This document shows, piece by piece, positions 1 through 58,991 of a stretch of DNA of 58,991 nt. Each line of letters begins with the position of its first letter. Position 1 is the stretch's first letter. The position numbers were made by a program, and so were the translations under genes. This stretch comes from a virus (taxonomy: Duplodnaviria; Caudoviricetes): the IMG/VR virus record IMGVR_UViG_3300043432_000110, positions 1 to 58,991 of that record; one strand, written 5' to 3'. The notes under the pieces are model-generated. The model was given only the letters and a program-made list of their open reading frames with translations, was not told the DNA's origin and searched no databases.

Positions 1-127
1 GAACATTTGGGCGCGGCTCTTCGGGCTGTGCATGGCTAACACGACCTACAACGCGCCGAACGCCGGGGTGAGCCCAACGGGCATTAAGTCATTCAAGGCG
101 GACGCTGCGCTGGCCCGCTACAGCGTG
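1..127. repeat. Terminal direct repeat (identical to 58865-58991); circular assembly overlap
   Basis: First 127 nt equal the last 127 nt and a CDS reads through the junction. Confidence 0.97.
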
Positions 128-463
128 GTCATGCGCGGCGTCGGCACTCCTACGGACGAGTACGTGACGGTCCACACCACGACGACCATCCCGCTGGGGA
201 TCACGCTCGACGCCATTAGCACGGCGGAAGCTGCCGCCGGCGATCTGGTCGCGGTCGCGGTGCTCGGGGCGTGCAACGGGACGCTGCTGGCGGTGGCCGG
301 AGCGGCGATCCGCATTGACTACTACGTGTGCGGCGATGGAGCGGGCGGGATCAAGGAAGCGGCCAGCACCGAGTACTTCATCGGACGCGCACTACAAGCC
401 GCGACGGCGGCGGGCGACATCATTGAGATCACGCCGTGCCCGAACCCGGTGGTGAAGGCGTAA
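1..463 (+). CDS. Capsid cement/decoration protein (DUF2190-like) paralogue 3, 3' part; starts at 58848 and crosses the origin
   Basis: Paralogous to 57829 and 58348 ORFs (TYNAPN, PLGIxLD, IGRALQAAxAxGDIIE); directly before major capsid gene. Confidence 0.75.
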   Translation, partial: NIWARLFGLCMANTTYNAPNAGVSPTGIKSFKADAALARYSVVMRGVGTPTDEYVTVHTTTTIPLGITLDAISTAEAAAGDLVAVAVLGACNGTLLAVAGAAIRIDYYVCGDGAGGIKEAASTEYFIGRALQAATAAGDIIEITPCPNPVVKA

Positions 464-528
464 CACGAATTTACCCTGAAGCAGAGTGTCAGGGAGGATA
501 GACAACACACAAAAACAAAGGACAGACA

Positions 529-1554
529 ATGGAAGAGACACAGATGGCGAACATCCTCCCGCCTCTCGGGGGAGAAGACCGTGGTGACAAGAACAGTCCC
601 GGTGTAATCTGCATGGCCAACGCCAGCCGGTTCACGGAGACGTATTTCCAGCAACCGTTGACCGACTACGCACTCGGGTGGGGCGCGGCCAACCCGAAGA
701 TGGACGCGCTGCTTGAGTTCGTGGCACCGCAGGTCATTACGCCGCACCGTTTCGAATACGCGTACGGCGTCAACGACGAGTACTACCGGAGCGAGACGGA
801 CGACGTGCGCTCCATCGGCGCGGACTTCAAGCGGGTGGAATACACCAGCCTGAAGACGACCAGCCGCACGTTCAACAAGGGCCTGACCGTCCGCGTGGAC
901 GTCGAGGAAGTGGCGGGCATCCCCGATTGGGAAACCCGGACGGTGGACAAGTTGATGAAACGGCTCAAGCTGAATGACTTTCGGCGGGCCATCACGTTGC
1001 TCAAGACGGGCACGAACGACGCGCAGACCTGGAACGGGACGAGCGGCGAGAACCCGGACACGGGCGCGGCTTCCGTTCTGGAACGCCTCGTGGTCGGCAA
1101 CACTTCGCTGGGCTTCCCGGCCCTGAACCGGGTGCTCTACGGCGTCACGGCGTGGCACAAGCGCTTGCTCTCGCTTTCCGCACAGTCGCACGCTGCCGGG
1201 TTCGGCGGCTACGCGCTCACGGAACAGCAGCTTGCTGGTCTGCTTGGGGTGGATGAAGTCATGGTTAGCCGAGAGGTCTATGCTTCAGGTGGAGCGGCCC
1301 TGACCACGCTGGCGCCGGTGGTTGATACCACGGTCAGCACCACAGGCATCGTGCTCCTGTTCAACGCGCAGGCGGGCCAGAGCAAAGACGACCCATCCAG
1401 CATCAAGCGGTTCGTCAGCATGACGGACGGCGGCGGCGAGTACAAGGTTTACCGCCAGGAAGTGAACGCAAAGCTTGTGGACATCACGGTGGAGCACTAC
1501 TCAAACGTCGTAGCGACGTGCATTACCGGATGTCAGATGATAACGGTGTCGTAA
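529..1554 (+). CDS. Major capsid protein
   Basis: 341 aa; follows protease/scaffold/cement genes and precedes a strong hairpin. Confidence 0.8.
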   Translation: MEETQMANILPPLGGEDRGDKNSPGVICMANASRFTETYFQQPLTDYALGWGAANPKMDALLEFVAPQVITPHRFEYAYGVNDEYYRSETDDVRSIGADFKRVEYTSLKTTSRTFNKGLTVRVDVEEVAGIPDWETRTVDKLMKRLKLNDFRRAITLLKTGTNDAQTWNGTSGENPDTGAASVLERLVVGNTSLGFPALNRVLYGVTAWHKRLLSLSAQSHAAGFGGYALTEQQLAGLLGVDEVMVSREVYASGGAALTTLAPVVDTTVSTTGIVLLFNAQAGQSKDDPSSIKRFVSMTDGGGEYKVYRQEVNAKLVDITVEHYSNVVATCITGCQMITVS

Positions 1555-1580
1555 GTCTGGGTCGCGGTTGTTTGGGTTAT

Positions 1581-1614
1581 GGCCGGGCGGTGGCTGACAC
1601 TGCCGCCCGGCTTT
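1581..1614 (+). terminator. GC-rich hairpin/partial terminator after capsid gene
   Basis: GCCGGGCGGTGG...CTGCCGCCCGGC followed by TTTC. Confidence 0.55.
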
Positions 1615-1637
1615 CAACAAAGCGAAAGGCGCTGAAG

Positions 1638-2069
1638 ATGAAGAGACTACTTTACGCGGTGGCGGTGCTGGTGTTGTGCGTGTCGGGCGCGTTCGCTCAG
1701 GTTTACAGCACGATGACGCTGGGGACGAACGCCGTGCCGGCTTCTTCCACAAACTCGACGGCGTTGGGGACGGCAGTGGATATTGGGCGGCAGTCGAAGG
1801 TCGTGGTTTGGGTTTCGGCGAAGAGCCTGAGCAACACGAACCTGAACACGTTCATCCTGAGCTTCGCCGGGAGCGCCGACGGGACGACCTACCTGGCCGA
1901 CAACAGCATGCGCGTGCCGCTGGTGTTGAACGGGACTAACACGGCCACCGTTGCCAGCAACCTGGACGCGAGCTGGTATCAGTATCTACGGGCGAACCTT
2001 TACGAGTCTGCGGCTGGGAACGCCACCAACTACGTCACGAACATCGCGGTCAAATACCTACTGAAATGA
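1638..2069 (+). CDS. Signal-peptide-bearing, TN-rich protein in the virion module
   Basis: MKRLLYAVAVLVLCVSGAFA|Q Sec-type leader; 6 TN dipeptides in 143 aa. Confidence 0.75.
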   Translation: MKRLLYAVAVLVLCVSGAFAQVYSTMTLGTNAVPASSTNSTALGTAVDIGRQSKVVVWVSAKSLSNTNLNTFILSFAGSADGTTYLADNSMRVPLVLNGTNTATVASNLDASWYQYLRANLYESAAGNATNYVTNIAVKYLLK

Positions 2070-2962
2070 ACAGACTACTATTTTCCATCGGACTGCTGTT
2101 GGCTTTCGCGTTCAGCGCGCAGGCGACTATCGTGACGGGTACGGTGACGAACGCTGCCGGGGCGGCGGTGTCGTGCAAGGTCAACTTCGTGAAACTGGGG
2201 ACGGAAGCGGGCGACGGGATGATCATGACGCGGCAGGACATGTTCCAGCGCGAGACGGTTACGGCCACGGGCGCGTTCAGCATTGAGTTGACGCCGGGCA
2301 CTTACCTGATGAGTCTGTTCGATGGGACGATCTATCGGCAGCGCATCTTGACAGTGACAGGGACGACGGCGGACTACCACGCTTTGACTTCGTGGTATGA
2401 CGAGACTGTGCCGCAGAATGGGGCGAGTATCACGAACATCCCCACAACAGGCCTGACGAGCGCAATTCTGAGAAGCCTTGCGACTAACAACGCTTCAACG
2501 CTCACGAATATTCCGGCGACAGGGTTGTCGAGCGCAGTTCTGATAAAGCTGGCAACGAACAACGCGGCTTCACTGACCAACATCACGGCGTCCAGCACGA
2601 ACGCGGACACGGCGACGATAGCGACGTGGGTGACGGGCAACGGGGCGGCGCTCACGAATCAGGTGGGGTCGCAGGGTTACTTGACAGTGAACGGTGCATC
2701 GGACGGGATCGAGGTTGCGTTTAGAGCTTTTGCCGCGCAGACCAACCCGGTGTTCGCGGTGCAGTCGAGCGGTGCGGCGAACTTGGTTTCGGTCGGGCCG
2801 CAGGGCGCGTTGTTCCTGGCGACTAACGCCGTGGCGGATTGGCCAACGAACGCGGACACCTACGGCGGGGCGGCTTTCGTAAACAGCAACGCGACTGTGT
2901 TTCTGCTCATCAGCGGGCCGAACTCACGGGCGTGGACGAGCACGAACAAGATCGCTCCGTGA
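2066..2962 (+). CDS. Signal-peptide-bearing fibre-like protein (tail-fibre N-terminal-like domain, TN-rich repeats)
   Basis: MNRLLFSIGLLLAFAFSAQA| leader; TGTVTNAAG...GAFSIELTPGTY; repeated TNIPxTGLxSAxLxxLATNNA. Confidence 0.65.
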   Translation: MNRLLFSIGLLLAFAFSAQATIVTGTVTNAAGAAVSCKVNFVKLGTEAGDGMIMTRQDMFQRETVTATGAFSIELTPGTYLMSLFDGTIYRQRILTVTGTTADYHALTSWYDETVPQNGASITNIPTTGLTSAILRSLATNNASTLTNIPATGLSSAVLIKLATNNAASLTNITASSTNADTATIATWVTGNGAALTNQVGSQGYLTVNGASDGIEVAFRAFAAQTNPVFAVQSSGAANLVSVGPQGALFLATNAVADWPTNADTYGGAAFVNSNATVFLLISGPNSRAWTSTNKIAP

Positions 2963-3054
2963 AGATGGTTTATGATAATTTGAGCGCCGGGCTGCGGCTG
3001 TAGTTCCGACTTCCTTCCTTCCGGTCGCAGCTCCGGTGCGCTGAAAGAAAACAA

Positions 3055-3534
3055 ATGGCTGTGACGTGGAAAGTTCCGGTGGTAGGGGACGCAAGCAACT
3101 GGCTTCCGAAGTCGGTTGTGGACGCGGCCTCGATTCGCGACCCGCTGCAAGGGACGGAGAAGCTCACCGCGATACTCGAAGCCTGCGTTGACCGCGTGCG
3201 CGGGGCGGTGCGCAAGGGCAAGGTTACGCCGGTCAGTCTCACTACAGGAAGCGTGCCGCCGGAAGCCGTGGCGCACGTGTGGACGCTGGCGGTTGACAAG
3301 CTGGCGATGGGTGGTTCGCCGGAGCTGAGCCGCTACACGGAGACAGAGAGCTTCAAGAGCGCGAGGCAGGCGGCGGAGGACTGGCTGAAAGCGGTCAGCG
3401 ACCCCAAAGACGCGGTCGGGACGGACTACCCGGCTGACCCGGACACGGACGCAAGCGGCATGGCGCGGACGGTTGTCGTCACTCCAAACGCGGACGGGGA
3501 GATAATGACACGCGACCAGTGCGAGGGCCTGTGA
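3055..3534 (+). CDS. Head-tail adaptor (Mu gp36-like)
   Basis: Size, position and the AAEDWLKAVS motif. Confidence 0.6.
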   Translation: MAVTWKVPVVGDASNWLPKSVVDAASIRDPLQGTEKLTAILEACVDRVRGAVRKGKVTPVSLTTGSVPPEAVAHVWTLAVDKLAMGGSPELSRYTETESFKSARQAAEDWLKAVSDPKDAVGTDYPADPDTDASGMARTVVVTPNADGEIMTRDQCEGL

Positions 3535-5360
3535 ACGCGCTCGCCACCATGCGGGAGAACGACCGGCTGATCGCCGGGTTCTCAAAACACTCTCACCGGG
3601 CTGCGGCGAGTCCTGTCAAGCAGGTGTCACGCGGCCTGAGCAACTCGCCTGGATTTCAAAATCTTGGGTTTCAGGGCGCTGGTCGTCTTCCGTCTCTCAT
3701 ACCTGCGGCCAGCGCCCCCTTGCTTCAGGCGAACGAACGGCTGATCGTGCAATGGGAGAATGAGCAACTGATTCAGGACGTGGCTGTGAAACTGTTGGCC
3801 AACACCGCCCCACCAGACAACAAGAACACGCGGCACGCTGCGGCCACTCTCTTGCGCACGGTCCAACTTCAGGGCGTAGCGCTGTGGATCGAGGGCAAGG
3901 TGAACGAGCGGTTGGCGCACTTGCAGACAGAGCTAGTGGCGACGGTTAGGGCCGATGATCCCACGGACGACTCCCCGGCGCAGTTGGCGAAGCTGTTCAA
4001 CGACGCCGAGCAGAGGATACGGGGCGCGTTCGCTCAAGTGCAAGGGCAGGTGGAACATTGGCTGCGGCAGGTGGCCAAGGCGGTCGGGGACAGGAGCCGG
4101 GCGGAACTAAAGGCGCACCACAACCGGGTGGTCATCACGGGCGGCATGGACAAAGCGGCTCAAGCGCCGGTACTGGGGTTGACGCTGGGCGAACACTTCA
4201 AGAGCCAGGCGGACGGGCTGCTGCTGCGGTTCAAGAGCGCTATCAGGACCGGGCTGGCGGCGGGCGACACGCTGGACAAGCTGGTCAATCGTGTGACGGG
4301 CGACGAGCGGAGCGTGGAGGCGGTGAATGCCGCGCCGATGGGGCACGAGTTTTACGGGAATCAGTGGACCGACGTTGGCGGTGGAGTATCGGAACTGACA
4401 GGCGACAGGGGGAAATTCGTGGACAGCGCGGATAAAGATGTCCAGTCGTGGCCAGAAGGAGACGCCAAGGAACAAGCACAGAACGCTCTTGAAGACATCC
4501 GTGAGGATAAGTCGGGACATGTGCTGGTGGTGCGCGGGGAGAATGGTAGAATTGAAGGCTTGGCAAAAACATCTCCGAGTCCTGACGGAAATTCACTGAA
4601 CCTGAATTTCATGGCGAGCCGTGAGCGTGGACAAGGCGCTGGCAGGAAGATGATGTTGTCGGTCTTGGAAAAAGCGGGGGGACAGAAGAAGGCGTTGACA
4701 CTTCACGCCACTTTAGATTCAGCTCCGTTCTACCGGAAGTTCAATCCTACAAGCGAAAACGGGGCGCAGTTTTACTGGTCGCCGAAGTTTACTCGTCGCT
4801 ACTCCGGCGTATCTGGAGCTAACGCCGAGTTTGTTTCCACCGCGTTACAAGTCGCCGTGCGCATCGTTGACGCGGCGGAGGGCAGCTTCTCCAAGCTGAT
4901 AGAGTCGGCGGTTCACGCCGTCGCGCAGGCCGTCGAGGAAGGCGTGTTCGACTCCATGCCGGACGCGGACAAGTCAACGATGGGCTGGCAGTGGGTCGGC
5001 GTGTTGGACGACCGCATCTGTGAGCGGTGCGAGTTTTATGACGGCAGCCTCTACGACTCAGAGTACGAGCCGGTCGGGGACTCGCCGGAACTACAGGAAG
5101 CTCCGCCCTTGCACTTCAACTGCCGCTGCAAGCTGGTCGCCGTGGACCTGGAGGCTGAACCGTTGCCGAAGGAGACGAAGCTGGACGGTTGGCTCAAGAC
5201 GATTGACGAGCGTTCACCAGCCGCGACCAAGGCTGTATTCGGGCAAGGGCCGACTGAGGCTTTCCGGCGTGGGGACTTGACCGGGGCGGACCTGCTCAAG
5301 AGCGTCAGGCCATACAGCCCGGACGAATTCGCGGAGATCGAGAGCGTGATGAACCGATGA
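3531..5360 (+). CDS. MuF minor head protein with an inserted GNAT-like domain
   Basis: C-terminal WQWVGVLDDRICERC...PPLHFNCRC MuF signature; internal RGQGAGRKMM...FYRKF GNAT motifs; GTG start coupled to upstream stop. Confidence 0.85.
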   Translation: MNALATMRENDRLIAGFSKHSHRAAASPVKQVSRGLSNSPGFQNLGFQGAGRLPSLIPAASAPLLQANERLIVQWENEQLIQDVAVKLLANTAPPDNKNTRHAAATLLRTVQLQGVALWIEGKVNERLAHLQTELVATVRADDPTDDSPAQLAKLFNDAEQRIRGAFAQVQGQVEHWLRQVAKAVGDRSRAELKAHHNRVVITGGMDKAAQAPVLGLTLGEHFKSQADGLLLRFKSAIRTGLAAGDTLDKLVNRVTGDERSVEAVNAAPMGHEFYGNQWTDVGGGVSELTGDRGKFVDSADKDVQSWPEGDAKEQAQNALEDIREDKSGHVLVVRGENGRIEGLAKTSPSPDGNSLNLNFMASRERGQGAGRKMMLSVLEKAGGQKKALTLHATLDSAPFYRKFNPTSENGAQFYWSPKFTRRYSGVSGANAEFVSTALQVAVRIVDAAEGSFSKLIESAVHAVAQAVEEGVFDSMPDADKSTMGWQWVGVLDDRICERCEFYDGSLYDSEYEPVGDSPELQEAPPLHFNCRCKLVAVDLEAEPLPKETKLDGWLKTIDERSPAATKAVFGQGPTEAFRRGDLTGADLLKSVRPYSPDEFAEIESVMNR

Positions 5361-6010
5361 GCGCCGCTGTAACAGTCACGGTTTTGAAGGACAATGCAAC
5401 GCCGGCGATGGCTGAGCTTTCCAAGTTCGCCACGGCGTCGAGCGTGCGTGCGCGCATGATGACCGCGTGCATTGACTTGACCAAAGAACACGTGGCAGCG
5501 CTCGGGCCGAACAAACAAGGATGGCCGACGACCAACTTCTACAAGACGGTAGCGGAAGAAGGCACGGACGGTCTGTTGACATCTGATGGGTTCGTTGTGC
5601 GAGTGGATCACCCTAACAAGCCCGGTTCTATGCGGCAGAGGTTTTATGGCGGGACGATCCGCATGAAGGACAAGATGCTAACGATACCGGCGCGGGCTGA
5701 GTTTTATGGCAGGACAGCAACGGAGTTCACCAACCTGCGGCTGGCGGTGTTCGGCAGCGGGACTCTGGCTTTGGTTGTAGGTAAAGGTGGAGTGGGTCGG
5801 GTGAACTTTGCGACTGGGCAAGAGAAGAGCGTGCGCGGTGCTGGAAAGCGGGCGGAGTCAATGGTAGCATACTGGCTCAAGGAATCGGTTGACCAAGACC
5901 CGGATGCCGGAGTTATTCCAGACGAGCAGACTTACGCGGACACATGCGTTGAGAACTTGGCTGCTCAGTTTGACATGTGGAACGAGATGAAGGGAGCGAA
6001 GCTGAATTGA
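5357..6010 (+). CDS. Virion morphogenesis/tail-completion protein (Mu gpG-like)
   Basis: Position; YGGTIRMKDKMLTIP motif. Confidence 0.55.
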   Translation: MSAAVTVTVLKDNATPAMAELSKFATASSVRARMMTACIDLTKEHVAALGPNKQGWPTTNFYKTVAEEGTDGLLTSDGFVVRVDHPNKPGSMRQRFYGGTIRMKDKMLTIPARAEFYGRTATEFTNLRLAVFGSGTLALVVGKGGVGRVNFATGQEKSVRGAGKRAESMVAYWLKESVDQDPDAGVIPDEQTYADTCVENLAAQFDMWNEMKGAKLN

Positions 6011-6011
6011 C

Positions 6012-6728
6012 ATGCTCGACCTCGTCCAAGCACAGAAGGATTTGACGCACGCTCTATTGAGCGCGGAGAACCTGCGTAGCGTGGCGGTGTTGAGCTACCG
6101 GGCGAAACGGATTGCGAACGAGCTGGACTATAGGACGTTCCTGACGACCGGGCGCAACGGACGAACGGGGGCGTTCGTCATGGTGATGATGCCGGAAGCG
6201 TTGTCAGGCCATCGCAACGTGACCGGGCCGATCCTCGACTGGGACTTTCCTGTGATATGCATCGAGCAGCCGGACTTGAACCTGGACAGCCAGAACGGGA
6301 CGTTGCTGAGCGCAGAGGAGATCGGGCAGCGGGTCATGGACGCTCTGCACCTGCACGCGGACGAGTATTACGGGACGTTCGCCATTACTGGAAAGGCTAT
6401 GAAGGCGGAGGGCGACTTTGTGTTTCCAGGGTGCATCGGCTACCGGGTGACGCTTTCCTTGTCGGTGGGGCGCAATACACAGACGGCGCGGTGCGCCGGG
6501 GTGGCGGTGGCCATTGGCACAGGCACTTGCACACTGACGTGCGCCACGGTCGGGGCGGAGATTTACTACACCACAGACGGGACATTCCCATCGTGGTCAA
6601 ACACAGTCAACCCGTCCGCCATTCTCTACGAGACGCCATTTGCGGTCGTGAGTGGGGACATAATCCGAGCCTGCGCGTATGCGATGGGCTACAATGCATC
6701 ACCAGTGCGGCGAGTTGTCGCAACGTAA
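6012..6728 (+). CDS. Putative tail terminator with C-terminal Fn3-associated/chitobiase-C-like domain
   Basis: LTCATVGAEIYYTTDGTFPS...YETPF motif; precedes tail tube gene. Confidence 0.55.
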   Translation: MLDLVQAQKDLTHALLSAENLRSVAVLSYRAKRIANELDYRTFLTTGRNGRTGAFVMVMMPEALSGHRNVTGPILDWDFPVICIEQPDLNLDSQNGTLLSAEEIGQRVMDALHLHADEYYGTFAITGKAMKAEGDFVFPGCIGYRVTLSLSVGRNTQTARCAGVAVAIGTGTCTLTCATVGAEIYYTTDGTFPSWSNTVNPSAILYETPFAVVSGDIIRACAYAMGYNASPVRRVVAT

Positions 6729-6746
6729 ACAGAAAGAGAGCACAAC

Positions 6747-7718
6747 ATGGCAGACCAAATCATCTATGCAGGACCGGGCAAGTTCAAACTGGGATCCGCG
6801 TGGTACGCGCACGCGGAAGGGGGCAGCGAAATTGTCGCCCGCATGATCGAAGAAACGCACCCTGCCGTCAGCAGTTTGCACGGCACGCTCAAGCATTACG
6901 CCGGGGAACAGCGGGCGGAAATCAGCTTCACGCCCTTTGATGACTGGTCGCTGATTCCAAAGCTGCTACCTTTCCCGCACGTGAAGTGGAAGGGAACGGC
7001 TGGAACATTGGCGCAAGGCGCGGACCCGCATACCGGGACTGCCGTTGCGGGCCAGCTTTACCGCATGGACGGGACGGGTGGGCTGACCTTCCTGCGGTGC
7101 GCGATTACCGGACATCCCTCAATTCATCTCGGAATTGACAAGCCGCTGTTTGATGGCGTGACCGTGACGGCTCTGGGTGTGTTGACCGTGGGAACGAATC
7201 GAGGTGATGCTGGATTCCTTTACACCGTGACCGACACCGGCGACACGATGGCGGCAACGACTTACAGCTCCGCCAACCTGCTGCGCGGCAACTGGACGGG
7301 CGTGTACGGCTCTGTGCTTCCGAGCATCGAGGCCGTTGACGGCTGGACGATCACGCCCACCGTGTCCTATCGGTCGCACAAGTCGGCGGGCGGTCTGACG
7401 CGAAAGATGACGCTCGAAAACATTGACTTCGAGGTAACGTGCAAACCCACAGGGCCAACCGGGACACTGATGAAAGCGGCTCTGTCGCGCCTGAGTTTGG
7501 GTGAGGAATTGCTGAGTGGTGATGACTTAGTACTGACGCACAATGATGGGCTAACCAAAGTCACGCTGGTCAAACCTGCTGTCACCGGGGGCGGAATGGC
7601 TTACGGCAATGACCTTGGCTTTCAGGAAATCTCGTTCCGCTCAAGCGTCACACTGGCAAGCGATGTCGTCACTCCTGTGTTGGAGTTCACAGACGTTGGC
7701 GGATCGGTTACTCCATGA
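6747..7718 (+). CDS. Putative major tail (tube) protein
   Basis: 323 aa, Gly/Thr-rich, position after neck genes; no sheath gene seen. Confidence 0.5.
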   Translation: MADQIIYAGPGKFKLGSAWYAHAEGGSEIVARMIEETHPAVSSLHGTLKHYAGEQRAEISFTPFDDWSLIPKLLPFPHVKWKGTAGTLAQGADPHTGTAVAGQLYRMDGTGGLTFLRCAITGHPSIHLGIDKPLFDGVTVTALGVLTVGTNRGDAGFLYTVTDTGDTMAATTYSSANLLRGNWTGVYGSVLPSIEAVDGWTITPTVSYRSHKSAGGLTRKMTLENIDFEVTCKPTGPTGTLMKAALSRLSLGEELLSGDDLVLTHNDGLTKVTLVKPAVTGGGMAYGNDLGFQEISFRSSVTLASDVVTPVLEFTDVGGSVTP

Positions 7719-8131
7719 TGATCGGCTACAGACTGACGAGTTCATCGGGAACTGACTACACGCCCTTGTTCGATGAGGAACTGGGGGACGTGTTGGAACA
7801 GTTCCCACCGTCATTCGCGCCAGTCAACCAGATCGAGCCGCTGCTGGGGGCGACGAACCAGTTCGCCGAACCGAGAGGGAACATCCGCTGCTCGTTCACG
7901 CTGAACGTGACGATGACTTACGCGAGTGCGGACGACGCGCTGCGTTCCATCCGCACGCCGTGGTCTGAGCTGCTCAACGCGAAGTTCCACCTGAAAGTAA
8001 CACAGGGCGAGGAAGAGCAGTACTACCCAAACGCCGTGGCGACAGGTTACTCGCCGGCGTGGTTCGGATTGACCGTCATTCACAGCATGAGCTTTTCGAC
8101 GGACACCGTCACAAGCACCGTACCAACATGA
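7715..8131 (+). CDS. Hypothetical tail protein
   Basis: Translationally coupled ORF in tail operon. Confidence 0.6.
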   Translation: MMIGYRLTSSSGTDYTPLFDEELGDVLEQFPPSFAPVNQIEPLLGATNQFAEPRGNIRCSFTLNVTMTYASADDALRSIRTPWSELLNAKFHLKVTQGEEEQYYPNAVATGYSPAWFGLTVIHSMSFSTDTVTSTVPT

Positions 8132-8919
8132 AAAGACTTCTGACATTCTTTGCGCTTCTGGCCGTGTGGCCTGGGTTCGGCGCGACCATCACCAATACCA
8201 TCGTTGACCCGGCTGGAAACCCGGTTGCCGTGGCCGTCAAGTTCACACTGCTGTCCAGTCCCTACGGAGACACGAACCTGTTCATCGTGGCCAAGCCGGT
8301 GACGTTCACCACGGGCACGAACGGGCTGCTGACCAACGTGCTGCGGCAGGGACTCTACCAGGTGGACTTCGGCAACTACTACGGCGGCGTCCGAATCCTG
8401 GTGCCGAACGATGCCGGCTACTACGATCTGATGACGATAGCGACGAACCTGCCGACGTGGCAGGTCACGAACTACATGCAGGTGTTCGCCGGGGCGACTC
8501 TGCTGACGGACTTGGGGACGGCCTACTACTCGAACGCGACGGCGTTCCTGCTGAGCTACCAGACCAACCAACCGCTGAGCCAGATCACGAATGCGGGGAC
8601 AATCGCCTACTCAAACGCGGCGTCCTACTTTAACGCGACGAACCTTTCACTGTGGTACTTCACCACAAATAACGGCGCGTTCCTGACCAACCTGAACCTG
8701 GCGAACGCCACCAACACCGGGACGGCAGCTTATAGCAACTCAACCGTGTTCGCGCCGAACACCTACGCCGGGGTGAGCAACGCCATGCGGTTCGCGGCGG
8801 CGACGAACATCACCGGAGTCACCGCGACGAAGCTGCTCTACACCACGAACCTATCCGGGGTTGAGATCACGAACACCATCGTCATCAGCAATGGAGTCAT
8901 CACCTCTTGGTCGCCATGA
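8128..8919 (+). CDS. Signal-peptide-bearing fibre-like protein, very TN-rich
   Basis: MKRLLTFFALLAVWPGFGA| leader; 15 TN + 5 SN in 263 aa; N-domain resembles the 2066 protein. Confidence 0.7.
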   Translation: MKRLLTFFALLAVWPGFGATITNTIVDPAGNPVAVAVKFTLLSSPYGDTNLFIVAKPVTFTTGTNGLLTNVLRQGLYQVDFGNYYGGVRILVPNDAGYYDLMTIATNLPTWQVTNYMQVFAGATLLTDLGTAYYSNATAFLLSYQTNQPLSQITNAGTIAYSNAASYFNATNLSLWYFTTNNGAFLTNLNLANATNTGTAAYSNSTVFAPNTYAGVSNAMRFAAATNITGVTATKLLYTTNLSGVEITNTIVISNGVITSWSP

Positions 8920-11900
8920 AAAGACTGCTCGCAATTCTGTTTCTGCTATCGTTCGCCGGCTGCGTGCTGGCGGACGATTCAGCGCATGTGGTCGTCAACC
9001 TCAAGGACTTTCGGCAGGTGGCCTACTCCCGGCAGCCGGTCACGCTGACTCCGATGCAGCCGGTGGCGCGGACCTATGGCACGAACCTGGTCAACCCAAC
9101 TCCGGTGACGCTGACGACTTCGACAAACGGCGTGGCGACGTTCAGCAACACTTGGTGGGGCTACTACAAGCTGACGACGCTGACGGCGGGCTGGAACATC
9201 CTGCTCGGGACGAACCAGAGCGGACTCGTGCAGGCGGCGGCTCTGGTTACAAACGTCGCTGCTTTACCCCCGTCGCCTCAGAGTAATTACTACACCATGT
9301 CGCAGGTGGACGCGATTGTGGGTGCGATCAATGTGGCGGGCGGCTCGGCCACGAACGCGCCGTGGACCGTGCCGGGCGCGAACACCTCGACGCGGACGAA
9401 CGGCTACACTGTGGCGGTGGACGTGACGGGCACGCTGACCAACAACACCACCGGCAAAGCCACCACCGCCGGCACCGCCGACACCGCCAACGCCGTCTCC
9501 GCCAACGTCAGCAACGGCCTGAACAACGCCGCCTCCACCATCGCCCTCGCCGTCGTCAGCACGAATAGCGGCAGCGGATCAACCACCACCAACGCCGCCG
9601 ATCTCACCACCGGCACGCTGGACGATGGCCGGCTTTCGGCCAACGTACTCAAAAAGACCAACGACTTTCTGGAATGGTATCCAGTGTTCACGGAGGCTTT
9701 TGCGGACAACACCTATCCTTGGAGACAAAGCCTGACCTTCAGCCCCACCAATAACTTCTCATATCGGTTGAGCGCGGGATTCAGGCAGATCATCACCGAC
9801 AGCACGAACAATTTCAACGAGTTGTCATCCGGCTACGATTACATCCGCCACGACGGCACTGGAGTCTTGACCAACGGCATCGCGAACAAAGCCGTGGTGA
9901 GCGATCAAGGGCCGGGCAACATCAGCGTGGGCACGGCGTTTGCCGCGACTTCGCAAATTCTCAGCAACGGCAACATCGGCAACCTCTACGGCTTCCACGC
10001 GATTCACCCGACGATCAGCGGCACGGGAAGGTTGACCAACTATTTCGGCTTGCTTGTGGACGCGATGACCGAGCCAGTCGGTGACATCTGGGGACTTTAC
10101 CTTGCGGGCACAAACCGGGCCTACATCGGCGGCGCGTTGCAGGTGTATGACACGGCCGGGATCGGCAGCACTTTCGCCGGCTCGGTTTACGCAACGGAGT
10201 TCACGCAGACTTCTGGTGGTGGTTATGCTTGGTCCCTCGGCCCTCAACTGTTGCGCTTCGACAATGCCGCTCAAGTTTCATGGGGTAACGGAGCAACCTA
10301 TGCGGGCACGCACGACATCGGAATCAAGCGCGGCGCGGCGGGCGTGCTCAAAGTCACCGACGGCTGGACCGGCAGCGGCCTCGGCAGTTTGACGGCCAGC
10401 AATGGAACTTTCGGAAACACGCTCACAGCCAGCATAGTGAACGCGACGAATGCAGCGGGCACCAATACGTTCGCGGGCACAGTGTCAGCCACTCAGTTCA
10501 TCGGGAGCGGCGCGCTATTGACGGACGTGCAGGCGGGCGCTTCAACGAACGTGTTCTACACCATCCCCACGCCCAGCATTTCTGTCACCACCAACACCGG
10601 CAACCTCACATTCGCCCCCTACATAGCCCCCGGCGTCTCTAACGCCTGGCAGGCGGACGCCAGCTCCATCGCCGTGGCCGTCGTCAGCACGAACAGCGGC
10701 GGTACGTCGGGCGCGCTCACGAACAACGAGGCGCGGGCGGTGGTTTTTGGTAACACTGTGACGGGTAACTTGAGGGGAGGCACGAACTACAACGAGGTTG
10801 CGGCGCTGGCGAACTCCTTTCTGTACACCAATACGTTTATTATTGGCGACGGCGGGCGCAACCTGACCACCAATACTCCTTGGCCGGGAGCGGGAAATCT
10901 AGCGGACGAGACGAACGGACTTTACGCGGGGCAAATGAACACATTTGTCGGGCCGGGCGCGGGTTCAGCCATGACTTCGGGCGACGGCAACACTTACTTC
11001 GGCTATAACGCAGGGCGCGATTCCACCGTCGCCGCGCAGAACAGTTTCTTCGGGTGGAACGCAGGATTGGAGAACACTTCAGGATACCACGACACCTACC
11101 TTGGTGTTGGAGCGGGACAGGCCGGCGTCACAAACAAATTCGCCACGATCATCGGCACGGATGCGGGATTGTCGTCCAAGAAACTCTCATGGACTACTGC
11201 CGTTGGTTCGCAGTCCGGTGGTTCTGCTTCAAGCGAAATGTCCGCGCTGCTGGGTTACACTTCCGGAGCGGAAATGATCGGCAGCACTAACAATTTGATG
11301 GGTGTTTATGCCGGCCAGTTCTTGAGCGGCACGCGCAATCAGGGCATGGGTTACGAGGCTTTGGCTCACGGCACGAACGAGGACGCCGTGGCCATCGGTT
11401 TCCGCGCCGCAAAAACGGCGGTTGGCTCGAACATTGTGGCCATTGGAAACTCAACTCTGGCTGTCAACCTTGGCGACGAGTCCATTGCCATAGGCAAGAA
11501 CGCGCTAAGTTCAGCAACGCATTCCGCTCACGACGTTGCAATCGGTTCTCGCGTGATGCAGTCCGCTACCACTTCATCCAGCTACAACGTGGGCGTAGGT
11601 GATTCGGCTCTCGTTAATTTCACCGGGGCTGGCACTGACAATGTTGGCATTGGACGCGAGGCGCTGGCAGGCATGGTTTCCGGCTCGCAGTCGGTGGCGG
11701 TCGGCTCTTACGCCGCTCACGCGACCACCGGAAACAGCCTCGCAACCTCAGTTGGCCATCAATCACTGTTCTACTCAACCGGCATCGGCAACACGGCGCT
11801 AGGCTGGCAGGCTGGCGTGGGCCTGAACGGAGCGGGGACTTACAACACCTTCCTCGGCTACGGCGCGACCGCGCAGAACGGGAGCGTGGACAACTCCACG

Positions 11901-13313
11901 GCCATCGGCAACGGCGCGACTGTCACCAATGATAATGAGATTGTCCTTGGAAACGCCTCAGTCTTGGGAACCCACCTGCGGGGGTTGGTCATGGGAAACA
12001 GCAACGCGACATTCTCCGGCACAATCTCCGGGGACGCGCTCAACATTGGACTTGGCACTTTGAACGCCGGGCAGGGCAATTTCAACGGGCTTTACGCGGA
12101 CGGTTTACTGGAGGCGAACAACGGAATCCAGATCAGCGGCGGAGGGTTGAGCGGCAAGATTGAATCCGGCGCAGCCACGAATGCAGCCGGATCCCGAGTG
12201 GCTTACCTGTCTGACGTGGCGGGCGGCAGCGCAACGAACGCCTACGCAACCATTCCTGGCCAGAATACGACCATCACCACCAATGACACGGACAAGACTT
12301 ATTCGGTTCACATCACCGGCACGCTCACCAACACCGTCGTCAACGCGATCAGCAACCAGCTCGGTACGTTGAACGTCGCCGGCAATCTCTCAGCATCGAG
12401 CCTGAGCGTGACCGGCAACACCAGCGTCGGAACAATCACCGCGCCGCATATCGCCGGCCTGGCAGACGGCATTACCAACGCCAACGGCGGCGCGCTGGCT
12501 GACGTGATTCTGCTCGCCGCGAAACAGACGACCAACGCGGCGCTAAACGCGGCGATCAACCTCACCAGCAATTGGTGGATCGGTAAATTCACCGGCCTCG
12601 GCAGCGGCTTGTCGAACGTGACCGCGATAGCGATGGCCGGCGACGCGACTTCTATTCAGGAAACCGGCGACGACCTCGTGTTCAGCACGTCCGACACGTT
12701 CCAGTTCACCGGCGGAAATGTGTTTGGCGGCAGTTTCATCGGGAGCTTTGTTGGCAACGGTGGCGATCTGACCAACCTCAACCCGGCCAACATCACAAGC
12801 GGCACGTTTGCCGGGAGCAACAATTTCACAGGCACAGTGAACCTCAACTCCGGGCTTCGCACGACCAACAACCCTGGAAACGCTGGGCAGATTCTATACT
12901 CCGGTGGGGCGAGCGCAGTCCCGTATTGGGCCGCTGCTCCCACGGGCGGTGGTGGTGGTGGTGGAATTTCCAACACCATCCCGGTGACGTTGGCCTTCAC
13001 CGCTGACCTTACCAATGTCTTTTTGGATACTAGCGCTTTCACGGACGGAAGTTTGACCGCAACCAACCACTTCATTCTGAATCTCACGAATGCTTCGCCG
13101 GCAGGGTTCGCACTTGGAGCGATGCGGTATGTGTGGATTGCGCGGGACGGTAACGGACTCTGGCAGGGTTACATCACCAACACGGCGCTCATGTCCATCG
13201 GTCAGGATATAACAGGAATCACCATCGGACCGTCGGTTAGCTCCGGCTGTTGGCTTGCGTTCAAGTGGAACGGCACGAAGTGGGGTCTGGTCGGCAATTC
13301 ATCGGGCTTCTGA
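8916..13313 (+). CDS. Large fibre/adhesin with signal peptide and beta-roll-like repeats
   Basis: MKRLLAILFLLSFAGCVLA| leader; many NTxxGxxAG/AVAIGxxA repeats; internal duplicated linkers. Confidence 0.75.
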   Translation: MKRLLAILFLLSFAGCVLADDSAHVVVNLKDFRQVAYSRQPVTLTPMQPVARTYGTNLVNPTPVTLTTSTNGVATFSNTWWGYYKLTTLTAGWNILLGTNQSGLVQAAALVTNVAALPPSPQSNYYTMSQVDAIVGAINVAGGSATNAPWTVPGANTSTRTNGYTVAVDVTGTLTNNTTGKATTAGTADTANAVSANVSNGLNNAASTIALAVVSTNSGSGSTTTNAADLTTGTLDDGRLSANVLKKTNDFLEWYPVFTEAFADNTYPWRQSLTFSPTNNFSYRLSAGFRQIITDSTNNFNELSSGYDYIRHDGTGVLTNGIANKAVVSDQGPGNISVGTAFAATSQILSNGNIGNLYGFHAIHPTISGTGRLTNYFGLLVDAMTEPVGDIWGLYLAGTNRAYIGGALQVYDTAGIGSTFAGSVYATEFTQTSGGGYAWSLGPQLLRFDNAAQVSWGNGATYAGTHDIGIKRGAAGVLKVTDGWTGSGLGSLTASNGTFGNTLTASIVNATNAAGTNTFAGTVSATQFIGSGALLTDVQAGASTNVFYTIPTPSISVTTNTGNLTFAPYIAPGVSNAWQADASSIAVAVVSTNSGGTSGALTNNEARAVVFGNTVTGNLRGGTNYNEVAALANSFLYTNTFIIGDGGRNLTTNTPWPGAGNLADETNGLYAGQMNTFVGPGAGSAMTSGDGNTYFGYNAGRDSTVAAQNSFFGWNAGLENTSGYHDTYLGVGAGQAGVTNKFATIIGTDAGLSSKKLSWTTAVGSQSGGSASSEMSALLGYTSGAEMIGSTNNLMGVYAGQFLSGTRNQGMGYEALAHGTNEDAVAIGFRAAKTAVGSNIVAIGNSTLAVNLGDESIAIGKNALSSATHSAHDVAIGSRVMQSATTSSSYNVGVGDSALVNFTGAGTDNVGIGREALAGMVSGSQSVAVGSYAAHATTGNSLATSVGHQSLFYSTGIGNTALGWQAGVGLNGAGTYNTFLGYGATAQNGSVDNSTAIGNGATVTNDNEIVLGNASVLGTHLRGLVMGNSNATFSGTISGDALNIGLGTLNAGQGNFNGLYADGLLEANNGIQISGGGLSGKIESGAATNAAGSRVAYLSDVAGGSATNAYATIPGQNTTITTNDTDKTYSVHITGTLTNTVVNAISNQLGTLNVAGNLSASSLSVTGNTSVGTITAPHIAGLADGITNANGGALADVILLAAKQTTNAALNAAINLTSNWWIGKFTGLGSGLSNVTAIAMAGDATSIQETGDDLVFSTSDTFQFTGGNVFGGSFIGSFVGNGGDLTNLNPANITSGTFAGSNNFTGTVNLNSGLRTTNNPGNAGQILYSGGASAVPYWAAAPTGGGGGGGISNTIPVTLAFTADLTNVFLDTSAFTDGSLTATNHFILNLTNASPAGFALGAMRYVWIARDGNGLWQGYITNTALMSIGQDITGITIGPSVSSGCWLAFKWNGTKWGLVGNSSGF

Positions 13314-13316
13314 CGT

Positions 13317-15575
13317 ATGCGCTACGCTCTCGCCTTCCTCCTTCTCACCGCTCGGCTCTGGGCCGCGCCGGGGGACTACCTCGGCGCACAGATCAATGCG
13401 GAAGGTTGGCGGCTCTGGATTGACTTCGAGAGCATGCCAGGAACGAACGGCACGTTTTCGTTTGGACTGGGCACAAACGGCAGCCTCACAGGTCTGGAAA
13501 AATGCGTCCTCACGCTGACCGGCCCCGGCCCGAACAGCGCGGGAAACTACGAGCCCGTCACGCGACAGCTTTGTGGCACGTTCCCCATCTACCTGCCATA
13601 CCCCGGAAACGCATTTCCCGACATTGCCGTGAACGGAACAACCACCACCGTTAAGATCGCGCTGGAGGATTACGTTTATTCGAGCGAAACGAACATCACC
13701 ATCACACTGAAGAGTGGGCTTTACACCAGCAACATCGTCAGCGGCGCGTGCGTGAACATGCCGGTGACAAACAGCTCGGGTTATGCAGCACCGCAGCCCG
13801 TGGCCGTCTGGCTCTCCAAACCGTTCAACTTGATTTCCGCGAACACCATGAAGCTTCGGGCGATGGCTTTTGACCGAGACGGCTGCGACGGGAAGCCTGT
13901 CGGACTCATGCGGTTTGTGGTTCGCGACCAGCACAACATCGGCACAACCAATTTCGTTACCCGCATGAATCGTTGGGTTTTGCCCCTGACCGGCCTGACG
14001 ATTTCCACCTACGAAGCGGATATGGACCTTTCCGGGATGACTCAGGGGGACGATCTGCGCTGCGATTACACCGCATATTCTCTCTACGGCACAGCCACGC
14101 TCGACACGATGGACGGAGTTAACCTCGTCGGGCCGTACTACGCGCCGATCACCAACGTCTGCGACCGCCTCGGCACATACGGACGGGCCTATGCCGCGAT
14201 TTCCACGGCAGGTTCGGACGCAAGCGGAGTCGTTTCCAGCAACACGGTGACAACGTGGGTTTCTCCGTTCCTGAACATGAACACCGCGTTCAACGCGATT
14301 GTGAAGTCGAATGTAATTTGGCACGGCGCGAGCCGCAGCAACCACGCGAACTCCACTTTGTATCTCGCCTCGGACATTAGCTACATGGGGAACGGGAACA
14401 ACACTGCTGTCGGAACACCCTACCCGACCGTTGCAATGCGGATTGCAAACTATCCGACCAACGCACAGTGGGCTTTCGGGATTACGAACGGCGGTGGCGG
14501 TGAGGATCGGCATTGCAAACGGCTTGTGTGCGACGGCATCAATATCGCCAGCGTCAGCGCAACTCTCGGCCTCTATAGTTCATGGGACTACTTGTTCCTC
14601 ACGAACTGTTTGATCTCGCATCGCCCTGCGCTCGTCAATCAGACCTGCACGAATTTGTACATGCAATCGTGCCTGATTTCCAACGTCGCCAGCGCGAGTT
14701 TCCTGGCCGCAGCCGACGTGTGCCCGACGCTGCTACTGGACATCTTGGACATCACCACGAACGGCTACGTGTCCAAGCCTCACAATCTGGTGGGCTACGC
14801 CCGCACAAACGCCATGACCGCGAACGCAGCCGGACAGATGATTCATTGGGAAGTGCCCTCCACGCGCACCCCGATGTTCAACCGTGGGATTTGCGCGTTT
14901 AACGATTTCCGGGGCTGGCGCGGTACGGCGGCGCCCATCAACATTTTCGACAACGCGACCTGCACGAACGGCTATGCGTTTGTGGGAAATCTCTGCGAGA
15001 TGTTCGCAGGCAACATCAATCTCGCGGGGGTCCACGCAAGCTCCACGTTTGACGCGACCAACGGCGTCATCTGGGGGAACACTTTTGTCGGGAACAGAGT
15101 CCTGATGGATTACAACTGGAACGGGAGCGCGGCGAAATACCGGGTGCTTATGACCCGCAAGAACAATTTCTACGATTGGGTATCCATCAAATCAGACACC
15201 ACCGCGCCCTACGTGGCCGCACAAACGGGGAATTGGGCGGTGGTGTATGGAGTGGGGAGGAAGGGAGAAATCAACGCCGGCACTACGAACCGCTACAACA
15301 CGCCCGTCGCGCATTCAGTAAGATTCGGGGGAATTGGCAGCATCGAAGTTTACTCACTCGCGACGAACTGGTTTCAGTTTTCGGCGCCCAAGTCGCTGAG
15401 CGCTTCGGACGGCGTGGGGATGGGTGACTACCGGGTTTTGTCCTCGTCTCCCGCGCTGAGAAACGGAGTGCAAACCGAATATATCGTGCCCTGGAGCATC
15501 ACCGGAAATGCTTTGGGAGCATTGGGGTCGGGTGGCGGTGTCGGCGCAGCAAGTCCAAGGAAAGGATTCTTTTGA
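13317..15575 (+). CDS. Signal-peptide-bearing beta-helix-like protein (possible receptor-binding protein/depolymerase)
   Basis: MRYALAFLLLTARLWA| leader; Asn-rich beta-helix-like C half; DYRVLSSSPAL motif. Confidence 0.55.
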   Translation: MRYALAFLLLTARLWAAPGDYLGAQINAEGWRLWIDFESMPGTNGTFSFGLGTNGSLTGLEKCVLTLTGPGPNSAGNYEPVTRQLCGTFPIYLPYPGNAFPDIAVNGTTTTVKIALEDYVYSSETNITITLKSGLYTSNIVSGACVNMPVTNSSGYAAPQPVAVWLSKPFNLISANTMKLRAMAFDRDGCDGKPVGLMRFVVRDQHNIGTTNFVTRMNRWVLPLTGLTISTYEADMDLSGMTQGDDLRCDYTAYSLYGTATLDTMDGVNLVGPYYAPITNVCDRLGTYGRAYAAISTAGSDASGVVSSNTVTTWVSPFLNMNTAFNAIVKSNVIWHGASRSNHANSTLYLASDISYMGNGNNTAVGTPYPTVAMRIANYPTNAQWAFGITNGGGGEDRHCKRLVCDGINIASVSATLGLYSSWDYLFLTNCLISHRPALVNQTCTNLYMQSCLISNVASASFLAAADVCPTLLLDILDITTNGYVSKPHNLVGYARTNAMTANAAGQMIHWEVPSTRTPMFNRGICAFNDFRGWRGTAAPINIFDNATCTNGYAFVGNLCEMFAGNINLAGVHASSTFDATNGVIWGNTFVGNRVLMDYNWNGSAAKYRVLMTRKNNFYDWVSIKSDTTAPYVAAQTGNWAVVYGVGRKGEINAGTTNRYNTPVAHSVRFGGIGSIEVYSLATNWFQFSAPKSLSASDGVGMGDYRVLSSSPALRNGVQTEYIVPWSITGNALGALGSGGGVGAASPRKGFF

Positions 15576-15973
15576 AGATCGTCGCCGCACTTCTCATGTC
15601 CGTTGTCGCCTGCTTCAGCCAGAGCGTACCCCTGCAATGGGACGCCTCACCAGATGCAGCGACGATGCTGCTCAACTACCGGCTCTACGCGCACACGAAC
15701 GGGCTGGACTACACCACGCGCACAAACGCGCTGGTGAGAGTCGGGGTTGGAACGAACCTGACCGCTCAGCTCGATCTTCTCAAGCCGGGCGTGTGGACCT
15801 TCGCGGCCTCCGCAATCACCACCAACGGAATCGAGAGCGGCTTCAGCAACTTTGTGGTGGTAGAGGTCGCTCGCGCACCGGGCAACATGCGGACGGTGAT
15901 CGTGCAGCAAACAACGAACCTCACGGAGGGGGTCTGGCACGATGTGGGATTTCTGAGGTTGAAGATACCATGA
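15572..15973 (+). CDS. Secreted Fn3-like protein
   Basis: Signal peptide; LQWDASPD...NYRLY...GIESGFSN; C-terminal TTNL..W...FLRL. Confidence 0.7.
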   Translation: MKIVAALLMSVVACFSQSVPLQWDASPDAATMLLNYRLYAHTNGLDYTTRTNALVRVGVGTNLTAQLDLLKPGVWTFAASAITTNGIESGFSNFVVVEVARAPGNMRTVIVQQTTNLTEGVWHDVGFLRLKIP

Positions 15974-16311
15974 CAGAAGGGAACACAATGACTAGTATAA
16001 TGAAATTCTGGGACATCGGATGGAAGATTCTGTTGGTTGTAGGGGTCGGGCTCAACCTCTACCTAACGCAGAACTTCGTGACCAAGAGGGAGTATGTTGC
16101 AGATATGACCCAAAACGCTAAGGATCACCTGACCATTCAAACCAGCATCGCTGACATTGCCACCACGTTGAAGATCATGGCAGCGGCACAGGCTCGACTT
16201 GAAGATCACGAAGCGAGAATCCGGCTGGTTGAAACAAGGCAGATTGATGTCTTGAGCCGATTGCTAACTGTCGAGAGAAACCAAGACAAGATAATGAGCA
16301 GAATACCATGA
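15970..16311 (+). CDS. Membrane-anchored coiled-coil protein (holin/antiholin-like)
   Basis: One TM segment then LEDHEARIRLVE coiled coil. Confidence 0.5.
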   Translation: MTEGNTMTSIMKFWDIGWKILLVVGVGLNLYLTQNFVTKREYVADMTQNAKDHLTIQTSIADIATTLKIMAAAQARLEDHEARIRLVETRQIDVLSRLLTVERNQDKIMSRIP

Positions 16312-16577
16312 AACTCGAAACGACGATCATTCTGACGAAAGCAAGTTGTGTGGTGATTGAAGGTTTTGCGTTAGGAATCACCGCGGGTCTGGCACAGTGG
16401 GCGACGGGCGGAGAACGACCAACCGACATTGCGTGGATTGTGATTATTGCGAGCGCGTTCCTTAACGCCGCCTCGAAGCTCGGCTCATTCCTCAGTAGTT
16501 CCTTTTCCAACTACCTGCAAAAGCAGAACGGCAACAAGCCGGACGCCGGACTGACCAAGCCAGAAACGCGCCTGTGA
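16308..16577 (+). CDS. Putative holin
   Basis: 89 aa, two hydrophobic segments, polar C-tail. Confidence 0.5.
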   Translation: MKLETTIILTKASCVVIEGFALGITAGLAQWATGGERPTDIAWIVIIASAFLNAASKLGSFLSSSFSNYLQKQNGNKPDAGLTKPETRL

Positions 16578-16586
16578 ACTTTGGGC

Positions 16587-16615
16587 TTGCTTCCCGAAAC
16601 CGGATTGCTTACGCT
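16587..16615 (+). promoter_or_regulatory. Sigma70-like promoter for epimerase cassette
   Basis: TTGCTT-17 nt-TACGCT, 11 nt before ATG 16627. Confidence 0.55.
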
Positions 16616-16626
16616 TTAGCCGGCGA

Positions 16627-17676
16627 ATGAAAACCAAGCGGCACCTGGTCACGGGCGGTTCGGGTTTTCTCGGCAACCTCATTGCCCGCAGGCTATACGA
16701 ACGCGGCGAGCGGGTGCGCGTCTTCGACACGTGGCACGATGCTACACAGCCTCAAGGAATAGAATTCATCCCCGGCGACGTGCGTGATAGCGAGCGCGTC
16801 GGCGTCGCCATGCGCGGCGTAACCACGGTCCACCATACCGCCGCACTCGTTCCACTGACGAAGGCCGGCAAGGACTTCTGGAGCGTGAACGTCGATGGGT
16901 CGCGAACCGTGGCGCAGACGGCGGTTGACTGCGGCGTTGAGCGGTTCATCCATTTGTCATCCTCGGCGGTTTATGGTGCACCGGAAGCGTGCCCGGTTGA
17001 CGAAGACACCCAGTTCGCGCCGGTGGACGACTACGGCAGGTCCAAGCTGGAGGGTGAGAATGTCGTTCGCGATGAATGCCGGCGCGGCGGAGTTTCACTG
17101 ATTGTAGTTAGGCCGAGAACAATTCTTGGAGCGGGGCGGCTCGGAATCTTCCAAGTGTTGTTCGAGTGGATACGGGAAGGCCGGCGCGTGCCAATAATCG
17201 GCGACGGCAACCAGATGTTCCAGTTCATCCACGCGCACGACCTTGTTGACGCTTACGAGTTGATTATGACTGTGGGAGTTACCGGAAGTTACAACGTCGG
17301 CACAGATCGGTTCGGCACGATGCGGCAGGCGATCCAAGGCGTCATTGACCACGCACAGTCCAAGTCCATAATCGTCAGCCTGCCGGTCGGACCGGCCATC
17401 GTGGCGCTGAAGGTATTGGACCGGCTGCACCTCAGTCCGCTCGCCCCTTGGCACTACCTGACCTCGCACAAGGCGTTCCACTTCGACACCGCGCCGCTGC
17501 GGAGGCTGAGCTGGTCGCCGTGCTACTCCAACGACGAGATGCTGCGCGAGAGCTGGGACTGGTTCGCGGCCAACTGGGAGATCGAACGCGGACGCCGGTG
17601 GCTGGCCGGGGACGCCTCGCCTCACCGCCGCGCCGTGGGCCAGCGGTTGCTCGGGCTGGCGAGGAGGTTCGCGTGA
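16627..17676 (+). CDS. NAD-dependent epimerase/dehydratase (extended SDR)
   Basis: TGGSGFLG Rossmann motif, SSSAVYG, YGRSK catalytic YxxxK. Confidence 0.92.
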   Translation: MKTKRHLVTGGSGFLGNLIARRLYERGERVRVFDTWHDATQPQGIEFIPGDVRDSERVGVAMRGVTTVHHTAALVPLTKAGKDFWSVNVDGSRTVAQTAVDCGVERFIHLSSSAVYGAPEACPVDEDTQFAPVDDYGRSKLEGENVVRDECRRGGVSLIVVRPRTILGAGRLGIFQVLFEWIREGRRVPIIGDGNQMFQFIHAHDLVDAYELIMTVGVTGSYNVGTDRFGTMRQAIQGVIDHAQSKSIIVSLPVGPAIVALKVLDRLHLSPLAPWHYLTSHKAFHFDTAPLRRLSWSPCYSNDEMLRESWDWFAANWEIERGRRWLAGDASPHRRAVGQRLLGLARRFA

Positions 17677-18755
17677 ACCGCGTCCGCACCGCTCTGCTGG
17701 TCGTGCTGCTGACGGTCCTGGAGTTCCACGTCTTGTCGGTGATCCACTTCAACAAGGGCGGCGGGCCGTGGACGACCTCCATAGCGGCGTTCCCCTATGA
17801 ACTGGCCACGGGCACGTTCGACATGCTGCACTGCGCCCAAAGGGTGCTCCTGCCGAAGGTGCTGCTGTTCGTGGTCCGGGCGACGGGCTGGAGCGCGATG
17901 CACGTTTGGCTCGGAGCGGTGTTCGGCATGCTGCTGGCGTCGAACGCGCTGACGCTCTGGCTGCTGGGCCGGCACGCCGCCACCAAGCCGTTCGCGGCGT
18001 TCTACACGTTCGCTCAGGCAGCCGTATTCGTCGCGTTGCAGGAGTTCTACGTGCTTCCCCCCTACGACCTCGTGGACAACCTGACCTGGTTCCTGTTCGC
18101 CTTGGGCGTGTTCGGTAACGCCCGGTGGTGGTGGTTCGCCGTCCTGTTCGTCGTGGAACTGCACAACCGGGAGGTGGCGCTCTACTTCGCGCTGTGGGTG
18201 GCGTTGCAAAATCTCCTGCCGCTCCAGTTCAAGCTCAGGCCACTGCTGACCGGGTGCGCGGCGCTGGCGTGCGTGCCGCTCGGGTTCGCCTACACCGTCT
18301 GGCTGCGGGCCGCGTGCCTGACCGTGCCCGTGCCGCCGAGGGTCGGGCTGGTTTACGGCGAGTGCGTTTCGTGGAAAGGCAACCTCACCGCTTTTCGTGA
18401 ATGCTTTCCGGGGACACCTTGGACAACTATGTGGATGGGTCACACACGCTACGAAATCTGGACTGTGATTGCCGCGCTGGCCCTCACTGCCGTGGCGTTC
18501 ACCTACCTGAAGCGCGGCTGGTTCGCGGCACGGTTCGTCGTTTTCGTCGGGGCGTTCTGGGCGGCGATCCTCTACTCGACCATCGTCATGGAGGTGCGGG
18601 CGTTCTCCGTCCTGACTCCTCTGTTGCTGTTCGCTGTGTTCCTGAGAGGCAGAGATTATGAGCTACGATATCAAGACGGGACTTCTAGTCATACTGCTGG
18701 CGACGGTGGTAGCGGTGGTATTGCATCTTTGCGGGGCATTCCACATTTCAACTGA
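17673..18755 (+). CDS. Polytopic membrane protein, possible GT-C-type glycosyltransferase
   Basis: Many TM segments, PYDLVD and HNREVA loop motifs; coupled to the epimerase. Confidence 0.55.
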   Translation: MNRVRTALLVVLLTVLEFHVLSVIHFNKGGGPWTTSIAAFPYELATGTFDMLHCAQRVLLPKVLLFVVRATGWSAMHVWLGAVFGMLLASNALTLWLLGRHAATKPFAAFYTFAQAAVFVALQEFYVLPPYDLVDNLTWFLFALGVFGNARWWWFAVLFVVELHNREVALYFALWVALQNLLPLQFKLRPLLTGCAALACVPLGFAYTVWLRAACLTVPVPPRVGLVYGECVSWKGNLTAFRECFPGTPWTTMWMGHTRYEIWTVIAALALTAVAFTYLKRGWFAARFVVFVGAFWAAILYSTIVMEVRAFSVLTPLLLFAVFLRGRDYELRYQDGTSSHTAGDGGSGGIASLRGIPHFN

Positions 18756-18786
18756 CAGAAATCAAAACAGAAAGCGAAAGAAATGA
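18658..18786 (+). CDS. Small single-TM protein (42 aa), absent from the ORF track
   Basis: MSYDIKTGLLVILLATVVAVVLHLCGAFHISTDRNQNRKRKK; its stop overlaps ATG 18783. Confidence 0.45.
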   Translation: MSYDIKTGLLVILLATVVAVVLHLCGAFHISTDRNQNRKRKK

Positions 18787-19079
18787 AATCGAAAGTAGCA
18801 GTGGTAGTTATGGCGGCGGCGCTCCTGTGCGCTGGCTGCGCGGTCACAAAGGGCAAGCACGTCACACCCGACGGCAGCCAGACATCGGTCAGTTCAGTCC
18901 GGCTGGCGTGGTTCAGCGACGGCGTGGACTTTGGCGCTCAAGACCCGTCCGGGTTTAAGGCGACGCTGAAGATGAACAAGTCTGGCAGCGACCCGGCGAG
19001 CATTGACGCCATCGGAGCGATCATCCAGAACGCCATCACGGCGGGCGTGGAAGCTGCGCTCAAGGCCAAGACTCCGTGA
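18783..19079 (+). CDS. Lipoprotein (spanin candidate)
   Basis: Lipobox LCAG|C after a hydrophobic leader. Confidence 0.6.
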   Translation: MKSKVAVVVMAAALLCAGCAVTKGKHVTPDGSQTSVSSVRLAWFSDGVDFGAQDPSGFKATLKMNKSGSDPASIDAIGAIIQNAITAGVEAALKAKTP

Positions 19080-19513
19080 GGATTGCTCTCTACCAAAGCA
19101 AAGGGCTGCTGTCGCGGTTCATAAAATGGCAGACGCGCAGCCCATTTTCACACGCCGCGCTGGTGTTCACGGACGACCTGCTAGTGGAGTCCATGCAGGG
19201 CGAGGGGGTGCGCGTGCGCCCGTGGAAAAGGACGCCCGACGCCGACCTGTTCCGCGTGCTGGCCATGCCGGCGCAGGAGGAGCGCATGCGCGAGTTCGCC
19301 TTGCGCCAGGTCGGCAAGCCCTACGACTACACGATGGTTGTCCGGTTCGTCACTCGGGAACAGGAGACGCGCAAGAGCAAGGGGAAGTGGTTTTGCAGCG
19401 AACTGGTGTTTGCGGCGTTCAAGTATGCGGGCATTGACCTGCTGGCGCGGACGGAGCCGTGGGAAGTGAGTCCGGGATTGCTTGCGCGAAGCCCGTTGCT
19501 GATGAAGGATTGA
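19076..19513 (+). CDS. Permuted papain-like NlpC/P60 amidase (YiiX/YebB-like)
   Basis: FSHAAL, GKPYD and WFCSELV motifs. Confidence 0.85.
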   Translation: MRIALYQSKGLLSRFIKWQTRSPFSHAALVFTDDLLVESMQGEGVRVRPWKRTPDADLFRVLAMPAQEERMREFALRQVGKPYDYTMVVRFVTREQETRKSKGKWFCSELVFAAFKYAGIDLLARTEPWEVSPGLLARSPLLMKD

Positions 19514-19517
19514 ACCT

Positions 19518-20795
19518 ATGGCAGACCGAGAACTTGAGATCGGCGTAAGGATAACCAAAACAGGCACGGCTGCCCCAGAGGTCGAACGCGACCTGAAGAA
19601 ACTTGGCACTGAGGGAAAGAAAGCCGGAGAAGCAACAAGCGCGGGATGGCTTAAAGCCGAGTCATCCGGCAGGGCTTTCCGTAAAGTAATGAACAGTATC
19701 ACGCAAGCAAGTCCGGCATTAGGACTTGTAGCGCGACTGTTTCTTAACCCACTCACCGCAGGACTGGTCGCCGCTTCGATGGCGGTGAAAGCTGTTGTAA
19801 GCGAATACAAGAAGTGGAACGAAGAGTTGGACGCGGCGGCGGCAAGAGCCGGAAAGGCAATAGGACCGACATCAGATCAAATGAAGTCGTTGTCTGATTC
19901 GGTTGAGCAGGCGACCGACAAGTTCAACGCCGCGCAGCAGGCATTGGCCAAATGGGCAGAACACGCCAAGGCGGCGATCAACGCCGAACTTGAATCTATA
20001 AAAGCCCTGATAAATGCAAACATTGAGCTGGCCAAACTCACCCAGCCAAAAGAGGAGGCGAAGAAAGCAGAGCAGGCCGGGACTGCCGCGAAGGCTGCGG
20101 CTGAACTAAACGCAAAACGAGAAACAGCACGGGTCCAAGCCGAACAACAGAAGCAGAGAGAAAGCGCAGCGGCTAGTTTCAAGGCTGTAATTAAGCAGAC
20201 CGAAACGTTGGTTGGTCCTCGCTCGAAAGCGGGGGCTGCTGAAAGGCTGGCAATGCTCGGGGCGGAAGGAACGAATGTTGATGAGGCATTGAAAGAGGCT
20301 GAGAAGATTGAGAAGGAGACGCCAGAAACAGTCACAAAAACAAATTGGCTCGGGTCGGGGACGCGTCAAGAAGCAAATCCGAAGTGGGCAGAAGCAAACG
20401 CACGGGTGCAGATGCTTCGCCGTAGAAAAAATCAAATAGCCGCCTTGCGCGGAGCTTACGGGGCTCGCGTTTCTGCGACTGAAGCGTTGGAAAAACTGCA
20501 GCCGGAAATTGCAGCGGGAACAGCTGCGGCGGCCACATCTGAACTAGACTACCAGACCTCCGTAGGTGTTGAACTTCGCCGCCAACAAGGCGTGGCCTTC
20601 GGTAATGCAGCCGGAGCTTTTGCTGGAAAGACCGGCGCTGCCGCATCACTCAACCCGACGCAGTTAGTTGAAGCCGTTAAAGCTGCTGCACAGTATGCCG
20701 AAGCCTACAAGCTACTTGCCGGAGAGATCATCGCGCAAGGCGCTAAAATCTCGGCTGCCATGAAGGCGGTGCAGGCAGCGAAAGAAAACCCATGA
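19518..20795 (+). CDS. Tape measure-like protein (short)
   Basis: Ala/Lys-rich helical; FLNPLTAGLVAA motif. Confidence 0.6.
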   Translation: MADRELEIGVRITKTGTAAPEVERDLKKLGTEGKKAGEATSAGWLKAESSGRAFRKVMNSITQASPALGLVARLFLNPLTAGLVAASMAVKAVVSEYKKWNEELDAAAARAGKAIGPTSDQMKSLSDSVEQATDKFNAAQQALAKWAEHAKAAINAELESIKALINANIELAKLTQPKEEAKKAEQAGTAAKAAAELNAKRETARVQAEQQKQRESAAASFKAVIKQTETLVGPRSKAGAAERLAMLGAEGTNVDEALKEAEKIEKETPETVTKTNWLGSGTRQEANPKWAEANARVQMLRRRKNQIAALRGAYGARVSATEALEKLQPEIAAGTAAAATSELDYQTSVGVELRRQQGVAFGNAAGAFAGKTGAAASLNPTQLVEAVKAAAQYAEAYKLLAGEIIAQGAKISAAMKAVQAAKENP

Positions 20796-22615
20796 CCACC
20801 CTGACCTACAACGGCACGGAGAAGTCGCTGGCCGGCTGGGGCATTGCGTTGTCGAGCGCAAGGAGGTCGCTGAACCAGCAGGCGTCTGACACCTACTCGT
20901 TTTCGATACCTGTAACCAGCGTCACGACGGCGATGGTGTTCGACTTCGACGAACAGATCGTCATACGGCGCGGACGCAAGCTCACGGGTGGCGCGTGGTC
21001 GGATGAAGCCGGGGCGCGGTGCGTGTTCGTGGGCTACATCAGCTCTCAGGTCGTGGACGGGGCGGGTGACAGCGTGCGGCAGAACTACGAAGCGACGAAC
21101 CTCTGGCGTTGGTTGGAAAGCACGCCCTACCAGCAGCCGGTTTCGTGCTACGCGAATGCGAAGGTGCAGAAGTACCAGACCGGCATCCTGCTGTTCACAA
21201 AACTAAGCGAAGGAAGCGCGGTTGACCCAAGGGAAAGCACGACAACGGCGGGCGTTCTCATTTACATCACGAACGGCTGGCAGATCGAGCTTGTGCTGAA
21301 GCACGCGCTGAAGGCGTGGCAGGACCAAGGCTACGGGACGCTGTTCACCATCGGGACGATTGACCCGGACATCTATTTCCCGTCGTTCTACGTGCAGGAG
21401 ATTTCGTGCGCGGCGGCGATCATCAAGTGTCTGGAGGACGAACCAAGCGCGAGCGTCTGGTGGGACTACAACACCTCGCCGCCGACGATCCACGTTCGCA
21501 GGCGCGCTGGACTGACGCCGGTGAACATGGCGCTGGCCGATGGCGTGAGCAGCAAGAGCCTGATGGTACGGCCGCGTTACGATCTGCAAGTGTCGTCCGT
21601 CATCATTTACTACGTGACAACCGGGACGGTGGACGGCGTGGTGTGGAAGTATGTAACGCCGGACATGTGGGGCACGAACGACGGCGGCGCGACAAATGGC
21701 GCGAACCTTGGGCCGACCGCTGGCTATGGTGTCTTGATCCAGACGATTGACCTGGAAGGATCGCAGGTGACGCACGTTCGCAGCACGATAGACGTTCAAC
21801 CGCTGGTGCGCGGGCCGCGACGGGAACTGAGCGAGACTTCCGGGACGGGTGGAGTCCCGACCAACCTTCAGCAGCTTGCTTGGTGGATCAGCACGCGAGG
21901 CGGTGGCAAGACCGAGTTTGCGGACCAGAGCCGGGTGACGTGGGCGGATATTCAGTTTGGCGAGTGGACGTGCAAGGACGAGGCTGGGGCTGACATTGAC
22001 ATCTCCGTTTACAAGAACCGGCTCGTCACAGGTACGGTCATGCCGTGGATGAAAACCACCGGCAACAGTGCCATCCTGACCAAGCGAGCGATCATCAGCG
22101 TGTGGACCAAGTACACCGAGTGGGGCTGGATTTCAGTGCTTGGCGTCCCGGCCATCTACGCTCCATCGAGCCAGTATGCTGAGAAGCAGATCACATGCAG
22201 CGTGACGCTCACCAACGGCGAGTCCGGGGAGTATTCGACGGTGGACACGTTCCTTGCCGGCGAGGCCATTCCAGTCGGCGTGGCGCACACGCTCTACGAC
22301 CAGTTCGCTCCGTTGCAATGGGAAGGGAACAACGCCGTGGTGTCGGCGGACGCCGGTGAGCCGGTCCACCTCGGCAACCTGTTGAACCTAACAAACGGGC
22401 AGACGGCGTGGGCTAGCATGAACGCGATGGTGCGGACAGTCGAGGACGCGGAAGGATCGGGCGATGTGACGGTGGGGTTCGGCCCGCCGAGGCACTTGGG
22501 CGCCCGGGAACTGTGCGACCTGCAACTGAACAACCGGCAGCGGCGCGTCTGGAAAAACCCGCTGACGATTGAGACGGGGCAGGCGGGCGACAGCGGTGGA
22601 GACTTGAACTTGTGA
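20792..22615 (+). CDS. Tail tip/hub protein
   Basis: 607 aa after TMP; C-terminal VHLGNLLNL...VTVGFG hub-like segment. Confidence 0.55.
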   Translation: MTTLTYNGTEKSLAGWGIALSSARRSLNQQASDTYSFSIPVTSVTTAMVFDFDEQIVIRRGRKLTGGAWSDEAGARCVFVGYISSQVVDGAGDSVRQNYEATNLWRWLESTPYQQPVSCYANAKVQKYQTGILLFTKLSEGSAVDPRESTTTAGVLIYITNGWQIELVLKHALKAWQDQGYGTLFTIGTIDPDIYFPSFYVQEISCAAAIIKCLEDEPSASVWWDYNTSPPTIHVRRRAGLTPVNMALADGVSSKSLMVRPRYDLQVSSVIIYYVTTGTVDGVVWKYVTPDMWGTNDGGATNGANLGPTAGYGVLIQTIDLEGSQVTHVRSTIDVQPLVRGPRRELSETSGTGGVPTNLQQLAWWISTRGGGKTEFADQSRVTWADIQFGEWTCKDEAGADIDISVYKNRLVTGTVMPWMKTTGNSAILTKRAIISVWTKYTEWGWISVLGVPAIYAPSSQYAEKQITCSVTLTNGESGEYSTVDTFLAGEAIPVGVAHTLYDQFAPLQWEGNNAVVSADAGEPVHLGNLLNLTNGQTAWASMNAMVRTVEDAEGSGDVTVGFGPPRHLGARELCDLQLNNRQRRVWKNPLTIETGQAGDSGGDLNL

Positions 22616-22938
22616 ACACTCCTGACTTTAACAGCGCAACCGGGTTTCGGACCAAGGAGGCGGAGTTTCTTTACTCAGCCATCACCTCGTCAACGTGGAT
22701 GCGCGTGTCGGTGGACGCGGCGGAACAGAAGATCATCATGGACGTAGTGGAGAGCGACGGGGCGGGGGGCGTCCAGAACGTCGCTGGGTCAATCAGCATC
22801 AGCCTGAGCTTTGACGACCTGACAGCCTACGGCGGATCGAACAAGGAAGTGAAGCTGCGCGAGTTCCAGTTCAAAGACCCGTCCACGTGCGCGTGGAAGC
22901 GCATCTGCGTTCTCTGCACCGAGCCGGAAGCCGTCTGA
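22612..22938 (+). CDS. Hypothetical tail protein
   Basis: Coupled ORF. Confidence 0.6.
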   Translation: MNTPDFNSATGFRTKEAEFLYSAITSSTWMRVSVDAAEQKIIMDVVESDGAGGVQNVAGSISISLSFDDLTAYGGSNKEVKLREFQFKDPSTCAWKRICVLCTEPEAV

Positions 22939-22941
22939 CCT

Positions 22942-24072
22942 ATGGCGCAGGAGATGGACAACTGCTGCGGCTGCACCTCTGGGGCGGCGCCATACACGCT
23001 TTACATCGCGGCCTACAAACAATGGCGCGGCTGGTGGCCGTTCGGGCATGACCCGGCGACGGAGTTGCTGACGAAGAAGTACCGGAAGCTCAAGGTGCGC
23101 GTGGACATCGCGGACAGTGACCCGCAGCCGGTCTGCACCGGGAGCGCGATGACGAGCGACGGGCTGTGGAGCGAAGCGGAATACGAATACGACCAGTTCA
23201 TGTTGCGGGCGCCGATGGCCGGACCTTTCGGGTGGGGTTACGAGCCGAGTTCGCTCAGTCTCTATACAACGACCTTCTCGCGCTACACGGACATCAGCGA
23301 CGGTGGCACGGTCAAGCTGACGTGGGACAGCGGCGAGTGTGCTTCGAGGACGGTGACGGACCCCTACTCGGCTTATGGCTCGCCGGGCTTCACGAACTTC
23401 CCTTTCCCGCTGGACTGCACCGAGCCAGCCTCGGTGAACCACCCGGCGCTGAACATCATCACGACGGTCGGAATCATCGTCGGCAACACGCCCGACTCAA
23501 CCACCGTCGTCAACGACTACACGATGGTTCTAGTCTATTCTTACGCCGGCACACAGACGATCACCGTCACGCTCACGCTAAGCGATCTTTACACGCAAGA
23601 AGACCTGATGGCGGACTGCAACGCGTTGCTGGCCGAAGTGACTTATGGCGACACGGTGCTGGTCGGCGTGGACGACGCTTACACCTCGCGCACGGTAGCG
23701 GCGGGCGACCTGGAGCTATGTCTGATCACCGAGCAAAACTTGTGCGAGTCCGGGTCTGTGCAACAAGCGTTCACCGTCACGGCAGCCGGGCCGGTCATGC
23801 CGGCGTCGTGCTGGGGCTACTCGCAGAACGCCATCCGCTACTGGGACGGGCAGGGCGCTTACATGTGCAAGTCGCGCACGGTCCTTGTCCCGGCAGTCAC
23901 CGCCTGCAAACTGGCCGGCAGCATGAGCAAGAGCCTGACAGACGAATACACCTGTGGCAGCGTGACATGCCTGGCTACCGGCCTGAGCGGGACGATAGAC
24001 GTGACGCCGAGCGACGTGGGCGGTCTGGGCATCGCAACTGTAAAAGCCGATGAACCCTGTCCAGAATGTTGA
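22942..24072 (+). CDS. Cys-rich virion protein
   Basis: N-terminal CCGC, C-terminal CPEC, Thr-rich. Confidence 0.6.
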   Translation: MAQEMDNCCGCTSGAAPYTLYIAAYKQWRGWWPFGHDPATELLTKKYRKLKVRVDIADSDPQPVCTGSAMTSDGLWSEAEYEYDQFMLRAPMAGPFGWGYEPSSLSLYTTTFSRYTDISDGGTVKLTWDSGECASRTVTDPYSAYGSPGFTNFPFPLDCTEPASVNHPALNIITTVGIIVGNTPDSTTVVNDYTMVLVYSYAGTQTITVTLTLSDLYTQEDLMADCNALLAEVTYGDTVLVGVDDAYTSRTVAAGDLELCLITEQNLCESGSVQQAFTVTAAGPVMPASCWGYSQNAIRYWDGQGAYMCKSRTVLVPAVTACKLAGSMSKSLTDEYTCGSVTCLATGLSGTIDVTPSDVGGLGIATVKADEPCPEC

Positions 24073-24391
24073 CACGCTCCTGCGATGGAGCGGATCGGGA
24101 ACGAGGTTGCGGCGAGTAGGAAGATCGCCACAAGCTACCAAGCCGCTCCCCGCACTGTCTGTGGGGCGTGCTGAACCTGTGCCAAGGGACAAGTGGCCGC
24201 TCTGGGCCAAGGGCGTCGCCCTAGCGAGGGGAGGTCAAGACAAGGGCGTGGGTGACACGGTCGAGCGGGCGGTCGGGCCTGTCGGCGGAGAGGCGTTCAA
24301 GCAGTGGTACCTGAACACGTTCGGCAAGCCGTGCGGGTGCGACGGCAGGAAAGAATCGTGGAACACACTCTACCCATACGACGGAAAGTAG
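24050..24391 (+). CDS. Small protein with GVGDTVE...PCGCxxRKxxWN motif
   Basis: Motif recalled from phage tail-end genes. Confidence 0.55.
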   Translation: MNPVQNVDTLLRWSGSGTRLRRVGRSPQATKPLPALSVGRAEPVPRDKWPLWAKGVALARGGQDKGVGDTVERAVGPVGGEAFKQWYLNTFGKPCGCDGRKESWNTLYPYDGK

Positions 24392-24469
24392 CCGACTGGA
24401 AGGCCGGCCACCTCCTGCGGCACATGAAGCGCGAGGCTTTGAGATTTCGGCGCAACGCCGGAAGCAAAC

Positions 24470-24949
24470 ATGAAAACAAAACAACAGTTGGCAGACTACA
24501 TCCTGGCTCGTCCAGGAATAACGAACTCAAGGATCAAACAGAACCTCCACCCGCATGGCGTGACGGACGCCTACATTGACGCGGCCAGGAGCGACCTTCC
24601 TGACCTTCCTCAGTCGGGGGAAACTGATAAACGGGAAGTGCGTCGGCCCAAGAAAACTGGCGCGATGAGCCGGGCGGAGTTCGCGGCCAAGTACGACAAC
24701 GACACGCGCCTGCGCGTGGCCATCCGTGGGGGCGTGGCGAGCCTGACCGACGCCGACGAGATACTTGAGGACTCCGTGTTCAGGACGCAGCGGTGCGGGA
24801 ACGTCCACTGCAACCGTTTCCGGCAGGTGGCGGAAGAGCCGGAGTTTCGGAAGTACCAGTTGTCCAAGGGCGGCAAGTCGTTCTGGTCGCACCCGTCCGG
24901 GGTAAAGTGGGCGCTGGAAAACGTGGAAGGAGCAACGGGGCTGTTATGA
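24470..24949 (+). CDS. Hypothetical protein
   Basis: A-rich upstream region; coupled to next gene. Confidence 0.7.
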   Translation: MKTKQQLADYILARPGITNSRIKQNLHPHGVTDAYIDAARSDLPDLPQSGETDKREVRRPKKTGAMSRAEFAAKYDNDTRLRVAIRGGVASLTDADEILEDSVFRTQRCGNVHCNRFRQVAEEPEFRKYQLSKGGKSFWSHPSGVKWALENVEGATGLL

Positions 24950-25980
24950 AATTGAACGAGTTCAAGTCAAAGCACGACCCGACTGACGAGGTGCGTCACC
25001 TGCGGGCACAGGTCGCCGAGCTGGAGGGCCGGCTGGAGTCGAAGAAGGTAGCCAGCGGGCAGGTGCGCGAGGCGATGGATGTCGTGCTGTGCGAGGTGGA
25101 ACAGTTCTCTCCGCGCAAACCGGCTGAGATACGAAAGAGCAGCGGGCTGGTGAGCACGCCGGTGGTCCACTGTGTCCACGCGACGGACTGGCACGTGGGC
25201 CAGCAGACCAACCCGGCGCACGTTGAGGAGTTCGGCGCGTTCAACCTGGCTCTGGCCGAAGCCCGCGTGGCGAAGTTCGCCGAGCGCGTGGTCCACCAGA
25301 CCGAAGTCATGCGCGGCAGCTACCGCGTGCCGAAGTGCCACGTCATCGGGACGGCGGACTGGGTCAGCGGCGACATCCACGAGGAGCTGAGCCGCACGAA
25401 CGAAGTGCCGTGCCCGGTTCAGGCCGTCCGGGCGGGCTACCTGCTTGGCGGGTTCGTTTACCAGCTCTCGGCGCACTTCGAGAGCGTGGAGGTTGACGCC
25501 ATCACGGCGGGCAACCACGACCGGATCACGCGCAAGCCGCAGTGCGAGGACGGCGGGCTCAACTCGTGGGGCTACGTCGCCTGCGCTATCGCGGAGCAGC
25601 ACTGCCGCAACCTCAAGAACGTGAAGTGGAACACGCACGTCGGGCTGAGCAAGGTCGTCAACGTCGGCGGGCAGCGCTACCTGATAGCGCACGGGGACGG
25701 CATCCTCGGGACGTGGGGCATCCCGTTCTACGGCATCGAGCGGCGGAAGCAAAGGGAGGCGACCGCCCGCATGAACATGCCGGAGGCGGCGCACTTCGAC
25801 AAGATCGTGATCGGCCACTTCCACACGGCGCTGAACCACGAGCACTGGATGATCGGCGGCAGCCTGAGCGGAACGACCGCGTTCGACCACAAGGAAGGGC
25901 GTCACAGCAAGCCGCACCAGACGAGTTGGTTCGTCCACCACGAACACGGCGAGTTCTGCTGGAACAGGTGGTGGCTGTGA
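24946..25980 (+). CDS. Calcineurin-like metallophosphoesterase
   Basis: DWHVG, GDIHEE, GNHDR, HGD and GHFH motifs. Confidence 0.88.
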   Translation: MKLNEFKSKHDPTDEVRHLRAQVAELEGRLESKKVASGQVREAMDVVLCEVEQFSPRKPAEIRKSSGLVSTPVVHCVHATDWHVGQQTNPAHVEEFGAFNLALAEARVAKFAERVVHQTEVMRGSYRVPKCHVIGTADWVSGDIHEELSRTNEVPCPVQAVRAGYLLGGFVYQLSAHFESVEVDAITAGNHDRITRKPQCEDGGLNSWGYVACAIAEQHCRNLKNVKWNTHVGLSKVVNVGGQRYLIAHGDGILGTWGIPFYGIERRKQREATARMNMPEAAHFDKIVIGHFHTALNHEHWMIGGSLSGTTAFDHKEGRHSKPHQTSWFVHHEHGEFCWNRWWL

Positions 25981-26077
25981 CGCACGACCAAGCCATGTTC
26001 GCGCTCGGGATCGCGCTGTTGGTCGCGCCGGTGCTGTTCCTGTGCGCGGCCTACTTCAAGAACGGAGGGCCGTGGCT

Positions 26078-26290
26078 GTGAGCCTCGCCGACGACTTCAT
26101 CGGCCTGGTCTGGCGCAAGAACCCACGCCTGCGGGACGCCGACCGGCTGTCCATGAGCACGGCGGAGTACGAGCGCAGCCTGCGGTTGGCCGTGGAGTTC
26201 GGCGAGCGCGAGACGCTGGCCAAGCTGAAAGCGAAGGACGACGCCCTGCTGCCGGAAGGTTTCGAGGCGCTGTTCGGAAAGTTCAAATGA
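26078..26290 (+). CDS. Hypothetical protein
   Basis: Coupled ORF. Confidence 0.5.
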   Translation: MSLADDFIGLVWRKNPRLRDADRLSMSTAEYERSLRLAVEFGERETLAKLKAKDDALLPEGFEALFGKFK

Positions 26291-26537
26291 AAGTCCTCCG
26301 CCGACGATATACTCACGATGGTGTAAGCGAGCCTGACGCAGCCGCAAGGTCTGACAGCACAAGCACGCCCCCGCCGCCAAAACCCGAGAGGGCATGCGGC
26401 TCAAGGCAGGATGAAAGGGGTAGGGCGGGTGAAAGACCCGCTCGTGAGTCCTACGCGAAAGCGCAGGTCTGGATAGACGAAACCGGGTTTCACCTGGAGT
26501 TCATGCCGCTGGGCGAAACTGAAGTGGGAGACGCCGC

Positions 26538-26636
26538 ATGAGCGAGATGGTCTGCGAGCTGTGCGGGTGCGGCATGGTCCGGTGCGCCGACGGCTGGGTC
26601 TGCCCGGAGTGCGGCTTCAAGGTGGAGGACGAGTGA
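26538..26636 (+). CDS. 32-aa zinc-ribbon peptide
   Basis: MSEMVCELCGCGMVRCADGWVCPECGFKVEDE; overlaps neighbours at both ends. Confidence 0.55.
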   Translation: MSEMVCELCGCGMVRCADGWVCPECGFKVEDE

Positions 26637-27136
26637 GAACTGAACTGCTACTGCTTATGAGCCTGATCGTCTGCGGCTGCGCCGGACAGCGCGGCTTCCC
26701 GCCCAAGGACCAGATACAGAACTTCGACGTTGTGGACGCTCACTTGTGCCGCGGTGCTCAGCCGAACGCCGCCGGCCTGGAAGCGCTGGCCAAGTCGGGC
26801 GTCACGCTCGTGCTGAACCTGCGGCGCGGCGACACGTGGCTCGATGAATGGAGGGTCTGCAACTCGCTCGGCATGGACTACAAGGAGGTCGGCCTGAGCG
26901 GTGTCGTCTCCCCGAAGCAGTCGGACCTGCGCCGGATCGTCCGCATGATAGACGAGCACACCGGCAAGGTGTTCGTCCATTGTCAGTTCGGGTGCGACCG
27001 TACCGGAGTTGTGGTGGCCTGTTACAGAATTGGCCGAGGCATGTCGCCGGAAGAGGCTTACAAGGATGCGCGGTTTCACGGCTTTTCGCCTATCTTCACC
27101 GGCTTCCGCGACGTGATCCTGAACTACAAGCCGTGA
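26633..27136 (+). CDS. Lipoprotein Cys-dependent (PTP/dual-specificity) phosphatase
   Basis: Lipobox IVCG|C; RGAQP, VLNLR and HCQFGCDRTG (HCx5R). Confidence 0.88.
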   Translation: MRTELLLLMSLIVCGCAGQRGFPPKDQIQNFDVVDAHLCRGAQPNAAGLEALAKSGVTLVLNLRRGDTWLDEWRVCNSLGMDYKEVGLSGVVSPKQSDLRRIVRMIDEHTGKVFVHCQFGCDRTGVVVACYRIGRGMSPEEAYKDARFHGFSPIFTGFRDVILNYKP

Positions 27137-27447
27137 ACGCTTTCAAGCTCTTCCGCCGGCGCAAGGACGGCACGCTCGGACCTTTGTTCATCAACCGCCG
27201 ACAGGTCGTCCCGGTCGGCCAGTGGCTCGCCGCAGAGGCCCACCCGACCCGTGGCTTCGCCTACAGGCCAGGCTGGCACGCCGCGCCTAGTCCTACCGCC
27301 CCGCACCTCAAAGCGCGGCTGGCGAGCGGCGAGCGGCGCGTGTGGTGCGCCGTGGAGGTCGAGGACACCGTGCCGTTGCTGAGGCCGGCCAGCCAGGGCG
27401 GCACGTGGTTCCTGGCGCAGCGGATCAAGGTCGTTGAGGTGTTGTGA
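27133..27447 (+). CDS. Conserved phage hypothetical protein
   Basis: KLFRxRKDGTLGPLFIN...RPGWH...APHL motif. Confidence 0.65.
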   Translation: MNAFKLFRRRKDGTLGPLFINRRQVVPVGQWLAAEAHPTRGFAYRPGWHAAPSPTAPHLKARLASGERRVWCAVEVEDTVPLLRPASQGGTWFLAQRIKVVEVL

Positions 27448-27617
27448 TCAAACACTCGAAACAGCGTCTGAAGCGCGACCGGGAAGCCCGCGTCAGGCGG
27501 CGGCGGCTGCGCGAGATTGAGGAGGTCAGCGCCAGAATCTACATGCGCGAAATGTTCCTGGACTGCACCGGGCTGGACAGCGACGGCGGCAAAGGAAAGG
27601 TCAGCATGCCTGCCATT

Positions 27618-27902
27618 TCACAGCAATAGCGGCGTGCCGTTAGGCTTCTGCTTTCGAGGTTTCCTTTCCGCAAACAAACCCGGCGCGGTGTTTCCTTCAA
27701 GCAGTTCGCGCCGCGTTTTCCTGTCTGTGCCGCTCAGCCGCAAGATCAGTTGCCAGTCTTCGTCTGACACCTCCTGACCGACCAGGTTGGCGAGCCAGCC
27801 TTTCTGCGGCGGCCACGGCACTTTGAGCAGGGCGAGTTGCGCCCGGTTGAACCCCTCGCCGCGTGTGCCGGCGCTGTGAATGATTTCACGGGTGAGCTTC
27901 AT
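27618..27902 (-). CDS. Hypothetical protein
   Basis: Coupled to upstream minus-strand gene. Confidence 0.65.
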   Translation of the reverse strand: MKLTREIIHSAGTRGEGFNRAQLALLKVPWPPQKGWLANLVGQEVSDEDWQLILRLSGTDRKTRRELLEGNTAPGLFAERKPRKQKPNGTPLLL

Positions 27903-28651
27903 GCCGACGCCCTCCCGATTCTAGCCTCAAGCCCAACAAGGAAGGCTTTCAGATTGCGGATAGGCTGCCAACGGTTGTTCGGTTTGCTCCACACCCGCCA
28001 CTTGTGCCGGCACAGGTGCGCGTAAAGGTCGGGCCGGTAGTCGAGCAAGGTCGGTGCGCAGTCGGAAGCCAGGGCCTCAAATTCCGGCTGCGACAGGTAG
28101 GACTTAGGGACGGGGAGGGCGTCTAAGAGTTGTTCCTTGCTTCTGGGGTCTGGCTTCCATTCTGGGGAAACGGAGCGCGGCGCTGGCGGCGCGTCCTCTT
28201 TAGCCTCTTTAGACAATAGTTTTTCTTTCCTATGGTCCTTCTTAGCCTCCGCGCCTCCGCTTTGCGTGTTCTTGCAACGCGGACGGTCGCCTTTGTTTGC
28301 AGGGGTTTTAGTGCTCCAGCAACGGTCTGCTGGATCGCTGCGCTGTTCTGGGGCAACCGGGGAGTCGAAGAATGTCCAGACGGAGTTTGACCACCGGGCG
28401 TTGGCGTCCCGTTCCTGGGTGTAAACGGCGTAGCCGGCACGCTCAAGCTCGTGGAGCGTTGCCCGGATAGCTGAAACGCCTTCTGTGCCGCGTCCTTTGA
28501 GCCAGGTCGGGCCGGCTTGCCAGTCGGAGACGTTGGACAGGATCATGGCCAGCATGCCACGGGCGCGGAAGCTGAGCGAGTTGTCCCGAAGCATGGCGTT
28601 CGGGAGGGTGGTAAAGTTCGCCGTCAGGCGGGTGCGGAAGATCGTCTGCAT
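27899..28651 (-). CDS. Winged-HTH replication-initiator-like protein
   Basis: NFTTLPNAMLRDNSLSFRARGML...ELERAGY N-terminal motif. Confidence 0.7.
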   Translation of the reverse strand: MQTIFRTRLTANFTTLPNAMLRDNSLSFRARGMLAMILSNVSDWQAGPTWLKGRGTEGVSAIRATLHELERAGYAVYTQERDANARWSNSVWTFFDSPVAPEQRSDPADRCWSTKTPANKGDRPRCKNTQSGGAEAKKDHRKEKLLSKEAKEDAPPAPRSVSPEWKPDPRSKEQLLDALPVPKSYLSQPEFEALASDCAPTLLDYRPDLYAHLCRHKWRVWSKPNNRWQPIRNLKAFLVGLEARIGRASA

Positions 28652-28663
28652 GGTGTCGTCCTT

Positions 28664-29284
28664 TCAAGTGATATGTTTCCAATGCCGCCTTGTGACGACA
28701 TCATTTATCGTTGGGAGTGAAACTCCAAATTGAATTCCAAGTTGTTTTTGCGTTATTCCTCCCAGAGAGTATATGTGGCGAATTTGTTGGACTTGTTCGG
28801 GTTTCAATTTTGCCGAAGTTATCTTAAATCCAGACGAATTCCGTTTTTTGTTTACCATGTCTTTAATATTCTGAGCCTGAGTTCCGGCCCATAAATGATC
28901 TGGATTTACACATGAAGGATTATCACATGAATGGCAGCAAACTGAACCAGCCGGGATTCTTCCTTTGTAGAGTTGGTATGAGAATCTATGGCAGAAAACC
29001 TTTATTCCAGAGAACGTAAAGTAACCATAACCCTTACCTTTACCAGACAATTGTTTTCCGGTCCAAATCCAACAGGCGTCTGTTTTTGTGACTTGTGACC
29101 AGAAGTTTTCCAGATCATTGTCGGATGGGATAAACGATTTAAGTTCCGGGAAAGTGACCACCCGGCTTTCGCACGGGTGGCTCGAATCACCTATCCGGGT
29201 GGTGCTCCGCAAATCGGTCGGAGTCTTGACTTGCACTTGGCTGTCAAGAACCGGACGGGACTCTAAATTAGTAAAGTTCGACAT
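28664..29284 (-). CDS. HNH homing endonuclease with C-terminal HTH (start uncertain)
   Basis: CWIWTG, HRFSY, HSCDNPSCVNPDHL, GTQAQNIKDM; AT-rich body. Confidence 0.88.
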   Translation of the reverse strand: MSNFTNLESRPVLDSQVQVKTPTDLRSTTRIGDSSHPCESRVVTFPELKSFIPSDNDLENFWSQVTKTDACWIWTGKQLSGKGKGYGYFTFSGIKVFCHRFSYQLYKGRIPAGSVCCHSCDNPSCVNPDHLWAGTQAQNIKDMVNKKRNSSGFKITSAKLKPEQVQQIRHIYSLGGITQKQLGIQFGVSLPTINDVVTRRHWKHIT

Positions 29285-29325
29285 GACCGATTTGACCAAG
29301 CCCACCACGGGCTTTGAACAAAGTA

Positions 29326-29354
29326 ATCCTAGCACACCACCCGCCGCCGCGCAA
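29326..29354 (-). promoter_or_regulatory. Leftward sigma70-like promoter
   Basis: Minus strand TTGCGC-17 nt-TAGGAT. Confidence 0.6.
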
Positions 29355-29531
29355 GTGTTAGGAGCGGAAAAGTTGGAAAATCTTTGCGCCGACCACCGGC
29401 CATTTCTTGCCACTCTCAGAGCAATAAACGGCCAGCGCGGACATGCAAGGAATTTGGACAAGCGTGCGCGGCTGGCCGTTTGTTGCTACTGAGATGGCAA
29501 GGGACGGCTTGAAAATAGTTTCACTTTTCGC

Positions 29532-29560
29532 TTGCTTGCGCCAGCGCTTGCGGTTATTGT
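29532..29560 (+). promoter_or_regulatory. Early promoter 1 with operator CGCCAGCGCTTGCG (29539-29552)
   Basis: TTGCTT-17-TATTGT; operator shared with three other promoters. Confidence 0.7.
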
Positions 29561-29597
29561 GTAGGCGTAACAGAGAAAAAGAAACGTGACAAACAAA

Positions 29598-29783
29598 ATG
29601 AAAACAGAAACCAAAACAAACGACAGGTTGGTAAAGTTCAACAACGCGAACCTGCTTCAATACAGCAGGGTTCAACGCAACAGAATTGAAACCATGTTGA
29701 TGGCACGCGGATGGACACCGGACGACGCAGTGCCGGCGGGTGAGTGGGAAATGATAGTGTCCGAATCAGCAAGCAACGACTGA
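29598..29783 (+). CDS. Small early protein
   Basis: Preceded by AACGTGACA motif. Confidence 0.55.
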   Translation: MKTETKTNDRLVKFNNANLLQYSRVQRNRIETMLMARGWTPDDAVPAGEWEMIVSESASND

Positions 29784-29820
29784 ACATTTAACGGCACGCA
29801 ACCAAGAAAGAAACGCGACA

Positions 29821-30036
29821 ATGAATAGAACAGTTACATTCGGTCTGGTGCGGGACGGAAACCAACGCCGGTCTTATTACGCAGAGTTTGCAGCTTACGA
29901 TTCACGTGGAGTGAAGATGTTGAGCGAACGCGTTGGAGACGTATCAGCCAACGAGCTGGCGTTGATGCGTTGGGTTGCCAACTGGGTATCCAAAGCCGAA
30001 CTGCCGGACGGCAGGATTGTTAAAGCTGCATTATAG
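29821..30036 (+). CDS. Small early protein
   Basis: AACGCGACA directly before ATG. Confidence 0.6.
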   Translation: MNRTVTFGLVRDGNQRRSYYAEFAAYDSRGVKMLSERVGDVSANELALMRWVANWVSKAELPDGRIVKAAL

Positions 30037-30082
30037 CCATTTATTGCTTTCGCCGTGGCAAAACAAAGCACGAAAAAAAGTG

Positions 30083-30111
30083 TTGCGCCAGCGCTTGCGA
30101 TGGCTTAGGAT
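30083..30111 (+). promoter_or_regulatory. Early promoter 2 with operator (30086-30099)
   Basis: TTGCGC-17-TAGGAT; upstream GCAAAACAAAGCACGAAA. Confidence 0.7.
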
Positions 30112-30155
30112 GCTGGCAGGTAGAACGGAAAACGAAAGACAACGCGACAGACAAA

Positions 30156-30407
30156 ATGAAAACAGAAAACACACAGTCCGAATTGAATGTTTCTCCCAAG
30201 ATGTCACCGCTTGAGCGCCGGGTGTGGGAATTGAACTTCCGAGGCGCGGGAATTGGGACGATTATGATAGAGACGGGCAAGGGAGAGCGGGTTGTGTCTG
30301 CGGCATACAATCGGGCCGAAGACAAGCAGCGCGAGCACGAATACGAACTGAAGATGAGAATTTGCGCCACCTGCGGCAAACACAACTGGCAATGCGAGTG
30401 CAAATAA
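30156..30407 (+). CDS. Small HTH/Zn-finger early protein
   Basis: MSPLERRVWEL sigma-region-4-like start; C-terminal CxxC...CxC. Confidence 0.6.
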   Translation: MKTENTQSELNVSPKMSPLERRVWELNFRGAGIGTIMIETGKGERVVSAAYNRAEDKQREHEYELKMRICATCGKHNWQCECK

Positions 30408-30427
30408 CCAACCACACGAACGCGACA

Positions 30428-30778
30428 ATGAAAAGAACAATACTATCAGGATTGACGGTCAAGTCCGCAGGATTGGACTCGTCTTACAGGAAAACAGCAT
30501 GGGCTGAGGTTCGGCATTCAGCAGCTCTTAGTCCGGGGATTCCGGTCATCAGCATTGTGGAGCTGGCTGTGTTTGAGTCGAGCACAGCCGGGAAAGTCAG
30601 CTTCGTTGTGTTTCAGGAACGCGGTCACAGGGCTTTTGGCGTCGGTCATTATCGCGGTATCAAGCCTCCGATTGGACACAACCAATTCTCTCCCTTTGAA
30701 AAGTTTGCCTTGGTTCTTGCCGATTCAAATTTCAACGGGTGGATTAACTGGCTGAAGGAGTCTGCGATTGTAATATGA
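30428..30778 (+). CDS. Early hypothetical protein
   Basis: AACGCGACA before ATG. Confidence 0.6.
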   Translation: MKRTILSGLTVKSAGLDSSYRKTAWAEVRHSAALSPGIPVISIVELAVFESSTAGKVSFVVFQERGHRAFGVGHYRGIKPPIGHNQFSPFEKFALVLADSNFNGWINWLKESAIVI

Positions 30779-30999
30779 ACGCGACACAACCAACCAAAGA
30801 CGAAGTGCTGGCCGGCTTGATGGCGGTCAAGGCCGTGGCGGACACGATCAAGGAACTAGGCAGCGTGCCGAGCGGGCACTTGTATGCGGCGCTGATGGGC
30901 AAGCTGAACTTCGAGTCTTACATGCACATCATTGAAATCCTCAAAGGGGCAGGGCTGGTGCGTGAGACGATGGCGCACGAACTGGAGTGGATCGCATGA
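30775..30999 (+). CDS. Small winged-helix-like protein
   Basis: VPSGHLYAALM...LKGAGLV. Confidence 0.6.
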   Translation: MNATQPTKDEVLAGLMAVKAVADTIKELGSVPSGHLYAALMGKLNFESYMHIIEILKGAGLVRETMAHELEWIA

Positions 31000-31332
31000 C
31001 AACGCACCAGAAAGCACAACGGAAGATCAGCCGGGCGCTGGCCGTTCTGAACGGGTTCAGTCCGCAGCCGGAGAAGCGTTACCGGACAGTGACGGCCAAG
31101 ATGGACACGACATGCCCGGTGTGCCACGACCCGGCCTGCACGCGGGAGTGGACCGACGAGGCGCACGCAAAGGAGTTGACCGTATGACCGACCGCGAGCG
31201 ATACGACGAGCTGGTGGCCCGCATGATGAAGTGTCAGCCGGGTAATGACGCTTTCATGTCGGCGTGGAAAGAGCTTGAACAGATCAAACAATCATACGGC
31301 GGATACCCGCCGCCGGAAGAAAGTGAGACACC

Positions 31333-31620
31333 ATGAACAAGCCAACCAAGGAACAAGTTGACGCGGAGATCAGGGCGCTGGAAGCGTGCAAGTCTTATGT
31401 CCCGAAACTAACGCGTTTCAATGAGAATAACCATGAACAACTGAACTTGCAGGTGGAGGAGTTGCGCGACGGTATAGACGACACCGCTGACGAGTGGAAC
31501 GACCTGTCAGAACGCGACCAAGAAGCGATAATGCAGGCGCGGGACTGGAAGAATGGAGACGAAAAGGAATCGCCATCTTCCGGCTGGGATCATTTCAAAC
31601 CAAAAACCAAGACATCATGA
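31333..31620 (+). CDS. Hypothetical protein
   Basis: Coupled ORF chain. Confidence 0.6.
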   Translation: MNKPTKEQVDAEIRALEACKSYVPKLTRFNENNHEQLNLQVEELRDGIDDTADEWNDLSERDQEAIMQARDWKNGDEKESPSSGWDHFKPKTKTS

Positions 31621-31970
31621 ACGAACAGAACACAGCAGAGACGCCGGCCCCGAAGCCGGCCAAGGCGCGGCGCAAGCCGGCCAAAGCGAGAGCACCGCGC
31701 AACATTGACGCCGGCATTGCGGCGATCCACGCCGAGGCGAAGCGGAAGGTAGCGGCCTACCGGAAGGAGAAAGCGTCAGACAGGATGCTGCGCGTGATCC
31801 TGGAGAAGCGGCTGCCGCACATGACGGCGGCGGCGAAGCAGGCTTTGTTCGACACGCTGGCCAAGAGCTGCACGCCGGACCTGACGCCGATTGACAGTTT
31901 CATCAAGCAGCAAACCACAATCGCAGAAACCACAAAACATGAGCAAGAAAACCAAGAAGAAAGAGCCTGA
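31617..31970 (+). CDS. Hypothetical basic protein
   Basis: Coupled ORF chain. Confidence 0.55.
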   Translation: MNEQNTAETPAPKPAKARRKPAKARAPRNIDAGIAAIHAEAKRKVAAYRKEKASDRMLRVILEKRLPHMTAAAKQALFDTLAKSCTPDLTPIDSFIKQQTTIAETTKHEQENQEERA

Positions 31971-32391
31971 AGTGAAAGCGCCAGAGTCCAAGGAAACAAT
32001 CCACGCCAAGCATGTCTTCACGAATGACGAGATGCTGGAATTATCACGGACGCTGGGCCGCACTTGCACGGAGATCACCACGTTGGAGCAAGAGAAGTCC
32101 GCAGTGACAAAGGACTTCGCCAGCCGAATCGAAACGAAGGAAATCCAACGCGATTCACTGGTTGACAAAGTGACCAGCGGATATGAGATGCGCCCGACCG
32201 AGTGTATCGTCGTATTTGACCCGCCGAACCGGAGCAAGGACTATTTTAGAACGGAATCGGACGGAACACGCGGCGAGTTTGTTGAGCGCCGGGAAATGAG
32301 CCAAGCCGACTTTCAACTGGCGTTGCCGGTTACGGAAACAGAAACAACCACAACCAGCGGCCCACAGGCCGCGCAACAGGAAGGAAAGTAG
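31939..32391 (+). CDS. Conserved phage hypothetical protein
   Basis: Coiled coil then SGYEMRPTEC...VERREM. Confidence 0.6.
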   Translation: MSKKTKKKEPEVKAPESKETIHAKHVFTNDEMLELSRTLGRTCTEITTLEQEKSAVTKDFASRIETKEIQRDSLVDKVTSGYEMRPTECIVVFDPPNRSKDYFRTESDGTRGEFVERREMSQADFQLALPVTETETTTTSGPQAAQQEGK

Positions 32392-32394
32392 AAA

Positions 32395-32931
32395 ATGAAC
32401 AGCAGTCAAGTCTATCCCAGCCGCTACCTCAAGAGCGAGGAGCTGGCCGAGGACATCACCGTCACGATCAAGAAGGTCGTGCTGGAGGAACTGGACAGTC
32501 AGGACAAGGGCAAGCAGGAAAAGCCCGTCGCCTACTTCAACGAGGTGGAGAAGGGGCTCATCCTGAACAAGACGAACTGGTCGCTGATCGCCAAGCAACA
32601 CGGCGACGAGTCGGACGACTGGACTGGCAAGCAGATCACGCTCACCGTCATGGACGTGGAAGCGTTCGGAGACATCGTGAGCGCTATCCGCGTGAAGCCG
32701 CAGCGCCGAACCGCAGCGGTAGGAAAGGTGCTGGCTTCGATCACAAAGGCGAAGCAGGTCGTTACTCCGGCTGCACCGGTGGAGGACGACTCCGACGCGG
32801 TTACGGCGTTCTGGACAGCGGCCAAGGCCAATGGCTACGACCGCAAGAGCGGCGTGGAGCTACTCGAATCGTTCAACGGAAACTTCGCCAAGGCGCTGGC
32901 CGGGTTGCAATCCGGCGACGTGCCGTTCTGA
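32395..32931 (+). CDS. Putative ssDNA-binding/recombination protein
   Basis: PSRYLKSEEL, LILNKTN, DDWTGKQITL; C-terminal DVPF tail. Confidence 0.6.
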   Translation: MNSSQVYPSRYLKSEELAEDITVTIKKVVLEELDSQDKGKQEKPVAYFNEVEKGLILNKTNWSLIAKQHGDESDDWTGKQITLTVMDVEAFGDIVSAIRVKPQRRTAAVGKVLASITKAKQVVTPAAPVEDDSDAVTAFWTAAKANGYDRKSGVELLESFNGNFAKALAGLQSGDVPF

Positions 32932-32934
32932 CCT

Positions 32935-33321
32935 GTGCAAAGGCCATTCGACAAACCGGCCTCTGCGGCTGCTGACTGGAGCGACGTTCAATCGCTCCAG
33001 CAGCGGCTTGTGGAGTCGGCTGAGAAGCTGGGCGTGATGGCTGGCGACGTGGGCGCGGCAAAGCAGGTGATCGAATACGACAGCGACATGCGAAAGCGTG
33101 CGCTCGCAAGGGCGACGGCGGCGGCACTGGCAGGCGGCGAGAGCTACAACAAAGCCGAAGCGGAAGCGCGCGCGAACGAAGCCTACCACGCGGAGCTGAA
33201 GACGCTGGCGAAGCAGTTCCAGGTCGCGGCGACGGTGGTCGCGGAATGGGACGCGACCAAGGTGCAGTGGGAAAGCGCCCGTAGCCTCCTGGCGATGCAG
33301 CGGGAGCAGACGAGAATGTGA
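32935..33321 (+). CDS. Helical recombination-mediator-like hypothetical protein
   Basis: Coiled coil; position in recombination cluster. Confidence 0.45.
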   Translation: MQRPFDKPASAAADWSDVQSLQQRLVESAEKLGVMAGDVGAAKQVIEYDSDMRKRALARATAAALAGGESYNKAEAEARANEAYHAELKTLAKQFQVAATVVAEWDATKVQWESARSLLAMQREQTRM

Positions 33322-33386
33322 ACGACTGAGCGTTACGGGCTCGCGAGCGGTTGGCGCTACGGACACAACCGGCTTCGCATTACTTT

Positions 33387-34169
33387 ATGAATATGAACGG
33401 AACAAACGGAACAAACGGAAACGGAACATCGCTGGTGCGGCTGTTCGCGCCGGACTTGGCCGGCCTGATGCCGGACAACATCACGCTCACGCACGACGCG
33501 GAGGAGCAAAGCCGATCGCTCGCTGTGCGGGCGCAGACGGTGCTCGGCGTTACCACGGCGCAAGAGCAGGCGGCGGCGGTAGCCATAGCGCGGGACATCC
33601 GCACCTACGTCAAGCAGGTGAAGGAGTTCGCGCTGGAGATGCGAAGGCCGCTGAACGCCGTCGCAGCGAAGATCAAGGAAGTCGAGGACACGCACCTCTC
33701 GTCCGTGGTGCCGGAACAACAGCGGCTCGAACGGCAGGTGGCGGACTTCCAGATGGCCGAGGCGCGGCGAGTCGCGGCGGAGGAGGCGAAGCGCCGGGAA
33801 GCCGAGGAACGGCTGCTGCGCGAGCGGCTTGAGGCAGAGGAGAAGGCAATGAAAGCGGCGGCGCGGATGCAGACCGAGGCGGGGCTGGCCAAGGCGCTTG
33901 AGGCGGAGCAGCGGGCCAAGGAAGCGGAAGCGCAGTTGCAGGCGGCATTGCGCGCACCATTGCCGACGGTGGCCAAGGCGAGCGGTGTGGCGGTCAAGCA
34001 GGTGCTCCGGTGGGAAGTGGTGGACATCAACGCGCTGGTGCAAGCCCGACCGGACTTGTGCCGGATCGAGGCCAAGGCGAGTGCGATACAGGCGACGTGC
34101 GTGCCGGAGCGGCCCGTGCCGGGGCTGCGGTTGTGGTGGGAAACGACGGCGAGCGCGAGGACGAGGTGA
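33387..34169 (+). CDS. Coiled-coil phage protein
   Basis: Long E/A/R-rich helix; C-terminal WEVVDINAL...VPGLR. Confidence 0.6.
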   Translation: MNMNGTNGTNGNGTSLVRLFAPDLAGLMPDNITLTHDAEEQSRSLAVRAQTVLGVTTAQEQAAAVAIARDIRTYVKQVKEFALEMRRPLNAVAAKIKEVEDTHLSSVVPEQQRLERQVADFQMAEARRVAAEEAKRREAEERLLRERLEAEEKAMKAAARMQTEAGLAKALEAEQRAKEAEAQLQAALRAPLPTVAKASGVAVKQVLRWEVVDINALVQARPDLCRIEAKASAIQATCVPERPVPGLRLWWETTASARTR

Positions 34170-34172
34170 GCC

Positions 34173-34379
34173 ATGAGCGACGACGACCTGGACACGGTGA
34201 TGGCGATGAAGCGCTGGGGCGGCGGGTTCGCGTTCCGGTTGGCCGAGGCGGCGCTCGTGGCCGACAGCGAGAACCTGCGGCGGATCAAGGACGGCTGGCC
34301 GGAGATGTGGGTGTTCTACGGCAGGCTGGCGGCGGACGACAAACTGAAGACGGAACGCGACGGGGAAAGGCAACGATGA
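34173..34379 (+). CDS. Hypothetical protein
   Basis: GGGFAFRLAEAALVADSEN motif. Confidence 0.6.
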   Translation: MSDDDLDTVMAMKRWGGGFAFRLAEAALVADSENLRRIKDGWPEMWVFYGRLAADDKLKTERDGERQR

Positions 34380-34579
34380 GCGAGAAGAAACACAGCGGCA
34401 AGACGGTCTGGACGGCGAGCGCGATGGGCCGCAAGGGCGGGAGCGTGACCGGGCCGACCAAGGCGAGGTCGAGCAGGGTCGCGAGGAAGGCGGCGAACGC
34501 AAGATGGCGCTACCACTGGGCGCGTAAAGCGGCTGAGCAGGCGCGGCGCGAGACTGGCCATTTCTTGCGTTGCGGGTAG
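34376..34579 (+). CDS. Small basic KGG-motif protein (possible DNA-binding regulator)
   Basis: MGRKGG...ARKAANARW. Confidence 0.55.
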   Translation: MSEKKHSGKTVWTASAMGRKGGSVTGPTKARSSRVARKAANARWRYHWARKAAEQARRETGHFLRCG

Positions 34580-34602
34580 CAAAACAAAGCACGAAATAGT
34601 TC

Positions 34603-34631
34603 TTGCATCCGCCAGCGCTTGCGCTTATTGT
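34603..34631 (+). promoter_or_regulatory. Early promoter 3 with operator (34610-34623)
   Basis: TTGCAT-17-TATTGT; upstream GCAAAACAAAGCACGAAA. Confidence 0.7.
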
Positions 34632-34717
34632 AGCCCCAGATGAAAGCGAAACCGGAAACCAAAACAGAAAAGGCGGGGCGGACGCCCTGCGCCGGGGAAG
34701 CCGAATCGAACGCGACA

Positions 34718-34915
34718 ATGAAGACATTCACGGAAGCATTCCGAAACGCGAGCAAGCTGGCGAACGCCGCGAACGACCAAGTCCACATCTACAAGAACGG
34801 TGACAAGCATGAATACATCGTTGTCGGTGACAGCGAGATCACTCAAGGTGTTCCGCACGGCGGTTGGTTTCGCGTGCGGACGGTCAGGCCGCTACAAGTC
34901 GAACTGGTTGCCTGA
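34718..34915 (+). CDS. Small early protein
   Basis: AACGCGACA before ATG. Confidence 0.6.
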   Translation: MKTFTEAFRNASKLANAANDQVHIYKNGDKHEYIVVGDSEITQGVPHGGWFRVRTVRPLQVELVA

Positions 34916-34995
34916 CCCCGCCTTCCGCCGGGCTGCGCGCTGCGGCGGACGGCGAGGCCAATCACGGCCAAGCACAACAGAAAGAAACGCGACAG

Positions 34996-35307
34996 ATGAA
35001 AACGAAACTTCAGATTGAGGAGCACGCCGGGCAGAACAACGTCGTGCTCAAAGCCAATGGCCGGAACGTGGTCCTGGCCATCGAAGGCCGGGACAGCTAC
35101 TACCCGGCGTTGGCGGCTCTGAGCGAGGAGTACGCCGTGCTGACGGCGGTGGCGGAAGCGGCGGACAGACTGCAAGACGTGTTCGCAGCGACAGACAGGG
35201 CGAACGCCGGCTTGCGGGACTTTGCGATTTGCGATTTGCAGAACGCGCTGAAGCAGGTGCGGCGCACGCTAGCCGCCGTCCGCAGCGGAAAGGCGGTGGC
35301 GTCGTGA
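34996..35307 (+). CDS. Small early protein
   Basis: AACGCGACAG before ATG. Confidence 0.6.
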   Translation: MKTKLQIEEHAGQNNVVLKANGRNVVLAIEGRDSYYPALAALSEEYAVLTAVAEAADRLQDVFAATDRANAGLRDFAICDLQNALKQVRRTLAAVRSGKAVAS

Positions 35308-35673
35308 AACCGACACACAGAATAGTTCATATTTGGACGCCAGCGGAGCGCGAGGACAACCGTATTCATCAGTTCGCAGTACGGAACAGCCGGGCGCTGC
35401 TGGACCTGCTCAAGGCGGTCCATGCAACCATGCCGAGCGTTGAAACCAAGCGCCTGATGGCCGACTGGGAAGCCTCAAACCGCTAACACTATGACCAAAC
35501 AAACCCAAACCACCATTCGCGTGATGGCGATGACTGGCAAGCACCTCGCGTTCTGTATGGCGGACGCGGGCAAGCGTGCGGAGGGGTGGCGGCTCATGTG
35601 GCGGGCTGTCCGCATCTGCCGCAGGCTGGGCACGACGATTCAAGCGCTGGGGGTGTGGTTGTAAGGATAATGT

Positions 35674-36060
35674 ATGCCGCGATTCCGAATCAAAGTCAAA
35701 AATTCCCACTCCGAGTGGTGGGAAGAATACTGCAAGAATGAAGTTACAGACGCCGCAAGCGCGAAAACATGGGCGGATAAAACGCTGCGAGCGTTCAATG
35801 ATGGCGAGCAGAGAATATATGGCGACAAAGGAAAGCCGCGCACGCTGATAGCAGTGGACTTCCTTGGCGACGGGCCGCTCGACCACGAATGGGAGAAACA
35901 AAACTCGTTCACTCTCGGCGGGGACGGACACCGATACCGCGACCAATACCGATGCAAGCGGTGTGGCTGCCAAGCTCTACGATATGGCATCAGTGAAGCA
36001 ATCATTCGCACTGGGAAATGGCGTGCGAAGAAATATGAACACTGCATCGGCAAAGTATGA
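35674..36060 (+). CDS. Hypothetical protein with Zn-finger-like C-terminus
   Basis: HEWEKQN...YRCKRCG. Confidence 0.6.
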   Translation: MPRFRIKVKNSHSEWWEEYCKNEVTDAASAKTWADKTLRAFNDGEQRIYGDKGKPRTLIAVDFLGDGPLDHEWEKQNSFTLGGDGHRYRDQYRCKRCGCQALRYGISEAIIRTGKWRAKKYEHCIGKV

Positions 36061-36370
36061 AATGGCCCACCCGCAAACCCGCCCCACCGCAGGACCCGGC
36101 CAAGCCGTCCAGCCTGTTCGTGCCGAACGGCGGCTACATCGCCGCGCTGGACGAGGTGCAGGCGGCGGGCGGTGAGGTGTCCACGATTGACACGGTCCGG
36201 CAGAAGCCGGGCCAACAGGCGGGCTGGCGGCTCGGCCTATGGTGGCCGCAGGGCGCGCCGGGGCTGAAAACCGATGCTTTGCCCCAGCCGGTAGCTAAAA
36301 ACGCGCCTACGGCCAGCCAAGGCGCGGCAAACAGCGGTCTGGCGGCTGGCCAGACCCGGAAAGGACATCT

Positions 36371-36970
36371 ATGACCGACTACAGAATGCCTAGCGAACTG
36401 GAGGAAGTCCCGAACGTGACGACCTCCACGAAGCTGTTTGGCGGGCACACGCTCGCGGAATGTAAGTTAATGGCGGACGAATTCGCGCTGCCAGAAATGC
36501 GCGACCTCATCGCCGTCGCCGAGGAGTGTGAGCGGTTGAGGGCTGAACTGGCAGTGTCGAAAGCGCAACAGAGCAACGCAGCCGACATTCTGGACGAAGT
36601 TTGCGTCAAACGCGACCAACTTCGCGCCGAGAACGAGCAGTTGCGAGAGGACAATCCGACTGCTCCCATGTTCTTGGAAATCTGTGCAGAAGTAGATCGT
36701 GCGACCACCAAATTTCCATTATGGCCAACTGATGCGTTACACGCCGTCAGCGTTGTGGCCGAGGAAATGGGCGAATTGCAAAAGGAGGTTGTGCAACTGA
36801 CCTATGAACCTCACAAATCCACCAAGGAAAGCGTGAAAAAAGAGGCTTTGCACCTCGCAGCTATGACACTGCGCTTTCTGACAAGCCTAGACCGCTACGA
36901 ATACGAACCGCGTCCGCAACATTCGCAAAACGCGGCCCGCCGCGCACTGGAGGAAACCAAACATGAGTAA
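36371..36970 (+). CDS. MazG-like NTP pyrophosphohydrolase-domain protein
   Basis: VVAEEMGELQKEV...KKEALHLAAM. Confidence 0.65.
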   Translation: MTDYRMPSELEEVPNVTTSTKLFGGHTLAECKLMADEFALPEMRDLIAVAEECERLRAELAVSKAQQSNAADILDEVCVKRDQLRAENEQLREDNPTAPMFLEICAEVDRATTKFPLWPTDALHAVSVVAEEMGELQKEVVQLTYEPHKSTKESVKKEALHLAAMTLRFLTSLDRYEYEPRPQHSQNAARRALEETKHE

Positions 36971-37367
36971 GACCCCACTAACCGACAGCCTGAGCACGTT
37001 CTTGGTGACTCAATTTCCGGCTACGCTTGGACATCTGGAATTGCACAGCCGCCTTTTGCAACTTGGAGAAATTGAAGAAGCGTTTGACCGTGTTGAACGC
37101 GAACTCGCCGCCGAACGCCGCCTGCACGAGTGCGGACGGCAGCGGACGGCAGAGTTGACCGAGGAAGTGGAGCGGCTGAACGTCAACCTCGAAGTCATAA
37201 AAGGGGAGTTGGACCGCTCTCGAAAAGAACTCTCCGATTGGAAAGCGGACGCCTATCGCCTCGCCGAAGTCCTGAGCCACCCCTACATGCAGCCGTTGAC
37301 CGCCTCGCTGGACACGTGCCAGCGGCAAGCACTAGAAAAGCACGAACAACTGAAAGGACAACCATGA
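36963..37367 (+). CDS. Hypothetical coiled-coil protein
   Basis: Coupled ORF. Confidence 0.55.
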   Translation: MSKTPLTDSLSTFLVTQFPATLGHLELHSRLLQLGEIEEAFDRVERELAAERRLHECGRQRTAELTEEVERLNVNLEVIKGELDRSRKELSDWKADAYRLAEVLSHPYMQPLTASLDTCQRQALEKHEQLKGQP

Positions 37368-38089
37368 GCGCCTGTGACGAAATCTTCAAACTGGACATCA
37401 TGCACGCCACCTTGTCAGCCAATGCTGAGCGCGAAGAAGCGCGCCGCTCGTTGATAAAACCGGACGAGGCGGCGTCTGCTCCGAGAATTGCTAGCGCCTA
37501 CCGAGACGATGGTGGCTGGATATTGTTCGACGAAGCCGGCGAGCCGATAGAAGAATGGCCATCTGACTGGCCAAAAGCTGTGGACAGACAGTTCATCGAG
37601 TCGCAAGGAATCGAAGTGCAATGAAGATCAACCCCATCATCCTCGCGGCCTGCGTCGGGTTTGCGTGGTTCATCTCGTGGAGCGCGGTGCTGCACTGGCG
37701 GCGGCGCTGGCTGGACCGCAAACCGAAACTCCCGAAGCCCGTGCGCCTGAGTCGGGACGCTTGGAAAGCTGAACTCAAGAAAAACGCCGGCCTGCCCGGC
37801 TGGCGGGACTGGCAGAAGGGAATGTTCAAGTGACCAAGCCCGAACAGGCCAGCGCCCTGAAGCAGGCCATCGGCCTCGTGGCGATCGTGCTGGCGAGCCT
37901 GCCGCCAGAGAAGGTGCGCGGGTCTGACCAGCTCCGTGCGGCGATGATGGACGCGGTGGACGCGCTCGACGCCGCCGTGCTGGACCTGGAGACGAGCAAG
38001 GACGAGCCGTGAAACCACTTTTGCCACCCGTGCTTGTGCGCTATGAAATATCGGAACACGCCGACGACGGCGGGTGGCATTCAATTTAT

Positions 38090-38300
38090 GAGCGTGTGGC
38101 GGAAAGCAACATCGTTGAAACCAGAAATGGCGGAGATGTTCAGGCAGACGCTAGCCGGGCACACAATAGACCGTGCCAGTTATGGACAGGTGGAGTGGAG
38201 TCGGTTGAACGGCACTAGCCGGAGACATTGAAGCGATGAAACCTGTTCACAAACTAAACGGTGAACAAACTATTTGCAGGTTCAAATCCTGCCGCGCTCA
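38090..38300 (+). ncRNA. Oversized tRNA-like RNA
   Basis: Acceptor GAGCGTG/CGCGCTC-A; TGGCGGAA...GGCAGACGC D-arm; T-arm GCAGG-TTCAAAT-CCTGC; large insertions. Confidence 0.6.
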
Positions 38301-38613
38301 TTCCACTTTCCCCCGGCTGCCGTGCGGCCAGCGATTCGGTCAACTCGGTTGGCTCCCCGAAGTGCCCGTGTTCGCGCCGGCGGCGGTCCTTGTCGGGACG
38401 AGCCGGGGGAGATTTGATTTATGACAATATCCGACAAGGAATATCCCGAGCCGCCTGAACCAAATGCGTGCGGGTGTTACTACTGCTCCGAGGAACATGG
38501 GCACATTGACTGCCGCAACGTCCATCACGGGCGTTGGCACTGTGCCGGCTGCGGGCGGTTCATTCAACGCGGGAGAATCTACTGCGACAACTGCCATGAT
38601 TGCGAGGACGACC

Positions 38614-38811
38614 ATGATTGAACTTAAAGACACCGATTTTATGCCGTTCGGAAAGCACAAAGGCGAACCCATGCAGGACGTGCCGGCGAGCTACCTGCAC
38701 TACCTTTGGCAGAACGGGCTCAAGCAGGACAAGCGCTCGGACGTGGCCGACTATATCCGGCGCAACCTGAACGCGCTCCGGCAGGAGCACCCGGACGGCG
38801 TGTGGACCTGA
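38614..38811 (+). CDS. DUF3820-like small protein
   Basis: MPFGKHKGxxMxDVPxSYL motif. Confidence 0.8.
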   Translation: MIELKDTDFMPFGKHKGEPMQDVPASYLHYLWQNGLKQDKRSDVADYIRRNLNALRQEHPDGVWT

Positions 38812-39056
38812 AAACATTTCCGCAATTTTGCCTTGCCTTCCGGGCGGGCCGGGCGCTAAATTGAGCGCGTCACAGGAAACTGTGGCGGCGGTGTTTGGAA
38901 GCCCGCCAGAAACAACAGCGATTTCACAATGAATGAAACGTCGAAACTTGAGCGTGCCCGCCAGCGGCATCTGGGCTTGACCCGCGATCTCCTCGCGGAG
39001 TTCGCTGTGCCCGGCTTCCATCCGTCGGCGGGCATGCTCAGGATTTGGAGGCGTGA

Positions 39057-39470
39057 ATGAGGAAGATTCCATATTGGCAGCAACTAAGAGACCCGCGATG
39101 GCAAGAAGTGCGGTTGAAGGTTTTTGAAAGGGCTGACTTTCAATGTGAAGTTTGCGGTAGCAAGCCTGAGGGTGAGAGCTTGGAAGTCCACCACCACTAC
39201 TATGAGACTGGCGCGATGGCTTGGGAATACCCTATGGAATCTCTTCTTTGTGTCTGTCGTGAATGCCATAGAACGGTTGCGGATAACGAAAGGCTATTCT
39301 TTGAGGCGATAAATCCACACGACTACACGAATCTTGACGTATTAGCCGAGGCGATATTCCACGCCAATCAAGTTGGGTTGAGCTTGTGGCAATGTTCGCG
39401 TGCTATTAAACATGCCACCCTCAGGATCGAAAAGAAATCCAAGAAGAAACCCGCTTTGTCTGCCGTATGA
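39057..39470 (+). CDS. HNH-family nuclease
   Basis: DPRWQ...CEVCG...VHHHYY...CRECH. Confidence 0.75.
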   Translation: MRKIPYWQQLRDPRWQEVRLKVFERADFQCEVCGSKPEGESLEVHHHYYETGAMAWEYPMESLLCVCRECHRTVADNERLFFEAINPHDYTNLDVLAEAIFHANQVGLSLWQCSRAIKHATLRIEKKSKKKPALSAV

Positions 39471-40354
39471 AACCTGATGCCTACATGCCGTTTTACTGGA
39501 CGAAGTTTGAGGCTTCGACGCCAGGGTGGTCAGAGCAAGACAGGTGGAGCTACATGCGGGCGATCTGCTGTTACTGGTGGACCGACTGTGTCGGGCTCCC
39601 TTCCGATAACGACGAAGATTTGAGGGACATGTGCCAGTGCAGAAATTCAGCAGATTGGATGCGTCGGCGCGGCAGGATTTTCGGGCCGAAATTCTATCTC
39701 AAAAACGGGCGGTGGCACAACGACTTTGCGCTGTCTGTGTGGGAAGAAAGCAATCTGCTTTACAAGAAGAAACGGGAACAGACCGAGGCCGCGCGCACAG
39801 CCAAACTAGAACAGACAAGCACAGTAACAGACTCAGTAACAAAGTCTGTTAGCGGGTGCAACCAAAGCCAAAGCCAAAGCCAAAGCCAAAGCCAAAAGGA
39901 GAAGGAAGGGGGAGCGGCGCAAGCGCCTGCTTTGCCTCTTGAGGCTCAAGTCTGGAATTCAAAGCCCGGACTTCCACGCTGTCTTGCTTTCAACGGAGCG
40001 CGGCTTCACAAGCTCAAGATTCGCCGGGCCGATTCCTTTTTCGCGGACAACTTCTCAGCAGCGGTTGACAAGATCGCGGCGAGCGACTTTTGCACCGGCA
40101 AGAACGACCGAGGCTGGAAAGCGACGTTCGACTGGATTCTCCAGCCGGACGTGGTGGTGAAAGTGATGGAGGGAAAGTATGACAACAGGATTGCAGTCAG
40201 TCAGCCGAATCCTCGCAACGTCGGGATTGCCCGAGCCGGGATGTCCTACGGCGAGTTGGCCCGGCGAAAGCAGGAGTTCGACAAACGTGAACGAGAAGCG
40301 AAAAAGCTGGCAGAGCAAGTGGCTCAGGCTAAAGCCGACGCACCCGCAAGTTGA
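39467..40354 (+). CDS. Replication initiator (YdaU/DUF1376-like N-terminus)
   Basis: YMPFYW N-domain, (QS)n linker, GWKATFDWIL...EGKYD C-domain. Confidence 0.75.
   Translation: MKPDAYMPFYWTKFEASTPGWSEQDRWSYMRAICCYWWTDCVGLPSDNDEDLRDMCQCRNSADWMRRRGRIFGPKFYLKNGRWHNDFALSVWEESNLLYKKKREQTEAARTAKLEQTSTVTDSVTKSVSGCNQSQSQSQSQSQKEKEGGAAQAPALPLEAQVWNSKPGLPRCLAFNGARLHKLKIRRADSFFADNFSAAVDKIAASDFCTGKNDRGWKATFDWILQPDVVVKVMEGKYDNRIAVSQPNPRNVGIARAGMSYGELARRKQEFDKREREAKKLAEQVAQAKADAPAS
39863..39892 (+). repeat. (CAAAGC)5 tandem repeat in initiator linker
   Basis: Read directly. Confidence 0.9.
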
Positions 40355-40883
40355 GGCGATGGCGGACGCCGTGTGGGCGTTCTGCGTCGGCTACGCAAAG
40401 ACGCCGGCACGCGGGCGCATGCTGGTGCTCTACGGGAACAACGGCACGGGCAAGACGCACGTGGCGGTGGCGGTAAAGAAGTGGGCGGAGCACGTGGCCG
40501 GGGCGCTGCCGATGGTGGAGACGCGGGAAGGGACGCAGCGGATACCCTACGTGGTGTTCCTGCACTGGCCGACGTTCCTGGACGACCTGAAGGGCGGGGC
40601 GTGGGAGTCGGTGCAGTGGGCGGAGGAATCCACGCTGCTGGTGCTGGACGAGGTCGGCGGCGGGCACGACCCGAGCAAGGTGGGTCTGGACAAGCTGTGC
40701 CGGATACTGAGCAAGCGGGAGCGGCGGTGGACGCTGGCGACGACGAACTGCGTGCCGGAGTCGTGGGAGGAACTGTTCGACCGGCGCGTGGCGAGCCGGC
40801 TGTTCCGTGACGCGGAGCACGTGGACCTGACGCAAGTGCCGGACTTCTCGGCGCGGAGGTTTGAACATGAAAATGGACTCTAA
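40179..40883 (+). CDS. DnaC/IstB-like helicase loader ATPase (start uncertain)
   Basis: Walker A GNNGTGKT, Walker B LLVLDEVG, TTN, RVASRL. Confidence 0.85.
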   Translation: MTTGLQSVSRILATSGLPEPGCPTASWPGESRSSTNVNEKRKSWQSKWLRLKPTHPQVEAMADAVWAFCVGYAKTPARGRMLVLYGNNGTGKTHVAVAVKKWAEHVAGALPMVETREGTQRIPYVVFLHWPTFLDDLKGGAWESVQWAEESTLLVLDEVGGGHDPSKVGLDKLCRILSKRERRWTLATTNCVPESWEELFDRRVASRLFRDAEHVDLTQVPDFSARRFEHENGL

Positions 40884-41451
40884 ATACGAAATAGAGCGGC
40901 GTCCGCTGGGGTGGTTAATCTGCGCGCCGCCTGGACAGAACGGAATCCCGATGACTGCGCTATCTGAATGTCTTCCAATGTTCAAAAAGAACTCGGTGAT
41001 AAATGCTGGCATCGCGCACCACTTCAACGCTAATCGCTATCACAAGCAAGTCATGGTAGTCGTGGCTACGCCGAAAGAATCCGATGAGTGGGAAAAGGAA
41101 ATTGCCGATGCGCTAAAAGACCGCGACCCGCAAGAACGCTGGTGGCTCGGCACGGATGTGGGCAAAAGCTCCGCTGCAATCTTCGCCGTCCTCTGTCGGG
41201 AAGGTCTGCAATGGGAAGCGAATGCCTTCGGGCAAAAGGCGACGCCGCAAGACTCCGCCGACTTCGGGCGGTGCAAACGCCTGCTTGATGCAATACCGGA
41301 ATGGCGCAACCGTCTCGATGAAGTCGCAGTGAAGTATGTGGACACGGCATGGCCTAAAATCCTGCTCCGTTGGCCGGAACTCGAAGCCGCCGAACCCAAG
41401 CGCGCAACTGAAATCCTGCGCGAGTGCCACAACGCAAAAGGTCAGCAATGA
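40873..41451 (+). CDS. Conserved phage hypothetical protein
   Basis: DVGKSS...PQDSADFGRCKRLL. Confidence 0.65.
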   Translation: MDSKYEIERRPLGWLICAPPGQNGIPMTALSECLPMFKKNSVINAGIAHHFNANRYHKQVMVVVATPKESDEWEKEIADALKDRDPQERWWLGTDVGKSSAAIFAVLCREGLQWEANAFGQKATPQDSADFGRCKRLLDAIPEWRNRLDEVAVKYVDTAWPKILLRWPELEAAEPKRATEILRECHNAKGQQ

Positions 41452-41840
41452 CGACAACCTTTGAGCAAGCCATCGCGCTGGCCCGTTCGGTGAACTGGCT
41501 GCACCGGGCGTGGATGCCGTTCCCGCAGGACCAGGGGAAAGCGCCGAACCGCGACAACTGCTACTGCGGCGCGCCGGCGACGCGCTGGCTGGCGAACGAG
41601 CGGTGCTGCGACGAGTGCTACCGGCGCGACAAGCAGGTGTTCGACCACGCGCAGCCGGGCAAGAAGATGCGGGGCGAGAGCGACCGCAAGCGGCTTGAGC
41701 GGGAGCACGCGAGGAAGCGGAGCAAGCCGGGCGAGCGAGTGTTCGACTACGAGCAAGAGGCGGGCGGGCTGGACGAGTATCCGCTGCACCTAAAGCTGAC
41801 GAGCGGACGGCTGGCGCACGCGCAGCTCGTGGACGGGTGA
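41448..41840 (+). CDS. Hypothetical Zn-finger protein
   Basis: CYCG...CCDEC. Confidence 0.55.
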   Translation: MTTTFEQAIALARSVNWLHRAWMPFPQDQGKAPNRDNCYCGAPATRWLANERCCDECYRRDKQVFDHAQPGKKMRGESDRKRLEREHARKRSKPGERVFDYEQEAGGLDEYPLHLKLTSGRLAHAQLVDG

Positions 41841-42031
41841 AATAAAACTATGAAACGGAAAACCAAAGCGGCAATTCTGGAAACTGCAAAACACAAAGTG
41901 ACATTGCCAACACTGTTGTTTGATGGCTACGCCGTGTGGGCGGAACTAACAGATCGAGAGCGAACACGCACTACGGCGATCAATGTCAGCGATGTGCTCG
42001 ATGCGGTTGTGCGACTGATGCGAAAACGGTA

Positions 42032-42397
42032 ATGAAAACCAAACAACCCAAGAACATTGCCGCGCAGGCGTTCCCGGACCAGTTCAAGCGGCTGCGACCG
42101 GAGAGCACCGAGCGCGGCGGCGTGAAGGCCCGGAGCGGGAGCGAGGCGCGGAGGATGGAGGTTTACCGGCCCATCGCGGAACTGTTCAAGCACGACAACC
42201 CGTGGTGCGTCTGCTGCGCTCACGTGCGCGGTGTGGACCGCAACGACGCGTGGCTGACGGAGGATGTACACCACAGCAAAGGCCGGGAAGGGTTGCTCCT
42301 GTTCGACGTGCGGAACTTCATGCCGGTCTGTAGGAGCTGTCACCAGTGGATTCACGCGCACCCAGCGGAAGCCAAGGCGCGAGGGTGGCTGAAATGA
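42032..42397 (+). CDS. HNH-like (NinG/Ref-type) protein
   Basis: CVCC...DVHHSKGR...VCRSCHQWIH. Confidence 0.7.
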   Translation: MKTKQPKNIAAQAFPDQFKRLRPESTERGGVKARSGSEARRMEVYRPIAELFKHDNPWCVCCAHVRGVDRNDAWLTEDVHHSKGREGLLLFDVRNFMPVCRSCHQWIHAHPAEAKARGWLK

Positions 42398-42436
42398 CTA
42401 GCCCTATTTTGCCATGCAGAAAGCAAAACAAAACAG

Positions 42437-42465
42437 TTGCAATTCCGCAAGCGCTGGCGCAATAT
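42437..42465 (+). promoter_or_regulatory. Early promoter 4 with inverted operator CGCAAGCGCTGGCG (42446-42459)
   Basis: TTGCAA-17-CAATAT; upstream GCAAAACAAAAC. Confidence 0.6.
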
Positions 42466-42554
42466 GTAGGCAGATGAAGAGCGCGACAGAGAACAAAACG
42501 AAGGCCGAGGCGGGAAGCCCGGTGCTGGACGCGGCTTCAAACTAAACGCGACAA

Positions 42555-43181
42555 ATGAAAGCAACCATCACCCAAGTCAGACGCCCGCGCGATGCGCGCG
42601 ACTTCCGCAAGTCCTCAACCCGGTTCACCGCCTACACGGACGGCAAGGCCCGAGACGTGGCTGGCCGGGAATACCTCGACAAGTTCGGTCTGAGCCAATA
42701 CAACTTCCGCATCGTCTCGTGGGGCAGGGTTGCCGGCGTGGCGACGGAGATGGAAGCTGTGGCGGTCAAGGCGGCGGTCGAAACCAACTGGCCCGGCACG
42801 GAAGTAGAAGTCAAGTTCAGCCGCAAGGCGGGTTGCCCCTGCGGGTGCTCGCCGGGCTACGTGGGCAAGATAATCCAAGGCGGCCACGGGACGGACAAGG
42901 ATGGCAACACCCTGAACCGTGCGGACGTGTGGCTGACGGAAGACGACCTGACGGCGGACGAGACGGCGACGATAGTGGCCTACGCTGCTAAGCAGGCGGT
43001 CAAGCTGCCGGCGGAGATCGCGGCGGGCGAAGCGAAGCTGGCGGCGGAGAAGGCAGCCAAGGAAGCGCAGAGGATCGCCGACGACAAGGCGAACGAAGAG
43101 CGCCGGGCGCGATGGGAAGCGCAGCAGCGCCGGTGGGCCGAGCAGAGCGCCGACGAGTCCTTGGCTTGCGCGGCAATTTGA
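42555..43181 (+). CDS. Early hypothetical protein
   Basis: AACGCGACA before ATG; FSRKAGCPCGCSPG motif. Confidence 0.7.
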   Translation: MKATITQVRRPRDARDFRKSSTRFTAYTDGKARDVAGREYLDKFGLSQYNFRIVSWGRVAGVATEMEAVAVKAAVETNWPGTEVEVKFSRKAGCPCGCSPGYVGKIIQGGHGTDKDGNTLNRADVWLTEDDLTADETATIVAYAAKQAVKLPAEIAAGEAKLAAEKAAKEAQRIADDKANEERRARWEAQQRRWAEQSADESLACAAI

Positions 43182-43206
43182 ACCGACCAACCTCAACACC
43201 GCGACA

Positions 43207-43449
43207 ATGCAAACCAACCAACAACAATTTCCAGCCGCCGACCCGGTTGAGGGGCGACCCTCTTTGCGTCCGGCAACGGGCGCTTCTGTCGCGGGCCGGG
43301 CGGCGGCTGGTCCTTGTCTCCACATCGAGGCGTCCTGTTCGACGCCGGGGTGGAACCACTTCACGTGGTGCAGGGAGTGCCGGACTTGGTTCTGGCACGG
43401 CGACAAGAACCACATCAGGAACCAACCGAAAGACGAGGTGACGTTGTGA
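43207..43449 (+). CDS. Small early protein
   Basis: ACCGCGACA before ATG. Confidence 0.5.
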   Translation: MQTNQQQFPAADPVEGRPSLRPATGASVAGRAAAGPCLHIEASCSTPGWNHFTWCRECRTWFWHGDKNHIRNQPKDEVTL

Positions 43450-43768
43450 GCTACCCAGGCGAAGCAGAGTTCAACTGTCCGCAGGGGCAGGTGACGTTGC
43501 AGCCGGGCGACATGGTGCAGATGGAGGGCGGGCCGGCGGTGGTGGTGAGCGTGGACCCCGGCGGGGCGAAGGTGCTGAAGCTGGCCGGCGTCAAGCGCAC
43601 GCTGGTGAACAAGTGGGACGGCACGGTGACGGAGTTCGAGAGCAGGCCGGCGCCGGAGCGGACCAGCAGATACCGCGACCCGGACATGGTGCTCAGGCGG
43701 TTGACGGACGACGAGTTCCGAGACTTTCTTGCCAAGCGCATGCCGCAGGCGCATGGAAAGGCAGCGAA

Positions 43769-45196
43769 ATGACCTACGCCGACTTCATCGCTGAGAAATC
43801 GCAGGTCGGAGGGAATAGCGGATTCGAGCCGGTGTTTATGCCGGACTTCCTGTTCCCGTTTCAACGGGCGCTTGTGGAATGGGCTGTGCGGAAAGGTCGG
43901 GCGGCAATCTTCGCTGATTGCGGCCTCGGCAAGACGCCGATGGAACTGGTATGGGCGCAGAATGTGGTAGAGAAAACCAATGGGCGAGTCCTAATTCTGA
44001 CTCCGTTGGCAGTAGGTCCACAATTCGTGCGAGAGGGTGTGAAGTTTGGAATTGAATGCAAACAATCGCGGGACGGAACGGTTGACGGTAAAGGCAAGAT
44101 CATTGTCACGAATTACGAAAAACTCCACCTGTTCAATCCGCAGGACTTTGTCGGTTGTGTTGGAGATGAGTCGAGCATTCTCAAGCATTTCACAGGCGCA
44201 ACTCAAAAGGCGGTCACGCGGTTTGTGAGCAAGATGCCTTACCGATTGCTTGGAACGGCAACCGCTGCTCCAAATGATTACGTCGAGCTTGGCACATCTA
44301 GTGAGGCTCTTGGCGGACTGACTCACACAGAAATGCTGACTCAGTTCTTTCGCTACTTGGACGACAAGGGACAGAAGAAAGAGCGGCGTAACCAGTTGTT
44401 CGCTGAAAAGTCAGTTCAGCATTTTGCGCGGCTGGCGTTCAGGGTTCACCAGACAATCGGGCAATGGCGGCTCAAGACGCATGCGACGTTGCCGTTCTGG
44501 CGCTGGGTGACATCATGGGCGATTGCGTGCCGGAAGCCGAGTGACTTGGGATTCGAGGACAACGGTTTCATTCTTCCGAATCTGACAGAATATGATCACG
44601 TCATTATGCCGACAACTCCACCTGAGGGGATGTTGTTTACCTTGCCGGCTTGCGGACTGAAAGAAGAGCGGGACGAGCGCCGACGGACACTCACGGAGCG
44701 CTGCGAGTTTGTTGCCAAGCTGGTTGACCATCAAGACCCGGTTGTGATTTGGTGTCACATGAATGATGAGGGGGACAGACTGGAGGAAACAATTCCAGGA
44801 GCACGGCAGATAGCCGGCGCGACGCCAGATGATGAAAAGGAAGAACTCTACGATGCGTTTACAACTGGTCAGCTTAAGAAGCTCGTCATCAAGCCCAAGA
44901 TCGGGGCTTGGGGAATCAATTGGCAGCATTGCAATCACGTTGTCACCTTTGCCTCGCATTCCTATGAGCAGTTCTACCAGAGCGTGCGGCGTTGCTGGCG
45001 GTTTGGGCAGAAGCGGCCCGTGCGGCTGGACGTGATAGCAACCGAAGGTGAACGCGGAGTCATCGCGAACATGCGCCGTAAAGAGCAACAGGCAAGCGTC
45101 ATGTTCGACGCGCTTGTGCGAGAGATGCACAACGCGACAACCATTAAATCAGCGGCAACAGATCATTCAACAATTACAAAACCAAGCTGGCTATGA
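43769..45196 (+). CDS. SNF2/SF2 helicase-like protein
   Basis: DCGLGKT, DESSILK, TATAAPND, QSVRRCWRFGQ. Confidence 0.9.
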   Translation: MTYADFIAEKSQVGGNSGFEPVFMPDFLFPFQRALVEWAVRKGRAAIFADCGLGKTPMELVWAQNVVEKTNGRVLILTPLAVGPQFVREGVKFGIECKQSRDGTVDGKGKIIVTNYEKLHLFNPQDFVGCVGDESSILKHFTGATQKAVTRFVSKMPYRLLGTATAAPNDYVELGTSSEALGGLTHTEMLTQFFRYLDDKGQKKERRNQLFAEKSVQHFARLAFRVHQTIGQWRLKTHATLPFWRWVTSWAIACRKPSDLGFEDNGFILPNLTEYDHVIMPTTPPEGMLFTLPACGLKEERDERRRTLTERCEFVAKLVDHQDPVVIWCHMNDEGDRLEETIPGARQIAGATPDDEKEELYDAFTTGQLKKLVIKPKIGAWGINWQHCNHVVTFASHSYEQFYQSVRRCWRFGQKRPVRLDVIATEGERGVIANMRRKEQQASVMFDALVREMHNATTIKSAATDHSTITKPSWL

Positions 45197-46152
45197 GCGA
45201 CAAGCAACACATTACAGACAGATACGCGCTTTACAATGGAGATTGTGTGGCGGTGATGAAAGACCTGCCGGACAAGTCCGTTCACTTCTCAATTTACAGT
45301 CCACCCTTTGCAACAGAGGGAGGATGCCTTTACACATATTCAAGTGATGTCCGGGACTTGTCCAACAGCGTGAGTCGAGATGAATTTTTCGAGCATTACA
45401 AGTTTGTGGTGCAAGAGATTGCACGGGTGACATTGCCGGGCAGGATGACGGCGGTTCATTGCATGGACGTGATAAGCGGCAACACAGGTTGTGACAGTCT
45501 GCGAGACTTTCCGGGTGACATTATCCGGTTGCACGAATCGGTCGGACTGAAGTATGCGGCGCGTTATCACATCTTCAAAGAGCCGTTGACGATCCGCAAC
45601 CGGACCATGATGAAATCGCTTTCGCACAAAGCAATCACACTAGACTCGACTCGATGCAGCATGGCCAATGCGGATTACATGCTGGTGTTCCGCAACACCG
45701 GAGAGAACACTGTGCCCGTGGTTCACCCGAACGGACTTACTCGTTACGCTGGTGAGCGTGAAATCCCGGAAGAGGTTCTACCGTATAAGGGCTGGACCGG
45801 AAGCCAGCTTGAGAACCGTTACTCGCATTGGATTTGGCGACAATATGCTTCTGCTTTTTGGGATGACATCCGACTTGATCGCGTGTTGAATTTCAAACAA
45901 GCCAAGGACGAAGAGGACGAGCGTCATGTTCACCCGCTTCAACTTGATGTTGTGGAACGGGCCTGTGTGTTGTGGACCAATCCAGACGAGATTGTGCTGA
46001 CGCCGTTCATGGGAGTTGGAAGCGAGGTTTATGGTTCGGTGATAAACGGGCGCAAGGCAATCGGGATTGAATTGAAGGCGAGTTACTACCGGCAAGCTAT
46101 TCGCAATTTGGCCAGCGTAGAGAATCACACGGAACAAGAAAACCTTGGATGA
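45193..46152 (+). CDS. Amino (N4-C/N6-A) DNA methyltransferase
   Basis: SPPF catalytic motif; VLTPFMGVGS SAM-binding motif; GIELK. Confidence 0.9.
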   Translation: MSDKQHITDRYALYNGDCVAVMKDLPDKSVHFSIYSPPFATEGGCLYTYSSDVRDLSNSVSRDEFFEHYKFVVQEIARVTLPGRMTAVHCMDVISGNTGCDSLRDFPGDIIRLHESVGLKYAARYHIFKEPLTIRNRTMMKSLSHKAITLDSTRCSMANADYMLVFRNTGENTVPVVHPNGLTRYAGEREIPEEVLPYKGWTGSQLENRYSHWIWRQYASAFWDDIRLDRVLNFKQAKDEEDERHVHPLQLDVVERACVLWTNPDEIVLTPFMGVGSEVYGSVINGRKAIGIELKASYYRQAIRNLASVENHTEQENLG

Positions 46153-46528
46153 TATGACCGGGTTGACTTACCTCGCTGGACCTTACACGCATCGCAGCGT
46201 GCAGATGCGCGGGAAGCGTGTGGCGGCACTGAACCGGGTTGCGGCCAAGCTGATGCGGCAAGGCGTGAAAGTGTTCAGTCCAATCAGCCACACGCACCCG
46301 ATAGCGATGGCCGGGGAACTTCCGACAGGCTGGAATTTCTGGCGCGAGTATGACGAAGTGATGCTTGCGTGTTGTGACCGGATGCTAGTTGTAACGGCAA
46401 CCGGCTGGAAAGAGAGCAAAGGTGTAGCGGCGGAAATTGAGATTGCGAAACGGCTTGGATTGCCGGTGGAATATCTTGACCGAGATGGTGAACCGACACA
46501 AATTGACCGAAGCCCAAACTTGTTATGA
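46145..46528 (+). CDS. DUF1937/nucleoside deoxyribosyltransferase-like protein
   Basis: YLAGPY, FSPISHTH, GWKESKGVAAEIEIA. Confidence 0.8.
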   Translation: MDDMTGLTYLAGPYTHRSVQMRGKRVAALNRVAAKLMRQGVKVFSPISHTHPIAMAGELPTGWNFWREYDEVMLACCDRMLVVTATGWKESKGVAAEIEIAKRLGLPVEYLDRDGEPTQIDRSPNLL

Positions 46529-46790
46529 CTGATGACCTTTTGTTCCCCGTCCCCGAAGTGAAGAGCCCGCGCAAGCTGTGGCTGGAGAAGCACGCGGTTG
46601 AAACCAAGCGGATGCCGGCGCACCTGATCGGCACAGAGGACGAAGACGGAATCGGCATACCGGCTTGGGTAGCTTGGGTGCGGCATGAAGACGCCGACAC
46701 TGCAGAAGGCGGCGACACGGAGCAAGAAGCAATTCGGGCGCTGGCTGTCCGTCGGCGCTGGAAACTATGGAACGAGGAGGGCTACAAGCC

Positions 46791-47054
46791 ATGAGCGCGA
46801 CATTCCACCACGCCGGCCTCGACTCGCCGCGCCTCGCCAAGCTGCTGGACTTCCTGCGGGCCAAAGGCAGTGCGGGAGCGACCACGCTGGACCTGGCGCA
46901 GGGCTGCGTGAGCACGCGCCCGAGCAGCGACGTTTCCGAACTCAGGGCGAACGGCTTGAACATCGTGGCCGACTACGAGCGCGAGACGGCGACGGGCCGG
47001 CGCGTGTTCCGTTACCGGCTCGTGGAGAGCGAACAGGAGGAGCTTGGACTGTGA
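46791..47054 (+). CDS. Winged-HTH protein
   Basis: LLDFLR...VSELRANGLNI...YRL. Confidence 0.65.
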   Translation: MSATFHHAGLDSPRLAKLLDFLRAKGSAGATTLDLAQGCVSTRPSSDVSELRANGLNIVADYERETATGRRVFRYRLVESEQEELGL

Positions 47055-47238
47055 CCCGATGTGTTGACAAGACGTGTCCCTCGCGCAAGGCGTGCCAGCG
47101 TGCTGCCAACTTCAAAGTGGTTGACCGGGACGGCTACGCCGACTTCGACCGGCAGGGCGGCGACTGGTGCGAGGCTTACGAGCCGAAGGAAAAGGCTTGC
47201 AATTCGCCGGAAGAAAAGCCTATGCTAAGGCCCGCGCA

Positions 47239-47898
47239 ATGAACGCCGCTGACCTCGCCAAAGTTCAGGCCAAGCTCCCGCTGAGCCGGAGCACGCTGGC
47301 CAAGAATCTGCCGCCGCCCGCTGCGGCTGACGCTTCTGCGGAATTAGGACCGGCCACCTCTCGTGAGGACCAGCCGGGCCGCGAACGCGGATCACACTCA
47401 AAGAAGCGGGCGGCGGCGGCTCTATCATGTCACAGCTTCGACGGTAAGTGCGCAGGCTTGTGGTGCAACTGCGACGCCTATATGCTCGCTGCGAACGAGT
47501 GCCACGGCGACATAGGTAGCGTGATGAAGATGATGCGCTGCGCCTACTCGACGGCGAAGAGGGTCTGCGACTGGTGGAAGGAAAACGAGCAACATGAAGA
47601 TCAAACTGACACTCAACTACCGGACGCCGAGCCTGAACGTGACTATGCGCCAGCATTGGGCGCAGCAGTACAAGGAGAAGCTGCGTGCGTGGGCGGCACT
47701 GTGGTCCGCTTTGTGGGCTATCGCGTCAGACCCCTCGACCCCGATAACTTTGCGGCTTCGTGCAAGGGACTTCTCGACGGCCTTAGACACGCACAGATTA
47801 TCAGCGGCGACGAGCCGTGGCGCATCACGCTCCAGACGGAGCAGGTCAAGGTGAAGCACCGCAAGGACGAGAAAACCGTGGTGGAGATTATCACATGA
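47239..47898 (+). CDS. Protein with C-terminal RusA-like resolvase core
   Basis: LDPDNFAASCKGLLDGL...GDE. Confidence 0.55.
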   Translation: MNAADLAKVQAKLPLSRSTLAKNLPPPAAADASAELGPATSREDQPGRERGSHSKKRAAAALSCHSFDGKCAGLWCNCDAYMLAANECHGDIGSVMKMMRCAYSTAKRVCDWWKENEQHEDQTDTQLPDAEPERDYAPALGAAVQGEAACVGGTVVRFVGYRVRPLDPDNFAASCKGLLDGLRHAQIISGDEPWRITLQTEQVKVKHRKDEKTVVEIIT

Positions 47899-48317
47899 CG
47901 AACCTCGTTGCATTCCTTGGAGCAATCACGAACGTAGCGATGGTGTGCAGCAATGTTGCAGTCACCTCGCTGTCCGAAGTGCGAGTGGACCGTGTCCTCG
48001 TTACCAACTGGACCGGGCACGTGCAGAACGGGCGCGAGCTCGGCGCGGTCTGCACGAACCACATCCTGACCGTCGTCTATGAGCAGGAGACGAACGTGTT
48101 CAACCTGAAGTGCGTGTCTGCCGACTGGCACGTGTGGAGGCCGGTCGCGCCGATAACGAACACCTGGGGCAGTTACGTTCTGACGAACTACGGTCCTTGG
48201 GTTATCCCGTCGCCGCCGTCGACTCTGTGGATCACGAACGAGACGCATAGCTACTTGACGAATGTTTCGGTGGGGAGGTGGCCGACAAGCGTTCAGAACG
48301 CAGAGGCTAAACCATGA
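47895..48317 (+). CDS. TN-rich hypothetical protein with hydrophobic N-terminus
   Basis: 9 TN in 140 aa. Confidence 0.6.
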   Translation: MTNLVAFLGAITNVAMVCSNVAVTSLSEVRVDRVLVTNWTGHVQNGRELGAVCTNHILTVVYEQETNVFNLKCVSADWHVWRPVAPITNTWGSYVLTNYGPWVIPSPPSTLWITNETHSYLTNVSVGRWPTSVQNAEAKP

Positions 48318-48692
48318 AGGAACAAACCGAACAGCTCGCGCCGGAAGAGTGCCGTTACATCTACGAGGAGCGTGCGGCCATCCACGAGTTCTTGGGCGGA
48401 CTGCCCCGGCACCTGGCCGAAGTGCGGGCGTTCCTGGAGACGGGAGGATCGGAGTGAACGCATCCGATTCGGCGATTTTGTTGGCGTGGGAAGTCGAAAT
48501 CTCCGGCATGCGCTGTATCTGTTTCGCTACTACGAAAGCCAAGGCGCAATGGTTGGTGACCAAAAGTTATTGGGAAGCATACGGGCGTAGGTCCGGTGTG
48601 TGGCCGAGAGCAAAAGCGTGGCGGGCGGAACGCTATGACAATAGCCGCCGGGCAATCGAAACGCCGCAGCGGGCATGGAGTGAAGATCAGGT

Positions 48693-49253
48693 ATGAGCAA
48701 GCGCAAACCGCAACACGCCCCGCTGACAGACCGCGAGGCCAAGTTCGTGCATGAGTGGTTGTCGAGTTTCAACGCGGTTGAAGCCGCCAGAAAGGCCGGA
48801 TACGGAAGGACTTACAACGCAATCGCCGTGACCGGCCACCGCTTGCTAAGGTCGGCTAAAATTAGACATTATCTTGATAGACATTTGCGAGATTCGCAGT
48901 TCGGGCCGGAACAGGTCAAGGCTAGGCTCGCTGAACTGGCGAACAACGGGCCGGGAAACCTGATGACAGAAGATGGTAGGGTAAACATAAGGAAACTCCG
49001 GGCAAAACCGTGGCTGTGCGACAGCTACCAAGCAGCGGGCAAGACGACGGGCGAGAAGATCACCACGCCTAGCAGCTTGGAAGCGCTGAAGACGATAGCG
49101 CACTACCATGGTATGCTGAAGGGCGACAGATCGCAGGCAGGAGAGGACAGCGGCCCGACCGTCATCGTGGTGCAGGTCGCGCCGCCGGCGGAACCGAAGC
49201 AGGCGACAGTGGAAGTTGAAAGTGAAGCCAAGCAGATCGGGGACGGACAATGA
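48693..49253 (+). CDS. terS: Terminase small subunit
   Basis: LTDREAKFV...NAVEAARKAGY...RLL. Confidence 0.85.
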   Translation: MSKRKPQHAPLTDREAKFVHEWLSSFNAVEAARKAGYGRTYNAIAVTGHRLLRSAKIRHYLDRHLRDSQFGPEQVKARLAELANNGPGNLMTEDGRVNIRKLRAKPWLCDSYQAAGKTTGEKITTPSSLEALKTIAHYHGMLKGDRSQAGEDSGPTVIVVQVAPPAEPKQATVEVESEAKQIGDGQ

Positions 49254-49470
49254 AGACCAGACGGTCGCATATTTACGTCAAATGTCCTGAATGCGAGCAT
49301 GTATTCGAGGATTCGGAAACTTTTTGGTGGGGATTCGATCGTGAGGGCGATCCAACAGTGGAAAACATTTCCTGTCCGAAATGTTACGCAAGCACGAAGC
49401 CGTTCGATCGAAGGCGGCGACAATATAGTTATGAATCCTTTGCGGTAGTTGATCCGCGTAAGATGTAGCC

Positions 49471-50766
49471 GTGAAGCCAAGCAAATCCAAGGCTGAACCG
49501 CGCAAGGTGGTTTATACGCTGCGCGGCGGGCCGGGTGAACTGTTCTCGTCAACCGAGCACGAAGTCATCTGCGCCGGGCCGGCTGACAGTTCCAAGACGT
49601 TCGCCGGCTGTCTCAAGGCACACGACATCTGTTCAAACTTTCCGGGTGCGCAAGGCGCGATGGTCCGCAAGACATACGCGTCGCTCGCAGGTTCAGCGGT
49701 CAAGACGTTTCAGCGCATCACCAAGGGATCGGGCGTGGAGGACTTCGGCGGCGAGACTCCATCTGCGTTCATCTACCCGAACGGGAGCAAGATTTGGCTC
49801 GGTGGCATGGACAACTCCAACCGGGTGTTGTCGAGCGAGCGCGACTTTATATTCGTGCCACAGGCGGAGGAGCTGACCGAGTCTGAGTGGGAAATTCTTA
49901 GCACACGCTGCACCGGGCGTGGCGCGGTGGTTAAGAACGCGCAGCTTTACGGAGACTGCAACCCTGCCGGGAGCAAGCACTGGATACGGACGCGCAAGAG
50001 TCTGCGGCTGCTGCGGGCGACGCACAAGGACAACCCGGACTTGTATGACGACGCCGGGAACATCACGGACGAGGGCAGGAAGCGCATCGGCTTGCTTGAG
50101 GAGTCGCTGACTGGTGTTCGGCGCAAGCGACTGTTGGAAGGCATCTGGGCGACGGCCGAGGGCGCGGTTTACGAGATGTTCGACGTGGCGGTTCACGTGA
50201 AGGTCCGGGAGAGGTCGGAGATGCAGCGGTTCTACTTCGCGCTCGACGACGGCTTCACGAACCCGGCGGTGATCCTGGACATCGGCAGCGACAGCGACGG
50301 GCGCTGGCACGTGTTCCGTGAGTTCTACAAGCGCGGCTGGGTGCAGGACGACGTGGCTGGCGTGGCGGCGGACTGGCATAAGGAGCGGCGTGTTGACTTG
50401 GCGGCGGTTGACGAGGCAGCCGCTGGGCTGGTCGAGGCGCTGAAGCGGAAGGGGTTGCCGGCAAGGGGCGGCAAGGGCAGGATCACGGACGGTATAGCGA
50501 CGATACAGGCGCGGCTCAAGGTGCAGGCGGATGGGAAACCGAGACTGACAGTTGACCCGTCGTGCGTCGAGACGATCAATGAGTTCGAGTCCTACGTGTG
50601 GAAGCCGGAGAAGGACGTGCCGGTTGATGATGACAACCACAGCATGGGTGCGCTGCGTTATCTTGCAGACGTGCTTTCGGGCGCGACGGGCGGACAAGTG
50701 AGCGTGCAATCGTCGGCCTACGGCGGCTCGCTGGGCGGCGTGAACAGGAGGGAGACGCTGACGTGA
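49471..50766 (+). CDS. terL: Terminase large subunit
   Basis: Walker-A-like GPADSSKT, DCNP, KRLLEGIW, DDGFTNP, DNHSMGALRY. Confidence 0.92.
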   Translation: MKPSKSKAEPRKVVYTLRGGPGELFSSTEHEVICAGPADSSKTFAGCLKAHDICSNFPGAQGAMVRKTYASLAGSAVKTFQRITKGSGVEDFGGETPSAFIYPNGSKIWLGGMDNSNRVLSSERDFIFVPQAEELTESEWEILSTRCTGRGAVVKNAQLYGDCNPAGSKHWIRTRKSLRLLRATHKDNPDLYDDAGNITDEGRKRIGLLEESLTGVRRKRLLEGIWATAEGAVYEMFDVAVHVKVRERSEMQRFYFALDDGFTNPAVILDIGSDSDGRWHVFREFYKRGWVQDDVAGVAADWHKERRVDLAAVDEAAAGLVEALKRKGLPARGGKGRITDGIATIQARLKVQADGKPRLTVDPSCVETINEFESYVWKPEKDVPVDDDNHSMGALRYLADVLSGATGGQVSVQSSAYGGSLGGVNRRETLT

Positions 50767-50953
50767 CAGCCAACGGCGGCATCTTGGCGAAGCACAACGT
50801 GGGCGGGTGCTTGTGCAACGGCTGGCGGCCCACGGTTGAGGCGCTGACGCGGGAGGGGCGCGAGCGAAACCGGAAGTTCGTGCAAGACTACATGGAGGCG
50901 CACCCTGGCGAAGTGACCAAGCCGGTGCAGCCGAAGGAAGAAAAGGAAGAGCG

Positions 50954-51361
50954 ATGAACAAGACAATCAGAGTGAAAGTCGCGCCGTTCGGTGAATACAG
51001 AACGCAGGCTGGTACTGAGGTGTTCGACGCGGAAGGTGTTGGAGAGGCTGTGAAGGCCAGCAATGGTCGGCTGTTCGGCGAGCCTATCTATCACGGCTTC
51101 CCACATTTCAAGGGTCAAGAAGCTCCATCGAAAGCGAGACTTGCCGGAAGGGTAAAGCGGCTTCTGATGACGGAGTGGGGATTAGAGGCGGACATCTCGT
51201 TGACCAAGTTCGGGCGTTCGCTGGCAGAGCAGGGCGGTTACTGTGCGGCGGACCACGGGACATTCAGGTCGCTGGGAGAAGGTAGGTTTCGCTTTGAACG
51301 GTTGCTGGCGCTAGGCCTGACCAAGAACCCGGCGTTGCCGATACCGGAGGTGAAGCTGTGA
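50954..51361 (+). CDS. Degenerate paralogue of the prohead protease
   Basis: APFG, GRVKRL, GL-A, LGLTKNPALP align by eye to the 55768 protein. Confidence 0.6.
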   Translation: MNKTIRVKVAPFGEYRTQAGTEVFDAEGVGEAVKASNGRLFGEPIYHGFPHFKGQEAPSKARLAGRVKRLLMTEWGLEADISLTKFGRSLAEQGGYCAADHGTFRSLGEGRFRFERLLALGLTKNPALPIPEVKL

Positions 51362-51648
51362 ACGGGCTGTGCGCCGAGTGCGGTGGGATGTGCTGCAAAG
51401 TGTTGCGCGTCGAGACGCCGACGCCGGACCACGTGCGCTGGCTTGAGGGTCGGGCGGTTGAGACTTCCGCCGACGAGACGGGCGCGTACGCGTTCGTCCC
51501 CTGCGTGTGTCGCCACCTGACCGGGGACGGCAAGTGCGGCATACAAGACAGTAAGCCGGTGTTCTGCGCTCTAGCGCCGGTGGGCGGCGAGATGTGCCGG
51601 CAAGTGCTGCGGAAGTTCAGGCCGGACCTGCTGGCGAGGCTCAAATGA
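51358..51648 (+). CDS. YkgJ-like Cys-cluster protein
   Basis: CxxCGGMCC...CRHL...GKCGI...KPVFC. Confidence 0.8.
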   Translation: MNGLCAECGGMCCKVLRVETPTPDHVRWLEGRAVETSADETGAYAFVPCVCRHLTGDGKCGIQDSKPVFCALAPVGGEMCRQVLRKFRPDLLARLK

Positions 51649-51865
51649 TTAACATTGCAAAGTCAGGCGGGCGTTTCGAGTGGTGGCTAGTGCAAGTTCT
51701 GAGCATGGTTGTCTTGGTGGAGTATGTTATGATTGTCACGGGATGGGTTGAGAGTGCGTGGGAGAGTGGCGGCGTGTTTGTGACGCTGGCGAACTTCTGG
51801 AAGCCGCTAGTCGTGTTTCCGCTAGGTAGTGCTGCCATCGGGTTGCCGGAAATTTATTTGAGGAA

Positions 51866-52291
51866 ATGACAACGGACAGCAGAAAGATCAATCGTAGGAA
51901 CAGGCTGGAGTTGCCGTTCTGGTATCAAGACCAGACGGTGATTGCCAGAGAAGACGTTTACGGTATTCAGCTTGACGACCGGGAGTGTGACGCACGACAA
52001 AACTACGAGTCTAGGTTTTTCGAGTTCAACTTTACAGAGTCGTTCAAGCACCACGAGTCTCCGGCCTGCGCTGAGCCGGTGGAAACTAAGCCAGTGGAAA
52101 CTCCACTTGCAGTGGAACACGACATGGGATTCGAGAGTCACGTTTCCTATGACAAGGATATTCGGTTCGGAGACCAGTTGCTTCCTGGCAATGTTGTGCG
52201 CCGCAAGGTGAATGGTCTTGTTCTTTACTTGTCGTTTGACCCGTCGAAGATGTTCAGTCCCCTTACATTGCGATCAATCGCGGAATTTTAA
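51866..52291 (+). CDS. Hypothetical protein
   Basis: Coupled ORF. Confidence 0.5.
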   Translation: MTTDSRKINRRNRLELPFWYQDQTVIAREDVYGIQLDDRECDARQNYESRFFEFNFTESFKHHESPACAEPVETKPVETPLAVEHDMGFESHVSYDKDIRFGDQLLPGNVVRRKVNGLVLYLSFDPSKMFSPLTLRSIAEF

Positions 52292-52342
52292 TGCGAAACT
52301 TTCCGCTTGCCTTTCCTGAGCGTATAGCTTAAAGCAAAAGCA

Positions 52343-53926
52343 ATGGCTGCTAGAACGCCTTCAACTCGCGGCGCGGTTGCCCTCAACGAACCGCGCATAA
52401 CCCCCACCCCACCTGTCCCGACCGATTCTGGCAATGGAGGTGGCCAGACCAGCCTTGTCACAGCCACGCGGCGCTACAACCAGCTTCAGACGCGATACAG
52501 CATCGCCAAGCTGACCGCCGCGACGCTGGTTAGTGAGATAAGGAACTTCAAGGCCGGCTACCTGACGCCGTTCGCGCAGCGCATGGAGGAGATCGAGGAA
52601 CGGGATGACGTGCTTAAGAGCGTTATTCCGAAGCGCGAGGCGTCCGTCAAGAGGCTCAAATGGCAGGTGTTGGTGAATGAGGACGTGGAGGAAGGCGAGA
52701 AGGAAGCGGCTGATGAACACCGGAAAGCGCTGTTCGACTTCTACAACACGATGGCCGTGACGCACGCGATGGACGCGAACCTGAAGGGCGGCTTCTCGTC
52801 GTTCGTTGAGTTCGCCATGAAGTGCGTCGGGCATAGGTGGTCCGCTTTCGAGATGATATGGAAGCCGACGACTGAGGGGCTGGCTGCGGAGGCGGTGTTC
52901 GTGCCGCTGCGGTTCTTCGAGAATAGGACTGGGCAACTACGTTTCCTGGCGAGTGACTTCGCGACGTTCGGCGATGAGTTGAACGAAAACGGATGGGTGG
53001 TGTTCTGTGGGCCGGGTTTGCTAGAGCCGTGCGCGGTCAACTACCTCATCAAGGACCTGGCGCGCACGAGCTGGCTGATTTATTGCCAGAACCAGGGCAT
53101 GCCGGGGATCGTCGGCAAGACGACGGCGGGCTACCAGAGCGCGCAGTGGACGGCGTTCAACACGGCTCTGGGCGACCTGCTGGCGGGCAACACGCTGCTG
53201 ATGGGCGAGGGCGACTCGGTGGAGAAGCTGGACCTGAGCGCGCAGGGGACGCTGCCGTTCCCGGAACTGATTCGGGAACAGAACGAGCGGATGGCAACGC
53301 TCTGGCGTGGCGGCAGCAAGAGCACGATCAGCACGGGCGGCCCTGACCAGACCGGGGTGACGCTGCAAGCGGACGAAGAGACGAAGCTGGCGGCGGACGA
53401 CGGACAACGGTTGAGCGACACGCTGAACCAGACGCTTGACAAGATCGTGATCGAGTGGACGTTCGGCGAGGGGGTGAAACCGCTGGCCTACGTGAAGATC
53501 GCGCCGCCGCAAACCATTGACGCGGACAGGGACATCAAGGTGTTCACGTTCCTTGGGGAGAGCGGCGTGACGCTGGGCAAACAACAGCTCAGGGAACACT
53601 TCAGCGTGGGCGAACCGGCAGAAGGCGACGAGCCTGTGACCGTGCCGAAGCCGAAGCCGGCGTTCGGGCAACCGCAGTTGGACGCGGACGGCAATCCACT
53701 TATGGACACGGGCGCATTAGATGAAGGCGCGCAAGACGAAGCGACGCCGGAAGAGTTGCAGAAGGAACTCAACGCGAAGCGTGCGGAACTTCGGGGACAG
53801 GCGGGCAACGAGAAGCTGACGCAGGTGGACCTGCTCAAGAGCCTGAACACGCCTCGCAACGCTCGGGCGCTGAACGAACTGTTGCGGAGCGGTCAACTGA
53901 ACGAACTGGCGAACACCAAACCATGA
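52343..53926 (+). CDS. Portal protein (Mu gp29/DUF935-like)
   Basis: EEIEERD...KREASV, SAFEMIW, GMPGIVGK, LSDTLNQTL. Confidence 0.88.
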   Translation: MAARTPSTRGAVALNEPRITPTPPVPTDSGNGGGQTSLVTATRRYNQLQTRYSIAKLTAATLVSEIRNFKAGYLTPFAQRMEEIEERDDVLKSVIPKREASVKRLKWQVLVNEDVEEGEKEAADEHRKALFDFYNTMAVTHAMDANLKGGFSSFVEFAMKCVGHRWSAFEMIWKPTTEGLAAEAVFVPLRFFENRTGQLRFLASDFATFGDELNENGWVVFCGPGLLEPCAVNYLIKDLARTSWLIYCQNQGMPGIVGKTTAGYQSAQWTAFNTALGDLLAGNTLLMGEGDSVEKLDLSAQGTLPFPELIREQNERMATLWRGGSKSTISTGGPDQTGVTLQADEETKLAADDGQRLSDTLNQTLDKIVIEWTFGEGVKPLAYVKIAPPQTIDADRDIKVFTFLGESGVTLGKQQLREHFSVGEPAEGDEPVTVPKPKPAFGQPQLDADGNPLMDTGALDEGAQDEATPEELQKELNAKRAELRGQAGNEKLTQVDLLKSLNTPRNARALNELLRSGQLNELANTKP

Positions 53927-54120
53927 GCGAACCAACGAACTACCAGCGGGAGAAGGCGACGGAAGTTGTGCAGGTGTGTTTAACACCGACCGTGGCGGAG
54001 CGGGTGCGCGAGGCGGCCAACACGACATTCAACGGCAACGTGAGCGGCTGGGCGAAACAACAGTTGGCGGAAGCGGCGCAGCGGGTGGTGGAGAAATACA
54101 AACAAAGGACTTGCAACTAG
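53923..54120 (+). CDS. Ribbon-helix-helix regulator
   Basis: VVQVCLT strand + ERVREAA + NVSGWAKQQL. Confidence 0.6.
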   Translation: MSEPTNYQREKATEVVQVCLTPTVAERVREAANTTFNGNVSGWAKQQLAEAAQRVVEKYKQRTCN

Positions 54121-54277
54121 GTCAGTGATTGGTTAGGCTTTGACTGTAACGGATTGCAGCCCGTGAACAGAAACCAAAAACAAATTTGCACCCACTCGAC
54201 GGCGGGGAGAATCCTCTTGGGATTTTCCGCTGCAACCCTGTTGGATGGGTGCTCGTGGGAGCGAAAGCTCAACTCAT

Positions 54278-54506
54278 GGCACGGCAGGCGCGGTTATCCC
54301 TTGTTCGGCAGAGTCGAGTCTGGTTTAGTTCGGTAGGCATGGCAGGATTGGCAAGACTCGGTTCGTCTGGTTAAGGTCTTGTTCATTATGGCAGGTAGGG
54401 TAGGACTGGTATCGGATTGTTGGGGTTTGTCGGGGTTGGTGTGGCAGGCAAGGCATCATCAGTCGTGACGGGGCAAGGCTGGGCAATGAGTGGAGCGAGT
54501 AGCAGG
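54278..54506 (+). repeat. Period-5 (GGY-like + NN) repeat array, four units delimited by GGCAGG; candidate guide-RNA array
   Basis: GGCAGG at 54283, 54341, 54390, 54443 and AGCAGG at 54501; 5-nt periodicity between them. Confidence 0.8.
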
Positions 54507-54516
54507 AAGGAAGCAA

Positions 54517-55164
54517 ATGCAGAAAACGAAGTCGGTTGTTCAAATCACACCGCCGAACATTCAAACGGCGGCTTTCACCATCGAGGGCCTTACGCCGCTC
54601 GTTCAACATCGGTTCTCGGTCAAGGCCAAGCAGGGCATGATTGAGAAAGTCGAGGAGGGTTCAAAGCCTAGCAAGGGCAAGAACAAACACGCCGCCACGG
54701 ACACGGACGACATCTACAACGCCGCCCGCTACATCTCAACGGAAGGCTGGGATGGCTTCAACGTCTCAGCCATTCGCTGCGCGATCATTCGGGCATGCAG
54801 TCTGGTCAACTTCAAGATGACGCTGGCTAAGTTGTCTGTTTGGGTGCTGGCGGACGGGCGCGACAAGTTCGAGCCGGAGTTTGGTTTGATCCGCATTTAC
54901 GGCAAGCCGCGCAAGCTAGAGTCTGTCGTGCGCGTGCCATCCACTGGGGCGAGCATGGTGGCGTTCCGCCCGATCTACGATGAATGGAAGGCGAAGATTC
55001 GGCTTCAGTTCGACGCGGACCAGTTCAGTCTGTCTGACGTGACAAACCTTCTCGCGCGTGCGGGGGCGCAAGTAGGCATCGGCGAGGGGCGCAACAGTTC
55101 TCCCGACTCGGCTGGAATGGGTTGGGGATCGTTTCACATCGTGAATGAAAAGGCGTCCGCATGA
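54517..55164 (+). CDS. Stand-alone Cas7/RAMP-like RNA-binding protein
   Basis: FTIEGLTPLVQH first strand, FNVSAIRCAI, RPIYDEW, C-terminal Gly-rich loop AGAQVGIGEGRN...GMGWGSF. Confidence 0.75.
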   Translation: MQKTKSVVQITPPNIQTAAFTIEGLTPLVQHRFSVKAKQGMIEKVEEGSKPSKGKNKHAATDTDDIYNAARYISTEGWDGFNVSAIRCAIIRACSLVNFKMTLAKLSVWVLADGRDKFEPEFGLIRIYGKPRKLESVVRVPSTGASMVAFRPIYDEWKAKIRLQFDADQFSLSDVTNLLARAGAQVGIGEGRNSSPDSAGMGWGSFHIVNEKASA

Positions 55165-55589
55165 AGCCGAGCAAGGTCGTTGCGGAACTGAAGCGCATCG
55201 CGCAGGAGAATGGAGGCGTGCTGCAACCGGAGACGGTTGTGGACGAGGCGCGTCCCGTTTCATCTCCGCTGCACTCAAGGTTTGAGTGGGACAACACGAT
55301 TGCCGGCCAACAATATCGCATCTGGCAGGCGCGGCAACTGATCCGTGTCGTGGTGGAGGTATTGGCGGGCACGGACGACGCAACAAACGTGTTCGTGAGC
55401 CTGTCCACCGACCGGGAGAAGGAGTCGGGCGGATACCGCGTCATGGCGCACGTCTTGACGGACGCTCAGATGCGGAAGCAAATGCTTGATGACGCGCTGG
55501 CGGAGCTGCGGACGTTCCAAGAGAAGTACCGCCGGCTCAAGGAATTGGTGGATGTGTTCGCGGCAATTCGCAGAGTCAAGAGAAAGTGA
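55161..55589 (+). CDS. Conserved partner protein of the RAMP-like gene
   Basis: LQPETVVDEARPVSSPLHSRFEWD...YRIWQARQLIR; ATGA-coupled to the RAMP gene. Confidence 0.75.
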   Translation: MKPSKVVAELKRIAQENGGVLQPETVVDEARPVSSPLHSRFEWDNTIAGQQYRIWQARQLIRVVVEVLAGTDDATNVFVSLSTDREKESGGYRVMAHVLTDAQMRKQMLDDALAELRTFQEKYRRLKELVDVFAAIRRVKRK

Positions 55590-55598
55590 AATGATAGA

Positions 55599-55664
55599 GG
55601 CGTGGCAGGCAAGGAGATGTCGGGCTAGATAATGCGAGACGGAGATAGGAGCGGTTTTGCCGGT
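55599..55664 (+). repeat. Fifth period-5 repeat unit
   Basis: GGC-GT-GGCA-GGC-AA-GGA-GA-TGT-CG-GGC-TA-GAT-AA-TGC-GA-GAC-GG-AGA-TA-GGA-GC-GGT-TT. Confidence 0.7.
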
Positions 55665-55696
55665 AACGGCGGGTCAGAAATGGCCCGCCGTTTTTT
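55665..55696 (+). terminator. Rho-independent terminator
   Basis: AACGGCGGGTCA-GAAA-TGGCCCGCCGTT followed by T-tract. Confidence 0.9.
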
Positions 55697-55767
55697 GCTT
55701 TCTATTAACAAATAATAGCCAGCAGGTTTTGCACTAGGCGAGGCTCATAGGCTAAAGAATAGGCGAG

Positions 55768-56670
55768 ATGAAGTACGTCTCGCCTTTTGCTTTGTTCGCC
55801 AACGAGTCGGCCAAGCCGAACCCGGGCGGAGAACTTTCGACTTGCTGGGCGAACGAGTTCAAGGATGCGGACGAAGGTTTGACGGTCGTTCAGCTTGCGC
55901 CGTTTGGCAGCTTCCCAAATGTTCAAGGACTTCAGGTTTTTCACCCAAAAGACGCGGCCAACATCACCAGTGACATCATCGCGAATGTGAAGATGCGGGT
56001 TGGGCCGGGCCTGCCTTGGTATGTTGGCCATCCGGACCACCCGCTGCACCGCGACAAATACAAGGACGGTTTGGCTTACGGCAGGATCAAGGCGCTGGAA
56101 GCGCGGAGCGACGCTAACTGTCCGGCGTGCGCAGCTTTCATGGCCAACTCGCAGAACGGCAACGAGCCGTGCCGGGAGCACGGTCTGTTCGCCAAGGTGA
56201 AGTTCAACGAGGCTGGCAAGAAGCTCATCGCGAATGAGGCATACGACGCGCACTCGGTCAACTGGCGGCTGCGGAAGCAGAAAGACGGCTGGCACCCGTT
56301 CAGCCTCAAGAGCGTAGGCTTCACGAACGAGCCGAACATCCCCGTGCCGGCGATCACGAGCGCGAACGAGCTGTGCGACTGCGAGTGGGCGGGCGACGAG
56401 GACCTGACGGCGGCGCACTTCAAAAAGCTGGCCGGCGTGAGAATGATGGCGAACGCGTGCGGCACGGATGAAGAAGCGAAGTACCAGACGATGAAGAACA
56501 GCTTCGGCCCGTGGCAGGACTGGGACGCGTGCATCCTGCACATGACGACCAAGGGCGGCTACGACATGGAAGCCGCGAAGAACGTGTGCGGTCGGCTCAA
56601 GGCGGACTTGGAAGGGGCGAACGCGATACCTGAACAGTTCAAGCGGCTTGCGAAGATGCGGAAGAAATGA
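55768..56670 (+). CDS. Prohead protease (Mu gpI-like)
   Basis: LAPFG, YVGHPDH, AYGRIKAL, YDAHSVNW, SVGFTNEPNIP. Confidence 0.85.
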   Translation: MKYVSPFALFANESAKPNPGGELSTCWANEFKDADEGLTVVQLAPFGSFPNVQGLQVFHPKDAANITSDIIANVKMRVGPGLPWYVGHPDHPLHRDKYKDGLAYGRIKALEARSDANCPACAAFMANSQNGNEPCREHGLFAKVKFNEAGKKLIANEAYDAHSVNWRLRKQKDGWHPFSLKSVGFTNEPNIPVPAITSANELCDCEWAGDEDLTAAHFKKLAGVRMMANACGTDEEAKYQTMKNSFGPWQDWDACILHMTTKGGYDMEAAKNVCGRLKADLEGANAIPEQFKRLAKMRKK

Positions 56671-56714
56671 ATTTGCCGCATGGAGCGGCGACAACCAACC
56701 GAACAAGAAATCAT

Positions 56715-57515
56715 ATGATGAAACAAATCAAGTCAATCGTGGCGTTTGTCGCGCTGAAGTGCGGCATCCCTCTCACCCGGACGATGGCCAACGCCGACCC
56801 GGACCCGACAAAGACGGACCTGACGCACAAGGACATGCTTTGGAAGCTGCTCGGGCTGCCGGCGGACGCGAACCCGGACATGGTCAACGAACGGTTCAAG
56901 GCCGCGATGGCGGTTGAGCCGGACGAGGATGACAAGAAGAAGGCCGGGGAACTGAAGGCCGCGAACGAGAAGGTGGCGCAGGCTGACAAGGCCAAGGCAG
57001 AAGCGGACGCAGCAAAGGTCGCTGCCGAAACGGCGATGGCCAACGAGAAGTCCGCCAAGGAAGCCGCTGACGCGAGGGCGAAGCAGGCGACCGAGACGCT
57101 CGCTGCCGCGAACGAGAAGGCCAAGACGCTGGAGACGCAGTTCGCCAACGAGCGGACGGCGCGGATCAAGCTGGAGCTGGACGCGGCCATTATCGCGAAC
57201 AAGATCACCGGCGCGCAGCGCAAGGAGTTCGAAGCGGAGTTCGCCAACGCGGCAGCCTTCGACGCCACGCTGAAGAAGCTGGCTGAGAGCAAGGGCACGA
57301 AGTTGCCGACTACGAGGCAGGCGGCGAACATCGGAGCGCGCAAGCCGCACTTCACGCCCGAGGGCAAGGCGCGGCAGGACAAGATCGCCGAGATGGTGAA
57401 CGAGGAGAGCAAGAAGGCGTGCTACCGTCACCTGCCGGACAACGCCCGCTACTCGCAGTCGTTCACGGCTGTGATGAACGCTCATCCCGAGTTGAAGACG
57501 ACCGAAACCAAGTGA
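56715..57515 (+). CDS. Scaffold protein
   Basis: LWKLLGLPADA then Ala/Lys/Glu coiled coil; follows protease. Confidence 0.75.
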   Translation: MMKQIKSIVAFVALKCGIPLTRTMANADPDPTKTDLTHKDMLWKLLGLPADANPDMVNERFKAAMAVEPDEDDKKKAGELKAANEKVAQADKAKAEADAAKVAAETAMANEKSAKEAADARAKQATETLAAANEKAKTLETQFANERTARIKLELDAAIIANKITGAQRKEFEAEFANAAAFDATLKKLAESKGTKLPTTRQAANIGARKPHFTPEGKARQDKIAEMVNEESKKACYRHLPDNARYSQSFTAVMNAHPELKTTETK

Positions 57516-57521
57516 CGTGAC

Positions 57522-57800
57522 ATGGCTAAACTACCTGAAGTCAAGACGCCGACGGCAACAACGCCGGCAGTTCCCGCGCAAGCTCCCGAGCCGGTCAAGC
57601 CGCCAGAGCCCGCCAAGGCGAAGGCCGTAGAGTTCGTTCCGAGCGGCATGGTCAACGCGATGCAACTCCGCCAGTCAGTAGAGTGGCGCGTGAAGGCCGG
57701 GCTGACGGCCATGCAGGCGTTGGACACGGCGCTGGGCCAGATGCTCAAGGACGAGTATGACGCCTGGGAGCGCAAACAAAAATCACCCGCCAAGGCGTAG
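57522..57800 (+). CDS. Hypothetical head-module protein
   Basis: Pro/Ala-rich N-terminus; between scaffold and cement genes. Confidence 0.65.
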   Translation: MAKLPEVKTPTATTPAVPAQAPEPVKPPEPAKAKAVEFVPSGMVNAMQLRQSVEWRVKAGLTAMQALDTALGQMLKDEYDAWERKQKSPAKA

Positions 57801-57828
57801 GCCAAGGCACAACAAAGGACAAACAAAG

Positions 57829-58326
57829 ATGATGACAACGATCATGGCGCTGAGTGCGCTGGCCTGCGTCCTCGCGTGCGCGTGGCTGTTCAAACGCAAT
57901 CGCGGGACGCTGCTGATGTGCAACACTTACAACGCGCCGAACGCGGGGCGAAACAACTGCGGCGTCAAGACGATGCTGGCGGACGCGGCGATCACGCGGG
58001 GCATGGTGGTGAAGTTCGGGACGGACGAGGACCACGTGGCGGTGACGAGCGCGGCTACCAGCGTGCCTATTGGCATCGCGCTGGACACGGCGGACGCAGC
58101 GGAAGACCCGGTCAGCATCGCGCTGCTCGGGGCTTACACGGGCACGCTCAAGGTGGTGGCTGGCGCGGCGATCACGATTGACGACTGGGTGCAGGGCACG
58201 ACTGCGGGCGTGGCGATCACGTGGGCGGCGACAGGCTACTGCGTGGGGCACGCGCTCCAGGCGGCTCAGGCGGCGGGGGACATCATCGAGATCGCTCCGG
58301 TGGTTGACCCGGTGGTACACGCTTAA
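57829..58326 (+). CDS. Capsid cement protein (DUF2190-like) paralogue 1 with hydrophobic leader
   Basis: TYNAPN...PIGIALD...GHALQAAQAAGDIIE. Confidence 0.75.
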   Translation: MMTTIMALSALACVLACAWLFKRNRGTLLMCNTYNAPNAGRNNCGVKTMLADAAITRGMVVKFGTDEDHVAVTSAATSVPIGIALDTADAAEDPVSIALLGAYTGTLKVVAGAAITIDDWVQGTTAGVAITWAATGYCVGHALQAAQAAGDIIEIAPVVDPVVHA

Positions 58327-58347
58327 CCGAGAAAGGAAACTGAGAAC

Positions 58348-58827
58348 ATGAAACACATTTTCAAGAACATCTGGGCGCGGTTGTTCGGGACGCTGTTCGC
58401 GAACACGACCTACAACGCTCCCAACCAGGGGCGCAGCGCGAACGGCATCAAATCGTTCAAAGCGGACGAGGCGATCACGCGCTTCTTCCTTGTGGAACGC
58501 GGCGTCGGGACGCCGACGGACGAGTACGTGCAGGTGAGCGACAGCGCCACCGACCAAGCACCGCTCGGCATCGCGCTGGACGCAATCAGCACGGCAGAAG
58601 CTGCGGCTGGCGATGTCATAGACGTGGCGGTGCTCGGTGCTTACCACGGCACGCTGCTCGGGGTGGCCAACGCGGCCATCACGGTCGGGGCGCTGATCCA
58701 GAGCGCTGGCAACGGCAAGATCAAGACGAGCGCCACTGGCTACATCATCGGGCGGGCTTTGCAGGCGGCGCAGGCGGATGGGGACATCATAGAGTTCACG
58801 CCGTTCCTGGACCCGGTCAGCACTTAA
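58348..58827 (+). CDS. Capsid cement protein (DUF2190-like) paralogue 2
   Basis: Same motifs as paralogue 1. Confidence 0.78.
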   Translation: MKHIFKNIWARLFGTLFANTTYNAPNQGRSANGIKSFKADEAITRFFLVERGVGTPTDEYVQVSDSATDQAPLGIALDAISTAEAAAGDVIDVAVLGAYHGTLLGVANAAITVGALIQSAGNGKIKTSATGYIIGRALQAAQADGDIIEFTPFLDPVST

Positions 58828-58847
58828 CCCGAAAGGACCAACGAACC

Positions 58848-58991
58848 ATGAAACAATTCATCAAGAACATTTGGGCGCGGCTCTTCGGGCTGTGCATGGC
58901 TAACACGACCTACAACGCGCCGAACGCCGGGGTGAGCCCAACGGGCATTAAGTCATTCAAGGCGGACGCTGCGCTGGCCCGCTACAGCGTG
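58848..58991 (+). CDS. Capsid cement paralogue 3, 5' part (continues across the origin to 463)
   Basis: MKQFIKNIWARLFGLCMANTTYNAPN reads through the duplicated end. Confidence 0.75.
   Translation, partial: MKQFIKNIWARLFGLCMANTTYNAPNAGVSPTGIKSFKADAALARYSV

What the first reader, a model, noticed from the sequence alone, without database searches (positions are those of the whole stretch)
1638..15973. Six virion-module proteins carry Sec signal peptides and are packed with Thr-Asn dipeptides
Seen: ORFs at 1638, 2066, 8128, 8916, 13317 and 15572 sit among capsid/tail genes and look like fibre, Fn3 or beta-helix proteins, yet each starts with a classical signal peptide. They are TN-rich (15 TN in 263 aa at 8128; 6 in 143 aa at 1638), versus one TN each in the capsid and tube proteins. 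Known: tailed-phage parts normally assemble in the cytoplasm. Inference: these are exported, possibly glycosylated on Asn or Thr by a host system, then added to virions at lysis or displayed on the infected cell. From memory the TN bias resembles exported proteins of some Verrucomicrobiota, hence the host guess.
Basis: partly seen in the sequence, partly recalled or inferred. Interest (0 to 1): 0.75.

Follow-up and report, generated by a model that had tools for sequence, protein, structure and literature searches.

The report
Phage fibre proteins carrying export leaders
A freshwater bacteriophage and about a dozen related phage contigs encode their tail-fibre-like proteins with secretion leaders and a threefold excess of threonine-asparagine pairs, which is unexpected because tailed phages are thought to assemble inside the cytoplasm.

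Summary
The window is a whole 58,991-bp phage record. All six ORFs start with a positive n-region, a 9-13-residue hydrophobic core and small residues at -3/-1. Four of the starts overlap the upstream stop codon (ATGA or TTGA). TN is the top dipeptide outlier (94 observed, 33 expected, z=10.5). NT, SN, N-x-S/T and two other known sequons are not enriched.

Homologues keep the leader while its sequence drifts (SP5 3 of 3, SP3 1 of 1, SP2 family 43 of 65 by a crude rule). In 17 phage sources, TN enrichment goes with leaders: 17 of 35 leader ORFs against 7 of 301 others. SP3 and SP4 lie at the fibre position of a conserved tail module, and SP4's centre matches tail fibres of cultured phages.

Best reading, at 0.45: these are the phage's outward appendage proteins, made as Sec pre-proteins. 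Export, cleavage and joining the virion at lysis are inferred, not shown. The N-x-S/T glycosylation idea is not supported. The Verrucomicrobiota host guess could not be tested. Eight literature searches found no report of such leaders on tailed-phage fibres.

The parts
1638..2069 (+). SP1, 143 aa. Small leader-bearing, TN-rich protein directly behind the major capsid gene. The predicted leader is about the first 21 residues (MKR, 12-residue core, A-F-A before the cut).
   Evidence: The protein atlas places it next to viral clusters of 142-162 aa (score 0.95, a lead only). The word-index search found no sequence homologue. The public collection calls this gene 16 codons longer (159 aa), which only lengthens the n-region.
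2066..2962 (+). SP2, 298 aa. It has a leader (MNR ... A-Q-A), then an N-terminal beta domain weakly like that of SP3, then repeats, then a conserved C-terminal domain of about 50 aa (nt 2807-2959) that ends the protein (motifs NSN-T-V and TNKIAP).
   Evidence: AF2 model: C-terminal part has pLDDT 70-95, residues 2-18 are helical. No fold match at E<=0.001 in PDB or BFVD.
8128..8919 (+). SP3, 263 aa. Leader-bearing fibre-like protein. Its start overlaps the stop of ORF 7715-8131 (ATGA).
   Evidence: Homologue P0006 is 65% identical, its leader has diverged, and the first 10 mature residues are identical. A syntenic homologue lies in the related record G001/L005.
8916..13313 (+). SP4, 1465 aa. 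Leader-bearing long fibre. Residues about 648-1042 (nt 10857-12041) form a repeat domain shared with tail fibres of cultured phages. The leader holds a near-lipobox (F-A-G-C) followed by V-L-A.
   Evidence: PHROG tail spike phrog_4636, E=2e-16. tblastn hits in 17 phage records, annotated tail fibre or tail structural protein. The mature N-terminal domain is 39-46% identical to the syntenic G001 protein.
13317..15575 (+). SP5, 752 aa. Leader-bearing protein, probably a right-handed beta-helix (spike or depolymerase-like).
   Evidence: 3 of 3 homologues (28-50% identity) keep a leader and the same mature start motif. The atlas neighbours are Beta_helix / pectin-lyase-like clusters at 0.88-0.92, a lead only. 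Pfam Beta_helix does not hit.
15572..15973 (+). SP6, 133 aa, TTG start overlapping the SP5 stop. Leader plus a small beta domain, possibly Fn3-like.
   Evidence: Pfam Fndc10 E=0.082, below cut-off.
529..1554 (+). Major capsid protein (context). No leader, 1 TN.
   Evidence: phrog_1005 E=3.8e-5. 44% identical to an ORF in the related locus L025.
6747..8131 (+). Two conserved tail-module genes upstream of the fibres (323 aa 'tube-like' by position, and 138 aa). No leaders.
   Evidence: Syntenic homologues of the 323-aa protein in G001, L022, L023 and L026. No family hit.
16015..19513 (+). Lysis and surface-glycan block: two small membrane proteins (16015-16311, 16308-16577), a sugar epimerase (16627-17676), a multi-pass membrane protein (17691-18755), a lipoprotein (18783-19079) and a C92 papain-like amidase (19076-19513).
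   Evidence: Together with SP5 and SP6, this block (13317-19513) is missing between the fibre genes and the 20792 homologue in G001.
19518..22615 (+). Coiled-coil, tape-measure-like protein (425 aa) and a conserved 607-aa tail protein that bound the fibre slot downstream.
   Evidence: TMP_2 E=1.3e-4, below cut-off. The 607-aa protein has homologues in 13 IMG/VR loci.

Best explanation
The six ORFs are the phage's outward-facing appendage proteins. SP3 and SP4 are tail fibres, SP5 is a beta-helix spike-like protein, SP6 is a small beta-domain protein, and SP1 and SP2 lie behind the capsid gene. Each is made as a pre-protein with a cleavable Sec (signal peptidase I type) leader.

Proposed course, late in infection:
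1. The proteins are threaded through the host SecYEG channel.
2. The leader is cut after the small -3/-1 residues.
3. The fibre parts fold outside the cytoplasm.
4. DNA-filled particles, built in the cytoplasm, meet them only when the holin opens the inner membrane. Fibre attachment is therefore the last step and happens in the envelope space or the fresh lysate.
5. Before that, the exported proteins may already bind or cut the dying cell's surface glycans.

The threefold excess of Thr-Asn dipeptides is a protein-level signature of this exported set. Its cause is unknown; it may be a structural motif or the site of a modification made outside the cytoplasm.

Shown: the leader architecture, its conservation, the fibre homology and synteny, and the TN statistics. 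Inferred: export, cleavage, the place and time of attachment, and any modification.
For: 1. Leader architecture is present in 6 of 6 ORFs. Four starts are fixed by 4-nt overlaps with the upstream stop. The rule's false-positive rate is 16 of 2249. The first 10 mature residues hold no K/R in any of the six. That positive charge just after a leader blocks Sec export is established knowledge, recalled by me.

2. The leader is kept while its sequence drifts.
- SP5: 3 of 3 homologues, down to 28% identity.
- SP3: 1 of 1.
- SP2's N-terminal homologue P0008 keeps it.
- SP2 family: 43 of 65 hits pass a crude leader rule. Of the other 22, 7 are fragments that do not start with M, and at least 6 show a leader further in, by eye.

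3. Virion role.
- SP4 hits PHROG tail spike.
- SP4 residues 648-1042 match annotated tail fibres in 17 cultured or assembled phage records.
- SP3 and SP4 homologues lie between the same tail genes in G001.
- In the 12 loci beyond G001's own record, drawn with the 607-aa tail protein, large leader-bearing ORFs occupy the slot upstream of it in L022, L023, L024, L026, L029, L030/L032 and L033.
- No other fibre candidate was found in the window.

4. TN follows the leader.
- 17 of 35 leader ORFs are TN-enriched against 7 of 301 others (Fisher p=6e-14).
- Without the window: 11 of 28 against 7 of 247 (p=3e-8).
- Of 18 large fibre-slot ORFs with a leader, 17 have TN at 2.3x or more with p<0.01.
- Three leaderless fibres of cultured phages with the same repeat domain have TN depleted, at 0.24-0.47x.

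5. TN positions are conserved. Four TN pairs are invariant in the SP5 alignment, and two TN pairs are invariant or nearly so in the C-terminal domain.
Against: - No trained signal-peptide predictor was run and there is no proteomic or experimental datum, so export and cleavage are inferred.
- No tailed phage is known to me, or was found in 8 literature searches, that takes virion parts from the periplasm. Attachment after lysis would have to beat dilution.
- In the relative G001, the hydrophobic segment of both fibre homologues has no start codon next to it. One has a 35-residue N-extension. The other is preceded in frame by a cold-shock domain of about 70 aa (Pfam CSD E=4e-12). There the segment would be an internal signal or anchor, or the contig has errors.
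- Two relatives (L025, L028) have leaderless ORFs without TN enrichment in the fibre slot, so this tail type does not need leaders.
- L033's 727-aa ORF has a leader without TN enrichment. L026's 662-aa ORF has TN enrichment without a recognised leader.
- SP1 and SP6 have no detected homologues, so their leaders are untested by conservation.
- The block holding SP5 and SP6 is absent from G001, so these two may be accessory.
Confidence: 0.45

Rival explanations
1. The proteins are exported but are not virion parts. They are secreted or envelope-bound accessory proteins of the infected cell. They might mask or destroy receptors, cut capsule or EPS from within, block superinfection, or keep progeny from sticking to debris. 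The true receptor-binding parts would then be other proteins, for example the conserved 607-aa protein and its neighbours.
For: - The leaders look classical and are conserved.
- SP5 resembles secreted bacterial beta-helix enzymes in the atlas.
- SP5 and SP6 lie in a 6.2-kb block, with lysis and sugar-modifying genes, that the relative G001 lacks.
- SP1 and SP2 are absent behind the capsid gene of the closest capsid relative, L025.
- Cell-encoded secreted tailspike-like and fibre-like proteins exist: WceF (PMC7949094) and Bdellovibrio fibres (PMC10769870). I saw only the search listings and abstract starts.
Against: - SP3 and SP4 and their counterparts hold the fibre slot in most relatives, and no leaderless fibre candidate is seen beside them.
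- SP4 shares a domain with bona fide tail fibres.
- The genes are translationally coupled to tail genes.
- The SP2-type C-terminal domain was found in 5 viral loci and in none of 185,579 species genomes by pattern scan. It is therefore a phage family and not a borrowed host exoprotein.
Confidence: 0.22
2. The hydrophobic N-termini are not used for translocation. They would stay on the fibre proteins in the cytoplasm. There they might act as a peripheral membrane tether, as an assembly or chaperone handle, or as a plug buried in the tail. Alternatively Sec is no longer working when the late genes are expressed.
For: - Cytoplasmic assembly of tailed phages is the rule (established knowledge).
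- In G001 the hydrophobic segment lies 35 to about 100 residues inside the ORF, which fits a structural or anchor segment as well as a signal.
- Four leaders in the window share the same first five codons, ATG AAr/AAC AGA CTn CTn. This could reflect a phage-specific recognition step.
Against: - The n/h/c layout, with short cores of 9-13 residues, small -3/-1 residues and an uncharged early mature region, is what signal peptidase I substrates have. It is not what buried structural segments need.
- The leader sequence drifts freely while the residue after the predicted cut is conserved.
- With positive residues on the N side, insertion would put the bulk of the protein outside (positive-inside rule, established knowledge).
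- The TN signature marks leader proteins of unrelated families, which points to a shared compartment or pathway.
Confidence: 0.25
3. Artefact: wrong start codons, chance hydrophobic N-termini, and a composition effect that mimics a TN bias.
For: The gene calls are my own simple ORF calls. SP1 has an alternative upstream start. SP6 uses TTG.
Against: - Four of the six starts are fixed by stop-start overlaps.
- The rule passes 16 of 2249 control positions.
- Leaders recur in homologues from other samples.
- TN exceeds every one of 1000 pooled shuffles. It is specific to frame, order and residue: NT, SN, TD and TQ are not enriched.
Confidence: 0.03

Closest known systems
Sec-exported phage endolysins: signal-peptide endolysin Lys44 of Oenococcus phage fOg44, and SAR endolysins of P1 (Lyz) and phage 21 (R21)
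   Same: They are late phage proteins that use the host Sec system through an N-terminal signal, before the holin fires. I read passages of the review PMC6116005.
   Different: Those are lysis enzymes, one per phage, and are not virion parts. Here there are six fibre, spike or decoration-type proteins with no muralytic domain in Pfam, PHROG or NCBIfam scans.
Ordinary tail fibres and tailspikes of tailed phages, for example Pelagibacter phage HTVC111P gp52 and Roseobacter phage CRP-1 gp37 and CRP-7 gp48
   Same: SP4 residues 648-1042 are 27-40% identical to these fibres. Gene position in the tail module is also the same.
   Different: The three cultured-phage fibres examined have no leader. They have TN depleted (0.24-0.47x) and NT enriched. 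The window's proteins have leaders and TN at 2.4-6x.
Coat proteins of filamentous phages (M13 g3p and g8p)
   Same: They are virion proteins made with signal sequences and inserted through Sec or YidC before assembly. For PMC8310372 I saw the listing and abstract start only; the rest is recalled.
   Different: Filamentous phages assemble at the membrane and are extruded. This is a tailed dsDNA phage with portal, Mu F-like and capsid genes and a lysis cassette.
Cell-encoded secreted fibre-like and tailspike-like proteins: Bdellovibrio chimeric fibre proteins and Pantoea WceF
   Same: They combine a phage-fibre or tailspike fold with export from the cell. I saw only listings and abstract starts of PMC10769870 and PMC7949094.
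   Different: Those are bacterial genes. Here the genes lie in a phage structural operon, and the SP2-type C-terminal domain was not found in 185,579 species genomes by pattern scan.
Trimeric autotransporter adhesins and type IX secretion cargo (leader plus fibre plus conserved C-terminal domain)
   Same: The overall layout of SP2-family proteins is the same: an N-terminal leader, a variable fibre-like middle, and a conserved beta-rich domain of 50-70 aa at the very C-terminus.
   Different: No YadA anchor or T9SS C-terminal domain model matched in Pfam or NCBIfam. The fold search gave only a non-significant resemblance to a T9SS CTD (E about 1). The domain was absent from bacterial genomes in the scan.

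Membership tests
Sec / signal peptidase I signal peptides | Positively charged n-region at the N-terminus | tested here: met
   6 of 6 have 1-2 K/R in the first 3 residues. Net charge is +1 or more.
Sec / signal peptidase I signal peptides | Hydrophobic h-region of roughly 7-15 residues, shorter than a membrane span | tested here: met
   Cores of about 9-13 uncharged hydrophobic residues in 6 of 6, read. The best 10-residue Kyte-Doolittle mean is 2.1-3.0, against 1.4 or less for the 10 neighbouring structural proteins (32-463, 529-1554 and 3055-8131).
Sec / signal peptidase I signal peptides | Small neutral residues at -3 and -1 of a cut site 3-7 residues after the core, and no Pro at +1 | tested here: met
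   A-x-A, A-x-A, G-x-G, V-x-A, L-x-A and S-x-S, read. Homologues keep such a site and the same first mature residues.
Sec / signal peptidase I signal peptides | Score above threshold in a trained predictor; actual translocation and cleavage | not testable with these tools
   No SignalP or DeepTMHMM was on hand, and there are no proteomic data.
Lipoprotein (signal peptidase II) signals | Lipobox L-[AS]-[GA]-C at the end of the core (motif recalled) | tested here: not met
   5 of 6 have no lipobox. SP4 has F-A-G-C, a near match (inconclusive for SP4). The separate 98-aa protein at 18783 does have C-A-G-C after a core.
Tail fibre / tailspike (virion receptor-binding proteins) | Sequence homology to known fibre or spike domains | tested here: met
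   SP4 only: phrog_4636 E=2e-16 and 17 phage records. SP2, SP3, SP5 and SP6 have no named family.
Tail fibre / tailspike (virion receptor-binding proteins) | Position in the tail gene module, conserved in relatives | tested here: met
   SP3 and SP4 are syntenic in G001. Large ORFs in the same slot occur in 12 related loci.
Tail fibre / tailspike (virion receptor-binding proteins) | Presence in purified virions | not testable with these tools
   The phage is uncultured; there is no proteome.
N-glycoproteins with N-x-S/T (or D/E-x-N-x-S/T) sequons | Sequon enrichment in the exported set | tested here: not met
   N-x-S/T: 55 observed against 53.9 in shuffles. D/E-x-N-x-S/T: 1 against 2.5.
Type IX secretion cargo / trimeric autotransporters | Recognised C-terminal sorting or anchor domain | tested here: not met
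   No such Pfam or NCBIfam model matched at E<=0.1 or E<=1. The fold searches gave nothing at E<=0.001.

The most novel reading that the evidence does not exclude
A clade of freshwater tailed phages sends all of its solvent-exposed appendage proteins through the host secretory pathway. The Thr-Asn dipeptide would be a new minimal site for a modification made outside the cytoplasm, for example a glycan. Virion maturation would then be split between cytoplasm and periplasm and completed only at lysis, a prokaryotic counterpart of the way eukaryotic viruses mature their surface glycoproteins. The phage's own sugar epimerase and multi-pass membrane protein next to SP5 and SP6 might take part.
Probability: 0.15. 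Interest if true: 0.9.

Novelty: new variant of a known kind. Interest (0 to 1): 0.7.

Why it matters
Tailed-phage assembly is textbook cytoplasmic, and fibre attachment is thought to finish before lysis. If a whole clade exports its fibres, there would be an unrecognised assembly route with three consequences:
- a reason why some metagenomic fibres fail to fold when expressed in the cytoplasm;
- a possible new protein modification marked by TN;
- a simple sequence signature (leader plus TN excess) for finding receptor-binding proteins in uncultured phages.

If the proteins are instead secreted accessory factors, phages would be placing fibre-like binders or glycan cutters on the dying cell. 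That bears on superinfection exclusion and on progeny release.

Tried and rejected
Searches that found nothing or too little:
- Capsid protein against IMG/VR and against cultured phages: no relatives.
- SP5 alignment against IMG/VR: none.
- SP2 against cultured phages: none.
- SP1 homologue search: only itself.
- SP1 against the positionally equivalent small leader proteins of L030 and L004 by BLASTP: no similarity.
- PDB sequence searches with SP4, A1 and A2: none.
- Fold searches of the SP2 model in PDB and BFVD: nothing at E<=0.001.
- NCBIfam on the six proteins: nothing.
- Pfam Beta_helix on the window: no hit.

Host:
- No tRNA genes.
- The epimerase gave one MAG titled Bifidobacteriaceae at 58% identity, and no other gene is shared with it. 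I reject this as a host call.
- Relatives cannot be drawn for a virus record.

Habitat: runs X1 and X2 (one sample, possibly the source) are labelled freshwater metagenome.

Ideas considered and dropped:
- A DNA-level motif behind TN: rejected by the frame test (95, 2 and 1) and by recurrence in contigs of 40-66% GC.
- Known glycosylation sequons: not enriched.
- NG turns as the cause: NG is 36 against 31.3, although TNG is 13 against 4.0.
- An extended motif around TN: only mild I/L at -1, G/A at +2 and P/F/V at +3, with a TN-to-TN spacing peak at 8.
- T9SS cargo, autotransporter and lipoprotein readings: see the membership tests.
- A resemblance of the long n-regions in L005 and L024 to the extended signal peptide region of autotransporters. 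This was seen by eye from recall and was not tested.

Papers: 8 searches gave no report of Sec leaders on tailed-phage fibres or of a TN signature. I saw listings and abstract starts only, apart from passages of PMC6116005 and PMC6811365. Supplements were closed, so virion proteome tables that might list such proteins could not be seen.

Full report
WHAT THE WINDOW IS. The window is one complete IMG/VR virus record of 58,991 bp with direct terminal repeats. Nearly all its genes are on the + strand. Family scans give these assignments:
- a cement/scaffold-like protein (32-463);
- a major capsid protein (529-1554, phrog_1005, weak);
- a Mu F-like head protein with a GNAT domain (3519-5360);
- an Fn3_assoc protein (6012-6728);
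- a portal protein (52343-53926);
- a small terminase subunit (48693-49253);
- a helicase, a methyltransferase and an exonuclease;
- a nucleotide-sugar epimerase (16627-17676);
- a C92 papain-like amidase (19076-19513);
- a weak tape-measure-like protein (19518-20795).
So this is a tailed dsDNA phage. The runs that hold it are labelled freshwater metagenome and may be its source.

THE OBSERVATION. I call the six ORFs SP1-SP6, and they are as described. Each starts with 1-2 basic residues, then an uncharged hydrophobic core of about 9-13 residues, then small residues at -3/-1. None has K or R in the first 10 residues after the predicted cut (read). SP2, SP3 and SP4 start in an ATGA overlap with the upstream stop and SP6 in a TTGA overlap, so these starts are not a free choice. 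A simple n/h/c rule passes 9 of 80 window ORFs: the six, the lipoprotein at 18783 and two doubtful ones. It passes 16 of 2249 internal start codons. No trained predictor was available.

The six proteins are also poor in charged residues (K+R+D+E 0.06-0.13, against 0.13-0.41 for the others).

- Per-protein shuffles reach them 0-2 times in 5000.
- Pooled, TN is 94 observed against 33.2 expected (z=10.5). The next dipeptide has z=3.0.
- NT is 33 against 33.2.
- In 23 other proteins of the phage, TN is 23 against 18.3.
- The bias is specific for Thr (SN 27 against 22.3), for Asn (TD and TQ are depleted) and for the order of the two residues.
- ACNAAY lies in frame 0 in 95 of 98 occurrences, so this is a protein-level feature.

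HOMOLOGUES KEEP THE LEADER.
- SP5 has 3 homologues among 5.8 billion clustered proteins. All 3, at 50, 48 and 28% identity, have a different but equally hydrophobic leader and the same mature start motif.
- SP3 has one homologue (65% identity). Its leader has diverged and its first ten mature residues are identical.
- A full HMMER scan of 1.84 billion representatives with SP2 gave 65 other proteins. One matches the N-terminal half, leader included. Most share only a C-terminal domain of about 50 residues that ends the protein.
- Of these 65, 43 pass a crude leader rule. 7 of the rest are fragments that lack their start, and at least 6 more show a leader further in, by eye.
- The family is TN-rich: 565 against 187.7, and 400 against 138 without the conserved domain.
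- The domain has no Pfam, NCBIfam, PDB or fold match.
- It was found in 5 IMG/VR loci with GC 0.40-0.63. It was found in none of 185,579 species genomes by pattern scan and in no cultured phage.

A CLADE-WIDE TRAIT.
One of the five loci, L005 (record G001), is a true relative. tblastn finds homologues of the 6012, 6747, SP3, SP4, 18783, 20792 and 24050 proteins, and the first four and the 20792 homologue lie in the window's order.

An alignment of the 607-aa tail protein with its G001 homologue drew 13 IMG/VR loci, 12 of them beyond G001's own record. In the slot between the tube-like gene plus a 135-aa gene and the coiled-coil protein plus the 607-aa homologue:
- L022, L023, L024, L026, L029, L030/L032 and L033 carry large ORFs with leaders;
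- L025 (capsid 44% identical to the window's) and L028 carry leaderless ones;
- L027 has small leader ORFs elsewhere;
- L031 is unclear.

Over 336 ORFs of 100 aa or more from 17 sources (L032 dropped as a near-duplicate of L030):
- TN enrichment (Poisson p<0.01) occurs in 17 of 35 leader ORFs and in 7 of 301 others (Fisher p=6e-14);
- without the window it is 11 of 28 against 7 of 247 (p=3e-8);
- four or five of the 7 exceptions have a leader that my rule missed.

Among 22 large fibre-slot or fibre-family ORFs:
- 17 of the 18 with a leader have TN at 2.3x or more (p<0.01); L033's does not;
- of the 3 without a leader, L026's 662-aa ORF is enriched, and those of L025 and L028 are not;
- one N-terminus is unclear.

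Three leaderless fibres of cultured marine phages that share SP4's repeat domain have TN depleted (0.24-0.47x) and NT enriched. The TN excess is therefore not a property of that fold.

WHAT THE PROTEINS ARE.
- SP4 is a tail fibre by homology (phrog_4636; 17 phage records).
- SP3 and SP4 are fibres by synteny.
- SP5 is probably a right-handed beta-helix. This is a lead from language-model neighbours only (0.88-0.92); Pfam does not hit.
- SP6 may be Fn3-like (below threshold).
- SP1 sits next to viral clusters of like size in the atlas (0.95). It has no sequence homologue and no similarity to the small leader proteins that follow the capsid gene in L030 and L004.
- SP5 and SP6 lie with the lysis and sugar genes in a 6.2-kb block (13317-19513) that G001 lacks at this place.

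THINGS THAT COMPLICATE THE PICTURE. In G001 the hydrophobic segment of both fibre homologues has no ATG, GTG or TTG next to it. One ORF has a 35-residue N-extension that contains a 66-nt direct duplication. The other is preceded in frame by a cold-shock domain (Pfam CSD E=4e-12) and a basic linker. L024's fibre also has a long N-extension. Either long n-regions or internal signals are tolerated, or these contigs have errors. Either way the hydrophobic core and the small-residue site are kept.

MECHANISM. I commit to Sec export of the appendage proteins, with cleavage by signal peptidase I, folding outside the cytoplasm, and attachment to cytoplasm-built particles once the holin opens the inner membrane (confidence 0.45).

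The rivals are:
- exported accessory proteins that never join the virion (0.22);
- hydrophobic N-termini with a non-export role (0.25);
- artefact (0.03).

The short leaders, a lipoprotein and a type II membrane protein near the amidase suggest a host with an outer membrane, but this is a lead only. The host is unknown.

The TN signature is unexplained.
- Known sequons are not enriched.
- There is no extended motif around TN.
- TN pairs are among the invariant positions in both alignments.
A modification site or a turn motif peculiar to these exported beta-rich proteins both remain open. The multi-pass membrane protein at 17691-18755 has only a far-below-threshold hit to a cell-surface glycopolymer family (E=0.0046).

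COMPARISON WITH WHAT IS KNOWN. Phage proteins known to use host Sec are endolysins with signal peptides or SAR domains (passages of PMC6116005) and the coat proteins of filamentous phages. Secreted fibre-like or tailspike-like proteins are known as bacterial genes (listings only). Eight full-text searches gave no report of Sec leaders on the fibres of tailed phages, nor of a TN signature. Supplements were closed, so virion proteome tables could not be checked. I file this as a new variant of a known kind: tail fibres made as secretory pre-proteins. The SP2-type C-terminal domain is an undescribed phage family.

VERDICT. Interest 0.7.

Noticed in passing
L005:7307-7630 (record G001): A cold-shock domain (Pfam CSD E=4e-12) is read in frame, with no stop, into the SP4 homologue. 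It lies ahead of a basic linker and the hydrophobic segment. This may be a real fusion, a captured csp gene or an assembly error.
   Followed up: partly
L005:5784-5873: A 24-nt string occurs twice, 66 nt apart, inside the leader-coding part of the SP3 homologue. The GC-rich stretch between the copies looks hairpin-like. Removing one copy and the insert would give an ordinary leader.
   Followed up: no
window 2807-2959, and the C-termini of P0008-P0072 and of ORFs in L002-L006: An undescribed C-terminal domain of about 50 aa (motifs W-P-T, NSN-G-T-V-Y-L-L-T-S, and T-N-K-L-A-P at the very end) sits on leader-bearing proteins of 86 to about 1100 aa. It was found only in metagenomic and viral sequences.
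   Followed up: partly
window 3519-5360: The Mu F-like head protein carries a GNAT acetyltransferase domain (residues 314-408) ahead of the Mu F domain (467-539).
   Followed up: no
window 16627-18755: A nucleotide-sugar epimerase and a multi-pass membrane protein (weak hit to a cell-surface glycopolymer formation family, E=0.0046) sit between the fibre genes and the lysis genes. This may be a surface-glycan modification module.
   Followed up: partly
window 1638, 2066, 8128, 8916: Four leaders share the first five codons, ATG AAr/AAC AGA CTn CTn (M-K/N-R-L-L), with AGA for Arg each time. Many leaders in the relatives hold a Cys near the end of the core.
   Followed up: no
window 26000-31000: This stretch has lower GC (0.52-0.55) and several minus-strand ORFs (27618-29461). 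It may be a regulatory or lysogeny module. It was not examined.
   Followed up: no
window 49693-51063: My simple caller picked a minus-strand ORF where a large terminase gene would be expected, between the small terminase subunit and the portal. The large terminase subunit was not identified.
   Followed up: no
window 20792-22615: The conserved 607-aa tail protein has no leader but a mild TN excess (7 observed against 2.4 expected).
   Followed up: no

What the first reader, a model, noticed from the sequence alone, without database searches (positions are those of the whole stretch)
53923..55696. Minimal non-CRISPR RNA-guided system: Cas7/RAMP-like gene flanked by period-5 GGY-NN repeat units
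Seen: inserted between portal and protease is a self-contained cassette of RHH gene, structured leader, four repeat units (54278-54506), a 215-aa protein with RAMP hallmarks (first strand IEGLTPL; C-terminal G-rich loop GAQVGIGEGR..GWGSF), a coupled partner gene, a fifth unit (55599-55664) and a terminator. I see no cas1/2/3/5/6 and no repeat-spacer CRISPR array. Known: Cas7-family RAMPs polymerise along guide RNA with a fixed nucleotide step. Inference: each protomer grips a constant GGY-like triplet and displays the variable NN for target pairing, giving a programmable gapped code, probably silencing competing phages without a nuclease. From memory this resembles recently reported viral 'VIPR'-type systems; I cannot verify that here.
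Basis: partly seen in the sequence, partly recalled or inferred. Interest (0 to 1): 0.95.

Follow-up and report, generated by a model that had tools for sequence, protein, structure and literature searches.

The report
Phage VIPR RNA-guided silencing cassette
This freshwater phage carries a small Cas7-like protein, a partner gene and five short guide-RNA units built from GGY-NN five-base repeats, which makes it a new environmental example of the VIPR systems first described in 2026 preprints, not a new kind of system.

Summary
Five units of period-5 GGY/NN repeats lie on the + strand, four upstream of the 215-aa gene and one downstream. Each unit opens with GGCAGG. They are far above chance.

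The protein folds as a RAMP. Its Foldseek matches are type III and type VII CRISPR effector chains. It is homologous over its full length to the SUSP1 Vipr protein: hhalign probability 95%, E 2.7e-8, and the only PDB sequence hit, E 1.1e-6.

Of 120 homologous loci, 114 carry same-strand GGYNN arrays and 104 carry the same partner gene. No Cas1, Pfam RAMP family or CRISPR array is in the record.

It differs from the SUSP1 type in four ways:
- Its units are staggered and have no 3' tail.
- Its partner gene is unrelated to SUSP1 vap1.
- Its GGY motif is looser.
- It has a 5' pseudoknot leader that recurs in two other loci.

I found no natural target and have no expression data. Verdict: new member of a known kind, moderate interest.

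The parts
53923..54120 (+). 65-aa ORF, possibly a ribbon-helix-helix protein; whether it belongs to the cassette is unproven
   Evidence: Its ATG overlaps the portal stop. No Pfam, PHROG, NCBIfam or PADLOC hit. The nearest Atlas clusters are HicB-, TacA- and NikA-like (feature scores 0.93-0.94, TM 0.7-0.8), which I recall to be RHH families. This is a lead only. 0 of 120 related vipr loci have a homologue.
54146..54262 (+). Structured leader: candidate pseudoknot. Stem S1 pairs 54151-54160 with 54229-54238. Stem S2 pairs 54188-54194 with 54246-54252. An inner hairpin lies between S2a and S1b.
   Evidence: The MFE of 54121-54282 is -59 kcal/mol, z -3.1, with 1 of 200 shuffles as good. The same element stands upstream of vipr-like genes in L003 and L139. 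S1 forms 9 of 10 pairs and S2 forms 7 of 7 pairs in all three, with changes on both sides of a pair (1 in S1, 2 in S2). The inner hairpin differs in sequence in each.
54283..54340 (+). vrRNA unit 1 (GGCAGG junction at 54283; GGYNN register 54287-54336, 10 pentamers)
   Evidence: 5 of 10 pentamers are strict GGY.
54341..54389 (+). vrRNA unit 2 (register 54345-54384, 8 pentamers)
   Evidence: 3 of 8 are strict GGY.
54390..54442 (+). vrRNA unit 3 (register 54394-54438, 9 pentamers)
   Evidence: 4 of 9 are strict GGY; G at the first position in 8 of the first 8 pentamers.
54443..54506 (+). vrRNA unit 4 (register from 54447; 10 clear pentamers to 54496, then degenerate pentamers that run into the ribosome-binding site of vipr)
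   Evidence: 5 of 10 are strict GGY.
54517..55164 (+). vipr: 215-aa RAMP protein, a homologue of SUSP1 Vipr
   Evidence: AF2 pLDDT 85.2, pTM 0.80. Foldseek against PDB gave 20 matches at E<=0.001; the chains listed come from type III Csm/Cmr and type VII effector complexes. PDB sequence search hit SUSP1 Vipr 36pp_D at E 1.1e-3, 2.1e-4 and 1.1e-6 for the single sequence, the 30-sequence profile and the 61-sequence profile. hhalign probability 95.2%, E 2.7e-8, 173 columns. I take the ATG at 54517 and not the GTG at 54490, because homologues align from M1.
55161..55589 (+). vap-like accessory gene (142 aa), overlapping vipr by ATGA
   Evidence: phrog_15946, unknown function, 3.5e-26. A homologue is present in 104 of 120 related loci, nearly always directly downstream on the same strand. 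AF2 pLDDT 94.5. No PDB fold match below E 0.6; the weak list is mostly winged-helix DNA binders. Not detectably related to SUSP1 vap1 (hhalign probability 0.6%).
55604..55667 (+). vrRNA unit 5 (register 55608-55667, 12 pentamers), running into the terminator stem
   Evidence: period 5.0 is the top peak; P(max) 0.0045; 3 of 12 are strict GGY.
55665..55698 (+). Intrinsic-terminator-like hairpin and T run that closes the cassette
   Evidence: 12-pair stem with 8 G-C pairs, followed by TTTTGCTTTC.

Best explanation
The cassette at about 54146-55698 is a VIPR (Viral Interference Programmable Repeat) system carried by a roughly 59-kb tailed phage from a freshwater metagenome. It sits between the portal and protease genes of the head module.

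Likely mechanism, by homology with SUSP1 VIPR:
1. The region is transcribed on the + strand through the leader, four guide units, vipr, vap-like gene and fifth unit, ending at the terminator.
2. The transcript yields short vrRNAs of about 8-12 GGYNN repeats.
3. One Vipr protomer binds each repeat. It sequesters G-G-Y using the beta-sheet His31, the thumb Arg151 and the G-loop Glu190/Arg192, and it displays NN.
4. The filament reads double-stranded DNA as NN-x-NN-x, skipping one base per step.
5. Binding blocks transcription of a rival mobile element, with help from the accessory protein.

Shown here: the fold, the homology, the repeat code, and the conservation of the protein-array-partner trio. 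Inferred: transcription, processing, binding, silencing and the nature of the targets.
For: HOMOLOGY TO THE FOUNDING VIPR. A 61-sequence profile hits only 'SUSP1 Vipr protein' in the PDB sequence copy (E 1.1e-6). hhalign against the SUSP1 gene itself gives probability 95.2%, E 2.7e-8, residues 16-211 against 2-190.

FOLD. The model is confident (pLDDT 85). Its best PDB matches are chains of type III and type VII CRISPR effector complexes at probability 1.00.

RNA-CONTACT RESIDUES. Four of five residues named in 10.64898/2026.04.26.720927 (section read) are kept or conservatively changed: H17->H31, R138->R151, D177->E190, R179->R192 (alignments). These positions are invariant or nearly so in the family.

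THE ARRAY. It fits GGY/NN (38, 36 and 40 of 53) and is far above chance.

FAMILY LEVEL. 114 of 120 homologous loci have a same-strand GGYNN array within -600/+1300 nt: 106 of 117 downstream and 28 of 116 upstream. Array density peaks at 58 per kb against about 0-0.5 in the far flanks, and stays low (about 0-3 per kb) on the opposite strand.

PARTNER GENE. It is present in 104 of 120 loci.

UNIT JUNCTION. 550 units in relatives show the GGCA|GG four-base step seen in the window. Spacing is mostly 40-60 nt; the window's spacings are 58, 49 and 53.

THE CLADE USES THE 1-NT SKIP CODE. 267 guides from relatives gave 27 matches at >=85% under skip 1, against 9 for permuted guides. The other skips gave 7 vs 5, 2 vs 8 and 12 vs 10. 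One L106 guide matches conserved vipr codons in 13 other loci, always with the skipped base at the wobble position.

NO CRISPR MACHINERY. No Cas1, no Pfam RAMP family and no CRISPR-like array in the record.
Against: NO TARGET FOUND.
- Full-length 1-nt-skip patterns of units 1, 3 and 5 gave 0 exact matches.
- Unit 4 gave 1 viral and 2 metagenome matches, in contigs of 37-45% G+C. None extends past the 10 NN searched. In the one case where I worked out the codon phase (L121), the skipped base is at codon position 1. This is the level expected by chance.

DEGENERATE ARRAY. Only 20 of 49 pentamers are strict GGY. In SUSP1, changing GGY abolished silencing (passages read). Relatives have a median of 0.62, though 27 of 105 loci are at or below 0.45.

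MISSING CONTACT. SUSP1 W178, which stacks on G2, aligns to an invariant Gly191.

PARTNER UNRELATED TO VAP1. The partner shows no detectable relation to SUSP1 vap1.

NO 3' TAIL. There is no tail or pseudoknot after each unit, unlike SUSP1.

NO PROMOTER CALLED. No sigma-70-type promoter was called in 53700-55900.
Confidence: 0.88

Rival explanations
1. It is a VIPR locus in decay. The protein genes are intact, but the guide units have drifted so far from GGY that they no longer load or guide. The cassette would then be a relic or do something else.
For: 20 of 49 pentamers are strict GGY, against a median of 0.62 in relatives. GGY changes abolish silencing in SUSP1 (passages read). No target was found.
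Against: All five units keep the family's GGCAGG junction and normal unit lengths. Positions G1, G2 and Y3 are still 68-75% on consensus while NN is mixed. 27 of 105 related loci are equally loose. The paper notes frequent internal degeneracy and looser repeat types such as NNNGG and NNNNG (Methods section read). Vipr keeps every invariant family residue.
Confidence: 0.08
2. It is a working Vipr-vrRNA complex that regulates the phage's own genes, for example the timing of head-gene expression, and does not attack rival elements.
For: The cassette sits inside the head module between portal and protease. No outside target was found.
Against: No site in the phage's own 58,991 bases matches any of the five guides within 3 mismatched bases. 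Permuted guides do as well. The papers report no self-targets at >=80% (passage read). Relatives carry the cassette in quite different neighbourhoods: 0 of 120 have the portal or protease next to it.
Confidence: 0.03
3. The periodicity is an accident of G-rich sequence, and the protein is a stray Cas7-like RAMP with another role, such as a CRISPR decoy.
For: Pfam, NCBIfam and PADLOC give the protein no name. Two other places in the window reach the same repeat score by chance.
Against: 0 of 2000 shuffles reach the observed count. Arrays accompany the gene in 114 of 120 loci, on the same strand only. The protein is homologous to SUSP1 Vipr.
Confidence: 0.01

Closest known systems
VIPR system of Escherichia phage SUSP1 (type II; bioRxiv 10.64898/2026.04.26.720920 and 10.64898/2026.04.26.720927)
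   Same: - A small RAMP protein homologous over its full length.
- The locus plan: guide region, then vipr, then an abutting accessory gene, then a further guide region.
- GGYNN repeats on the gene strand.
- Carried by a phage, with no cas genes or CRISPR array.
   Different: - The partner gene is not detectably related to vap1 (probability 0.6%).
- Units are about 50-60 nt and lack the roughly 35-60 nt conserved 3' tail. They abut through a GGCA|GG step.
- W178 is replaced by Gly, and the G-loop carries an extra GMGWG segment.
- Four units lie upstream and one downstream. SUSP1 has one upstream and three downstream (passage read).
- A pseudoknot-like leader lies 5' of the array.
[quoted passage not shown]
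   Same: In the relatives, and in the window, one unit's last GGCAG shares its final G with the first GG of the next unit. That is a 1-nt overlap, as the legend describes.
   Different: I could not see the figure, the data files or which VIPR type it belongs to, because supplements were closed. The identity of the two architectures is therefore inferred from a one-sentence legend.
Cas7-family backbone subunits of class 1 CRISPR effectors (Csm3, Cmr4, type VII Cas7)
   Same: The fold (Foldseek probability 1.00, TM 0.39-0.54). By the papers' account, also the mode of RNA binding along a repeat-spaced backbone.
   Different: - No Pfam RAMP match.
- 7-14% identity over the listed matches (9-14% in the ten best).
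- No crRNA repeat-spacer array and no Cas1 in the record.
- A 5-nt step with only 2 reading bases, against 6-nt steps.
- That the matched chains are Csm3, Cmr4 or Cas7 is my reading of their lengths and entries. The tool did not name them.

Membership tests
VIPR | A Vipr protein: a RAMP (RRM core, G-loop, thumb) homologous to the founding Vipr proteins | tested here: met
   hhalign against the SUSP1 gene gives probability 95.2%, E 2.7e-8 over 173 columns. It is the only PDB sequence hit, E 1.1e-6. The model has pLDDT 85, and its best fold matches are CRISPR type III and type VII effector chains.
VIPR | The residues that hold GGY in SUSP1 (H17, R138, D177, W178, R179) | tested here: inconclusive
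   H31, R151 and R192 are identical and E190 is conservative. W178 aligns to the invariant G191. Whether W203 of the extra GMGWG loop takes over is not known.
VIPR | Adjacent same-strand tandem YNNGG/GGYNN repeats. The paper's own criterion is at least four repeat units; its units typically have 9-16. | tested here: met
   Five units of 8-12 pentamers. The consensus is kept at 68-75% per fixed position. 0 of 2000 shuffles reach the observed count. Arrays are present in 114 of 120 homologous loci. The criterion was read.
VIPR | A two-gene core with an accessory vap gene beside vipr | tested here: met
   The partner overlaps vipr by ATGA and is conserved in 104 of 120 loci. It is not vap1. Which of vap2-6 it is, if any, could not be checked because supplements were closed.
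VIPR | No cas genes and no CRISPR array; carried by a virus | tested here: met
   Cas1 (PF01867) and RAMPs (PF03787) have no match in the record. No CRISPR-like direct repeats. PADLOC finds nothing for the three cassette proteins. The record is a virus record with terminase, portal and head genes. Other cas families were not searched one by one.
VIPR | Guides read DNA by the 1-nt skip rule and have natural targets in rival mobile elements | tested here: inconclusive
   For the window's own guides there is no convincing target. For the clade there is support: 27 real against 9 permuted matches under skip 1 only, and wobble-aligned hits on rival vipr genes.
VIPR | vrRNAs are expressed and co-purify with Vipr | not testable with these tools
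   No RNA run holds the stretch. This needs small-RNA sequencing and a pull-down.
VIPR type II (SUSP1 clade) | Each vrRNA ends in a conserved 3' tail with a pseudoknot; the accessory gene is vap1 | tested here: not met
   Units abut with no tail, unlike the SUSP1 intergenic regions. The partner is unrelated to vap1. This is therefore a VIPR, but not of the SUSP1 type.
CRISPR-Cas class 1 (Cas7 backbone) | A Cas7 encoded with other cas genes and a repeat-spacer array | tested here: not met
   The protein is below Pfam RAMP detection.

The most novel reading that the evidence does not exclude
This clade could be a VIPR variant whose RNA layout is the reverse of SUSP1's. In this reading the units are tail-less and staggered, cut or phased at a GGCA|GG four-base step. 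A single 5' pseudoknot leader, shared by divergent Vipr clades (window, L003, L139), would take the place of the per-guide 3' pseudoknot as the cap or nucleation point of the filament. A G-loop lacking the stacking Trp would tolerate G-K-Y in place of strict GGY. A new accessory family would replace vap1. The main texts I read do not mention a 5' leader: 'leader' occurs 0 times in 10.64898/2026.04.26.720920. Supplements were not seen.
Probability: 0.2. Interest if true: 0.5.

Novelty: new member of a known kind. Interest (0 to 1): 0.35.

Why it matters
VIPR is a newly reported way of reading DNA with RNA. A small protein filament exposes two bases out of every five of the guide and skips every third base of the target.

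This locus adds an environmental member from a freshwater phage. It is distant from the E. coli model, with 21% identity over the hhalign alignment.

It suggests which features are core to VIPR:
- the His, Arg, acidic and Arg contacts;
- the GGYNN period;
- an adjacent small partner gene.

It also suggests which features vary:
- the 3' tail;
- the identity of the accessory gene;
- the strictness of GGY;
- the position of the cassette in the phage genome.

The family is large. 2,813 proteins match at E<=0.001 among 2,914 candidates, and 2,004 cluster representatives match. It reaches named phages of cyanobacteria, Gordonia and Mycobacterium that could be used at the bench.

The recurring 5' pseudoknot and the anti-vipr guide in L106 are testable leads on assembly and on phage-against-phage conflict outside the enterobacteria.

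Tried and rejected
FOURIER SCAN. A scan of the whole upstream array found no period-5 peak, because the units are mutually out of phase. I replaced it with register-aware scoring.

NAMED FAMILIES. Pfam, NCBIfam and PADLOC gave nothing for the three cassette proteins. Rfam at E<=1 gave only a chance-level DUF3800-XI match and no hammerhead ribozyme.

TARGET HUNTS. I built exact 1-nt-skip patterns from the window's guides.
- Units 1, 3 and 5 gave 0 matches.
- Unit 4 gave L121, L123 and L124, which I judge to be chance.
- These scans find only perfect matches, so targets at 80-95% identity would be missed.
- The five guides, run against the window and 121 loci with permuted controls, gave nothing above control.

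LEADER.
- nhmmer with the single leader sequence found nothing in 120 loci.
- A 14-base motif with 2 mismatches gave mostly chance hits.
- The gapped pattern scan gave 16 loci, of which only 2 are true relatives. One of those is the L003 contig again.
- MAFFT misaligned stem S2, so I counted pairs by script.

VAP FOLD. No significant PDB match was found, only a weak winged-helix-like list. BFVD and the Atlas gave only uncharacterised viral proteins.

INSERTION. Relatives of the portal were sought, to see whether the cassette is an insertion. No phage record matched and no IMG/VR relative was found. 'Inserted' therefore remains an inference from gene order.

EXPRESSION. No RNA holder was listed for the stretch.

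NOT RUN.

VIPR TYPE. The type (I-VII) could not be assigned. It rests on figures and data files of 10.64898/2026.04.26.720920 that are supplements or images.

Full report
WHAT IS THERE.

The window is a whole virus record of 58,991 bases, 59.7% G+C, with direct terminal repeats. It comes from a freshwater metagenome.

It encodes a large terminase (49471-50766), a Mu-type portal (52343-53926), a protease- and scaffold-like pair (55768-57515), a major head protein (529-1554), a helicase and an exonuclease.

Between portal and protease lie, all on the + strand:
- a 65-aa ORF (53923-54120) whose ATG overlaps the portal stop;
- a 396-nt non-coding stretch;
- a 215-aa ORF (54517-55164);
- a 142-aa ORF (55161-55589) joined to it by an ATGA overlap;
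- a 75-nt non-coding stretch;
- a strong terminator-like hairpin at 55665-55692.

THE REPEATS.

GGCAGG occurs at 54283, 54341, 54390, 54443 and 55604. Read in fives from the second GG of each site, the sequence follows G-G-Y-N-N. Over 53 pentamers the three fixed positions are on consensus in 38, 36 and 40 cases, and the two N positions are mixed.

The units are out of phase with one another. That is why a plain Fourier scan of the whole array failed and only the lone downstream unit peaked at exactly 5.0.

A register-aware score reaches 21 of 27 at six places in the whole window on both strands. Four of them are the four upstream units. The other two are G+C-rich coding sequence.

In 54276-54516, 20 positions score 19 or more. 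None of 2000 dinucleotide-preserving shuffles reaches that count. Outside the locus, 23 of 57,497 positions do.

The array is loose. Only 20 of 49 pentamers are strictly GG[CT].

THE PROTEIN.

Pfam, NCBIfam and PADLOC have no name for it. PHROGs places it in an unknown-function family.

An AlphaFold model built from 30 homologues is confident (pLDDT 85.2, pTM 0.80). Its 20 Foldseek matches at E<=0.001 in the PDB are, in the listed rows, chains of type III Csm/Cmr and type VII CRISPR effector complexes. That fold library stops at 8 April 2026 and holds no Vipr structure.

The PDB sequence copy does hold one. 'SUSP1 Vipr protein' (36pp_D) is the top hit for the single sequence (E 1.1e-3). It is also the top hit for a 30-sequence profile (2.1e-4). 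For a 61-sequence profile it is the only hit at E<=1 (1.1e-6).

I then reached the SUSP1 genome itself through a bridging homologue. A profile-sequence comparison gave probability 95.2%, E 2.7e-8, over residues 16-211 of ours and 2-190 of 195.

Of the SUSP1 residues reported to grip GGY (section read):
- H17, R138 and R179 align to identical H31, R151 and R192;
- D177 aligns to E190;
- W178 aligns to an invariant Gly191.

THE FAMILY.

The protein has 2,813 relatives at E<=0.001 among 2,914 candidates and 2,004 cluster representatives. I fetched 120 loci: the best 80 of 396 confirmed viral stretches, and 40 genome contigs.

GGYNN arrays flank the gene on its own strand in 114 of 120 loci. They lie downstream in 106 of 117 loci and upstream in 28 of 116. 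Density peaks at 58 per kb against about 0-0.5 in the far flanks, and stays low (about 0-3 per kb) on the other strand.

A homologue of the 142-aa partner is present in 104 of 120 loci, nearly always directly downstream. None of the 120 has the window's portal, protease or 65-aa ORF nearby. The trio of protein, partner and array therefore travels as a module.

Named carriers include Cyanophage Cy-LDV1 (50.5% identity), 5 Gordonia phages and 27 Mycobacterium phages (33 records).

UNIT ARCHITECTURE.

Around 550 junctions in the relatives, the repeats run in phase up to a GGCA four-base step, and the next unit begins at once. The G that ends GGCAG is shared. Spacing is mostly 40-60 nt. The window's spacings are 58, 49 and 53.

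This fits the 'staggered arrays' of the VIPR paper, of which I saw only the figure legend. It differs from SUSP1, where each guide carries a long conserved 3' tail.

THE LEADER.

The 162 nt before the array fold unusually well (z -3.1). The same element stands upstream of the vipr homologue in L003. It also stands upstream of a more SUSP1-like Vipr (G-loop GLGDFRP) in L139.

Two stems that cross each other hold in all three: S1 with 9 of 10 pairs and S2 with 7 of 7. One pair in S1 and two pairs in S2 change on both sides. An inner hairpin differs in sequence in each locus.

L003 and L139 share their stem sequences, so this amounts to two independent variants. The evidence is suggestive, not proof.

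THE PARTNER AND THE SMALL ORF.

The partner models very well (pLDDT 94.5) but has no significant structural relative. The weak PDB list is mainly winged-helix DNA binders, and there are three uncharacterised viral proteins. It is not detectably related to SUSP1 vap1.

The 65-aa ORF resembles what I recall to be RHH antitoxin-type families, and only at the level of a lead.

TARGETS.

Using the published 1-nt-skip rule, the five guides have no match in the phage itself or in 121 loci beyond permuted controls.

They have no convincing exact match in IMG/VR or the metagenome collection. The three unit-4 hits lie in low-G+C contigs and do not extend. The one I could phase (L121) is not wobble-aligned.

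At clade level the rule is supported. 267 guides from relatives gave 27 matches at >=85% under skip 1 against 9 for permuted guides, with no excess under skips 0, 2 or 3.

15 of those 27 matches fall in vipr genes. One guide of L106 spells the first two bases of the codons for the conserved D-x-x-N-L-L-S-R-x-G motif. It matches 13 rival loci at 17-18 of 20 bases with the skip always at the wobble base. Its own vipr and the window's vipr match only 14 of 20.

This mirrors the vipr-targeting guides reported for enterobacterial phages (passages read).

COMPARISON AND VERDICT.

VIPR was described in bioRxiv 10.64898/2026.04.26.720920. I read its Results, Discussion, two Methods sections and passages. 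The structural mechanism is in 10.64898/2026.04.26.720927, of which I read two Results sections. Its ecology is in 10.64898/2026.10.15.759431, of which I read the abstract and passages.

The locus meets the tests I could run for the family. It does not meet the tests for the SUSP1 type.

Its interest lies in the variant features: tail-less staggered units, a 5' pseudoknot, loose GGY, a different accessory gene and a head-module location.

Noticed in passing
L106:3679-3728, against the vipr genes of L001, L009, L032, L034, L038, L042, L076, L086, L087, L095, L107, L110 and L111: A guide in a relative's array encodes, in its NN positions, the first two bases of ten successive codons of the conserved Vipr motif D-x-x-N-L-L-S-R-x-G. 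It matches 13 other loci's vipr genes at 17-18 of 20 bases, always with the skipped base at the wobble position. Its own vipr matches only 14 of 20. This looks like an anti-VIPR guide in an environmental clade.
   Followed up: partly
L139:303-944 (-) and L139:1010-1121 (-): A 213-aa Vipr-like protein (G-loop GLGDFRP), too distant for tblastn with the window's protein but hitting SUSP1-family phages at about 1e-3. It is preceded by the same pseudoknot-like leader as the window and by a short degenerate period-5 stretch.
   Followed up: partly
window 57757-58326, 58348-58827, 58848-58991: Three tandem ORFs after the scaffold-like gene share a conserved stretch (...NTTYNAPN.G...K...AD.A...). In the second and third it follows an N-terminal 'MK..FKNIWARLFG'. 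They look like paralogous small head or decoration proteins, and the third runs off the end of the record.
   Followed up: no
window 26561-26636: A stretch near the start of ORF 26561-27136 with CxxC...CxxC spacing (zinc-ribbon-like). It scores as high as the real units on the GGYNN scan purely through codon composition, which makes it a useful false-positive control.
   Followed up: yes
window 55761-55785: A second terminator-like hairpin (10 pairs) that overlaps the start codon of the protease-like gene at 55768. It may instead be a translational or attenuator structure.
   Followed up: no
window 54497-54516: A further GCAGG lies 16 nt before the vipr start, inside the purine-rich ribosome-binding region (AGCAGGAAGGAAGCAAATG). 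The last guide unit and the translation signals of vipr therefore overlap, and processing of unit 4 could affect vipr translation.
   Followed up: no
whole window (G000): The record has direct terminal repeats but a completeness estimate of only 64%. The head module is split across the two ends of the record, as expected for a circularly permuted or terminally repeated genome.
   Followed up: no
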